64,000 nucleotides of DNA from Sphagnum compactum. Taxonomy: Eukaryota. This document shows positions 1-64,000 of this stretch, piece after piece. The number at the start of each line of letters is the position of its first letter. Position 1 is the first letter of the stretch. Under the pieces are notes generated by a model, which saw nothing but the letters and a program-made list of their open reading frames with translations, was not told where the DNA came from and searched no databases. The stretch is taken from contig OZ234494.1 of NCBI GenBank assembly GCA_965153455.1, positions 2,666,001-2,730,000 of the forward strand. The letters are read 5' to 3'. Both the position numbers and the translations under genes were made by a program.

Positions 1-352
1 AAATATTTTGTAACCACTTCGTATAATCCTCACCTAAAGGTCCTAGGCAATCTTCGTGCAACTTTCTCTATTGTGTTCAAGGACCAGTAATCTTGATTGT
101 TTCATGTTCCAATTTTGTAATCATATATCTTCTTGAAATCTCCTGCAATTGTGCCCCATTTGTCTTTACATGCCACATTATTCCTCATTTAAGTGGAGAA
201 CCTTGCATTCATAACCTTTTGCTAAAATTTTGTTCCATTTTGTAACAATAGTCTCAAAATTGTCTTGCACATCGATTGTGTCAAGGCTTACCACATGCTT
301 TTCCTTTTTGGTTTTAACAAGTGCAAAAATTTCATCATGCTCCAATTTTGTT
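1..352 (-). pseudogene. Degenerate trihelix/Myb-SANT-like DNA-binding domain ORF (trihelix TF or PIF/Harbinger-type Myb ORF relic); runs off the left edge
   Basis: Manual minus-strand translation gives ...EIFALVKTKK...TKWNKI / MNARFST*MRNNVACKDKWGTIAGDFKKIYDYKIGT*NNQDYWSLNTIEKVARRLPRTFR*GLYEVV. This matches the trihelix pattern CKDKW..L..D(Y/F)KKI.D....YW......R...LP..F...Y. It has three stops and a frameshift. Confidence 0.7.
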
Positions 353-937
353 GGCATGATTTGCAGCCTTGAACCTACTACACATTGGAATTAACTATCT
401 AGTTAGATATCTTCTTGTTTTTCCTTTTCTTTTTTGATGGAGCAGGTATTTCATCATTGAGGGAATTGCATTGAAAATTTCTTTTGCAACTACACACAAA
501 AAGGTATGAAATATGTTTCTATTTTACATATATGTGAAATAGACATGTTGATGGTTTGTGATACCATTATTGTCCCTCCATCCCCATGCCTATAGGTTCT
601 TTGGTGGTTTTGCTTACCACCTGTAACCTTCAAAAAGTCCCTCCTCTACTATGTACCTTTTGTAACCAATTGTCTTCCCTATGAGCTTTTGCTTGCTACC
701 TATAGGAGTGCCTTCTAGCCTACAGGAGGTAACTTGGTAATTTGCTCCTCCTTCGATTCCCACCACCCAAGGACTGACTATTACCCTCCTATGGTAGCCA
801 GTAGTTTAGTGTTCAAAAAACTACCCATTGTCAACCCATTACTCTCTGTCTTAAAGAATGCAGAAAGATCAACACCAAGAAGCATCTTACTTACATAACA
901 TACCTTACTCTACCTTCCACATTTAGTACAATAATAA

Positions 938-1335
938 TGTAACACAAGACATTCGATTCCTTCAACCATCTTTCATTAAATCACATACCAAGTACGTACA
1001 TCCATTTTTCCCATCACTTTCCAAAGAAAGTTTTACATATCCCACACAAGTTTCTAATATCATTCCCTCATTCTCTCTCACTTCCTCTATCCCCCTTCCC
1101 ACATATCACACACAAGGCCCACATTGACCCTTAGAAAATAGAGCCCTTATCCTAATCCCTTCCTAAAATACTCTTAGATGATTGGGTGGATTACCTCCAA
1201 CCGCTCACTAACCCGAGCTACCTAATCCCATTAACTTCACCCCTTAGGTAAGGGACGGGAAGTCTACCACTAGTAACTAATAGTCACTAGGAGGCCTATG
1301 GAATTAATTAGTCTAGAGATTTCTACCCGTTAACA
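938..1335. mobile_element. Possible solo LTR (~400 bp)
   Basis: Begins TGTAAC (938) and ends GTTAACA (1335). Flanks AATAA / AAAAA match 4 of 5 as a TSD. Composition is more C-rich than the flanks. No second copy in the window. Confidence 0.3.
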
Positions 1336-3869
1336 AAAAACCATATCCACTAGATTTTCAACAAAATATTCATCTTCTAAAATATCAACAATTAATCTTG
1401 TTGTATCAAAAATGCGGAAAACTTTCCACTCAATAAATGCATTTTTCACCCATAGTTTGGCATGGTTGCTAACTTTCTAGTCCCACCTTTATTTACATTA
1501 ACTTCCTTTTCATCAAGATCTAGAAATCAAGTCTTTAGAACATGATCCCTATTAGGAGAATCAAACTTTATCCCCTCTCCAACTTTAGATCTAGAAACCA
1601 TGGCATCACCAATATTGGAAAGAGGAGTCATTTGACAATCAAATGTACAAGATGTAATATCATAAGTAAGACACATAATAGAATTAGATGCACAAAAAAC
1701 AACACCAAATATAAAAGGATGAACAAAAGCATCATCTACATAATATGAATTTGAAAGGATGCCATATTATCCAAGCCTAAAGAAATGTAGGGATCAAAAA
1801 ACTAACCAAACACATTAAGACTACATACATGAGCATCCAATTCAAGGAATTTAGAAATGTTTTCGGAAACAAAAGAAAAATCAACAAACAATTGACCACT
1901 ACCAACATAATCAACAAAAATATCACAACCATCAATTAAACACATTAAATTATTGACATCAAATGTAGAATCAAAACAAAACCCAATAGGATCATATGTA
2001 GAACCAAAACAAAATCCAATAGGAGGACCATTAAACATTGCACAAAAACAAGATAAAACAAAAGAAAACAAAAGGAAGAATGAATGAATAATTTACAAAA
2101 ACTTGTTTGTGGTTACAACCACATAAACATTTGTACAATGCACATAAACACTACCCATGAACTCCAAATTTTTCCCCCCAAAAAAAAACCAACACATAAA
2201 AAATGAAAATAAAAACATGAAATAAAACATAAAAGTCTACATACTTGCAAAACACATGAAATCCATGTAAAATTTGCATAGATGTTTGTGTGGTTGCAAT
2301 CACAGAACCAAAAACATGTAAACAACACAAAATACACAAACATTAAAACCACCTAAAAGATTACACAAAAACAAAAAAATCCATGGCATAGAATAGTCAC
2401 GATGCAAGAGTAGCTATAACGCAGAAAAAAGAAAAAAAGCCATGGAATTGCCATAAACATAAACACAACCACAACACTAGAGTCGCAAAGATGTTGTGGA
2501 CCCATAGCACTTGAAGAGATGTTGTGCGATGAAACACCACACCCAATAAAACAACACAAAATTCGTGCTAATGACGGCAATCCACGAGCAAGAACCACCA
2601 TTAGTGTCTCAATGCACAAAGAAACAATGTAAAAAGAACAAGTTTGAAACACTTCAAAGCTCACAACAAAGCAACGACAACAAAACTTCTCCAAACTGCC
2701 ATGAGGAAGTAACAACAAAAACAATGCCACACAACAACAATGCACAATGATGCAACGAGAGACAAATGTGACACAAAGACACAACCAAAATAGATGAAAT
2801 GAACATCACAAAATGACTCGGCAAACATTTTATGTGCATCATAAAATCTACTTCTAGCAAAAAGAAACAGATGTTGTGCGATGCCCTTTTGGTGAAAGTG
2901 GAAGGACTGCATCTTTGCATCGTGCTTTCTGCTTTCAAAGGAGCAACCTAGGCCGTAGGATCATAAAATTGTGCATGCATCCGATAGCAGAACAATGACA
3001 ATGCTTGCCATGGAATAATAATCTGGGCAGTGAGATGGACTCAACGGAACTAGATTGAATGGTTACAATGATAAACCATTAGATCTTCAGATCTGAAAGC
3101 AGACAGTGCTTTACTTAGGTGAAGAAGGTCCTACTACCGGGGCCTTCTCCTATACATAAAGCACTCAGAACAGCTTCCTAATGTATATTGAGGGCACCAT
3201 ATATTCAGGAATAGCCGTCCTAAAACATGGAAGAGTTCTTATGTCTGAAGAGTGGGAGGGAGCTTGTGCTGATGGATCTTAGGTGTGTAGGTATAAGATC
3301 CCTTCAACTCTTAAGGGGTAGGCGTAAGAACTCCCTCCAGTACTTACAACTTCTGTATTGAATCTAGCAGGCACAAAGAAACATGCAAAAGCAAAAAACA
3401 GTTTAGAAAATGTTTTGGGACGTGGCCAATCAGATCCAGAGATGAAGCTTAGTGCCTAGAAAGATAGAACATTGCACAGATTCACGCAGACGGTCCGGTC
3501 TGCGCAGGCAATGCACAGTCTCGCCCAACAGTGCACTAGACGGAGCTCGATGGGGGCCCGGGGAGAGAGGGGGGGGTGGACAGGGGGTAAGCACCTACGT
3601 AGATGAGGCAATGACATCACATGAGTGTGTACCTAAACTACCACCACCACCACCAACCCGCTTTGCAGAATCTTGTAGGAAAGCTAGGTGGGTTCAAAAG
3701 CTTGAGCTAAATGTAGGCATGAAACTTCCAACGAAGCTCATCTTGGCACGTAATTCTTTCATCATTTAGAGCTAGCAAGCTAAAATGCAGGCATGAAACT
3801 TCAACCGAAGCTTGCTCGCTTGCTCGCTCATTCTCTCTTTCTTTCTTTCTTTCTTCCTTCTAGAGAGTG

Positions 3870-3909
3870 AAACCCTAAACCCTTGGAACCCTAAACCCTA
3901 AACCCTAAA
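3870..3909 (+). repeat. Short interstitial plant telomere-type repeat (AAACCCT)n, about 5 units
   Basis: aaaccctaaaccct-tgg-aaccctaaaccctaaaccctaaaa read directly. Confidence 0.8.
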
Positions 3910-6900
3910 AGATGTAATATTATTATATTTATTAAATTTTGCTGAATTTTTTTTAAAAAAATTTGAAGAATTGTTTTACATACATAGTTTGGGTTTGCAG
4001 TCAAATCAATGTTTTGTTGCTGGGGGAGTTTTGGAACCAATTTATGCATTCTTCCTACTTACCACCTATGAATCCCCATAGAACCAATGAACTCTAGTAG
4101 TTAGTTACCCCACAAATTTTTTAAAAAAAGAGTGAATAAGTCGAGATGGTTGTAATAAATGTACTCTCATAATCCATATCTACAATTTTAGATTTAAATA
4201 CATTAACTTAAACCAAATTTTTTTTTTGGTTTGGTTCAAGTAAGTAGTAAGAGTTTTGACAAGAGTTTTGTATAACTGAAAAGTTATTATGGCATGAAAA
4301 ATAGGAGGAGAATGGGAAATGTAAGATTCTAACTCATAATTTTGCTATGTAAAATATTTTTATCATAGCCAAATATGAATTAAACCCAAAACCAACATTG
4401 AAGACTTCTAAATAATTTATCCACTTGCAATATAGCTTCAACCCCACACTAGTTAGAAGTATAAGTCTTAAATTTATACATCCATCTACTAACTAAAAAC
4501 AAAATAATGATGAAATTTTATTTTATACACAACCTCTTATAAATACTTTGAAGGGTTACAACATATTGTATAAATTAGATTGAATTGGAGAAATTTGTTT
4601 TTTCTAGTGTAAATTCGACTAATTTAGCTTTTTTTTTTGGGGAGAAAAAATGATACCACTATATGAATATATATAAACCCCCTGCTTGGGATTTATGCAA
4701 TTCATGTAATGTTAAAAAGATTGGAATTTTACAACTTGTGTAAAAAAAATGGATTTCTATTGATATGACCAAAACATAATTTGGTGTAATAATTTGTGGC
4801 ACATATGAATTAATTAAGTCTTGGTGCAAAAGAACTTAATTGAATTCTTTCAAAGTATCAAATATCATGCGGTTTACAAAAAGAGCACACAAAATTTCCT
4901 TTAGTGGTGGTATGTCAATCATATGCAATGTTTTTTTTTTAATGCGACAAATTTTGTCATTTCTTTGACCCAAAAAAAAATGGGAAAAAATGTTCTTCTA
5001 GTAAAAATTTGACTAATTTTTTAATTTCTGGAAGAAAATTGGCCAATTTTTCACATCAAAAATTTGAAAATTTTGAAACATGAAAAACCCAAATCATATG
5101 ATGTGTGAACTATTTTTCATTCAAAATAATATTGTTGTTTGTTTGTTGAGGATAATTATGGAGTTGGCATATTTGTTTTCTTTTATGAAACTGAAACGTG
5201 AATTTTTTTGCCAAGTCGTGAAATGTTTTGTTTTTTATTTGTGAAATGTTTTGTTTTTTATTTGCATGCTTCAACAACTCCCTCTTTATTAATAGGTGGG
5301 ACATGGGACTTATATGAATTGGTATTTCAAGCCAACTTGTGGGGAAAATAAGAGTTACTAAGATTGTGGTTTTTTATTAAAGTTTAGTATTTATAATTGA
5401 CTATGATGTTTAAATCAACTATAGACCAAAGAAAATATTGCTTGGACATTAATATGATAAATTACATGGTGACTTTTAGATGAAGAAATTTCACTATTGG
5501 ATGGGCATTCATTGTGGAGAAAATAAAGGAATCTCCATGTGAAGTCATGTCGTGTTTGTAAATTTTAACCACCAAACATTAAATATTGGTAAAATTGTCT
5601 ATTTCCAATTAAAACCCTTCCAATGGAAATAGCATCCAAGTTTCATGAATGGCCAAATTTTTAAATGTTGTGACTTGTAACCATAGTATTTTATGTTAAT
5701 TTTGAATAAATTGTGGCATTACTATCTAGTTTAGGCACCAAACTCAAGAGTTGTAATTGAAGTTGAAAAGAAATTTCAACCCAATAAATGTTGTGGGACA
5801 CCACTAATTTCAACCATAAAAAACTATGATGGTTGAAATTTTGGGAAAATAATTGGTGATAAGTACAAGTTGTGGGGATCAAATGTTTTGATTAACTTTA
5901 TGACCTATATGTTGATTATAACATGTATAATTTTGATATGATTTTCAAATTCTAATATGACATTTACTTTATCAATTGAGTGAAAACTACATTTGGATGT
6001 ACTTATGTAAAAGCTAAAACATTTTATCAAATAATTTAAATATATGGGACGTTGTTGATTAACATACCATATTAAAACATTTAAAAGGATTTTCCAAAAC
6101 GATGTATTCATAGTCATCATCAGATAATATGATTTGATATTGTTACCACTTCAAACACTATTATCATTATTTAATTTGAGCATTCCACTTATTCAATAGA
6201 AACAGTATTTAACAAGGTTCAACTACAATCTAATCAATGTCTAGTTATGTTGGTTAATGTTGATTACATTAAATAACAAGGTCCTAGATCCAATTTTCAC
6301 AATAGGAACCTGTGTTTAGGGAAAAGTTTTGGTTTAATCCAAGGTTGTATAGTGTCAATTCAAAAATTATAGAATTAAATGTAATTCATATTTTCTTAAA
6401 AATATCCAAATATTATAATTTATACCTATGTTATGATTTTTTCACAAAATTATATATATATATATAGGAAACAACTTTTTATTCTTTTTTTGAATTTAAT
6501 ACAAATATTTTCTTAGCATCGTATACCCAATTGGCCCCCCAACTTTTGTGCCCTTTGTTTGCATTGTTATTTTTGCTTAATTTTTTTAACCTAATTAGTT
6601 TTGATATTTGAAATTGTCTCAAGAATTGCATTAAATTAAATGGAATGATTTTGAATTTGTTTAAATGTTGTTCGTGAATTTCTTTAATCTATTTTGCATA
6701 AATCTCAAAACCTAAGCTTTGATATTTGAAATGGCCACAAAAATTGAATAAAATAATAATTTTTTAAATTGCTACAATTGTTTCATATTCATGTAGGTGA
6801 ATAGGGGAAATGAATGTAGTTATGAAAAAGAAATAAGATAATCAAAAATGAAAATTTCAAAAGGTATATGATAAAGAGGTATTGTAAAAAAGGTAAATTT

Positions 6901-7000
6901 GTAAAAGTAAAGTTAATGAAGGGAAGGAGTGAGGAAGTTAGGGCTAATAATTCATTTTATTTTGAATAACATAATGACATCATTACATAATTATATAGAT

Positions 7001-7787
7001 GGACATATTCACAATTAGGGTACCCCTTTTTGGACATAAGGACTCAAAGATTTTGTTTTCGCTATTTTTCAAATATAAAATCTAAATGAAATAAATTTAA
7101 GTGAAAGATATTAACTATCGAAAATACATTGATGGTCATTAATGATAATTCAAATTATGATCATTTTCACGGTGGTGGTGATTTTTCACATATGTATGTA
7201 ATTTGCATAAATATTTTGGTAAAAAACCCATAAATGTAGAAAATGAATACATAATCTTTTATATATAAGTTAACATGTTTTCTTGCATGTTTTGTCGACA
7301 CTTGGGGGTATAAATCCTAAGCCTAGGGAATATAAAAAATCAACCAAAAATGGAAAAAGAAAAATCTTTTTTTTTGTTGCCCTTTCAGAATGGATTTTAT
7401 GGCCTTTGAAATTTCTTATATCGTATCTTATTTAATCAAATGCATTATATGAACATTGCCAAACATAGATATATGCATTACTTATCCATAAATTTTTTTT
7501 GAAATGAATTGCATTGTTTAGTACATTCTTTTTTATTCCTTTAAAATTAAAATTACAATTAAAACAATGACTCAAATTATTTGAAAGGACTCAAAAGGAC
7601 ATCTATATTATATCCAATTTATTTTTAGATTTTTTTAATAGATTAACATGACATCATTCTAATTATAGTCATATACCAATTCATTGTAATCATGAAATAG
7701 TAAATGTAATAAAAATCTTTTAATGGTTTTTTGTAGTCCTTTTTTTGTTAGACCGTCCTTTTGGGTATACTGATTATGAATATGCCC
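7001..7787. mobile_element. MITE-like element with degenerate ~25-bp terminal inverted repeats
   Basis: Left end GGACATATTCACAATTAGGGTACCC versus reverse complement of right end GGGCATATTCATAATCAGTATACCC. AT-rich non-coding interior. No clear TSD. Confidence 0.5.
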
Positions 7788-10700
7788 ATATGGTTTGAAG
7801 CATGGATTCTAAACTAGAACCCCATGGCTGAACTAAAAGCTTTGGATTTATGGAATGTACTTTAAATAAATACTTAGATTTTCATTTAAACCTCACTTTG
7901 AAATGTGAGAAAAAGGTAGAAATAATGGTAAAAGATATGAAGATTTATTAATTTGATAATATCTCCTCCCCACTCTCCCCCTTTTATATTTCCTTCATAT
8001 GTTTGCATATGTGTTCCAATAGTTCATGATTATTTATGTCAATCACAAATTTGATTTTACAATATAACATGGACACGAAAAGGCACATGTTTCATGTCCA
8101 TGTTATTAAGAAAGGAAAGTTATTTTTTGAAAAGGTATTGAATTAATAATTATTTTGAATATAAAAATACTTACACCATTACATGGATAGCTCGACCCTT
8201 GAAACCATAGAATCTAAAAATATCCAAAACATCAATCCAAAAAACATTTTAGTTTGCAAAAGAGTGAAGATTCCCAAGTTCCGATTGCAATTATCCAATT
8301 TTGATACTTGTAAACTTGAAAAAATATCTCCATTACTTGATAATGTTATGAAACAAAACACATTTAGTGTCAATCACAATTTCAAATATTTCAATGTGGA
8401 TAATTGACAACATGTGTTTATATAATTATTTGATTCAATTTTTAGATCATACTAACTATTAAAATGTGTAATAATGTTTACATAACAAAAAATAAATGTA
8501 TCATTATTTGAGGATATTTTAATAAAAAAACACTTTCCTATGTAGAAGGCATTATAAATAAGAAAATAAAACCCAAAAATAACCTTGTAACACAAAAAAA
8601 GATTCACATACATGTTATAAAACCTATCTATGTGGGTGGCTTCAATTGAGTCCTTATGATGTTAATGTGTCAATACAATGTTTTCAATTTGTAAAGGTTA
8701 TGTTAAAAAGGAATTTAGGAATTATAACTATTGATGACTTCGAATTTTAAACTCACACTTTAGATGTCAAATTTGAAAAGTCTTTATTTGTCTTGCCTTA
8801 AGTACTCCATGAGATGTGTTGCAAGTTGCAATCATCAAATGTGTCAATGTCAAAATCTTTGGGGAGAGTTGGACAGTCATGTTGGTGTTGTTGCGATTGT
8901 CATAAAGCGACATTTTCCTTCTTATATTGGAGGCCAAACTTCCATGAAAAATGATAGTCCATTTTCCATTATTCACAACTTGTCCATGGTGAACATACAT
9001 AGAAAGAACATTAAATGTGATCTAACAATGAGTCATGTTGGATCTCACTTGAACTTCAAAAGTAAGATCTTCAAATTAAAGTAGCCTTGATATCAATGAG
9101 CTTTTGACATAATAACCCCACAAAAATTTTTTAAGTCTATTTGCATCTAAACAATGATACCCTTGGGAATATATTTTCAATAATGTCAATTCTAGCTACT
9201 ATTTCAACAAAAGAAATTTAGTTTGAAGAAATTTTCTAGAAAGCATACAACAAATATAAAATTTGGAGGGGACATAATTATTTCTTGCTCCATGACTAAA
9301 TAATGAAAATTAAAAAAAAATTTAATAAAAAAGAAGATAATCACATTTCATCCAATATATGTAGAAGTTGGGATTTTCATGTGGGGGAGCAAGTGTACAA
9401 TGTTTTTTATTCTTGGTAATTTTTCACCTCTTGGTAAATTGTTTTTCCATAAATGTGAAAATCAATGTTTTGTGAGGTTTCTAATTGCCAATTTTTGATA
9501 AACAATTGTATGTTCCTAGGATAATTTCCATATTCCACACCAAGTTCTAACCAATTGAAGATGTTTAAATCTAGTTTTAATATTTACATTCATATTTTGT
9601 TTACAACCAAATTTGGCTAAATTGTATTATGGATCATTGCCACTCATGTTACATCACAAAATAGATTTTTAAAACATTGATATATATATATATAGGACAA
9701 AAAAGGCCAATTCTTTACACAAGATGTGAAGGGTAACATGTTCAAAGCTAGGGAGCCTTAACATTTACAATGGCACCAACAATTAAAAAAATATTAGTGG
9801 ATAACACATCATTTGCTCCCTTTCCCTGTATGTTTTCCTATAGTAAGATCCCAAATGCAATGCATTCATATCTTGTAATTACGTAGCCATTTTTCATAAT
9901 TATTTTTATTTTCCAATTATAAGTAGTTTAGTGGGAGCTAATTATTGTTGAGACATTGACTAATCATAGGAAACTAAATATTAATAAAGATAATCACACA
10001 ATTTTATGTTTTGAAGTTCTCACAATATCGTTGATTTCAAAATTAACAGTGTATGTTTATATTGAATTTATAGCTTTTATAAAGAGATATCATTTTACAA
10101 TGACAAGTGAGCCTTACAATCCAATAGTAAAGAATAAAACATATTGTTTTAATAACACTTGGAATTGAAGGTTTAGTTGTTTGTAGACAAAGTATACACT
10201 TCTAAAAAACATTTACAATTGAATAATCTCATTATTCCTATGCATGCATGTTCAAACTAAACACAATGTATAGATTCAAATTCAAAAAATAACAAGATAA
10301 ACTTTCATGCATGTTATTACAAATGAACAGGAATATAAAAGATTCAAACTCATCTCCTCTTATAGGCTAGGTGGTTCTTATTAGTAACTAAACTAGTTAT
10401 CTAGCATTAATTTAAATATGGAGCACTAATTAGTAATTAAAGTAGTTACATAACGAATAAGAACTAATATACTAACTAATAACTAGTTAGTTAATATTTA
10501 TACATATTTTGATTTAACACTTACAAAAGTCAAATATGTAATTATTATCAAAACTAATCATTTAACATTTATAAAGGTTCTATATTAACATTTATAAAAA
10601 ATTTAAAAACATTTACAAAGGTCAAAATTGTACTTAATGCAAGGTTAACATTAGTGTTTGTAGCATATGACATTAGATGGATTGTCATTGTTTTAAGATG

Positions 10701-13266
10701 CAAACTTGTAAACAATTTATGGATACACATGTAATTAATTCTTAAAAGACATTATATATATATATATATAATTATTTTGTTTTGTTTTTATTTTTGGGTG
10801 CTTAGATGAAGTTGATGTGAACCAATGGCATGTTTTCAACTTCACCAAATGTTATAATAAATCTTTCAAGTTGCCCAAAACAAGTCAAAGATTTGTGACA
10901 ACTTGTGCAAACAAAAGTTGATGGTAAATAGATCAAGGTAACATGTTCAATATATGACCAATTCTGACAAGCTATCTAAAACAAGTCATCATTGCAAAGG
11001 GATGATATCAAACAAAGTTATAAATATAATTCTAAATTTGCTTTGATAGAGTTAAACATTTATGCCCAACTACAAAAATGCATTGTATTAGCATTCTTAA
11101 GATCATCGATCATACTCAGAAATCTTGGCAATGAACAATTTTTTTTGTTGTATATAATACAATATCCTCCAAATTTGAAAGTAAAAAAACAATGTTTCAT
11201 TAATTTATGAATTACTTGTTCTTGCAAACTTGGGCAATGATTTTAAAGTATTAACTCATCCACTAAATCAATCACTAATTATAATTAGAGCTTGCATAAA
11301 CAAATTCCAGTTTTCCATGGAAAACCTTGAACTATCCAATCATGAAAGCAAGAATATTGTTTTTTATTATTTGTGGGGATTGAACCATGTTCACATCATG
11401 TGTTGACCTAATATTCAAATCTTGTAAAACGCATCTTTCATTTAAAAAATAATAATCTTCATGTTTGCAACCCTTCACATTGTTTTCAATGCCTTACAAT
11501 GTGAAAATAGATGACAACATGCATACAATTTATAAGATGTGACTAAGAATCAAACTTGCATTTCACCACCATATTTTTATTCATAACCAAATAAACATTG
11601 ACCCTTCTAGTACAAAAAACTAGATTGCATGACCATTATATCTTATAAAAATAGAATCCCTATTAGATTTGTTGTTGTTGGTGGTTGTGTGTCTTGACAT
11701 TTTAAACATGCAAAAAACAAAAGCAACTTATGTTTGTAGCAATCAAACATGATTTTTTTTTTGGTCTTGGATTTGCTTTTGGGCATTCTTGATGTGTTAG
11801 ATTTATTGAAACTAGATGCAATTCACTTCTATGCAAAGCTCTTTAATGAAATTTGTTTGGGGTTTTATTTTTTCCAACTAATTTTTCAAACTCAATGAGA
11901 CCAACCTTGGCCAAATTCTTTTCATCAACAATACAAAACTAAAGATGCATGATGAGTACAAGACTGTGCAATCAAAAGGTAATTTCAACTACCATTGCAA
12001 CATCAATGTAGTAAACTATGTCTACTAACACATAGTAATCCATTGTTTACTTGGTGTTTGTTTGTTCCACACAAATGGAGTAATGTGACCCCAAAGTAAA
12101 GCAAAACCCAATGTGCAATCATAGAAAGAAGACACAATGTTTTGCAAGGAAAAAATGACAATTGTAGCTCCAAAAGTTGCAAGTATCATTCTACAAGTAT
12201 GTCAACACATTACTTGCTACATGTGGTTTATTCCTAAAAACTAAGCACAATATGTAAAGGTGCAACATGACAAACAACTTTCCTTCCACCATTCAAATGG
12301 TTTGACAATACTTTCTACACCTGTAATCTATAATTAAGTTGTGATTGAAGTCCAAAAAAAACCAACCAAAACTCAAAGGTGATAAAACCTACAATGGCAA
12401 GCAACAATGAGAAAGGGAAAATAGGTTTAGTGAGCTTACAAAGAGCTTTTTGTGGTTTGAAAGAGGTTGGTGCCATCTTGTGTTGCTTGCAAAGATTGCA
12501 AATAGTTCACAAAAGTGAGGCAATAATGAAAAAGGAGGAGGAGATGATGGAAGAAAAGGGGATGCATAGGTGGAAAATAACAATGTCCTAAAAAAAGGGG
12601 GGACGGAGGAACACCTACACAACCTTGGCCACCTAGGTGAGAATGACATGGTCATCCATAGAAAGCAACAAGATGGATATTTTCATCAAGTGCTAGTATT
12701 GGTGTTTGTGCTAGTTCACCACCGGTGTCTATTGAGCCTTTACTTATTGGTTTTTAAGTCACATAAGGCTAGGGTCCCCTTGGGCATAGGTAATGGGGCA
12801 CAACCACATTATACATCACTTGTAGTAGTAATAGTAGCTATAAAATGGATCTCAAGGGTTTGTGCATTTGTAGTATTCTAAACCTTTTCAAGTTTCGAAT
12901 TCAAGTGTTGAATAATTATTTTATTTTTCAAAATCCACTTCAATGGTAAAAACATAATTTGTGAAAAAATTGCAATAAATATAGATAATTTGTTAAACAA
13001 GTTTATTTGACTTTGAACCTCTAATATAATGAGATATTCTATAACATTTTTTCTTTTTTCTTTTTGCAAAAATGAAAAGACATAATGTTCCACAAAATAT
13101 AGGATAGATAATTTTCTTCAATTATTGGATACTCTTTACAATGGTGGATTAAGACATGAAGCAATAAGCTCCTAAGTTTCCACCAATTTTAATATTTTTC
13201 CCTCCTTTATAATTTAAAAATTTCAACATTCAAAAAAATGATTTCCAAAAAGTTTGACATTTCCAG

Positions 13267-13500
13267 AAATAATCTAATTACTAGTGAATCTAAAAAGGTA
13301 TTATGGTAGTAGTCATGAAAATAAAATATAAATATAAAAAATTCCAAATAATCTAATTATTATTAAATTAAAAAAATTCTTATGGCAGTAATCATAAAAA
13401 TAAAATATAATATAAAACTTCAAAATAATTTAATTACTACTAAATCTAAAAAGGTATTATGGTAGTAATCATAAAAATAAAGTAAATATTTAAAAATTCA
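13267..13500. repeat. Tandem repeat, ~78-bp unit x3
   Basis: Unit aaataatctaatta..a.t.aat.taaaaa..t.ttatgg.agta.tcat.aaaataaa.. recurs three times. Confidence 0.8.
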
Positions 13501-13997
13501 TCCACTATGTTTCTTTATAAACATCATTGCTTTCCTATTTTTTGGAAAAATGCATAGCTATTTTTCATTGTTGTTTTACTATTCCATAATCGATGTTTAG
13601 GAAGATTCAAGTGGTAACAAAACAATGTTTTAATTGATGTCCATGGTAGCTGCTATGGACATCAATTATGTCTGGTAACTAGTGAAGGCAATTGGGTTAC
13701 TAAACATAATTTTGGTGCAAATGTGCCTTGACTATGTTTGATAACATGGTTACCATTATTGGTTACCTAATACATAGTAATTTCTAAGGTTTCATTTCTT
13801 ACTTTGAAACGATTTGTCCATTCAATGTTTTTAATTTTTCCCCGTTTTCAATTTTGTGATGTAGCACAATGGCCTTAAGTGAATTAACACCTACACTTAC
13901 ATACTTGAACATGAACTTGTATTCCTGGTGAATGAATGCTTATAGCTTTATTGCGTTTAGCCTCTAAGGCCCCATTTACATTATGGTGAAGGACTGT

Positions 13998-14995
13998 TGT
14001 AACACGAAATTAGGTCGCCACACCAGTGTGAACACTGTATGATCTTGGGATTTAAGTTTGCTTTATTAGCCGTCATTTTGCTGCGGCAATCTCTCCATTA
14101 CTTCTGCATGGAAGTGCATGGGGGGTTTTCTCTCTGGGTGTGTGTGAGATGTTGTACAGGAAGGAGGTGGCGCGAATGATGGGAAGGAGTGGAGTTGCAT
14201 TGATGAGCCGAAGTGGAAGGCACGGCGGCGGCTGAGTAACGGAAAAAGGAAGCTTGTGATGGAAGCTACGAAGAAAGCGGAGAGGAGGAGGAGCTGCCGG
14301 TCTAGAAGGGTGGCTGGTTTTTTTTGGGTGAGCGATTAGTAGATCAGCACTGGAGATGAGAGGATAGGCAGATAGACAAAAAGAGCATTTTTTGAGGAAG
14401 AGCAGGCAGAGACGCTTGGAGGATAGCTAGAGAGGTCTGAGATAGACTGAGAGGTCTGATTTTTTGAAGAGCGTTTTGAGCTCTGGAGTTGTTTTCTGGA
14501 TCCTGGCTGATCATTGCTTAAGGAGGCCGAGATAGAGCTGAAGAGGTCAAATGAGCTTAGAAGAGTATAGACGTATCACTTTGTATGTCTGTTTTTGTAG
14601 AGAACTTGGCTGTGTTGCTGAAACTTTCCGCTGCGCCAGCGACTTAGCTAAGTGGGATGCATGATTTTGATGAGAACACCGGAGTAGGGAAGCTTGTGCT
14701 GTCGGGGAGATTCTGTGAATTATGAGTTATGAATTTAAATCTCTGAAATTCTGTCTTGTTGTTTTGCATGAGTAGACACTGTGTCTGAGGAAGTTCAGTG
14801 AAGGGGCTTTTGCATCGGTGATGTGTGCATCCCATTAGCTTTTAGTAGGACTAGAAGACAGAAGCTATGGACTTAGATTAGCGCAATTGTCATGCCGTTT
14901 GTTTAACAGACGATCACCCATTCGTATTTCTGTCAGGGTGAATTCAACAGAGGGGTCGAGTCGTTCTTTGACCTTTCCCTTTTCTTTTGGTATCA
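13998..14995 (+). repeat. 5' LTR
   Basis: Aligns without gaps to 20774-21771, with about 14 mismatches by eye. Starts TG and ends CA. Confidence 0.95.
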
Positions 14996-14999
14996 GAGC
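14988..14999 (+). promoter_or_regulatory. Primer-binding site complementary to the tRNA-iMet 3' end (TGGTATCAGAGC), overlapping the LTR end
   Basis: Exact canonical plant iMet PBS 12-mer at the 5' LTR/internal boundary. Confidence 0.85.
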
Positions 15000-15064
15000 T
15001 GGTTCCGTTCATGTAGCTTTGGTAGAACCTGTGGATGCTTAGGTAGAATGATAATTGGAGTATC

Positions 15065-15731
15065 ATGTCTTCGTCTAGTGCAGAGGAGGGTAATGTAGAA
15101 GAGTTGACACAGGAGATTCGTGAACAACAGCTCGTCAATAGGTTCGATTTTCTGACTTCGCAGAATGGACCCCAGAAAGGAGCTGTAGTCCTGCGTTTCC
15201 TGGGATTTGGAATAGTAACTCTGGTAGGAGTAGATCCAGCTGAAGCTCGAGTTGGAGATATAGCAGTAGAAGTAGCTCATAGTGGTTTTTTCACTCGCGC
15301 TCAAGTTTGGTTGAAGGTGACAAATGGAGCAAGGGGATGGGCATCAACCTCACAGTTATAGACGAAGTACTACTACACCTCCTATCTTGCGTAGGGTAAC
15401 GCCTTTGTTTGCTGAAAGGCAGCGTAGAGTACCCAGGCTAGGGAACATCTGGATTCCCAAGCTTGCTGTAACGCCTAACCATTTTGTCAGATTGTATATT
15501 CCTGGTGTGGAAGATTTGTTTCAGGAGGGAGATCGCCTACTCAGGGTGGAGCATGGTGGATCGAGATCTCGCCTCATGAGCTGGAGGATATGGCGCAACC
15601 AAGAGGGAGAATGGTAATTCCAACAAGAATCTACAAATGAGCAGAGTTTTTCCACTTTCGCTTCTATTGTTACACCTTTGAGACCAGTGGCTGAGGGAGC
15701 TCAGTCTGACTTTATAGAGTGGCGCGGGTGA
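15065..15731 (+). pseudogene. Extra ORF between PBS and gag (unknown function, ~220 codons, one frameshift and one stop)
   Basis: ORFs 15065-15361 and 15324-15617 overlap in adjacent frames. Reading past TAA 15615-15617 continues open to TGA 15729-15731. I recognise no domain. Confidence 0.5.
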
Positions 15732-15865
15732 TGTTTGTCTTTCTCAAAATGAAACATGAACAGAAGCGGCTGAGAAGCTGATCAATTTTGTTGTTATTTG
15801 ATTGTGATTTGAGGAACCGTGTGTGGAGTGTATGTAATTGTGGTGTGTAGCTGCGTATTTGCAAA

Positions 15866-18800
15866 ATGACTAGTCCCCAGGGAATGGATGAGCTGTTCTG
15901 GGGACGAGACCATGAGGATGTTAATGATTGGGCGGAGCGACTTACCATGGCTGCTGAAGTGCGAGACCTGAATGGAGACAAGCTCTTCAAGATTGCCAAG
16001 TTGAATCTGAGGGGTCGAGCCAAGGAGTGGTTCAAGAGGTTGCAGCCGGCACCAGCCGATTGGGCTGAACTGAGGACACTGATAGTGCAGAAGTATGGTG
16101 ATGTTGATGTTGATGACATCAGGATGAAGCTGGATGCCATCAAGCAAGAACCCAAGGAGAGAGTTCAAAAGTATTTTGAACGTCTCGACAAAATGTTTCA
16201 GAAGGGCCGACTACAAGACGCCGAGCAGAAGCAAAGATTCTTGGCCAGGTTAAGGCCAGAAATTCGAAAATTGTGTGTGGTGAGAACGTATGCAGACATT
16301 GAAGAATTAGTTGGTGCTGCGACGGAAGTGGAGAGAGTTATGGGTGAGCTTGGGGAGACTCCGTATGAACCTCTGAAAGAGGAACAAGAAGAGGAGTCCT
16401 CGCAAACCATTATGGAGAAACAGGTCACTGCTCTAAACAATACCCTCATCAATTTCTTCAAGGGGGCTGTGTCTAATCCAGAGGCTTCATCGTCTTCCAC
16501 CATGTTTGGAGGATGCCAAATCTGCGAAGGAGGGGACCATATGGCCACCACCTGTCCAAGGTTGACTGAAGCACGGCCGAAATGTGCCAAGTGCAAAATG
16601 CCTCATAGGATAGAGAATTGTGGAATAAAATGTTCCTTCTGCTCAGGGTTGGGGCATTCTAAGGACCGGTGCTAGAAGAAGCCCAAGGATGGGAAATCGC
16701 AATTTGGGGCAGCAAACTTCTTGGAGGTGTTGCTTAATGATGAGGCAGCGACCGAGCAGCAGCTTAATAAGCTGTGTGGTAATGAAAACCTTTTCTCTTA
16801 TACCCGAGTGCCGAGAAGGAGAACTCTTGTCGAAGTAGCACCAGGAGGGGCTGTGTCGATCCCTGAAACTATAGGAGAAGGAGTTGGTGCAAGCCGGGAT
16901 ACTGCAGTTAGGTCCAAAATTCTTTCGCACTTCATTAAGGGAAAGATTTCCCTCTCACCTATGGAAACTATTCTGATGATTCCTGGAGAACTGGAACACC
17001 TTGAGAGTTTGGTGAAGCTGGCAAGGAGAAAGAGGGATTCAGAAGCGACTGAGAATCAAGTGTCAGTGGTTTCCGCGAGTCCGTCACTAAAGAGGATCTG
17101 CATCAACAAGACCCATTGAAGCAAGACTCTGCATTTGCTTGTGGAGATCAGCAACTATGTTGTTGAAGGTCTGGTGGATACTGGAGCTTCCATGTCTGTT
17201 ATGGCTGCAGCTGTAGTTAGAGAGTTGGGCTTGATGCATCTTGTGACAGGGACTGAAACTTACAAGACCGCATCGGGAGTGGTCACTCAGGCTTTAGGAT
17301 GGATTGATGAGATGACAGTCAAGGTAGGAGGCGTACAGTGCGCCATGACCTTTATGGTTGTGGACACAGACAGTTACGACGTGCTGCTTGGACTGGACTT
17401 TCTGATGAAAATTGGAGCAGTTGTGGATGTAGAACGAGGTCTGCTACAAGTGAGACATGGTCCTGGGACCAATGTGGAGGTGTTGCCGTTGACGGTGGTG
17501 AATTTGCTGCAGAGGATGAATTCGGGAGATCTGGTGCAAGAGGCGTCGACCACCTGGAAAGACACGCGCGCCAATAGAAGTTCTAACTGGATGCCAGGAC
17601 AGGATCAGACGATTGTGACCAAGGAAGACGATGCATACACCTCGGATTCTGATGCTGGTACTGATAGCAGTGAATATTATGATTCGGAGTCTAATCAGTT
17701 GAAGCAAAGTGATTGCGAGGATGAGTTTGGGGATGCTGAGTTGGAGAAATTGGTGAGCTCAGAAGGGCCGCAAGAAATTCTGCGACTGGAGCTACAAGAG
17801 CAGGTTGATGGGTTCATGGCGGAAGAGGTCACAGATGCGGATGATTACGCAGACTAGATCAGATGGGTGTCTGATGCAGAGCAGGGCAGACAGGCCATGT
17901 ATGAATCCACGCATAATGTACCTATGCCATTGCTGCTGCAGCAACCCAGCACAGACCACAATTCTACGATTCCAGTGCTGTTGCAAACTGTCCGGGTGAA
18001 AGATGGTAACCCTAATTACAAATTCGCTGAACAATTGGCATCGTTCAGCCATTAAGAAATGGACAATAGGTGGAGGGAGATCTGCCAGCGAATCAGGATA
18101 GACACCGGATTGGATGATGAAAAACAGCAGCAAATCTGGGGAATTCTGGAGCGGTACCAAGATGTCTTTGCTTGGAACAAGGGAGAACTAGGCTGTTGCA
18201 CCATTGGGGAGCATTGTATAGATACGCAAGGATTCCCACCTTGCAAAGCATCTCCTGGTCGATTATCTTATTCGGAGGAGGCTGAAGTAAAAAGGCAAAT
18301 AGATGTCCTGGTAAATTTGGGTAAGATGAGGCCCAGCAACTCTGAGTATGCCTGTCGGGTGACTCTGCCAGTGAAGAAAGATGGGAGCAGGCGTTTCTGT
18401 GGAGACTATCGGCCACTTAACGCACAAACGCGTCGAGATTCATTTCCGATGCCACTCGTGGAGGATGTGATTGATCAGCTGGGAAACTCATCATGGTTCA
18501 TTGCCTTAGATTTGCAGTCTGGTTTTTGGCAAATTCGGATGGCTCTAGAGGACATGAAGAAGACCGCTCTGATTACTAAGACTGGATTGTATGACTGGAC
18601 AGTTATGCCATTCGGACTGAAGAACGTAACGAGTATGTTCACCCGAACTATGTCAGAGGTCTTTAAGGATTTGGGCAACAAGTTTCTGAAGGTATTCGTT
18701 GATTACCTCAATGTACACAGCAAGAGTTGGGGGGAGCATCTTCAACATCTGGATATAGTTCTTTCAAACTCAGGGAAGTGAATCTTAAACTGAACCCAAA

Positions 18801-20727
18801 CAAGTGTTGCTTTGCTGCTAAGACTATTACATTTCTGGGCCATGTGGTAAGCAAGGAGGGCACCAGACCGGATCCTGGGAAAATCGAAGCAGTTCTGCAT
18901 TTCCCAACACCGAAAACAGTCACAAGTGTCAGGTCGTTCTTAGGTCTGACAGGTTACTACCGAAAGTATATTCGAGGCTATTCAAGATTAGCAGGTCCTT
19001 TGTTTGAGTTAACAAGGAAGGACGTTGCATTTGTGTGGGATGTGGGCTGTCAACAGGCATACCAGGCGTTAAAGGCAGCACTAGTGGGCGCGCCTATGCT
19101 CACACGACCAAATTTCAAAAGAACATTCTGGCTGGACGTAGACTGGTCGCCCAAGGGTGTTGGAGCTATATTGTCACAGAAAGAAGGGAGGTTTGAGAAG
19201 GTGGTAGCGTACGCCAGCAAGAGCCTAACAGAGGCACAGAGGAAGTTCCATCCCATGGAAGGGGAATGCTACGCGCTGATTTGGGGCGTCATGCATTTCA
19301 GGCAGTACTTGCACAGAAATCATTTTATTCTACGCACAAACCACAAGCCGCTGGAATGGTTGGCTACGGTGTCAGATGCGCATGGCAGGAGAAGAAGGTG
19401 GGTAGATATGTTACAAGATTTTAGCTTCAAGATAATACACCGACCAGGACTCAAGCATACAAATGTCGATGCCTTGAGTAGGAATCCAGTTGGACCAGCT
19501 GCTGATGACGATGACTTCAGTGAAGAGATACAAGATATTGCAGGCACTCAAACTGATGCACATACAGGAGAAGAGGAGTTTCTCTGTGTTCGGACAGGCA
19601 AGGAAACAGAATGGCTCGGTGTAAGGAGAAGGGATAGGGAGTTAGTACAACACCGTACCTGTTGTTTCGGGATTAACCACTGTAGGTATGACGGCAGCCA
19701 TCAGTTGTATGTAGTTGACGTTGTATCAGGAGAAGAGCAGCCCAAGGAGGTTGTTTCAGGTGAAGCAGAAGCTGCAAATGGGGGTGAGCTTGTGTAGGAC
19801 GATGGTGAGAGAATGGTGGTGAAGAGAAGGAGACCCCAATACTTTGACAAGCGGCAGCAACTAGACCTGGTATTGGAGGCTCAAGAACTAGCTGAGTTTA
19901 GGGACCATGAGTTGAGTCCTACTGAATCTGATGATGAGGAAGATCAGAGAACGTTGGCTGAGATCCGTCGAAGGTACTTCTGGCATCATCGAACTGAAGA
20001 TGTTAAGATGGTAGTCAGAAGGTGCCAACAATGCCAACTGGTGAGGAGCGAAGAATTCGAGATGATGTGCAAGAATTACGGAATCCAGCATCAGCGCACT
20101 GCACCTATGTGGCCTCAATGCAATGGGATGGCGGAGCGCATAATCAAGACCATCAAGCATGGCATCACTGTTCTTGCTGCAACACCAGGCAATGTGGATT
20201 GTTGGGACGAGCATCTGGCTAAGGTTCTGTTTGGGTACCGATGTGGGATCCAGGCTAGTACAAGGTTTTCACCCTTCATGATTCTGACTGGTCGCACACC
20301 ACGTCTCAGGGCAGACAATTACCTGCACGCTCTGACTGCTAAGATTGATGATGGTGCGGATGTGGAGGTTGCTGCAGCACAGTTTCTCCAGAAAATGGAG
20401 CTTATTGCAAGCATCCACGAAAGCGTTTTGCTCAATGTGGAGCAAGCACAGAAGCAGCAAAGAAAGACTTATGCCACTCAGAAAGGTAAGCATTTGTTTG
20501 AGGGACTGGTTGCAGGGGCGACGATGGTGAAGATGAAGAAACCAGGAAAGAGAAGAGCTTTATCTGCAAGCTGGGAGGGTCCATATCAGTTCGTTGGGCA
20601 TGCTGATGGGCAAGGAAACTTTGACTTTGAAGAATGCAGTCGGATATGCATCATCCGAGATGCTGACGGACACCAGTGGGAAAGGTCTCGGCGGGATCTC
20701 CAGATCTATCACGTTCCACCAGACTGA
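15866..20727 (+). pseudogene. gag-pol polyprotein (Gag with 3 CCHC knuckles, aspartic protease, RT, RNase H, partially deleted integrase), disrupted
   Basis: CCHC motifs CQICEGGDHMATTC, CAKCKMPHRIENC and CSFCSGLGHSKDRC. Protease LVDTGAS. RT RFCGDYRPLN, LDLQSGFWQI, MPFGLKN and FVDY (normally (Y/F)VDD). RNase H DVDWS...GAILSQ...AYASK...ECYALIWGVMHFRQYL. INT PQCNGMAER. In-frame stops end at 16675, 17119, 17857, 18055 and 19797, with a frameshift near 18762. Confidence 0.95.
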
Positions 20728-20752
20728 GTGAAGCTGAGGGACTCAGCTTTTT

Positions 20753-20766
20753 AAAGAACGGAGGGG
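20753..20766 (+). promoter_or_regulatory. Polypurine tract (AAAGAACGGAGGGG)
   Basis: Purine-rich run ending 7 nt upstream of the 3' LTR. Confidence 0.8.
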
Positions 20767-20773
20767 TTACATA

Positions 20774-21771
20774 TGTAACACGAAATTAGGTCGCCACACC
20801 AGTGTGAACACTGTCTGATCTTGGGATTTAAGTTTGCTTTATTAGCCGCCATTTGGCTGCGGCAGTCTTTCCATTACTTCTGCATGGAAGTGCATGGGGG
20901 GTTTTCTCTCTGGGTGTGTGTGAGATGTTGTACAGGAAGGAGGTGGCGCGAATGATGGGAAGGAGTGGAGCTGCATTGATGAGCCGAAGTGGAAGGCACG
21001 GCGGCGGCTGAGTAACGGAAAAAGGAAGCTTGTGATGGAAGCTACGAAGAAAGCGGAGAGGAGGAGGAGCTGCCGGTCTAGAAGGGTGGCTGGTTTTTTT
21101 TTGGTGAGCGATTAGTAGATCAGCACTGGAGATGAGAGGATAGGCAGATAGACAAAAAGAGCATTTTTTGAGGAAGAGCAGGCAGAGACGCTTGGAGGAT
21201 AGCTAGAGAGGTCTGAGATAGACTGAGAGGTCTGATTTTTTGAAGAGCGTTTTGAGCTCTGGAGTTGTTTTCTGGATCCTGGCTGATCATTGCTTAAGGA
21301 GGCCGAGATAGAGCTGAAGAGGTCAAATGAGCTTAGAAGAGTATAGACGTATCACTTTGTATGTCTGTTTTTGTAGAGAACTTGGCTGTGTTGCTGAAAC
21401 TTTCCGCTGCGCCAGCGACTTAGCTAAGTGGGATGCATGATTTTGATGAGAACACCGGAGTAGGGAAGCTTGTGCTGTCGGGGAGATTCTGTGAATTATG
21501 AGTTATGAATTTAAATCTCTGAAATTATGTCTTGTTGTTTTGCATGAGTAGACACTGTGTCTGAGGAAGTTCAGTGAAGGGGCTTTTGCATCGGTGATGT
21601 GTGCATCCCATTAGCTTTTAGTAGGACTAGAAGACAGAAGCTATGGACTTAGATTAGCGCAATTGTCATGCCGTTTGTTTAACAGACGATCACCCATTCG
21701 TATTTCTGTCAAGGTGAACTCAACAGAAGGGTCGAGTCGTTGTTTGACCTTTCCCTTTTCTTTTGGTTACA
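20774..21771 (+). repeat. 3' LTR
   Basis: Direct repeat of 13998-14995. Ends TGGTTACA followed by the TSD. Confidence 0.95.
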
Positions 21772-22590
21772 CTGTGACTATGGAAATCCTAAGAACCTTC
21801 AAAATACATCCAAAAGTCATATTGTGGGAGTTTAGCAATCATTTATGTGTAGAACTAAGCATCAAGTGTCGAAGTACCTTAACATATATATTATAATGAA
21901 ACAAAAATAAAGTAATTTTTGATCCCATGTAAAATTTTAATTTAAATTTGATATTATATGTAATTTTTAAAAACCATTTCAAGTTTTAAGAAGGGATAAA
22001 ATGAAAAGATAATTGTTGAAGAAATGAAAATAAATGGTCCCAAGTGCTAGTTTTAACTAACTACAAAATTAGTGGTAGGACCCTCTTCATTTGGCATTTT
22101 TTATTAAAATAAATCTTTTGTATAAGTCAAAATCAGATTATTGGCACTTTTGCAAAATTTGAGTTGAAAGTTTACCAATAAAAAAAGAGAAAAAAAATGC
22201 TACAAGTTCCAAAATGAGGTCCAAAGTGAAATGAAATTATTTTTATTTTTTTAAAAAAGGTTTAAGTTTGTTGGTTTTAACTACCTCCAAAATTAATAAC
22301 AATTCACTCTCCTTGTAAGACCATTTTGATTCAAATGTATTATAGTGGGTATTGTGCGAAAGTTAGAAATATAAATAAATAAATAAATTTTTAACCCAAT
22401 TATGGTGGTCTAACATAGTTCATGTCAAACCCATTTCAAATAGGTGGGCTAGCATAAATTCCCTTGGACCATAAACATTATTCGCATTGCATTTAATGTC
22501 CATTTTTCATCCATTCACATTTCCATAGTCTAATTGTTTGCATTTATCCCTTTGGTTAGTCACCTTTAATCACTTTCAAAATCAATGGAA

Positions 22591-22930
22591 CATGTTTTAC
22601 TTTGAACAACTTCCATTAGTTTTGCCGAGGATCACCATTTGTAATGGCATTGTTTTCTCTTATGTTATTTCTACAACCTTAAACCTAAGTTGTTGAAGTG
22701 ATATGGATAGACCAATGCGTTGCATCTCTAACACCCAATTAACAACTTGTGCCTTTTCCTTGTAGATAATGTTGCATCCTTTCCATACTTCCAATATCTA
22801 ATTTTTCCATTGAGGTGGTCCTTTAAAGAAGTTGTAAGAATCCCAAAATGATGAATTGCCAAATTGAGTTTAGCACACATGTTCATGGCCATCATGGTAA
22901 CTCCAAGGACTAATCATTCCAATTCTCATT
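22591..22930 (-). pseudogene. Relic of a pogo/Tc5-type (HTH-psq plus CENP-B HTH) transposase DNA-binding region
   Basis: Manual translation FGILTTSLKDHLNGKIRYWKYGKDATLST / EKAQVVNWVLEMQRIGLSISLQQLRFKVVEIT*EKTMP...WKLFKVKH resembles the psq/CENP-B HTH consensus. Contains a stop and frameshifts. Confidence 0.65.
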
Positions 22931-23248
22931 CACTCATGTCCTGTAATTGGGGATTTGTGATTTGGGCTCTTTTCAATTACAACAAACTTGGGATTGTTGG
23001 AAGATTGTCAATCACTGACAAAGTTTGGTGTATGGCATGATTTTGTAGAGTGAAAGGGCAAATTTGTGACATAACCTAAAGTAGCCCAAGTTTTTGAGTT
23101 GAGTTGCTACTTCACTCCTCCTTATTTTTGGAGTCTCATCCTCTCCTTATTATTGGTCCGTATGTATAATTGCGGTATTATACGGTGGTACTATACCACC
23201 ATAAGAATCAACTTACATTATATAATTATTGTATAATAGGCAAGTGCG

Positions 23249-23349
23249 CCCACGGATTGTGTAAATGGTTCGATTCTTGCCCCACCCACGGATTGCACAA
23301 ACGGTTTGATTTTTGCCCCACCCACGGATTGCGCAAACAGTTCGATTCA
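23249..23349 (+). repeat. 36-bp subterminal tandem repeat x3 in the hAT left arm
   Basis: CACGGATTG at 23251, 23287 and 23323, each followed by ...aaa..gtt.gatt. Confidence 0.85.
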
Positions 23350-23389
23350 GGCAATCTGGTGCTCTGCTTTTTGGTGTTCATTTGTGTTC

Positions 23390-25604
23390 ATGGGGAAGAC
23401 TAAGGACGATATCTGGTCTAAGTTTGGCCAGTCTTATAAGCAGGGCGATGCAAAATCGAGCTACTGCAAGTGCTCGGTGTGCGATGAGCCTGTGATTGCG
23501 GCAGCGAGCTACATGCGCGATCATTGGGCGAAGTGCAAGAAGCGTCCCCGCGCCATTGGCCAATTTGATGCGAGCTTTCAGCCATCATGAAAGTTGGCAA
23601 ATACGTGGACTATGCAGTCATCTTCGACCCATTCCTCGGCGAGTAATGGTGGCAGTACGGTTGGGGAGTTGGTTGAACCACTGAATCCCTCACCCTTTTT
23701 CACTGGCGGTCGCCAGCATTTCGATTTGTTGAAGAAGGGCGAACTAGAGAAGCTGCACCAGTTGTTCACCCACGATGTTCATCGTACGACCATGCCTTAC
23801 TTTGCTTTTGAGCACCCAACATGGAAAGATTTCGTTCAAGCGCTGCGCGGCTGCTTTTAGCTTCCATCTTCAACCGCGATCGGTGGTGAACTTATGCGAG
23901 CAGAATATGCATTACCATGAACAATGTTTTGCTCGCCCTTGGCAAGCAATCGCTCATCTGCTTCACGTTGGACGGTGCCACAAACTTGCAGGGGAAACAA
24001 GTCATCAACATGATGGCTTGTGAACCTAAGCCGTTCTTCCTTGAGCACTTCACGATGGAGCTCCGCAGAAAGAGCGCGGCCAATCTGCTGGAGAAGCTGC
24101 GCCTACTCGGATCGATTCGCCAGTCAGCTTCTGGTTTCGTGCTATCGAGGGACGTCGGAATGTTTGACGACAGTGACGTTGGAGTGGTGGAGCAGCAGGA
24201 ACAAGGACAGGTCTGCACCAAGAATGAACACTTCATTAATCCCCCGATGTTTTGTTTCTGCAATGATTCCCCGAGCGTCATGGTCAAGCTGCGTAAAGAA
24301 TGCCTGAAGACGAAGGAGTTTGCATTTGCTTACGGCTGTGCCCCCCATGCAATCCACAACCTTTGCATGGATCTGATCAAGAACTTCCCTGGAGTGAAGC
24401 ACGTCTTGAAGCAGATAGTATTCATGGTCAAAACTTTGAAATCGTCGCATCTTCTTCTACAATTATTTGACAAGTTGTGTTTGGAGAAGTTCAAGAAGAC
24501 CTACGTGCTCATCCTTTTCATGAAGACCCGATGGGGCACCGTATTCTTCACCGCACAGCGTGCCAGCACGGTTAAGGCGACGTGCGCAGTGCTGCCAGGC
24601 GAAATTCTGAACGCTGAACTCGACATTAATATATGCGACGAGCTCAAAGCGTTGGTTACTGATCCAGCCTATTGGAAGGGCGTTGATGCGATGGAGACGC
24701 TATTCATGACGATTAGCTCTTATTTAATCTACTTGGAGGGAGACGAAGCAACATTTTCTGTTGTGTATGCGTGCTTTGTGGCGATCAAGTACCACATTAA
24801 GATGTTCAATTGCGCCGTCATGGACGCCTTCAACCTGGGTGACGATGATATCGAATGGATGATGACGCTGCTCCACCACCATTTTTCGACCATCTATTCG
24901 GAGGCCCATGGTCTCGCATTCGCGATAGATCCAATGTTCACGACATGCGCAATAAGATCGCGGCCAAGTTCGGCGAAGACTTCCTGCAAGTTGGGAAAGG
25001 TTCGATCAACAAGCAAGCGAAGGTCGCACTCGTCCGTCTCTCAAATGGCAACGAAGACCTCCGGCGATCATATTTCAGTGAGTTCGCCACGTTTATCATG
25101 CGGCCAGTAAGCAGTGATTATGATTTCAACGATATCAAGTTTAAGCCGTCAGAATTGTGGACATTGTGTGATGATTCGTGCTACGGCTCCATCAAGGGTC
25201 CGCTATTGGCATTGCATAAGAACCCAGCCGGGGCAAGCGAGGGCGAGCACAATCACAAGGCGGGCAAGCGCATTCACAAGGCGGGCAAGCGCATTCACAG
25301 TCGCTCATGCGCTCGATTGGGCCAAGCCAAGATTGAGACGGGGACCGCCATCCTGTTCAACGCGAAGTAGCTCGATCGCCAAATAATCGCAACATGGGAT
25401 ACGAAATTCTGCAAGTGGCTACAACAGCTCAGTGCTGACAACGGAGATGACATTAAATAAGAGCCCCTAGACAAGGAAGAGGATGCCACTGGTGGCTGCA
25501 TTGAAGAATTTGATCGCCTTGACATTTCTAGTGGCATTGATAACATTGCTAATGAGGATCTCTTCGACGAGGAGGTGGTGGACGAGGGTAACATCTTCAA
25601 TTGA
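23390..25604 (+). pseudogene. hAT transposase (BED zinc finger, DDE core, C-terminal dimerisation region), disrupted
   Basis: BED-like IWSKF...CKCSVC...MRDHWAKC. Core motifs FTLDGAT, CNDSPS, GCAPH (CxxH) and KTRW. C-terminal ELW...NPAGASEGE...IHSRSCARLG. Stops end at 23590, 23860, 25370 and 25460, with frameshifts near 23913 and 24940. Confidence 0.9.
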
Positions 25605-27242
25605 GGTGGACTTTGACTGTTGTATAATACAATCTGGTATTATATGATATTATACCACGCAGTCCTCGCAGGTTCCAATTATATAGAACAATACTCCTTA
25701 TGCATCTTGTATGAAGGTTGCATTGTGCTCTATTGTACCTTTACTTTCTAGTGAATTTCAAAGTTTTTCATATTTACTATTTACACCAATATTTTTAAAT
25801 ACCTTGTCTAGACTTGGAAATAATGGTATGAATAGTTGTGTACCCCAAAATGCAAATATTCTTTTAGATTTTTCCAAATATTTTAGCTATAACAATTTTA
25901 CCTTGATATTCAATAGTAGAAAATATATCTAATAAATGGCAATTTCACAAAACAAATGATGGGTTGGTTCAAACTTGTAAGGACTAAATTAAAATTGGAA
26001 AATATTCCAAGTTATTGAGACACATTCTACATAATTGAAAAGCTATAAAGTTCTTCATTTTTTAGTGTATTTCAGGATGAATATCTACCTCAATATTCCT
26101 ATGCCCTCTTCTTCCTCAAAATAGTAATTTTTGTGGTTGAGAATGTCCTTTTCATCTTCAAAATAGTAACTTCTACGACCCAAAAAGCCCTCATTAAACT
26201 TCCTTTTTGATTTCTTATATTATTTCTTTGTTTTTTTATTCTTTTTTATTCTTTTTTTGTTCAATTTATTTTTTCACAATTTCAAAACACATAAACACAT
26301 AATCAAGGTTATGTCCATACAAAAACCTTCATGACCTTTTAAAAAAAAATCACATTAACAATGGTGTATTTGCAAAATTTTAATTTCCTAACCGATTTCA
26401 AAAAAAAAATTATGAAAATTCAAATAAACAATGATGTATTTGCTAATTGAATTTGAATAACAAGAATTAATTACAAATGTTACAAAAAATGTTTCCACTT
26501 TCAATACAACAAAAAATATTTGTTGACCTCAAAAAAAAGAAGAAAAAGAAACATACAACCTAATTATGAATATATTTAAACATATGAATAATTGCAAAAT
26601 ATGTAACATCTATAAAACTACAAAGGCATATGTCTATTTGAAACTTGTGAATCTATGTAACATCTTAAATCACATTGAATAGCCATATTTCAGTTTGAAA
26701 AACCATAAATATGAATTGTAGAATTGAAATCTATATTGAAATTGCAAGGCAATTTGACATTCTAGAATTCAATGAATCTCTAAAAAATTATGAAATCAAA
26801 ATATATAAAATTGTAAATATCTCCCAGAAAAAAGAAAAGATAATGAAAATATGACGATGATGATGATTGAAATTGTGAGCTTTCAAATCAATATGAAAAT
26901 ATTCAAAAGAAAGAAACCAAATTAAAAAATCCAATTTACTTCACCTTGTCCACCACCAGACTTGGAATTGATCTCACATTTGCCATCAAATTTGGAGCTA
27001 ACTTCAAATCAACAACAAGGGTGATGGTAATTGAACAATTTTAAAGATGACTAAACACATTTCTAGAAGTTGTGTTCATTTTCATGACTTCAAATGATTA
27101 TTGTTCACCAAAAATAGACTCCAATCATTGTTTGTGCTTTGGAAGCTCTAAATCAAACTATTTGTTCCAAATGATGTCATCCAATAATCATCCTCATTTG
27201 AATATTGAACTTGCACCATCCTCTTTTCATGAAACACACAAT

Positions 27243-27378
27243 CACCAATAACAAGCTTACCAAGGGAAGGAATTACAATAGAAGAAGCACCAATAACAAG
27301 CTTGCCCAGAGAAGGAACATCAATGGAAGAAAAAACATTAACACCAAATCTACCAAGGGAAGGAACAACAAGGGAAGA
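27243..27378. repeat. 45-bp degenerate tandem repeat x~3
   Basis: caccaataacaagctt.cc.ag.gaaggaa at 27243 and 27288, with a weaker third copy. Confidence 0.65.
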
Positions 27379-28040
27379 CAAAGCAAAAATTATGTTCCGA
27401 TTTAGAACACCATGAGCAACAAGATTTGTTTAGACAAAGTTGCTATCACTAACAATGTTTCTTTGAATGTAAACATTATCAACGATGCCAACTTCATCTA
27501 ATTGATATGCAACAACTTACGAATAAAAATTATACTAAGAAAAAAATAGTGATTCTAAAAATGAAAAACAAAAACCTAAAAGAGATGAAACATTTTCACC
27601 CAAAAAAAAAAACACCATCATCATCCACAAATGTTCTTTGGTGTGTGTAGGCAAAATTGAATCAACAATTGAACAGAGTCAAATTCGAAAGAATAAAAAA
27701 CTCACAATGAAAAAAATGAAAATGATGTTTATTTTGTCTTTTCAAATATTTTTTTCCCCTCATTAAACAATTCTCATAGCTAAAGAGGTGATTACCTTTC
27801 AACTCCCACTTAATTATACATTATAAAACTATATCTCCCAAATGTTTGTCAATATGGTTGTACTTACAAAAGCAATCCAATAGTTAGAAACAAAAATCAA
27901 AATAAATACAAAACCACAACAATAAGCAAAAGGAAAACACCAAAAAATAGAAAGTGAAAGTGGAGGAGAGAAAAAAAGGAAGGGGGGGAGAATTCACTTC
28001 CCATAAGAGATGAGTTTCCATGATTCATCACCTCATATCA

Positions 28041-31000
28041 CACTACAACACATTTTGGGTTTTGTGATTTGCATTTATGATTAAGTATTAGTTGTAAAGG
28101 ATGTATGTGATTGATGACTTAACAGTTGTTAAACCCATCTTATTTCATGCACCTAATTACAAGGGACAATGATGTGTTGTCTAATTGCAAAAGTAATCAT
28201 ATTATCAACTAGACTTTTCTTATTTTGTGAAAATATTGAAATTCCATGTCATAAATTCCCATGGTGTGACATGTAAAGTGTCTAGTGATGTGTAAAGTCT
28301 AAAGTGATATACAATTGCAATGTTCATCTAATAGACACTTGTATTATGTTTTATTACACATAAGTGTCAATGTTTTATTTGAATTTGAATCATTTTGAGT
28401 TGTAAACATTCACAATTAATTGCAGAATGGGGAGTCCTACATGTTGTTGCCATTTGGCTTCATTATGTTGGTCACAACAACACATATGTAGGTTTTGGGA
28501 CTTACTTGTCATGCTATGCGTCAATGTATCATTTGATAACTAAGGATCTAAAGTTGCATGTATTATGTTTTGTTGCACCCATGTGTCAACGTTTCATTTG
28601 AGATTTATTCATTTTGAACTACAAAAATTTACTATTATTTACATGTTGGGGATTATTTGTTACTATTTGTTTTGATTTTATTAGTCAAAACAACACATTC
28701 ATAGGTTTTGCGACTTTTCTTGTCACGCCATGTGTAAACACTAGAAGAAAAATTATCATTCATGACTAGTATTTACAATTAGTTTTTAGTTGCAAGTGAC
28801 ATTTGTGACAAAAAAAATTGTGCAATAACAAATGACAAGTCACCAATGACCATTACTCACAAACAATCGATGAATATTTTTGCTGTAATATACGTGTATG
28901 TCAACTATGAACATTATCCATATGTGTTCATGTGATTATGATGCGACTATAGTGTGCGCAAACTTTAATTTGACATGTGCCAGCCAAATAGTCATCCATT
29001 GATGACATGTGGCACATTTAGGTTATTCATTATACTTGAAATAATAAATGACAATAAATTTTCCCACCATCCAATCAAGGTCAACTAAATTACACCATGT
29101 GACAACCCAATAATAGTTGTTTTTGTAACTACCTAAATGGAATCACAGAAAACACCTATTTGTTTAGGGTTAGCCTACAACGAAGCCACTTGCAATAGCC
29201 CATGTGGCACCTAGGCTAGGCTTAGGCCACCTATCCTTATGTCTAGCTTAAGTGACCAAGGTTATTTAGCCTAGTTTAGGGCTAGGTCACTTACGATAGG
29301 CCACATGGCACCTAAGCTAAACATAGATAACCCAACCATAGGTGTAGTCCAGGTGGCCTATGTTATCTAGCCTAGCCTAGGATTAGGTAGTTTTAGTGAC
29401 ACCTAACCTAGGTAGGTTTGGGTTAAGTAGGCATAAACTAAGTAGGTAGGTACTTAGGCATAGGCTAAGCAGGTAGGTCTAGGTGTTAGTACCTTTTTTA
29501 AAAAATTTCTTTTATTTTGAATTTAGTTTTAAAGGTGGAACCTTTTTTATTGGGTTGTCCCATACGACAATTGATAAATTTGAATGTGATTAATGCACCT
29601 AACCAATATAATTTGTAAATTTGAAATAATAGACAAACAATATGGGATAAAATTTTAGTTGCAAACTAATTGCAACATCACAACCTAGTTAGAACTACTA
29701 TCTACTATTACCTAGCCTATTTATTAGGTGGCTTAGGTTCCTACTAGGTGATGTCTTAGGTACCTATTTAGACAACCTCTAGGTACCTACTTAGGTAGCC
29801 TAGGTATGGCTTACTAGGTACATAGTAGATATGTACAACCTATTAGCTAAAACCTAATAGGTAGGTACCTAACTAGTAGGTGGTAAATACGAATGTCCTA
29901 ATACATACCTGGGTATGACACCTTGGGTATTTAGTAAGTACCTATTTTGATATTTAATAGGTGGGTACAACTAGTAATACACCTTTAATACATACCCTAA
30001 ATACTTAATACATACATAGTAGGTAGGTATGGCCTATTGATATGTACCCATGTATGACCTATTAGGTACGTACCTAGGTATGACGTACTAAGTACTTAAT
30101 AAATAGGTATTTAGTATCTAGGAATGACCTATTATGTACCTATAAGCAAGTATTTTCATACCTACCATCTAGTACTTAGTAGATAGGTACTTAGTAGGAA
30201 AGTATATAATAGGTAGTTACATAGATTAACACTTGCTAGGTAGGTATTTAGGTTATGTAGTACTTAGGCTACCTAGTAGGTAGGTATGTATTAAGACATT
30301 TGTGTACTTACTACCTACTAGGTATTTAGTAGGCCATACCTAGGCTACCTAAATAAGTATTTAGAGGCTATTGTAGGCACTTAAGACACCTAGTAGGAAT
30401 TTGAGCTATCAAGTAAGTAGGCTAGCTAGCAGTATTGAATAGATAATAGTCAGGATTAGGATGTGATGTTGTGACTAAGTTGCAACCAAAATTTAATCCC
30501 ATATTGTTTGTCCATTTTTTCAAGTTTATGAATTATATAAATAAGTTGACTAAGTGCACCAATCACATTAAAATTTATCAATTTCCATATGGGAAGAGCT
30601 AATCAAAGATGCTCCACCCTAAGAGGATTTTTCTTAAAATGTCTTAACACCTAGATTTACCTAGATTAAACATGTGGCCAAGTGTCTTAGGCTTAGCCTA
30701 GGTGCCATGTGACCTATCCTAAATACTTTGCCCTTAACTAGGTTAGGTAACCTAAGCCACCTAGGTTAGACCTATGGTTAGGTGGCCTATTGTAAATGGC
30801 TTAGATGTAGGCTAGCCTTACACAAGTAGGCTATTGTACAAATCCCTTTAGGTTGTTGCAGAAACAACTATTATTGGGTTACTACTTGATGCAATCTAAT
30901 TGACCTTGATTTGACAATGGGAAAAATTACTTTATTAATTATTTCAAATATAATGAATAACCTAGACGTTGCCATGTGTCATCTAATGGATGATTATTTG

Positions 31001-32486
31001 GTTGTCATGTGTCAAATTGAAGTTGGTGCATGCTATAGTTGTAAATATTATCATAAGAACACATATGGAATATGTGTATATGGTTGACATATGTGTATTT
31101 TACAATAGAAAAGTTCATCCATTGTTTGTGATTAAGAATTGATTGTGAAAACCAATCACAAACACCAAATTTTCTAACGATAGGTAGGTATTTAATAAGT
31201 ACCTATTAGGTAGGTAGGTACTAGGTACCTAATATAATTGTGATGGTATTATATTGGTTGTTTATGCAACTAAATGTATATCAATGTGTAAAAAATACAA
31301 ACACACCATAAGAAATCAACTCATTGAACAGATGAAATAGGTTATAATCACAATTTAGTGGTAGGGAAAACCAAAATTATTCAAACTTGAAAAAAATAGC
31401 ATAAAACAACTATTCATAATTGCAAATGACATTTAGTCATATAAGAGGTGGTTGCAAATGACAAGATTTTTTATAATGCAATGTTTTTATTTGATAACCA
31501 AGGACTTAGAGTTGCAATATTCATCTAGTGGTCACATATATTATGTTCTATTTCACCCATGTCTCAAGGTTATATACGAGATTTTTCATTTCAAATTATA
31601 AACATTCATTGTTGGTCACAAAATGGGGATTACATGTTATTACCCTTCAATTTCATTTTATTGGTTATAACAATGCATGTACAGGTTTCAAGGCTTCCTT
31701 GTTTTGCCATGTGTTAATGTATTATTTGATAACTAGGGATTTAGAGTTGCAACATGCATTTAACAATTTCATGTATTGTGTTATGTTGCACCTATGCATC
31801 AAGGTTGTATTTGATATTTATTCATTTAAAGATGCAAAATTCACTATTAGTCACAATATTATGATTACTTGTTTTTACCACTTGTCATGTGATTGTATTG
31901 GTCACAACAACACATTTATAAGTTTTGGGATTTTTCTTGTCATGCCATGTGTCAATGTATTATTTGATAACTAAAAACCTATAGTAGATCATGAATCATA
32001 ATGTTAATTATACAGTCATAACTTGTGACACTTTGTTATCATATGACATGCCACATCATCATCATGAGATATTGAATTATTATCAGTTGCAAAGTCAATG
32101 ACATTTTTGACTAATTAATAAATGATATTTCATAAAAATTAGTGTCATAAATAATGATGTTAACTATAATTGCAAGACCTTGTTGCCACATGGCATGTCA
32201 TGTCATCATCACAAAAGATTGAATTGTTGTTAATTGCAAAGGTTACTGATATTTTCGATTAACTAATTCCACACCACAAATATATATTAACACAAATTGA
32301 AAAACAATAAAATATTTTACCAAAAAATCTACAAGTCATCATATTGCCTACAATCATAAAACCATGATGTTATATGCCATGTCAATACCATTGAATAAAT
32401 TATGTGATTATGTAGTTATAAATATAATTGAAATAAACAATAATCATTTTTGGGTCTAGCTGAAAAGGACACAATGTGTTGTAATG
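28041..32486. mobile_element. Non-autonomous CACTA (En/Spm) element containing four ~220-bp tandem units
   Basis: TIR CACTACAACACATT (28041) versus right-end revcomp CATTACAACACATT (32473-32486), 13 of 14 matching. 3-bp flanks TCA/CCA. Tandem units near 28340, 28559, 31537 and 31772. No transposase ORF. Confidence 0.7.
28739..31478. mobile_element. Nested CACTA-like fold-back element with ~0.8-1 kb internal inverted arms
   Basis: Starts CACTAGAAGAAA; right-end revcomp is CATTATAAAAAA. Flanks AAA/CAA. Removing it restores the host repeat motif cttgtca.gccatgtgt-CAA-tgt.tt.atttgataac. Inverted arms at 28857-~29840 and ~30300-31131. Confidence 0.75.
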
Positions 32487-33495
32487 CCATATTATCATAG
32501 AACCTATGCTTCTTCCATCCATGTGATACCACCATTTCAACCCATCTTGTTAGAAATTGCCTTCTCTTTCAACTCTAAAAACTCAACAATCATTTTATAA
32601 GTAATCAATCATAGTTAGTTACATCCAATTGGAGACGTTTTAAATTACACATCATCAATCTTTCACCAGTTAGGTTTAACTCATCAAAACAATGGGGTCA
32701 ATGGACCAACCTTATTCATAGGCCAAGAAGTCGGCCAATGCTTAGCTAGTTTTCACAATCATGTTTTCAACTAGACAATTGAGAGTAGGATGAAGGTGAT
32801 TTGTGAAGCACCTCGTAATGTCAATGTGCTAATTTTTTGACACTTCCTACCAAAACTACAAACCAACCTAGTAGGTATTTGCACTAAAACACATTCCCGA
32901 AAATTAACATTTCTTAGTACAAAACAATGTCGGATGAAATTTTTTTGCATGTAGAAATAGTCAAAATGAAGCAAGAGAAGCGAAGAGTAAGAGGGGAAGA
33001 CACAACCTCATACATTCACTGAAAGGCCTCGTAGGCTTCCCTCTTTAGAGCTTTTGCCTTTAAGGCAACAAGATAGAGTAGAGAAGACATAATTTTTTTA
33101 AAAAACATCACGGGACTCTACACATGTGAAGGTTCATAAAGTAGGCCCTTTCAGATTTGAGATTTTAGCATGAGGCCTTACCTAGTCAAATCCTTCTCTT
33201 CAAATGACATATTTGCAGGTGCTTTACTTCAACCCTCCCCTCAAAAGGAGCATAGGGATCATTGGTCCATAGAAGGGCCTATAACAACAACAACAACAAC
33301 AATAGTAGATAGACATATTAGAAACATGCATGTAAATTTTTGAGAAGCTCATTTGATGGAATAAGAATATGTTCTACTTTCATATTTTGAATGCTCACAA
33401 GGTCATGATCACACTCATCCTTGTCATGTTTGTTTGGCTCGGATTGACACAATTGTTACCTTCAAATTGTTTTGTGAATATATATCTTGAAATAT

Positions 33496-33528
<33 letters not shown>
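33496..33528. repeat. (TG)n microsatellite
   Basis: Direct reading. Confidence 0.9.
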
Positions 33529-33530
<2 letters not shown>

Positions 33531-33742
33531 TGTGCGCAAATGCTGATGTTCAGCCTCTCTCTTTTTGCTGCATGTAAAGCTTTTGGCACAATGCAGGTTG
33601 CCTGCTCAGGCTCACTCCATTGAGTTCTTTATTGCTTTGCACTTGTGAACATAATGAAATGGTATTCCCACACTGTGTCAAGGAGTCATCTCAACAGTCA
33701 GGGGCTGTTCAGATAGAGCGTGATACAATAAAGGGTAAATAG

Positions 33743-36700
33743 CTGAATGAGGAGTGGAGTGACAAGGTTCTGGAGATGGAGCAGAAGTACAATGAAATCT
33801 GGCACCCTCGTCTATGACAAACACAATGGTATCATCCTCAACATTCATGATCCTTGGCTAACTGTGGTATGTCTGCTATTGTTTCTTAAAACCCCAGGTA
33901 CATTATGTAATACTGCTGTCTGTTTCCTCTTTCCTATTCAATGATCCGTTGTCAGATATGAACTCGTTATATCCTCTTTATCAGGTCATCTTGCAATCCT
34001 ATTCAGGTTGACTTAAATAGTGAGTATCGAGCGGTTTAGCACTTGTGTCTCTGTCTGTAGACATACGTCTACAACCCCAGCAACATTGTGTAATGATGCA
34101 AAATATCCATTGATTTCTTGGGATGGAAGTTGGTTAAGTGTTGATATATCATAGCTATAGTTACAGTGCAGTTTCCAGAACATGGTATTTGGGAGTGCAT
34201 ATCTACTGAAGTAGAGCAACTGTTGTTGATTTCCCATGTGTATTGTCATGTGCAGTTTTTGGGCCACCCAGTGCACAGTAAATTCCTGACATGTGAGGAT
34301 GAAATGGCAGGTCTTTTTATTGTTGTTTCTGTCTTACTGTGGTCACAAAGATGTCATTGTAGGAATGCCATAGAATGTCATGTAACATTCATTTTCTCAC
34401 CTACATGCAAGCAGCAAGTGGAATTTCCATATGGTACCTGATGGATCATAGTGTTTGCAGTCTTGTTGTTTGCTTTGTGCAGTTAGAAGTAAGATGTCTT
34501 TACATTGTAACAGCCAGACCTGTGACAGAAACTCAGTGCATTGGTTAACATTTGACATTATCCTACATCCATTGCTGGGAATTGTTGAAGGTCCATGAAA
34601 CTTCTTATGACTGTTACTGTTGTTCAAATCTCTCCTCAATTTTGTGTTGAGGTCTTGTATTTTCCCTTTTCTTTAGGGTTGGGTTTCCTCTTTTTCATGT
34701 TTATATCTGAAATATCCATGATGGTCATCTCACGGTTGTCTTGAATCATAAGTATCAAGGAACTCTCAGTACTTATGAAGATATTGCAGCAACAGGCTAT
34801 TCAGGTTGTTGATGGTGGATGTGCTCCATTTCAGATATTCAAGTACCCGGACTCCCTGGATGTAGAGGACGACTTCCAAGGATGTTAAATCTGGGTACAG
34901 CGTTAACTTTGCGAGTGCTTTTTCCCTCAATCATTACACCTGATTTGACTGCTGCACAGTTATATTAAAGCATGTGTCAATTCCACATTGTCTACAACAT
35001 GTGATATTCTGTACTCAAGGAGTTGCACAGTTAGGAAAGAAGTACTACCACAGGCTCTCAGGCTGTGGCATATGCTCGTACTACCAAATGGCATAGATTA
35101 TTTGTTCGCAAAGCCAATCTCAACACCAGATTTGACCTCATAGCAAGGAGAAGGTGGTTTGAGTAGGCAGCAAGGGCCACATTGGCATTCGGCATGTGCC
35201 TCTGAAACCTTGCAGGCCCAACAGATATGACTAGATCAACACTTGTGGTCCAATTCATGAACGATCAAGAGTTGCATGTTGGCAGTATGTATAGCATCAC
35301 TGTTTGTTATTCTGGAGGATGTTGATGAGGTTGATTACACACTCTCCCACGTAGGTCAGGATGACACTTGTAAACCTGATTTTTCCTTGAATGTCACGTC
35401 ATCATCCTCTTTCCAGCTGCCTCTGATGACCACCTTTCCAATTCCTAGCCCATCTTGAGGTGTGCTGAAGGCTCATTGCTGAAATTCCAGGGGATATGGG
35501 ATCCAAGCTGATGCATTGTGTGCCACATTTATGTGAGCCTGATCATCTCGTACTATCTGCACAAGGGTTTCTACTATGTGAATTAAGGCTCATGCAGGTG
35601 TGCTGTTGTGCAGATCTTTAGCACCAACCCCTATTTGAAGATACAAAACTGAAAGATGCCAGCTTTGACAGGGGTTGAGTTGGAACATTGAGCTCGTGTG
35701 GTTTAGACAGTTAAGAACAGGCGTATACTATGTATTTTGTAAGCTGTTTAGCTAGAATGGCTGAAGATTCACAGTCTGGGGATTGGCAGGATTTAGCAAA
35801 TGGTGTAATAGGAGATAAATAAGGACACAAGTGGGCTGCATGTTGATTACAGGTTTGTGTTGTTGAAGTGGCAACTTTGTTCTTTTGGATATGTTCTATT
35901 TTAATTGTGAACTCTGCTTGATGTGCAACATTTCCTTTCTCTTGCATTGAAGCCACTTTTTCTGGTCTGATAATGGTGATAAGGACCTTCATCTGCCAAG
36001 AGAATAGAGGACATGATTTACATGTGGTGTATGATTGAATTGCATGTCATGTGAGACAAGGATTGACATTTAAAAAATAAGTTAGTCTGTTTAAAATGTG
36101 GTTCAAGTTTCAAAGCATATCCATTCTGTTTATGCACTCCACTCATTGTGAAGTGACTGGTGTGATAGTGCAGTCTGATAAGTTTAATATGGGTTTAGGG
36201 TTTACAGTTTTTTCAAATGGTTCTATGATACACCAGAGAAGGAGACAATGGATGGGATTCAAAATGAGGTTTGAATCTATCATTCATGCATGTGATACAC
36301 TTGCATGTGTTCTTTTGGGCTTTTGTATTCTCATGTACCATTGTGACAGGGATCCTTTTGGTTCTCTGTCTCTGAGGTAGAGGTGATGAGATGTATTTTC
36401 TGGTTCCTCATGTTGCATCATAAGGGGTGGTGATCATGATGGAGCGTAGGCAATGTGATGGCTGTCATCTTGTGTGCTACTTTGTGTTTTTCATTTGTAG
36501 CAAAATTAATCGGAAGCTGTTGTCTTGTTGCAGAAGTAATCAAGGATGATTTGTGGCCCAACCTGCTTAAATATTTCAGCAATGTGATTGTCTAGCTGAC
36601 CCATTATGGTTGTGTCTACTTTGGTTCTACTGAATAGATCATGACCATTCTTTTCTTGGGTAGTTGCGGAAGTTATAGTTTTCTGAATTCAGGACCCAGA

Positions 36701-37005
36701 TGAGGATAAATATGAAGATTATGACTTGTAGAGACCGTAAGTTCTATTTCAAGCTCATGTTCCAGGTGTTATGTTTTATCTGTGGAGATCTGCCAATGCC
36801 ATGTCAAGTTAAAAGTCTGTCACCATAATTATATGCATTCAATTTCAACAGGGTTCTTTGTGTTGAAAAACTTGTACAGGCATCCTTGTATCTTGGTTTG
36901 ATGGTTTGATTGTCTTAAGAATGGCAAGTTCATGTGGCATTTTGCAGGGAAAGGGTGCTGGTGGCCTAGAAGAAGAACAACAGGAGCCTCAAGTCAGTAG
37001 ATGAT
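33743..37005 (+). pseudogene. NRP: Intron-retaining pseudogene of NAP1-related protein (NRP/SET histone chaperone)
   Basis: Exon relics in the expected order. 33743-33866: LNEEWSDKVLEMEQKYNEIWHP/VYDKHNGIILNIHDPWLTV (frameshift). 34256-34306: FLGHPVHSKFLTCEDEM. 34835-34910: IFKYPDSLDVEDDF/KDVKSGYSVNF (frameshift). From 35614: IFSTNPY/FEDTKL (frameshift). 36527-36583: VAEVIKDDLWPNLLKYFSN. Acidic tail relics near 36693 and 36948. First exon not found. Confidence 0.85.
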
Positions 37006-38034
37006 TGTAATTGCTATAGATGTGTAACTGCACATAATCATACACAAATTTGTTGCATGACAAAAAATGACAAGTTCATAGAACATATCTGTTACATGAG
37101 AATCTTATTTCACTCTGGTTTGACTTGATTACAGAAGCCTTAAAAGCATGGGCACAACAAACAGCACTACAGTGTTCAGCCATCCATGGGATGTATATTG
37201 TGTGCAGAAGAACCTGCTCTACCACCATGCAGGATAGACAGTGCCATTTGCTAGATCATGCTTCAACTCTCCAGACCCCATAGAAAGCCAGTAGAAACAT
37301 CTACTGCAAAGATGAACATCAACAGATAAGAGGACAATGAAGATATCAGCCACCTTACATAATCTCTGTCATCATCACTGACGTAATCAAATGCACACTC
37401 CAATCTCTTTCAACCTACATACTTTATTTTATACAACATGGAGGCAAATGCAGATACTCCACAAACACCTGTGCTCCAGTGTTGTGATTCAATTGGCATC
37501 CAATCTCCAACTTCAAATGTGTGCTTGTACATGTGCATGTCTGACAAATGTCAAACCAGTACGAAACTCTTGAGTTAACAAACTAAAATCCCAAACAGGC
37601 ATGACAAATTCTCGCAACACAGATCTTCAATTCCAATCATCTTCATGATGATTTACTATTCCTGCACTGAAGCAATGAGGTATCATGTTTCTGTCCTCCC
37701 AAAAAGTTGAAGACCACACACTGGGAAACTTCTTTGGCTCATGGTCTGAGACACATCCACTTACTGATCAAGAAGCAACCCAAAGCATTTCAGTTTGCAC
37801 CAGATGAATTAAGCTATTCAAGGATGAAAACTGACACAGAACCTTAAAAAAACAATGTTGAGATTGTACTGATCCACATGAATGACAGAAAATACAATTT
37901 CAACCTGGCCCCCTCTGCATAACCTACTGAAGCAGCTTATATAAAGATCCTCACTAAAGCAATCCTAGAGGCTTTGTATCACTTGGCTTGCAAGAATCTT
38001 GTCGGCCATGCTAAAAAAAAGCTGCTTTAGCAAC

Positions 38035-39923
38035 TTAAGCTCTATCAGCCCTTGGAGTAGCCCACTCCACTCGGAGAATGAGATTGTCATAACCATAACC
38101 ATCCAACTTGTTGATTGCTCGAATAGCATCATCCCTGCAAACAATTTCAGTATTGAGTCACTGAATCAGCACATCACACCAAAACAGTCACATGTTGACA
38201 GACCAGATCATGAGCAAAACTTAAATCATCTACTGCTGTTTCATCAATGTGAAATTGAGCTGGAGACTTGCTGCTTAGGTTTACAACACAGGGAAATGCG
38301 TTGACAGACCTCAAACTAGAATGATCACTAAATATCAAGGACATAATATGCTAGAAATTGCAAAGGAAAGAGCAGATTTTCATACTGCTTTCTCATATAC
38401 AAGCCTGGCACTTCACAGCATAATCAAGTTCTTTCACATAATTCATTATACAAGTAGCAATACTCTAAACATGATAATTGAGGACATTCATATCTATAAA
38501 TCTTGTGCTGGAAGTCAATTCATTTTGAGTCATGTGAACCAAGACCCTGAAGTCCTCAAGCCTGTTTCTAAGGTTGGTTGATACTGTAATTTGCTAGTTT
38601 GGATTTATTCTTCAGAAAATGTGAAAGAATATGTGAGATGACCCACCGGCTGACAAAATTGATGAATGCAAAACCACGACTGAGTCCAGTTTCTCGGTCA
38701 AAAGCAACGTAGATGCGGGAAATGGCACCGAAGGGCCGGAACAACTCCTGAAGATCCTGTTCACGGGTATCCTCTGATAAGTTTGTGACCCGAATGGAGT
38801 TGTCATCTCTCCCCCGACGCATACTATCACCGTCATTAGTACTGGCTCCTCCTCGCCTAGATGGGGGAATGTATGATCCTTTTGCACTGGCTGCTCCAGC
38901 AGATCCAACCAGACCTCCCAAGTCATCATCCATTGGAGGCTTCTCACCTCCAACAGCAAAGCCCTTTGTTGCAGCCAACTCCTTGAAGGGACACTTGGAG
39001 GTCCAGTGATCACCCTTCTTTCCACATGTCCTGCAGACAATAAGTGATGCATTTCCGAGGCTTGCAAGATCAGCTCCCTTCTCAATTTCTTGCTTCGTGC
39101 CAGCTGCCCTAGTCCTCTCCAGAAAAATCTCCTCCGTTGACACGACAGTCAGATTCTCAGAAGCATTTTGGCCCAGTGCATCACCAAACTTCTTCAGGGA
39201 TCGCCGCCGAATTGCAGCTGGGTTCAGCTTCTTCACCTACAACAGGAAGAGATACAAGAAATCGCAAAATAAAAAAAACATGCAAATCGCCTGAAGGGGC
39301 AAAGATTACAGTGCAGAAACCCTGAAATATCTAAAATCGTCAGCAAGACGTAAATCCGGAAGGAAAAAATGGGCTGCTGATTCTAGGATGAACTTCCAGG
39401 CCTTCAGGGAGGAAAGAAAATGCCAGTAGTGGAAGATTACTTAGATTTTTAAGTGAAATTTTCGTTGCTATTTCTTGCTTTAGAATCAAGCTTCAAAGAA
39501 CTAGCAATCTGACTGCAGGCAGAGCCTTCAACCTTGCGAGTCACAAACCGGGCCATCATCTCTGACCGAGTACATATGTTGAACTTCAGCAGTAAAACCT
39601 AGCAAGCCTTATCAACACGCTTTAAGCGCACAGCGGCGTCCCAAAGAAGGGTACACATGATACAAGAAACCATCGAAGACCATACTTAATGGAAGAGAAA
39701 AAACCCTTTGAAGAAGTTCCAGTATCAAACTACCCACCTGCTTCTTCACACGAACTGTTTTGGTGACCTTGATCCGCACCCCATCCTCGTTTTTCCTCCA
39801 CTCAATGATGATCTTCACGCCTTTCTCGTCAGGCCCAATGACTTGGGTGGGTGGCAATACACCCTCGATGCCATCGTCCTCTTCCGCAGCATCTCCCCAT
39901 CTGAAGTCTCTCCTCCCACCCAT
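38035..39923 (-). CDS. eIF3g: Eukaryotic translation initiation factor 3 subunit G (291 aa)
   Basis: Exons 39923-39738, 39236-38647 and 38134-38035 with GT-AG introns, 876 nt in frame. N-terminal RWGD...LPP..VIGPDEKG. Zinc knuckle CRTCGKKGDHWTSKC. RRM IRVTNLSEDTRE...SRGFAFINF...GYGYDNLILRVEWA. Confidence 0.97.
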
Positions 39924-40196
39924 GTTCGCTCCAAAAAACACTCCCTCCTCCCTCCTCACAACGCTCAAAGCCCAGACAAACCAAAAAAAAGGCTCAACAA
40001 ACAAAACCCCAAAGGAAAAAAAAACACACCGAAAAAAGCAGGCGTTCAACTGCTATCTCTCTAACAACCGAGGCAGCCAACAAAAGAAGGCACAAATCAA
40101 CGAGGATGCGAAGAAGAACAAAAGAGCGAGAGACGCAACAAAGACACAAGAAACATATCCTGGAACCCCAATATGCACGCTCCCGTGTAGCGGCGG

Positions 40197-40205
40197 AAAC
40201 CCTAA
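40197..40205 (+). promoter_or_regulatory. Telo-box (AAACCCTAA) upstream of eIF3g
   Basis: Exact motif about 275 bp 5' of the eIF3g ATG. Telo-boxes are established features of plant translation-machinery gene promoters and 5' UTRs. Confidence 0.6.
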
Positions 40206-43200
40206 TCCGGGTCACCCTCTATTACAGAGGTCCAACGGCATCGCGAGAATGGGACCTTCTGCGTAAGGTTCTGCAACCCGGGTGGGGGGGCCGGGGGGGC
40301 GGGTGGGGGTCCTTACTACTGTTTGTAAGGTGACTTGGCGTGAACTGCAAGTAAGGACCGGCCCTTGGAAAGGGGTCCCCAAATTCGGTGCCTATGCATT
40401 TGGCCTTGAGCTAGGTCCCTCAATTTTCTGAAACCTCCCTAGTCCTTGTAAGACAGCTCTTTTGTGCCTTAATAAACTCGGGCTCCAGACAACCGCACAC
40501 TTGAGCCTGTTACCGGACATAACCATCATCCATCATGAGAATCAAAGGATATTGTGTTTTCATCCATGTACAGAGTTGGCTATGAAATCTTCATCCAAAG
40601 GACAAGGGTTATGGAATCATTGGGCCAATAAAGAGCCCAAGGTGGTAACCATGTGCTAACTAGTAAGTTGCTAATGAAATGGAGGTCAAAGGTTATGGAC
40701 TTTTGGGTTACTGAAATTGGGGAAAATTTCCCCCCCCCCAAAATGAGCAAAATTAGTCAAATTTCCACTAGAATAGAAAAATTTACACTAGAATATTTTT
40801 TTAAAGAATTTAAAATTCTTTAAAAAATATTCAAAAACATCTTTTTTGGTCAAATAGAAAAATTAAAAAAACATGGTTGCCAATGAACAATTTTCTTGTT
40901 TATTATTTGAGTATCATAATTATCCTCAACATATTAGATTACTGAGTAATTGAGAATTAACATTCGACTAATTTTGCTAAATTTTTGGGTTAAATTTCGC
41001 CAGAATTTCAATATGAAAAAAATTAAAAATTAAAAAAATTAAAATTGCAAGGTTATTGCCTAAGTGGTTAGAACTTGGGATCCATGGCCTTCAAGTAATT
41101 GTCCACTCTTATTGCCCTGGTAGGTAATGGTTATTAAAAATAATAAACACATTCTTGTTATGTTTATGGGATAGTCTTAATTTTATAAGAAAATTATAAA
41201 AATTTCGGCACAAGTAAAATATATGAAAAATAAATTAATTTATGCCAAAACCGTTCATGTGCTACAATAGTTTAGACATTATGTTTGCTAGTGTATGGCA
41301 TTGACCTCCTTATATGGCCATACATTAGCCAACATATTATGTATTACACACACATAAATGTTGCAACATGCTTTTAGAACTTGTCTTAAACATTTCCAAA
41401 AAATAATTTAATTACCCCCAAACCTTAAAAGGTATTACAATATTCTATTTTGTGGTACATCTTGCCATGGATCTCTCTTTTAGGATTTAGGGTTTAGGGT
41501 AGCTTGGCAACTTTGACCCTAATTATATTATTCAAATGTTTTAGGAATTTTATTTTTCCAAATAATTTTTTTTGTGAAGGAAAATATAAAATGTATTAGA
41601 ATATTTTTAAAATTATATTTCTCAACATGAAATCTTCATAATTAATTAATTAATTAATTGACAAACATGTGTTGAAGCTACCCCCTTACTAGGTGAGGAT
41701 TATGAACATGATATTTGTTACCTTGATCTTGGTTACCAACCTAGTAGTAGGCCATCTACCTAGTAGGTGCCTTTCTTAGAGCCAATAAGAGAATGCCATG
41801 TGAGCAAGCTCTCTCAAAACCTTAACTAGGTTTTAACCTTATCAACCAAATGAGGATGAAATCCATTGGGCAAACTGGTGGAGTAAAATTTTGACTAGGG
41901 TAATGCCCAAGGAAGGAAGGGGTGTTCCCAAATAAGCACCCACTTAACATGGAGTCAATTTTGCTTGGTAATGTGCCCTCTCTAGACTAGATACACTAGA
42001 ACTTTTTTTACTTGTGATTTTATGTTTATAATTTATTTTCTTGGAGAGTATTAATGTTTTGCAAGTATCTGATTTTTTTTCATATTTTTTAGCTCAAATA
42101 TTTTTCATAAATATAGAATATTTTCCCGTTGAACAATGGCATATCATCACCCTTGGAAAATCCTATCCATGCTAGATTTGGGTGTGTAGAGAGAATTGAG
42201 AAATTATTGAGTGAAATTTTGGGTCTACATATCCACAACCACATACCATAGTGCTTAGGCCAATTCAAAATTAATTAAATTTTTGGTGATTTTTTTGGAT
42301 AAATATTCAATAGTTGAATTCAAATTTCCAGAAAATATTAACATATTTTCTCACGTATTATTTTTCCCCCATTCAATTGGTTTAGTTTTTTTTTTTTTTT
42401 TTTCCAAAAGAAATTAAGTGATTGCCTAGTATGTGCACATGAGAAAGTTGACATCTTGATAAAGAAAATAATAATAATAACAATGACTCTTTCATTGCTC
42501 TAAAAGTATACTACTTAACCCCCTTAACTTCACGAAAGTGTAATTAGCGTCAATTTTTAGTTAATCAATACTCAATATATGCCAATTTGCCAATTAATAA
42601 TTTAACCTTTGTTGAAAATTGAAATTAATTTTAAAATGAGTGTCAAATTGAGTTTTAAAAATTTAAAAAAAAATCAATGACATATTCAACAATGGGCTGT
42701 TGAATTGGCCTAGGTACTCTTGTGTGGTTAAATAGGTAACAGGCATGGGTTACTAGTTCCTACCCTTGATTAAACCTTTGACCAATAAATTAATTAATTA
42801 AAAAAATTTATATATATAGATTATATATATATATATATATACTTACTTACTTAAAAAACTAATTGGGGAACCATTTTGGATATTTTCAAATTTAGACTTG
42901 CAATTTCAAGCATGGCAAAAAATATAATGGACCAAATTTTTTTTGTCTCCACAAATAAAATCTAGTGCACATGGCCATTCATATTTTTAAACTTCCATTA
43001 ATTATAGTTTATAATATGTTCGTCCTTTTTTTAAATAGGATGGTCCCACACACACACCCATAATTTGGCCTCTTTCCTAAGGAGGACTTCAATAGGATAT
43101 TCCACAAAAAATTCCATCCTGTAATGCCTACTATAAATAAAATGAGTTAAATAAAATCATCCATAACCTATTGTTTAGAGGCTCTTGAGCCCTTTTTTTT

Positions 43201-43527
43201 CATCCATCTGTAACCAGAGTTATGTGACTTTTCATCAGTGGTTGTTTCTTTTTCCTTTTCTTTTAATTAATTAATTATTATTCTTTTCTGATGTCTCCCT
43301 CTACCTCCTCCCAGTTCCAACTCAACCCGAATAAAAAAAGGAAAGAAAAGAGAGGAAAAAGAGAGGAAAGAAAAAGAAAATTTGAAGGTACTTACTTACT
43401 TGGGCCAGAGGACAAGACACGTGGCAGGTTGATTACGAAATTCGTTTCACACACACGGAAACTGACCCTATGGACAACTGAAGAGCCGTTTTCACACTTG
43501 GGGCTCACCTACCGACCCCGCAACTGT

Positions 43528-43529
<2 letters not shown>

Positions 43530-43563
<34 letters not shown>
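43530..43563. repeat. (CT)n microsatellite at the probable TSS/5' UTR of the TRF-like gene
   Basis: Direct reading; marks the switch from AT-rich to GC-richer sequence. Confidence 0.85.
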
Positions 43564-43566
<3 letters not shown>

Positions 43567-44808
43567 GCCTTGTTCTCTCTGCGGTGTGCACAGCGATGGC
43601 GTCTCTTGTACACCACTTTTGTCCCTCCCGATTTCCAATTTGTGTGTCGCAATCCCTCCATTTGGTGCTTCAGCCCATCTGATTGCTGAAATTTTGCTCC
43701 TGGTTTCCTTTTTCCTCCTGCGAAAAACTGTCTTTTATCCGCTCCGGAATCTCCGTTGGTGACGTCGAGCTTCTGAGATGATGATGGTGGAGGCTCAATA
43801 GCGTGGCTGCCGCATCCGGATTTTTTTTTTGTTTGGTTGCAACGGTGAAACTTCCTTCCGGGGCTGCAATTGTCGGGTTTTCGTAAGTAAGGGGAGCGGT
43901 AAGCGGCCGGAAACAACTGCTACTACGGCACGGGAGTTGCGATAATTTTGGTTATTTCGTGTATAAGAGGTGCTTTCCTTATCCTATTGAGAGTCTCTCG
44001 TCTCAATTTTGATACGAGGTAGCAAGGGTTTGGTGCTTGTTTTCCTGCCCGTGTGCTTTGTGAGGCATTTTTGTGTTTGCACTTTTGGCTATAGATCAGA
44101 AATATATGCGTAGGAAGATGCGGGGATGTGTTTTGTGAGTGTGTATTTTCTTCCGTCCTGTGTTTCCTCTCCCCTCCCCGTTTTTCCCGCCCCTCCCCCC
44201 GTCCCACAAGAAGATCTTCACGAGGACTAATAACCGGAGAAATAACCATCCATCGATGTGTTCTCGCACTTCTTCACATCATGTGCTTGCAAGAACTCTA
44301 TTTCCGTGTCTCTGGGATTATCACTGTGAGCCCCGTCTACGGTGAGCAGGTCGTTGACTTTGAGAAATTGTTGGATCAGGTCGACAAGCGCTTGTTAGAA
44401 AACTCTTGGCGGTCGGTGTCCGTTTCAAAGGCGGGGACTTCGTCCGTTAAGCAAAGGTCCAGTGTCAATCCGGATCTTACAGGACACTTCTTGAACCGGG
44501 ATGCCTATGGAAAAACAAAATCTGAGATTGACTCTCTCGTCTGCACGTAGTCTTAGGAGGCCAAAAAATATGGTGCGCTTCTGTGACGAGAATCCTGTTT
44601 TTTCTCCGACTGTCGTAGATAGTGCTCCTATCGCTCTCCATCTCTTGTACTATTGACAGATCGATACTTCTCCTTGTAGAACTCATTTGAAGGTAAAAAA
44701 GAACGAGTTGCTGCCAGGATTTGCTCAAACACATGATATCAGACTTGACTTGTTTGTGTGTACTTTCAGGATTCTGTCTATGTAAGGTTGTAGATTAGTC
44801 CCACAGCA

Positions 44809-47800
44809 ATGTTGGAGCCTACAGACGACAAAAGTGATGAAGGACCTTCTTCAACTATGGGTGAGCAGCCTTCTGCTGCCAACAAGAGGGGGGCCACCGA
44901 TCGGCTGGTTTACAAGTTAGTCAAGGTATGAGTCTTTGCCCTGCTTTTCTGTCTTCATCTGAAATCTCTACACAGAGAGAGAGTTGTGCCAAGTAATTTG
45001 GCAGATAGCCCATACTTTTATAGGCATGAGTGAAGCAAATTTCTGAAGTGTGGTCTTTTGCAGTGCTGCATATATTTAAGCTTGACCATGATGGGGGCAG
45101 GTTGGAGATGATGGATCAGTTCTTCCGGCCACAGAGGATGAAGTTTTCCAGTCATTGGTAGAAGGAAGCAATGGTGGACGTGCACCCTCATATATTGGAG
45201 GGAGTGATGTGAATGAGGATGATGAGGATGAGGATGGTAGTGATGGATCTCTTGATTCCAATGAGGATGATTCAGATGGAAAGGAGGATCCATCATGTCA
45301 GTCTATTGTCTGAACTCTCTGCTTTTAATGATTGGGATTGCTTGCTGCACATTGCTCCCATTTCAGCTATACACCAGTATAGCTGTGGTAGGACACCTGC
45401 TTGAGTGTATTCTTGAGAGTTGTTGTGTTCTTGGATTCATGACCACAAATGCTGCACCTCACCAAGAGCTCTAAAATCTGTCTTGCTGTCAGATTGCTGG
45501 CTAACCTGGAAGTCCTTTAGAGGTTATTTGTAATCTGTCCATATTTGGATGAGTGGGCAAGCCCTATCTGTATGTGTGGAGGGTTGAGGAATCAGTGATG
45601 TTGTTCTGGATCACAGTTCCCTCAGGACGGGAGGACCTTGTGGCTGCAAGGCAGAAGCTGCTGTCACAACTTGAGGTACACCAACTCACAGTGTTGCCAG
45701 TAATAGCTTTTTTACCAGTGAATGTTAGGAACGGTTGTGTGGTGTGGAGGGACTCAAGGTACATTTGCAGTGTTTTGCTTGACTTTCTGAGCTTGCTAGT
45801 CTGCTGATGGACTAAATGTTGAAGGTGAAGGCCTCTCAGTTACTACATCCTTGGACGCAGAAGGCTCGTAGGACAAAGAAACATCAAGATTCAAGAGTAT
45901 GTACGTCTGTATGCGTTTTCTTGTGAGCCTCAATAGACACTGTTTGCCTACTGGTGGCTGTAGGATTTTCTCACATTGAGATCTGGTCAAGATCTGGTTG
46001 GTACCAAGGTGCTCTTTGCCTTGCTGGTCCAATGTCCTTTAGATTAGTATAATGGTTGGTAGTTGTGTCTTGGTTTCTCACTTGTCTCTGACATTGAGTT
46101 GCACAAAGGAGGTATGTTTGAAGGTGCTGGTGGAAGCATTTGACACCTCATCTTCACATTGGTCTTCAAGTGGGTGACTTCTTTCATGAATGTTGAGCTA
46201 CAATAACAACTCAGAACAACTTTTTCTTTTGTGATAAATGCTCTGAAACTTTGGGTTATCTGTTTTTTTGCAGGTTGTGGATACAATGCTGTTGAGAGTG
46301 GATGCAGAAGAGCAGCAGCGAGTAGCAGTAGAAGATCAGATTGGCACTGTGCTTGGTCATGAGAGTAATTCACCTGGCTATCTCAATGCAGGCGATGCAA
46401 TTGGAGACTACAAGAGACTACGTCGACCCAACCCAAAGTACTTTGACTCTGATGCTGGAACTGATGCTGTTCCTCCTGGAATAACTGTACCAATGACATT
46501 GAGCTCCAGTGTGGGAGACCTTATTGCAACAGGGATATCACCTGAAAAGCAGCCTTTACAGCCATCTGGTTTAGTTGTTTTTCCAAGAACTACATCTGGG
46601 TGGGCCTCTCAACAAAGTTCCATCCGAACTGCAGGCACACACAGGGCGAGAACTGTAGTGGCTCAGAAAACTGCCCGAAAATCCAACAAAGTTCAGGTGC
46701 CAGGGTCAGTAGTAGTTCCTGCTGTCAACAGTATGTCTAATGTGGCTTCATTGGACAATCTTTCTATACGTGAACTTCATGAGGCTTTCCGCAGCACCTA
46801 TGGTCGTGACACATCTGTTAAAGACAAACACTGGCTGAAGCGCCAAATTTCCACTGGGTGGAGCAAACAGCGTGATGCTGCTTTGAATGCAGGCACACAT
46901 GCTCACCTGTCTTCACAAATTGATTTGAAACTCAGGCCAGAGCAACAACTGTCTGCTGAACAATCCCTCCCCCCATCAACTGCTGCCACAGCAATGGTCA
47001 GTGAGAGGGACACAGTCAATGATACTCAAGAACCAGGGACAAATGGTGTTGGAGTGACTCAAGGGCTGGTTACTAATGGGGTAAACAGCAAACAGTCTCC
47101 ACACAGAGGCCTTCCTCTGGCAGTAATCTCTCCAGCAGAAGGGTTTGATGCCTCAACTCCTGGCAGTGTGAATGAAATGGGATCTGGTGGTGTTCAAATA
47201 GCCATATTTGGTGAGGTTGTCAACACTGGGAAGCAGGTTGGTGGGAAAAGGCAGCGGAAGCCAAATCGCCGCTATATTGAGGATGAAGGAGAGGTAAGGC
47301 CAGGCACTATCCTAGCTAATGGCAGCAGGCCAGGTCCTGTTGGGAGTGCTGGTTTTGGAATGTCCACTAGGCTTTCTTGGAGAACTGTTGTAACAAATGG
47401 ACCTGATTACCTTATTGGTCAATCTGCGACCATGAGGGGTTCAACATTGCGAAATTCTTCCCAGACAAACATTCTTCAAGGCCAACGCACGAAACCTAGC
47501 AATGGTAGTCTGGTACGTACATTGTTTTTTTCAAGTGTTTCCTGCAACTGTGTTTGAGTGTTTTCTCTGTGCCTGAACTTGTGGATGCTTGTGCTGGTCC
47601 CTGCCAGAATGAAGACATTTCATTAGGTTGATTTGCAAAATATCTTTGCCCTCTTGTTTTATTTTTGTAATTTGGATTTCTCAGGAGAGAAAGTTTCCTT
47701 TCTCTTCCAGACTTGTAGAGACAGGTGGAGTGGTCAGTTCAGTCTGGGTTGGGTGCATACAGAAGCGCAAAGCACAAGGAAGGGCTGCAAAGCTTGTGAA

Positions 47801-50479
47801 GATGGCTCATTCTGCAGCACGAGCTGCACAGCATGACACTGAGGGGACTATTCGCAAAGTGAAATTTCGGTTACCTGCTGTGCCTGGCAGGGAGAAGGTA
47901 ATAATTAAGACTGACTTCCAACCCAACTTCATGTGACAGTCTTTGTTAAAGAGGACCCTACAGTTTTGTGCACTAAAAGAGCTCCACTTTAAGGAGCATA
48001 ACTGCACCTTCTTTGTATGGTCAACTGACAAGAAATTTGTCTACCAGTGAAGGAAGCTTGTTTGTGATATTGCATCTCATATATAGTTCTATCTGATGAA
48101 CAACCAGACTTTTGGATTCCCCTTCTATTCCTGGAGATTTGCCTTGTCTGTTGGTTGTCTCCAGTTTAAGAATTGTGGACATTGAACCCTTTCGTTTGTG
48201 TGTCCCGGCTGTTCCCTTTCTTTCTCTTGAAGATTGTCTGGTTGGCTTCCAGGATGGCTGGTATGAGTTGAATCGAGATGCTGGGGATCAAGTATTGTGC
48301 TTGTTGCCAGTGTCCTCAGGGGATTCTACAGATCTCCTGCAATCTCTGGCTTCAGAGAATGGGGCAGATGCTGCTGGGGAACAGCTTGTTGCCACAGTTC
48401 CAACTGCCAATGGCGGAACACGCCGGAAACATCACCGTCCATGGACTCTTCGTGAAGTGATGACATTGGTTGAGGGTGTTGCACATTGTGGTGGGGGCAA
48501 GTGGGCTGATATAAAGAAGTTGGCTTTTTCTTCTGTTGGTTACAGAACAGCTGTTGATTTGAAGGTAAACTTTTCTCCTGGTAGACATAGCTGGGATCTG
48601 TTACAGATTGAACTTGACTGACTGTTTGCAAGACATTTATTTTTTTGATTGGTCTGACATGGTACTTTTGATATAACAAGCGGCATTTATCATGTATGCT
48701 AGATTTCTTACCTATTTCCTGACAAATATGAGGTGGCTGTTGTAGGCAGATAGATGTAGACACTGTCTCCACATAGGTATGTCACATAACAGAGAAGGTT
48801 TGCAGCTTCTTACAGTGATCTGCAAAGGTAACAGGCATAGATTGTGAGGGCCAGCAGGACATGACTTTTATAGTTCATATGCCTCATCGGTTTAGTTGGC
48901 TACTTTCCTGCAGATTTCTGCATCTGGCTTGTAGTGGTATTATCTTGTTGCATCCATGTGCCTACATGTTTTTTTTTCCTGACAGGATAAGTGGCGAAAC
49001 TTGTTGCGAGCTAGCAGAGCTCAGTTATATCCACCTAAGCAGGTATGTCTTTCCCACAAGCACTGATGTTTCTAGTTTTTCCATCAGTAGGCTCTGTAGT
49101 TCCAAAGAGTTCCTCAGAGCTCAAATGGTGGGTTAATCATTCTTCTGAAGAACAAAAATCACACTTTGAAACTTCTATTAATGAATCCGAGAATCACCTA
49201 ACAATGAAAGAACTCTGTTTGGAGTCTCAGCATTTTTGAATGTTTGAAAGGATTCTTCCAGTGGCTGCTTGGTTCCAAGTGGGGAGCTTTCCAAAGCCCA
49301 CTTTGTTTGGAAGTTGTATGTTCAGAACTTTTTTCACCCTCAATTCTCTCTTCTGTCCTGATGTCTCTTTTCTGCCTTGTCTTTTTCCCTTTTCTTTGTG
49401 TTCCCCATTCTATTTGGTTTTCTGTTTGTGTTTCCATTGCTTTTATTTTGTTGAGGAACCCAACATTGTGGCTGAATTTTCCTGTTACTATGAGTTTTGT
49501 GACACTATCTTAGTGCAATGGTTAATGTTTGACATTAATCCCCACCCATTTCTGGGAGCTGATGAATGCATTGGGGATTATATGGTATATGTAATACCCT
49601 ATATGTGCCTGTTAAAGGTTCCTGAACATGATATGACCATTTCTGACCTACAAACTGCACCTCAGTTTTTTGGTTTTGTTTTTGGTCCTGATGTCTTTAG
49701 GGGTGAGTTTCCTCCTGATTGGCTGATCTGAAATATCCATAACCTTGTTTGTTATTGCTTCATCTTTCAATTATATTCAGGTTGAGACTTGAATCAGAAG
49801 CATCAGAAATTATGTAGACATATATTGTCGAGGTAGCCAGAATCATGGCTGAATATTCCCATTGCTTTCAGATTTTGTGATACTAATTCAGTATGTTAGT
49901 TGATGTTTGACATTGACCTAACCACTGCCATTAATTTATGATGTCATTGGGGGGGTCTATGTAAGTCACTACCATGCATGCTGCTGTTGATGGTCACTGG
50001 CATGTGAGAGACAGTTGCTGTTGTTCACACTGCTTTTCAGTTCTGAACTGTTCTCTTTGCTTGATTTTTTCTTGCCTGTTCCTCCACAGTTTGCGGTTGT
50101 GTTAACTTGACTTTTGGTCAGAAATGTCCCTATTGATGTGACTCAAATTGTAAATGTGGAGAGTTTTCAATATTTATAAAGATATTTACTTGGTAGTCTT
50201 TGCATGATTTCTTCTGGTTTGTTTCACTCTGTGAGGATATCAAGAAGGATGGAGAATAGCCAGATGATGACATAGTTTTTTGTATTTGGTATATGAATAA
50301 TTATATACTATGGGGAACAATCCTAACAGGGAGAAAGGAAGAAGCAGTTTACAGCAGCTATTCCAGCCAACATCTTAGCCCGTGTTCGTGAGTTGGCAGC
50401 CCTCCAACACCAAGTGCCCCCAGGTGCAGGTGCTGCAGGGAGCACAAGCCGCAATGGGAGAAGTGTACATAGAAAATAG
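44809..50479 (+). CDS. TRFL6: TRF-like telomere repeat-binding Myb-domain protein (TRFL3/TRFL6-type), ~754 aa
   Basis: Predicted exons 44809-44925, 45101-45296, 45617-45675, 46274-47512, 47763-47897, 48253-48564, 48986-49042 and 50330-50479 (all GT-AG, 2265 nt, frame consistent). Motifs VYKLVK/VGDDGSVLPATEDE, LDNLSIRELHEAFRSTYGRDTSVKDKHWLKR and KRQRKPNRRYIE. Telobox Myb RRKHHRPWTLREV...GKWADIK...RTAVDLKDKWRNLLRAS, then IPANILARVRELA. The symbol denotes the family, not proven orthology. Confidence 0.9.
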
Positions 50480-51819
50480 CTACGGCATCAGTTCTCATAA
50501 ATGGATTCAACCATCCAAATTGCACAAAAGTCTGTAAGCAATAACTTCAACTTAGGTGATCATCAGCCTTAGCGTGGTGAGTATCACATTTTGTTGATGT
50601 CTCGGCCTAGTGATTGGATTCACACTTCTATCACTTTGAATGTCACTTTGAATCTGACATTTACACTAGTAATACTCCACCAGATGCTAAGGTATCAGAA
50701 ACTTGATGAGTGTTGCCATGATGACTTCACTCTTGCCATTTACACAATGCACAGGAGCTTTAAGACCCAGTGAAGAGTTGGGTATAGCCATTTGTTATAA
50801 TTGATAGTCACTCCAGCTAGTATCATTTGAAGGGGAATATGAAGACTTTGGAAGTGTAGATTCATGTCATGGGGTGGCAAAGAGTCTCTGTTAGTTCTTA
50901 CTTTGCCCTGGTTCTGTACACTGATAAAAGGCAGGGGGGTGTGTCCTTGACATTGTATTCTTCAGACTGTAAATAATGAAAGCTGAGTGAATTTGACCGA
51001 CATGAAGTTGACAAGGATGTGGAGGCTCAGGTATGGCTTTGTCAAGCACTGCAATTGCATTGTACTTTCCAATCTATGGTATGCAAGGTGATCAGTTTGC
51101 ACAGAGATGTGCAAGGGCAAGCACTCCCAAGTGCTACAAGGAAATCTGTAGGATGGCACCCACTTTTATCCTTTAGCCAATTCACGTGCTATTTGCTGCA
51201 GCTCTGGGGGGCAAGCTATTGAACAATAGAAACATGGAAACAGTTTCCATCCAGCTTTAATGCGTCTTTTATTTAGATACTGTTTGTGTTCAGTTCCAAT
51301 GAAACGGAGAGAGAAGCCTAGAAATGTGCAGAATATTGGTATTCATGTCAATTATTAAACACTCACTACTTCAAGCAATTTTAGTTGTTTTGGGAAGTTG
51401 AACGCAAGATTGTCGGGCAGCATTTCTTATCCTCAAAAGCAATTACATTTTCTTTCTCCTTCCACAGAGACAAATCTTAGGACAAGGGTGTTGTTGCACA
51501 TAGTTGAGCTCTGTCACCCCACCCACCATGGAGTTGTTGGTGTTGGTTTTAACAGTTTTTGATTCACTTCATGGCCAATTTTACAACCAAAATTCTCACA
51601 GTACAAAAAAATTCCTCTCTCTTTTTTACAACAATGCTATTGTGAGCAGAATTATCAAAGTAATGAAGATTTTGTCAAATATTCATTGCCCATAACAAGC
51701 TGGTGTGTTCAAAAATAGATACCCAATCAACACTAATGTATACCTGCTTTCAAACTCATTTAACTCGTATTTTAAGTTTGATTCGAAATCTATCAAATCT
51801 ATCAAATTATTTTTAGGAG

Positions 51820-54079
51820 CCTTGCAACCCACCCTTTGCATCATTTGGTCAATTCTTACTCGTAACGACTAATTTCTCAAGGTTATCTAATTGTAACTTA
51901 CATCTCTTTAAATTGGTGAAAATTTCAACAAGGGAAAAAAAATTCCTCAATTTCCATTTGAGAATCTATATTCCTTAAAAAAAAATTAATTAAAAACTTA
52001 ATAGTTGAGAACATGGTTTCATGTTCCTCCACCACTCCAAAGAACATTTGATATCTTTGCAAATATCAATAGCTTTCAGTTAACAAGCAACTTTGCAAGT
52101 TCCTAGTGCCCATCATGCACCATCCCCAAAGTGTCCAAGTTCCTATCTACAATCAATTATGTAAACAAGGAAACTTTCAACCTCGGAAAATGGATGCAAA
52201 TGATTATAAGACTTTGAGAACATAAAAAACAAGCATTTCCTATCATACTTTTCAACTATGGCCACCCTCATGTTCATGACCAATAAAATAAGAAATCAAT
52301 TTCAAAATTTTAAATCTAGGATCTAACATCAAGCCTAACATATTTATGAATTTTTCTCTCATCATATCTTGTTAAGAAAGAAAGGAAATAGTTAATCACC
52401 CTAATGACCTCTTTCTTAATGTTCTTGCAAAAGTTCCCAACTCAATAATTAAGCTAGAATAATCATCATGAATTAAAGCATCCAAACAGCTCATGGATAT
52501 GGCTACACTCAAAGCATCATTCGATAACTATTGACCCCTAAATTGGTTTAAGATGCAAGCATTGATGACAAGAAACAAAATGTTTTTTATAATTTGTGAT
52601 ACATGCAATGTGAGTGAAAAGGGCACACAACTAATGACCCTGGGACTAATATGTTTGTTGTAAAAAAGGGCAATAACTTTTTGAAATTAAAGGGTTTCCT
52701 ATAAATGATCACTTTGCTTGCAAACTTACACAATTCACCCTATTAGTCAAAAGGCAACATTTTGGAATACAAAGATTCAAAACAATAAAAGGGGAAAAAA
52801 ACCAAAACAAAATAATTTGCATTTTACCTTGTTTTGATTAACATGTTCAAATGTTTTGGGCATGAGGCATGTAGTAATGCAAGCCTTCATCCATTCATAT
52901 CTTTCTTTCCTAGATTTTTTAGGCCATGTAATACATTTATGCAAATCTACCTTGGTACATTTTATGGAAACATATTTCAAGCCCTTAAGGCTTTTTTTTT
53001 CAACAGTTGCATATTGATAAGCCTTTGAAAAGGTGTGTCCAAAGCAAGTCACCTAAAAACTTTTCATCACACCCAAAGCGTCACAACTTTACTATTGATT
53101 TCAAGTTATTTGTCATGATATTTAGATTTTAAACATTTTTGACATAAGCAAAGATCTTTTTGATCAAGCCATATTGCTTTAAAAGGTCTTGCAAATTGTT
53201 TGCAAATGTTTGCCCTAATGTGTTAGATGCTTCAAATAAGTCAATTGTAATGTGTTTAAGCTTTCAATCTTTCCCCAACATCATGTCCCCTTTTGGACAT
53301 CCACAAATCAAAAATTCTAGTGGTAGAAACATATTTTGCCAAGATCGATATGTTTGTTTTTTCTTCTCAACCAAATCTAATAACACCTCTTGACTAAAGG
53401 TGTTTTTGGAGGGGAACACAACATGAAGGTATAACTACATTACCAAACACTTTAACTGAATACTTTCAACAAATTGAATGGGCAAATGGTTTTTGATAAT
53501 TAATAAACCCAAAATCTCTAGAATTTTTTTTGGTGCACATTATCCTTTTTGTAAGGATGTATGGCCCCAAAAACATTGGAGATTGCATTTGCACTCATTA
53601 CAAGCCTTTTTATTTGCAAATTGTCTTTCCAATGGATTTTTCATATTATTGTTCACTTCTTCTTCAAAGTTTTTGACAATTAGCTGATGGCTTGCATCCA
53701 CATGTTTTTTTAATGTAATTGTTCAATTTTTTTTGAAATATGAAACAAGACCTTTCCTCAACTTTGTTTTTTGTTCCAATACTACATGACCTATTGGTCT
53801 ATTGTAACACAACATACAACACATGACCTATGGCACCTTAACATCAACCAAAAATTCATCATTGACACAAAAAATGCCCAAGTTGGAGAATTTCTACCAT
53901 GGGGTCTCCACTTTAACCTTTGTTCAAGCACTTTCTTCATAATTAATCACATTGTATCATCATTTTCTAATTGAAAACTTGAAATTTCTTCAAACCTCAC
54001 CTTTGATTATTTCCTTTAGTCTTATTTCACTCTCACTCATGAACACATCACATTCTTCATCTAGAAAATTTGGTTCCAT
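51820..54079 (-). pseudogene. Highly degenerate hAT transposase relic (second family)
   Basis: Minus-strand fragments: BED-like WRPHGRNSPTWAFF...CMLC...LKKHVDASH (~53690-53910), TCFGHTFSKAYQYAT...KCITWPKKS (52777-53052), and dimerisation-like DIKCSLEWW...HETMF and SQMEIE...LKRCKLQLDNLEKL (~51860-52055). Many stops and frameshifts. Confidence 0.75.
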
Positions 54080-57000
54080 TTTCAAAACATGTTAATATAC
54101 CAAGATTGAGAAAAGTAATTAATACATTTTTTTAGTTTTGGAGTTTTTGAAAATGCACACAAATTGTACACAAGTTGATTCACTTCTCACAAAATACATT
54201 ATGCAAGTAAAATGCTTAAATGCCCAAGTGCAAAATTGCCTCAAAATGTCCCTTAACAATCAAAGGTGTTCCTTGCATGTCTAAAAACACGTAACAATTG
54301 CAATAATTGTTTATTTTATCGCATATACTTTATCTTGAATTCTACTATTGTAAATTATATAAGTAGCCCAAATAGGAGATTACAACATGTTTATTTTGGG
54401 ACTATCAAAGATGCCCATCAAAAAAGGAAAAAGAATTGAACTTTGAAGGTCTTGAGCTAATTAATATGAGTCACAATATTTTATCATTAGACAATGAAAA
54501 AAGTGAAAAACTTTATCACTTCGAAAAAATATGTGTTTGATGATGAAGTTCAACAATAAGACATCATTGATGTAAAGGGTAGTAATATAAAGGAAAACTC
54601 AAATGAAAACATCAATGTGTCATAACTTGTGTTATTGAAATTGGGAGGTAGGTAGTAGGTACCTATCTAACATTTATATACATTGCATAATTTTTTTAAA
54701 GATGTTCAACCTTCAATACCCATTGAAGCATAAATCTTTCATCCCAAGTATCTCCCTATGACAACATCCTTCCGATTTTATTTTTTAATTACATTTTTTT
54801 AACAGTCTAAATTTATCTTATGTGTGCAAGTGAAGGTTCGAACTTACTCAAATGTCATGGACAACACCATATTAACTAGCTGGTAAACATTAAAATGCAA
54901 GGGTATAGTGATGGAAATAGGGGAATGCATTGGAAATTTGACATGTCAATGGGAACAATGTCGAAATGACAATAACATTTGTTCCCATTCATTTCCTTGG
55001 TGCACCCATTGTTCACCCCATCACACATGTTGTTTTTCATGGTGCCCATGATGTCCACCTAACATCCCCCGATGTGTACCTTACACCCCATGTTGTCCAC
55101 CTTGTTGTCTTTGTTGATTGTTTGTCATGATGATTAAACTATTTTAAAAAAATATTTTATGACCTTGTCATTTACTTTAGGACCTAACTTCCATTTAGAA
55201 AATTTCATTTTTTTGAACACCCCTTTCATCATTGAACTTGTTGTCCCCATTGTTCATCCATCATTAAGAAAAAAAATGTTGACAACATCCATATCAACAC
55301 CTTCATTGTCTACCTTCGTGCCCCCTATTGTCTTTCTTACATGCACCCCTTTCATCCTTGTTACTAATCTATTGCCCCCATAAAAACACTTATGTTGGCA
55401 ATATCTGCCTTAGGCCATTGCCATCCTTCCTGCCACTCTCATTTGCTTGTCACCTAACAAAAAACATTACACCAAAAATGTAGATATATATGACTAATCA
55501 TATTTGATTACATGACTATAATTTTTAGTCATAAATTATACTCATGTAATCAAACAAGACCAATGATAGATCCATATTTTTGACATGGTGCAAAAAAAAA
55601 CCCCCAAAAACCAAGGCCTATTCACCTTGGCACCCCTCATTGTCACCCTATTGCCTTGTGTCATCACTATTGTTTTGTCCTCATTATTGCCTTTGTTGTC
55701 CCCCATTGTCTTTTATTGTCACCATACCATCTTGAATTCATCCTTGTCATCCCATTGCACCCATCGACATCGTTGTTATTCTCATTAGCCTTGACATTTT
55801 CATGTCATCATCCATGTTACACCAAGATGTCCCCTAAACTAAGATGCCCCATTATGGCCAAAATATTTGACCATGATGCTTAGATTCAAAGTGTCCCATA
55901 GGTTAAGGTCATGTCTAGTAGGTCAACTAGTGCCAAACGCATTCAACCATTAACATTGAACAAACTTGAATAGTGATTGATTATAACCTTTTAGAAGTTG
56001 CATCTTATGCAAATTTCATAATTAAAATTATCTAGAATATCACCCTATTCTTGAAAACTATTTTGACCATCAAATCCTTGTTTCATCTTTAAATATAATG
56101 AAACAGAAAAGTGAGAAAAGTGGGAACCATAAATATTGAAATTGGACATTAGTTCATAAGATTTGAAGGATTTGATTCTTATTAGTAGACTTGATTTAAT
56201 GAAGAGTATAAGAAATAGTGAAAGCACATGTAAGGAATCAAATCCAAAATTGTGATTGAAATTCATGTAAGGTTCAATTTATGTGAAAAAAAATTTAGTC
56301 CACTTTTTATTTTCACATGTACTTTTTGTCACCCTCATTTTTTATATGGTTTCTTTTGGAAAAAATATGGTTATTGGACCCTAATTTCATGCACATTACC
56401 TAAATAAAAATTTATTTGTCAAATTTTCATAAAATGTTTAAAGATATTTGAAAACATTTTCATTCTTGTAACATCCATGACATATAATGTTAGTGATGAA
56501 AGTGAAACTTTGAAGACAACTAATTTTTTTTTTATGTTGTCATAAGCCCTTTTAGATGAAAAATATCCATTGTCACAAACTTTCTTGATGAAAGATATTG
56601 CATCTTCCTTCTCACAAACTTCTTCAACTTTTTAGATAGAAAGTATTTCATGTCATTGCTATGAACTTTTTGATGCAAAATATATATTTTCCTTGTTTGA
56701 AACTTTATGAATAAAAAATATTTAAATTTATCATTGCAAATTTCCATCAATGGCAAATGTTTCTTCCTTCGTTGTTTTGAACTTTTTGGATGAAAAATGT
56801 TTCAACTGTTTGTTGCAAACTCCTTTAATGAAATAATGCCACTTCCTCATTGTCACACGTTTTTTAGGATGATGAAAAGCCTTTTAGATGAGCCCAATGA
56901 TCATAGTTTATCTTGTAAGTTTTTGACATTGAAGCAAAATAAAAAGTTTCAATTCATTATTACACACTTTTTGTTGAAAAAATGATTTATTATCTTTATA

Positions 57001-60000
57001 AAAAAATTAAACGATAAGCAACTTTCCAAATAAGGCCAATTATGAAAGTTCACTTTGAAAGTTTATGACATTGAAAAGGAGAAGAAGGATATTTCAATTA
57101 TTGTTGCAAATTCTCTTTATGAAGACATGTTTCTTCCTCTATTTGCAACCCTATTTTAGGGCTTGTGGTCAAGGTTAGGGCAAGACAAGGTGTGTCATGT
57201 TAGGAATAAGTTCAAGGCATGACTTGGGGCAATGGAAGTAAAGCACATTGCAATGCAAAGTGAGAGAGAGGTGAGTAAAGCAAAAGAACTCCCAAGATTG
57301 AAAGTGAGATTTTCATTTTAGGAGTTGGTATTTAGGAGGAATGATTATTTAGAACGAAGTTTGAAGGATGAGAAAATGTCCAAATCTAGTGATTTTTGGA
57401 TCATTGGAAAGGTCTCACTACAAACTATAATGCACTAGGTTTGGATTCCCCTAAAAAAAGTTTAATTTTTTTTTATGAGAGTTTGAAAAGTTGAAACAAC
57501 AATTACCAAAATTATTTTGACCATTCATAAGTTGATTTGGGAATCAAACCATGTCCAACTCAAAAGCTTGATATATACAATGTTGAAAATATTTTTTTAA
57601 AAAGGTTACAAAATGGTGTAATTGCATGTTCAATTTTGTTTTTTCACAAGAGTTATGAACTCACAAATTTGTGAAATAATAACATGTTTCATTTTATGGA
57701 AATGGAATTGAGAGATTTCAAGAAAATGTCATTGGATTTAGTCGTTGTTGTTACATTATATATTAGACAATAAATTCGTTAAATCTAAATATGAATGAAC
57801 TAATTTCAATATAACAATTATCAAATTATTTATAATATTTATTCAATTTTAATTATGATAAAAAGTACCAAAAAATACACATTCGAGTCCAAATATTCAC
57901 CACTTGCATAATTTTTTTTCAAGTCCATTTTGTAACACATGATTCAACACCACTTTCAAACCCCCAATCACATCCTTTGCAATCACATCAAAGGTTGTGT
58001 ATTTAGAGGTGTTCAACCTCTAGACCATGTGGTAAACTTCCAAATGGTCTCCTATTCAAACAAGTTCAATTACATATTGGTTTGTCATTAGGAGGCATTT
58101 TCACATTGGAGATTGCCCAATTTTATTACAATATTTGAATCTCCTCTTACAAACTTGCTTTTGGAGATGAACTTGAAACTTGATAATCAAACTAAATGAC
58201 TTGGAACCAAGTCCTCTAAAAAGGTTATGACTTTTTTTCCTAACTTCTAGAGGAACAAAGGTTGTTACTATAGAGAACCCCTTTTTGTATGTCAAGGGTA
58301 CAAGTAAAAACTTCATCGAAGATCCAACATTACCAAATGTGCCATATTTATGAATAACAGTTCCAACCACGTGTAATACGTAGCCATGCAATAATATTTT
58401 TCACATCCAAATAATGAATTATTTACTTTTCCCCAACCTCACCCATAAAACTAAAATCGGGATTGTAGAAGGTGATAGATTACTAATTTAGCAACCCACT
58501 TGGACTAATCAAACCATAGATTAACCAATCAATAGTAGGTGTTAAACTTGGTTATGCCTTTTGCTAGTTTTAACATCATGTGCAAAAATTTTAGGCAAAT
58601 ATCATTTCATTGAACCAAACTAACACGTTTTGCCTTTTTTTTCATCCAAAGTTTGTTGTGCAGTGAAGTTGCTTTAAAAACATGCCCAATGACAATGCTC
58701 ATAATTTGAACCTTTTTCAATATTTAGCACATCCAACTTGAAGTGTTAACTTTTACCCCATCCCCACCCATAAACCTAGAAAAATGAATTATACAAAGTG
58801 ATTGATTATTTAAGGTTCACTACCTATGTGAATACTTGTATAGTTGGCTAATAAAAAAAACATTTTTTGCTATTTGCATTTTTGGAAGGCTTGTTAACAT
58901 GTGCACTTTTATTAACCCCAAGCAATTTCATAGTGTATAATTGTAGATCTTCATCCAAAAAAGTTGTACATGGCATTTTATTGTTGTTGTGGGGCATGTT
59001 TGAAAATGCAAACACTTTCAAAGGTCATTGCAAGTTGTTTGATGTCTAGTTGTATTGGGTAGTTACAAGTTATGGTGTGCCTAAATTTGTGTAAGATGGT
59101 GTTTATAGATTAGTCATAATTAAAATGGTTTGCAACATTGTTTGTTTTATAACATTGTAAAATGGTATTCATTTTTATGAAGAATGTTGTATCAAAATCC
59201 AAGTTGAATCACAATCAAATTTTTCATATTGACCACATGATGAACTTAATTTTATTGCAACAAGTAATGTCATAGTACATATAATTTTATGGACTTTGAT
59301 TTTTCATTGTTGTCAATTAATATTATGATTTTTTCCCCCTAAAAGTCATGTGGGGAATTAGTTAGCCAAATTAGTGGTTTAAAATGTAATTGGAAAAATA
59401 TTATGTACTCAAAATGGATTTTTGAAAACTTAGAATGATTCAATTTTCAAAAGTCCTTTTGGGAGAATTTTTTAAAATTTGAAACTTTTTTGTTGTATTA
59501 TGCTTGATGTATAATTTTTTTTTCAATATCTTGTTTTGAAAAAAAGAAGTGAAATTATGTGATTCAACATTCATGTGAAAAGGATGGCATTCATGGAACA
59601 AATGTTTTTAATGTTGAAATTTGTTCAAAATGGATTCCTCAAGTGCCAAAAATCATCCAATGTAACATAATCTACTTGCATTATGGACACAATGAATGGC
59701 TCCCTCATACTTTTTATGGATGCCATGATATTCATTGGAAATGTACATTAAAAAATTAAGAAGACCATATTAAAAAGATTGTTACATAAAATTTCAAATT
59801 ATTCACACATTTACTAAAACCCCATGGCTAGGGAAAAAAATTCTAAAATTATGTAATTTAATTAAAGATTTTTATTTTAAACTTTAAAAAAGCCCAACTT
59901 TGAAAATGTGAAAAAGAGGAAAGAATAAGAATAAGAGGAACTAAAGGTTTTATCAATTTAATAATCAATTATTTATATACAATAAATTTATGGAATGTAT

Positions 60001-60760
60001 TCTAATAGTTAGACTAATCATTGAAAATTTAATTTTATGATTATTTAATTTCACTTGTATAAAAAAGAATTAAAGAATAATGACAAAGATGTTGGAGGTT
60101 TATAATCAATTTGATAATCATTTTAATAAATATACATAATCATTTTTATAAATATTACATCTAGAAGAGTGGTCATTGACTTGACTTTCATGTAGACCAA
60201 TTAGTATCTATTGTAATTTGTCAAGCAAAAAAAAGCATGCCGAGTCCTTTCACATGGCCCCTAAGTGTTTCAACTTCACACTCTAAGTTGCAAATCTCAA
60301 CTCCAAAAACAAAACCTATCAAAGCCATTTATGGTACCTTGGCACCTTCAACACTAATTATATTATTATTATTATTATTAGAAAATTTGAAATTTTCAAC
60401 AAATTGGTTTTCAAAGAATTTATTTTTTGGGGGTGAAGGAAGATAAAGAATCTTTTTAAAAAAATTCTGAAATTTAAAAAAATGTTTGCACATGGAAACT
60501 TCAAAATGAAAATATAATTATTTTACATTAAAATGTTGGGAACTTACAATGGGTACTTACAAAGTTAAAAGGAGAAGGTAAGTGAAGACAAATAATCCAA
60601 CTACAACTAAAAACACCCCAAGTATTTCAATAGTAAAATCTCCTTTACTTTTTGTTTAAACACACTAAAACTCAAGCCTATTCCAAGCCCCCATCTCCAT
60701 TAGTATATATACCATTGCTATAAACCTTTAAACCTTTGTCTCTAAAGAGACAAGAATTTA

Positions 60761-60944
60761 AAAGAAAAACACACACAAACACAAACAAAAGAAACACACA
60801 AAAACCCCAAACAAAAGAAACACACAAAAACCCAAACAGAAGAAACACACAAAAACCCAAACAAAAGAAACACACAAAAACACAAACAAAAGAAACACAC
60901 AAAAACCCAAACAAAAGAAACACACACACACACACACACACACA
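60761..60944. repeat. 25-bp minisatellite (AAACAAAAGAAACACACAAAAACCC) x~6.5 grading into (CA)n
   Basis: Direct reading. Confidence 0.9.
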
Positions 60945-61068
60945 AGGCACACATTTGATGAATTGAGCATGAAGGGTGCCATTTGGCTCCCACAAAGATC
61001 CCATCTTGCTTTGTCATATGTTTGAGTGGGACCCAACTTCCAAGTGTGGAAGAATTGAAGGAAGTGAT

Positions 61069-61174
61069 TGAAGAAGAAGAAGAAGAAGAAGAAGTTGGAG
61101 CATGAAAGTGGTTGCTCTTGCCATTTGTCTTATTAGAGAGAGAGAGAGAGAGCGAGAGTGTGTGTGTGTGTGTG
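61069..61174. repeat. Microsatellite cluster: (GAA)n, then (AG)n(TG)n
   Basis: Direct reading; upstream of citrate synthase. Confidence 0.85.
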
Positions 61175-61588
61175 TTCCCTTCCGTGTTTTGTGTCCAGGT
61201 TTTGTTGGGTATGTGGGACCCAACAAGGCTGGCTATAAGTCCCTCCTCGTCTCTTGGTTCCAAGTAAGAGTCAATAACAGCCCAATTCCTACATTGGGTT
61301 TTTTCTTGTGATGTGGTGGAGGGTCCACAAGGGAAGTGATTGATGCCCAGACTGAAGGAAGGAAGGCAAGAAAGAAGTAAGGGATTCTAGTCTCTTGAAG
61401 TGTTTTTAGTAAGGGATTCAGAGCTGTACTTGTTTCCCCTTCTTCCCCTTCCTCCCTCACCCTCTATTTCTTTCTTTCTTGCAACAGATTTGCAACAGAT
61501 TTGCAACAGATATACCAACAACAGCAGCAGCAGAAAAGGTTTTGGAGTTTGTGGCAGTGGGGTTCAAGCTCCTTTCTTTCAAGTCATC

Positions 61589-63840
61589 ATGGCTCGGGTA
61601 AAATACAAACTACCTTTCCATCTTCTTATTCTTCTTTCCTCACAAAACTGTTATTGTTGTTGTTGTTTGTCGCCCAGCTTCTTCACCCAGATGAAAGTTT
61701 GATGTACAATCGTCATAGATTTTTGGCTTCTTCTTCTTCTTCTTCTTCTTCTTTTTTGTCCCAGGATCTGAAATGGGTGTCTCTCCTTTTGGACCATTGT
61801 GGTCAAGGATGGTACTGTACTTGTCTGTGTCTAGCTTCCCAACATCTGGATGATTCCTTTCTTCTCTTTGTCAGGTGTTGTTGTCTCTTTGATCTAACCT
61901 ACTACCACTTCGGGTCTGGAAATTTCTTATCCCTAATAGGCTAGGAGACTTGCTCCTTGCTTGTCATGGCTTCTCTCTCTCTCTCTGTGTCTGTGATATC
62001 ATCTTCCTTTCTTAATCTACAGATGTAGAACTTGTAACCTTGTAATCTGTGATTGGGATTTGAATCACAAAAATGTGCAAATCTTTCTTATGGAAAATTG
62101 TTGTTTCTTGGCACTGAAATTGGGTTTCTGGTGTATGTGGAGACGGCATTGTGACTTCCAGTTGTTGTGCTTGCTGTCTTCTTTTTCATGCAGATTGGGT
62201 TAATTCCCACATATTCTGATAGTCTTTTTCTCCCCCTGCCCTAGTTTTTCTTCCCTTGATTCCAGTGGACACAAATGTTTTGGGCTTCTTTGCTGTCTCC
62301 TAAACTTTTGTTCAGCTTTCGCAATTCTCATTTGGCACATCTCATCTCTTCTGAATCTTGTCATTGGGAAAAAGTGTACAATAGACCTACCCAGCATAGC
62401 ATTTGTGAGCAATCATATGTTAGTCTGCTTTGAAGTTCCTGAATTTGATGGAATCCAAATCAGGACTTGTCAAGTACCCATTTTGCCACAAATCTGAACT
62501 GTCAGTCAGTGTGTGCATCGAAGAAGCTGGGGTGATTGACAAACAGATTCACAATTAATTTTTTGTAGGGAGCAAGAATCTTATTGGAGCACGCAAAGAA
62601 GGCTGGATATGCAGCCAGATATGCTCGATCATATCAGACCACGGTTACTAAATCCACTACGGTAACTGAGATTTATCATTCTGAATCTGTATACAATGTC
62701 CCACTTGGTTGGTTGGTTGGTTCATGAAAGTTTTTCTGTTTTTATTATGCTTGCAATACTAGTCCTTTACCCAAGTGGGGTTCTCTTCAGCAGTTTCTCG
62801 TGTGCAGGACTTGCGATCAAGGCTCGAAGAGTTGGTCCCACAAGAGCGGGTGAGAGCCTCTTTGATTTTTTACAGTTTCCATTCCTTTACTGTTGATTTT
62901 TCATGGAAATGAGTAAAATAAAAATCAAACTGTCTGGAATCAAAAAATTTCCATCAGATGATGGTTTCTGTTGGGCTTTCAAGAATGTTTTGTTTTTCCA
63001 GCAGATGGTATTTTGTTGGGCTTTGAGAACTAATTTGAAGGACTTTCCACAGGAGCGACTGAAGGAGATAAAATCCAAGTATGGCAAAGTCTCTCTAGGT
63101 GACACAACAGTGGATATGGTATGTCATATAAATGCACTCCTACTAACTTTAGATCAGGAAGTTGCTATTTATCAAGATTTCTAAACTCCTGAATGTCAAG
63201 CGTTGAACAATAAGCGCTGGACCATAAATCCTTATTTCAAAAGCAACGTGCCTGTGACAGACTTGCACAGTGTTTGTTTGCATCTGTCCTATAGTTTCTG
63301 ACTGACTGTGAAAACATATATTTGTGGGTGTTTGATAGGCTATTGGAGGAATGCGAGGTATCAAAGGCATGCTTTGGGAGACCTCACTGCTCGATCCTGA
63401 TGAGGCATGTTACCCTATTATTATTGTTTCATACATGAGTTGCATCTCAGTAGTGCAATCTATTATGCCTCTGCTGTTTTGAAGAAGAAGAAGAAGAAGA
63501 AGAAGTGTGTTGGGTACTGATGAATCCCTGAGTGGATGGTACTCCTCCAAGTAATTTGGGCTTATCCATGAACGCATACTGATCCGGTGTTGTGATACAA
63601 TCTGACACTCCAAAGCTATCTGTTTGGCTTTTACCATGATTTGGGTATCATGCTTTAAAATTCAGCATTGGCTCTTTGAACTATATCACACTGACAGTAG
63701 ATTATTTTGCTCTTCTTTTCCTGCAGGGAATTCGCTTCAGGGGCCTTTCAATCCCTGAGTGCCAAGCCAAGCTTCCAGGTGCTAAAAAGGGAGGTGAACC
63801 ACTTCCTGAAGGTTTTCTCTGGCTACTTGCCACTGGAGAG
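61589..63840 (+). CDS. CSY4: Mitochondrial citrate synthase, 5' portion (gene continues beyond the window)
   Basis: Exons 61589-61597 (MAR, tentative), 62569-62661, 62808-62849, 63053-63118, 63339-63404 and 63727-63840. Product: basic presequence, then [75 protein letters not shown]...[15 protein letters not shown]. The symbol follows Arabidopsis mitochondrial CS naming. Confidence 0.93.
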
Positions 63841-64000
63841 GTACATCATTTGTTTCTGCATTTACATATGATTTCTGTATGTGGTAATCACGGTGTAAAG
63901 TCAGTAAGTTGTTGCTACTGAGTCCTTGCTTGTTGAGGTGTATGGTCTGCTGCACTCACATAGACTGGTGTGTGGCAGCTGGCTGTAGGTGAAATCTGTC

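Follow-up and report, generated by a model that had tools for sequence, protein, structure and literature searches.

In canonical LTR retrotransposons, the 5′ LTR ends in CA with the PBS a few nucleotides further on, the PPT lies directly against the 3′ LTR, and the ends of the two LTRs match. A Ty3/gypsy element in the 64,000-nt stretch of Sphagnum compactum DNA analyzed here (hereafter the window) is built differently at these sites, which raises the question of how its right end is made. Our preferred reading, to which we assign a probability of roughly one-half based on the boundaries described below, is that a joined-end route, through either ligation or template switching by RT, would explain these off-register ends.

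Boundaries and coding remnants of the window element

The features of the element are collected in Table 1. A range of 13,993–21,775 had been given in an earlier note; this range takes in the target-site duplication (TSD), and the element proper occupies 13,998–21,771. With respect to coding content, the pol order of protease, RT, RNase H, and integrase is kept on the plus strand, as judged by Pfam, with the frames broken. For the RT and RNase H part, relatives are up to 90% identical. The integrase region (19,798–20,727) gave no Pfam match to the rve core, a domain that is found in relatives, and no Chromo match up to the stop just 5′ of the PPT region; relative to P0041, two stretches of about 80 and 94 residues are absent from this remnant. 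PF00385 is also absent from the precomputed Pfam domains of 120 listed relatives, many of which are fragments. The internal region measures ~5.8 kb in the window element and ~6.2–6.3 kb in most relatives, and 12 substitutions in about 994 common positions separate the two direct LTRs (98.8% identical). We classify the window element as a degenerate, non-autonomous Ty3/gypsy copy.

At the 5′ junction, ...CCCTTTTCTTT runs directly into TGGTATCAGAGC, whereas the 3′ LTR terminates in ...CCCTTTTCTTT-TGGTTACA. Both termini lie where the earlier note had placed them, as do the TTACATA that follows the PPT and the perfect 14-nt palindrome that spans the start of the 3′ LTR. The same note had located the PBS inside the 5′ LTR by 8 nt; the overlap with LTR identity was borne out, but its extent is smaller, as identity between the LTRs ends after TGGT, 4 nt into the PBS. 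The last two G residues of the PPT together with the X-box read GGTTACA and then TA, and this GGTTACA is identical to the element's right end.

With respect to the PBS itself, TGGTATCAGAGC is the sole match in the window at one mismatch or fewer, and a match of this type is not rare by chance, as at least one was found in 19 of 100 shuffles. The motif is named in the literature, in the extracts available for it, as the complement of the tRNA-Met 3′ end, and the iMet assignment used here comes from that literature rather than from comparison with a host tRNA. A scan for tRNA genes returned none in the window and none in 42 loci.

The assembly at the right-hand boundary was compared with Logan contigs. 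In a 1439-nt contig from organism A (X1 record 8), positions 21,742–21,900 are matched with 0 differences, so that the 3′ end and its flank read as assembled; just 30 of these letters fall within the LTR, and the contig may derive from the source sample of the window. A second contig, from organism B (X9 record 24), begins to match the flank only at 21,771, which fits an empty site at the right flank.

Table 1. Positions of the element's features within the window
Feature	Position	Strand	Remark
TSD, left copy CTGT	13,994–13,997	+	CTGT at both flanks
5′ LTR, TGTAAC...CCCTTTTCTTT-TGGT	13,998–14,991	+	Extent is the part in common with the 3′ LTR; without its own CA end before the PBS
PBS TGGTATCAGAGC, tRNA-iMet type	14,988–14,999	+	First 4 nt overlap LTR identity
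gag fragment (Retrotrans_gag, zinc knuckle)	15,851–16,675	+	Pfam
Aspartic protease fragment	17,120–17,857	+	Pfam
RT and RNase H (RVT_1, RT_RNaseH), two frames, 18,056–18,781 and 18,703–19,797	18,056–19,797	+	Pfam
Integrase remnant, H2C2 zinc finger and C-terminal part	19,798–20,727	+	
Inverted repeat GCTGAG-GGA-CTCAGC, then T-run, just 5′ of the PPT	20,733–20,747	+	16 aligned relatives
PPT AAAGAACGGAGGGG	20,753–20,766	+	
X-box TTACATA, between PPT and 3′ LTR	20,767–20,773	+	Exact in 30/31 distinct 3′ halves
14-nt palindrome GTTACA-TA-TGTAAC (right end + TA + left end)	20,766–20,779	strand-neutral	
3′ LTR, TGTAAC...TTTTGGTTACA	20,774–21,771	+	
Right-end octamer TGGTTACA	21,764–21,771	+	TGGT common to PBS; GGTTACA common to X-box region
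TSD, right copy CTGT	21,772–21,775	+	

The same boundaries in related loci

LTR and PPT boundaries were tabulated in 80 related metagenome loci, which are the best 80 of at least 483 relatives and represent metagenome contigs rather than copies from the host assembly. The pattern of the window element is repeated across this set, in agreement with what the earlier note had anticipated for other copies. Specifically, 38 of the 80 loci contain PBS sites, 39 in total, none of which is preceded by CA, and a T-run precedes the PBS in all 39; counted as distinct junctions, 31/31 read T-run + PBS. The distinct LTR ends that do not lead into a PBS (3′ or solo) read T-run + (N) + GGTTACA or GGTTATA in 33 of 34 cases. 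Overall, the 82 LTR ends, duplicates included, comprise 40 followed by a PBS, 40 followed by (G)nTTA[CT]A, and 2 broken at one site, and these numbers become 31, 33, and 1 upon removal of duplicates.

The sequence between the PPT and the 3′ LTR is similarly constant. In 30/31 cases GGGGTTACATA|TGT[AG]AC comes after the PPT, which places GGGGTTACATA directly 5′ of the 3′ LTR, and the X-box in the form GTTACATATGT[AG]AC is exact in the same proportion of distinct 3′ halves. Among 16 aligned relatives the X-box is almost invariant, whereas the PPT itself varies; the inverted repeat upstream of the PPT is also conserved in this alignment, and an RNA fold of the inverted repeat and PPT region across these 16 sequences revealed no compensatory changes or pairs. 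Families whose LTR starts with TGTGAC carry one mismatch in the DNA palindrome. Perfect 14-nt palindromes number 31 in the window, so the length of this one is not rare on its own; it is the position of the palindrome and its recurrence in relatives, rather than its existence, that exceed chance. A scan of viral contigs for the PPT/X-box pattern gave 0 matches.

In terms of integration, an exact 4-bp TSD was found in 10 of 13 elements and a further 2 have one mismatch, with no exact 5-bp duplication outside CA among the 13. Flanks and TSDs differ among the related loci. All 29 relatives examined are degenerate, with longest stop-free stretches of 228–502 aa, and we infer activity of the clade from LTR identities of ~92–99%. 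An 8-bp microhomology deletion between two TGGT repeats was considered as a source of the 5′ junction and was rejected because the same junction is found in every relative.

A proposed joined-end route and its alternatives

As we read these boundaries, the priming sites of the clade are out of register with its integrase sites. U5 closes with a run of pyrimidines directly against the iMet PBS, without CA. Of the right-hand integrase site, GGTTACA, only one copy is inherited, and it is located immediately 3′ of the PPT, where TA sets it apart from the left-hand site TGT[AG]AC. The tRNA-primed minus strand would yield a right cDNA end of ...CTTT(T), or of ...TGG(T) if a few tRNA nucleotides were copied; that iMet priming leads to a right end lacking CA, as the earlier note had argued, follows from the standard model of reverse transcription. 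The PPT-primed plus strand, in turn, would place the extension (GG)TTACATA on the left cDNA end. Joining of the right end to this left extension could proceed by ligation, giving a 2-LTR circle, or the plus strand could change templates, with GG(T) microhomology taking it to the X-box as copied into the minus strand, and either route would generate ...CTTT-T-GGTTACA-TA-TGTAAC.... Integrase would then cut both strands after CA (CA^TA^TG) with a 2-nt stagger, and the resulting ends, TGT[AG]AC...GGTTACA, would be inserted with a 4-bp stagger. The right-end octamer would be rebuilt in every cycle, with the X-box and the PBS junction being inherited via RNA. The ligation version assumes PPT cleavage two G residues inside the G-run, the template-switch version assumes that 3–4 tRNA nucleotides are copied, and the sequence data do not tell the ligated circle and the RT template switch apart.

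The exact 4-bp TSDs indicate that integration is concerted, which calls for two integrase ends. A stronger proposal, which we advance tentatively and regard as somewhat doubtful, is that the linear cDNA may be unable to integrate at all, such that end joining (into 2-LTR circles or head-to-tail concatemers) would be obligatory and integrase would act in a restriction-like manner on CA^TA^TG.

At the T-run|GG joint, the base preceding GG is C or A in 5/33 ends of the TTACA type versus 0/31 junctions of the PBS type (one-sided Fisher estimate of about 0.03). Extra T or G residues are also found at the 3′ joint. Among aligned LTR pairs, 3/13 show an indel in the final 6 columns, as compared to 1–4 gap openings per 730–1200 nt for whole LTR pairs. 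Variation of 1–2 bases that is confined to the 3′ joint fits end joining, but it falls within a T-run, which is a slippage-prone site, and the counts are small.

This variability is left unexplained if the right end is templated otherwise, an alternative that we consider unlikely. Here the template would be a second primer or RNA whose 3′ end is the complement of TGGTTACA, or else a first-jump product of an unusual kind, and end joining would be unnecessary; the X-box would be kept for another reason, as it could give PPT cleavage its specificity, extend the left end as an integrase-binding stretch for deep 3′ processing, or act as a palindrome in RNA dimerization. The last of these roles is in keeping with the self-complementarity, as RNA, of the X-box and LTR start (in TGTGAC families with G-U allowed), and the complement of the right-end octamer terminates in CCA in the manner of a tRNA 3′ end. 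It also agrees with this alternative, and tells against the joined-end route, that none of the 5 joints listed connects an LTR end to an LTR start; this result carries little weight, having been obtained on ordinary genomic or Hi-C DNA at a right-end depth of ~14 reads (run X21 has zero depth on the unique flank). Nonetheless, the analysis turned up no candidate for such a template, the start of the minus strand is fixed at the T-run by the conserved 12-nt iMet PBS, and coincidence or convergence on an integrase site would have to account for the 7 nt that the right end shares with the sequence beside the PPT.

Very improbable, in our estimation, is a canonical linear pathway with a tRNA remnant, in which the last 8 nt of the tRNA are left on the minus strand by RNase H and copied into the plus strand, the CA within the PBS octamer serves as the integrase site, and TGGTTACA arises later by mutation or conversion. 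The TGGT common to both LTR ends is what would be expected if at least 4 tRNA nucleotides were copied, and the PBS octamer TGGTATCA does terminate in CA. The 3′ end predicted on this basis, TGGTATCA, is however absent from the 33 distinct true ends (0/33), all of which are of the TTACA or TTATA type; the lone TGGTATCA case, in locus L051, is followed by an internal region and represents a tandem LTR–internal–LTR–internal arrangement. The conserved X-box is also left unexplained.

We regard as excluded a one-copy accident, the mundane option in the earlier note, and an assembly error, which that note had named as a refuting condition, whereby once-identical LTR ends were altered by an AT/TA double change beside a chance palindrome; it is true that the LTRs also differ elsewhere, at 12 positions, and that perfect palindromes of this length are common in the window, but all three features are found again in dozens of independent insertions that belong to diverged families, with flanks and TSDs showing that these are not copies of one locus, and the organism A contig agrees with the assembly at the 3′ end. 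Equally hard to credit is remodeling of one end of symmetric new insertions by host repair or LTR–LTR conversion, for which nothing specific speaks beyond the proneness of LTR ends to indels: the same 8-nt difference would be needed in every family together with exact 4-bp TSDs, no known process acts in this way, and the window copy is already asymmetric at its high LTR identity.

Relation to known systems

Whether retroviruses can integrate by way of an LTR–LTR junction has long been debated and has usually been answered in the negative, the exceptions being the foamy-virus and HIV junction-cleavage results. Judging from the available portions of these reports, PFV and HIV-1 integrases perform a restriction-like cleavage of the palindromic 2-LTR junction (PMC1180852; PMC1905944). 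As we read the foamy-virus paper in the part accessible, its junction would have CA-NN-TG geometry, so that the clade shares with it a palindrome and two nucleotides between CA and TG (PMC1180852). One concerted cut in foamy virus would give rise to both processed ends, and the junction explains the apparent asymmetry of the linear ends, again according to the accessible text (PMC1180852; PMC1905944). In contrast to the present clade, the foamy-virus junction is found in the circle only and its linear DNA keeps both integrase sites, whereas the junction-like sequence of the clade is built in beside the PPT and the right-hand site would be missing altogether from the linear DNA predicted for it. 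The clade also consists of plant retrotransposons rather than retroviruses.

The sequence logic of the clade appears to demand a junction, as the right-hand integrase site is absent beside the PBS and is stored beside the left one. If this holds true, the clade would offer a clean natural system for the LTR–LTR junction question, and if joining is indeed obligatory, it would represent a natural retroelement that uses the LTR–LTR junction route. LTR-annotation tools assume a CA-terminated LTR before the PBS and a PPT abutting the 3′ LTR, and may therefore misplace the boundaries of the clade or miss such elements. Plant eccDNA surveys, in turn, could take its junction molecules for dead ends.

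A second point of comparison is provided by DIRS elements, which have a tyrosine recombinase and inverted or split repeats and are not known to make a TSD. An internal circle junction sequence was reportedly described for DIRS-1 by Cappello et al. in 1985 (cited in PMC5006619), and the clade resembles DIRS-1 in that the joined ends are reproduced by a sequence inside the element, a device that would regenerate termini via a circular or joined intermediate. Unlike DIRS elements, the clade has the zinc finger of a DDE-type integrase (Integrase_H2C2), direct LTRs, and 4-bp TSDs, and its internal piece is just 7–9 nt long.

With canonical plant Ty3/gypsy elements (Metaviridae) the clade shares two LTRs, the order gag-PR-RT-RH-IN, a PPT and the 12-nt PBS motif, a short TSD, and integrated copies bounded by TG...CA. 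It differs in that its 5′ LTR lacks a CA-bearing end, which is found after the PPT instead; between the PPT and the 3′ LTR lies the conserved 7-nt TTACATA. The canonical arrangement is seen in an unrelated element on the minus strand of locus L025, which reads ...TTAACA|TGGTATCAAAGC. In EARE-1, the PBS begins 1 bp after the LTR, as stated in the excerpted text of PMC5258746, and 4-bp TSDs are present in 6.2% of plant elements according to the available sections of the REXdb survey (PMC6317226). In the literature listings consulted, no account of LTR-end asymmetry of this kind was encountered.

With respect to classification, the window element differs from the chromovirus branch in that a chromodomain is absent from its integrase C-terminus. 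Phygy is a moss non-chromovirus gypsy lineage of REXdb that, as described in the accessible part of that survey, is bryophyte-associated and short, with coding sequence filling the internal region and no chromodomain, features that are shared by the window clade (PMC6317226). The same part of the survey gives NCGN as the target-site preference of Phygy (PMC6317226), whereas CG is found at TSD positions 2–3 in 0/12 TSDs of the window clade, the two being compared by description. The host of the present Ty3/gypsy clade is a plant, probably a moss. As a separate observation, the Protein Atlas yielded generic RT/RNase H clusters alone, and Streptophyta was the commonest taxon of the top match.

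Off-register ends of the window element

The window contains a single LTR element, a gypsy copy whose features are compiled in the table. Re-reading the window sequence upheld the coordinates that the earlier note had assigned to its unequal LTR ends and to the palindrome preceding the 3′ LTR. Specifically, ...CCCTTTTCTTT of the 5′ LTR abuts the tRNA-iMet-type primer-binding site (PBS) with nothing between. PMC5258746 describes this PBS motif, TGGTATCAGAGC, as complementary to the tRNA-Met 3′ end.

Features of the gypsy element and its flanks (window coordinates)
Feature	Coordinates	Strand	Remark
LTR element	13998-21771		single one in window
Target-site duplication (TSD) CTGT	13994-13997 and 21772-21775		either flank
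5′ LTR	13998-14991	+	LTR-LTR comparison
PBS TGGTATCAGAGC	14988-14999	+	motif match
Polypurine tract (PPT) AAAGAACGGAGGGG	20753-20766	+	
TTACATA	20767-20773	+	between PPT and 3′ LTR start TGTAAC
Perfect palindrome GTTACA-TA-TGTAAC	20766-20779		
3′ LTR	20774-21771	+	begins TGTAAC
Right-end octamer TGGTTACA	21764-21771	+	tip of 3′ LTR, after ...CCCTTTTCTTT

The two LTRs differ by 12 substitutions over ~994 common positions of their alignment. The internal region, ~0.5 kb shorter than in relatives, holds gag, protease, RT, RNase H and an integrase remnant spread over several frames. This copy is defective, as its integrase remnant gave no match to the rve core and lacks two stretches (~80 and ~94 residues, window 19798-20727) that are present in the relative P0041 and take in the beginning of the catalytic core. 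The rest of the window (1-13900 and 21900-64000) showed no long direct repeats beyond the element's LTRs, no PBS motifs and no tRNA genes.

GCTGAG-GGA-CTCAGC, an inverted repeat with a T-run behind it (20733-20752), directly precedes the PPT. It is conserved in 16 relatives, among which no compensatory changes were seen, and its secondary structure is a candidate. Families also have conserved sequence 3′ of the 12-nt PBS, either GAGC-[N]-TGGTTC... or CAGGTTCAAT (e.g. window 15000-15011 and locus L025, 1688-1700), which may provide extended pairing with the primer tRNA.

Recurrence of the architecture among relatives

Relatives were gathered from metagenome contigs with the RT/RNase H segment, and the best 80 of 483 confirmed (76-90% amino-acid identity) were used. 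Two sources indicate a plant host, probably a moss: by run metadata, 'Moss metagenome' runs contain small shares of the element's sequence, and Streptophyta is the commonest taxon of the top cluster in Protein Atlas. The 29 relatives scanned are without exception degenerate, and their longest stop-free stretches measure 228-502 aa.

The PBS (≤1 mismatch) was preceded by a pyrimidine or T-run at 39 of 39 sites, found in 38 of the 80 loci, and by CA at none. With 80-nt end probes, 82 LTR ends were recovered including duplicates, of which 40 ran into the PBS, 40 ended in (G)nTTA[CT]A and 2 were broken. Removal of duplicates left 31, 33 and 1, respectively, the broken end being one site present in both L038 and L039. 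The box ...GGRGGG-GTTACA-TA-TGT[AG]AC preceded the 3′ LTR in 30 of 31 distinct 3′ halves, with one change in L046. These are the boundaries that the earlier note had expected in other family copies, and the off-register end architecture is thereby confirmed clade-wide. An accident of one copy is ruled out by the recurrence of all three features across related loci. Alignment of 16 sequences shows the GGGGTTACATA block to be nearly invariant, while the PPT proper differs at several columns. LTRs start with either TGTAAC or TGTGAC, and the GGTTACA right end is common to both, so that TGTGAC families carry one mismatch in the DNA palindrome.

Canonical junctions are detectable by this method: on its minus strand, L025 carries an unrelated element that displays one (...TTAACA followed by TGGTATCAAAGC; PBS-like site at reverse-complement position 15266). 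As a control it is small (n=1); window and loci together (~0.9 Mb) yielded no further iMet-type PBS on the opposite strand.

From 22 candidate elements, 9 without a right end inside the locus were dropped, and both ends were placed in 13. Exact 4-bp TSDs flanked 10 of these and one-mismatch TSDs another 2, the remaining one being a tandem in L051; an exact 5-bp duplication outside the CA was found in none of the 13. The integrated form is thus TGT[AG]AC...GGTTACA with a 4-bp TSD, and integration is precise and two-ended.

Formation of the right end

In textbook reverse transcription, the parental 5′ LTR is the source of U5 in both LTRs of a new insertion, and each U5 copy ends where the first nucleotide is attached to the tRNA. 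Because U5 stops at the tRNA and the PBS is placed directly at the T-run, the right cDNA end would be the T-run. Copying a few tRNA nucleotides would extend it to TGG(T), and copying eight to TGGTATCA. None of these three predicted ends gives TTACA, and TGGTATCA was found at 0 of 33 distinct true ends. The only 3′ end of this kind, in L051, is followed by internal sequence and is therefore part of a tandem arrangement, not a true end. That locus (6236-13313) reads LTR-internal-LTR-internal, with the PBS and identical internal sequence after the second LTR, and unequal recombination is its simplest origin. As the parental 3′ LTR tip lies outside the RNA, the octamer must be remade every cycle, and the sequence after the PPT is the sole inherited template for GGTTACA. 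A non-canonical origin of the right end is strongly implied.

The earlier note had proposed that cDNA ends are joined and then cut either side of the central TA. With priming at the PPT, the left cDNA end would carry the post-PPT GGTTACA sequence. If the right end were joined to this extension, exactly ...T-GGTTACA-TA-TGTAAC... would result, and cutting after each CA would yield the integrated ends with 2-nt overhangs. Joining could proceed by ligation into a 2-LTR circle or by an RT template switch via GG(T) microhomology, versions that cannot be separated here. This end-joining model is the best available, with a junction or circle route as the leading putative mechanism.

The joint between T-run and GG varies in 3′ ends but is constant at the PBS. 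A C or A precedes GG in 5 of 33 TTACA-type ends versus 0 of 31 PBS junctions (Fisher one-sided estimate ~0.03), and this joint of 3′ ends also shows an additional T, or a single G gained or lost. After two misaligned pairs (L008 and L051) were set aside from 15 aligned LTR pairs, 3 of 13 (L002 and L003 being one site) had an indel within the last 6 columns, with only 1-4 gap openings in whole pairs. Although numbers are small, untidy joints inside the CA, and hence tolerated, are the trace expected of a junction remade each cycle; slippage in the T-run is a competing cause. L029 and L030, two metagenome contigs with identical insertion site and flank, differ at the joint by a C/T change (TTCGGTTACA and TTTGGTTACA, respectively) that separates either samples or haplotypes.

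Among known systems, foamy virus offers the closest mechanistic precedent; from PMC1180852 we read its junction as CA-NN-TG, similar to the sequence in the window element. HIV-1 integrase likewise cleaves its own junction palindrome (PMC1905944). DIRS-1 reportedly has an 'internal circle junction sequence'. Unlike Phygy, a moss non-chromovirus gypsy lineage of REXdb with a reported target preference for NCGN (PMC6317226), the window clade fits NCGN at 0 of 12 TSDs. No chromodomain was seen in the window element's integrase region or among the Pfam domains of the relatives listed, many of them fragments, and the element counts as non-chromovirus gypsy. The literature listings searched, which did not extend to REXdb per-element PBS/TSD tables, showed no published description of this end asymmetry.

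Reads and contigs over the 3′ part

Reads and contigs were compared over window 20650-21900. One contig from organism A (X1 record 8), possibly derived from the very sample that was assembled, spans 21742-21900 with 0 differences, its LTR side being only 30 letters. Another from organism B (X9 record 24, 1680 nt) aligns only from 21771 onward, with 3 differences within 21771-21900, and then diverges; judged by this 3′ flank, it may represent the unoccupied insertion site of a related species. Among the joints listed none linked an LTR end to an LTR start, and with right-end depth of ~14 reads and a raw run at zero on unique flank, this says nothing firm on circles. Many reads depart from the window sequence exactly at 20774 and vary upstream of it; these are left ends of other copies. 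Among family copies, G>A and C>T predominate as differences (e.g. 44 and 30 places in raw run X21, window 20650-21783), as would be expected if methylated cytosines had been deaminated in silenced repeats.
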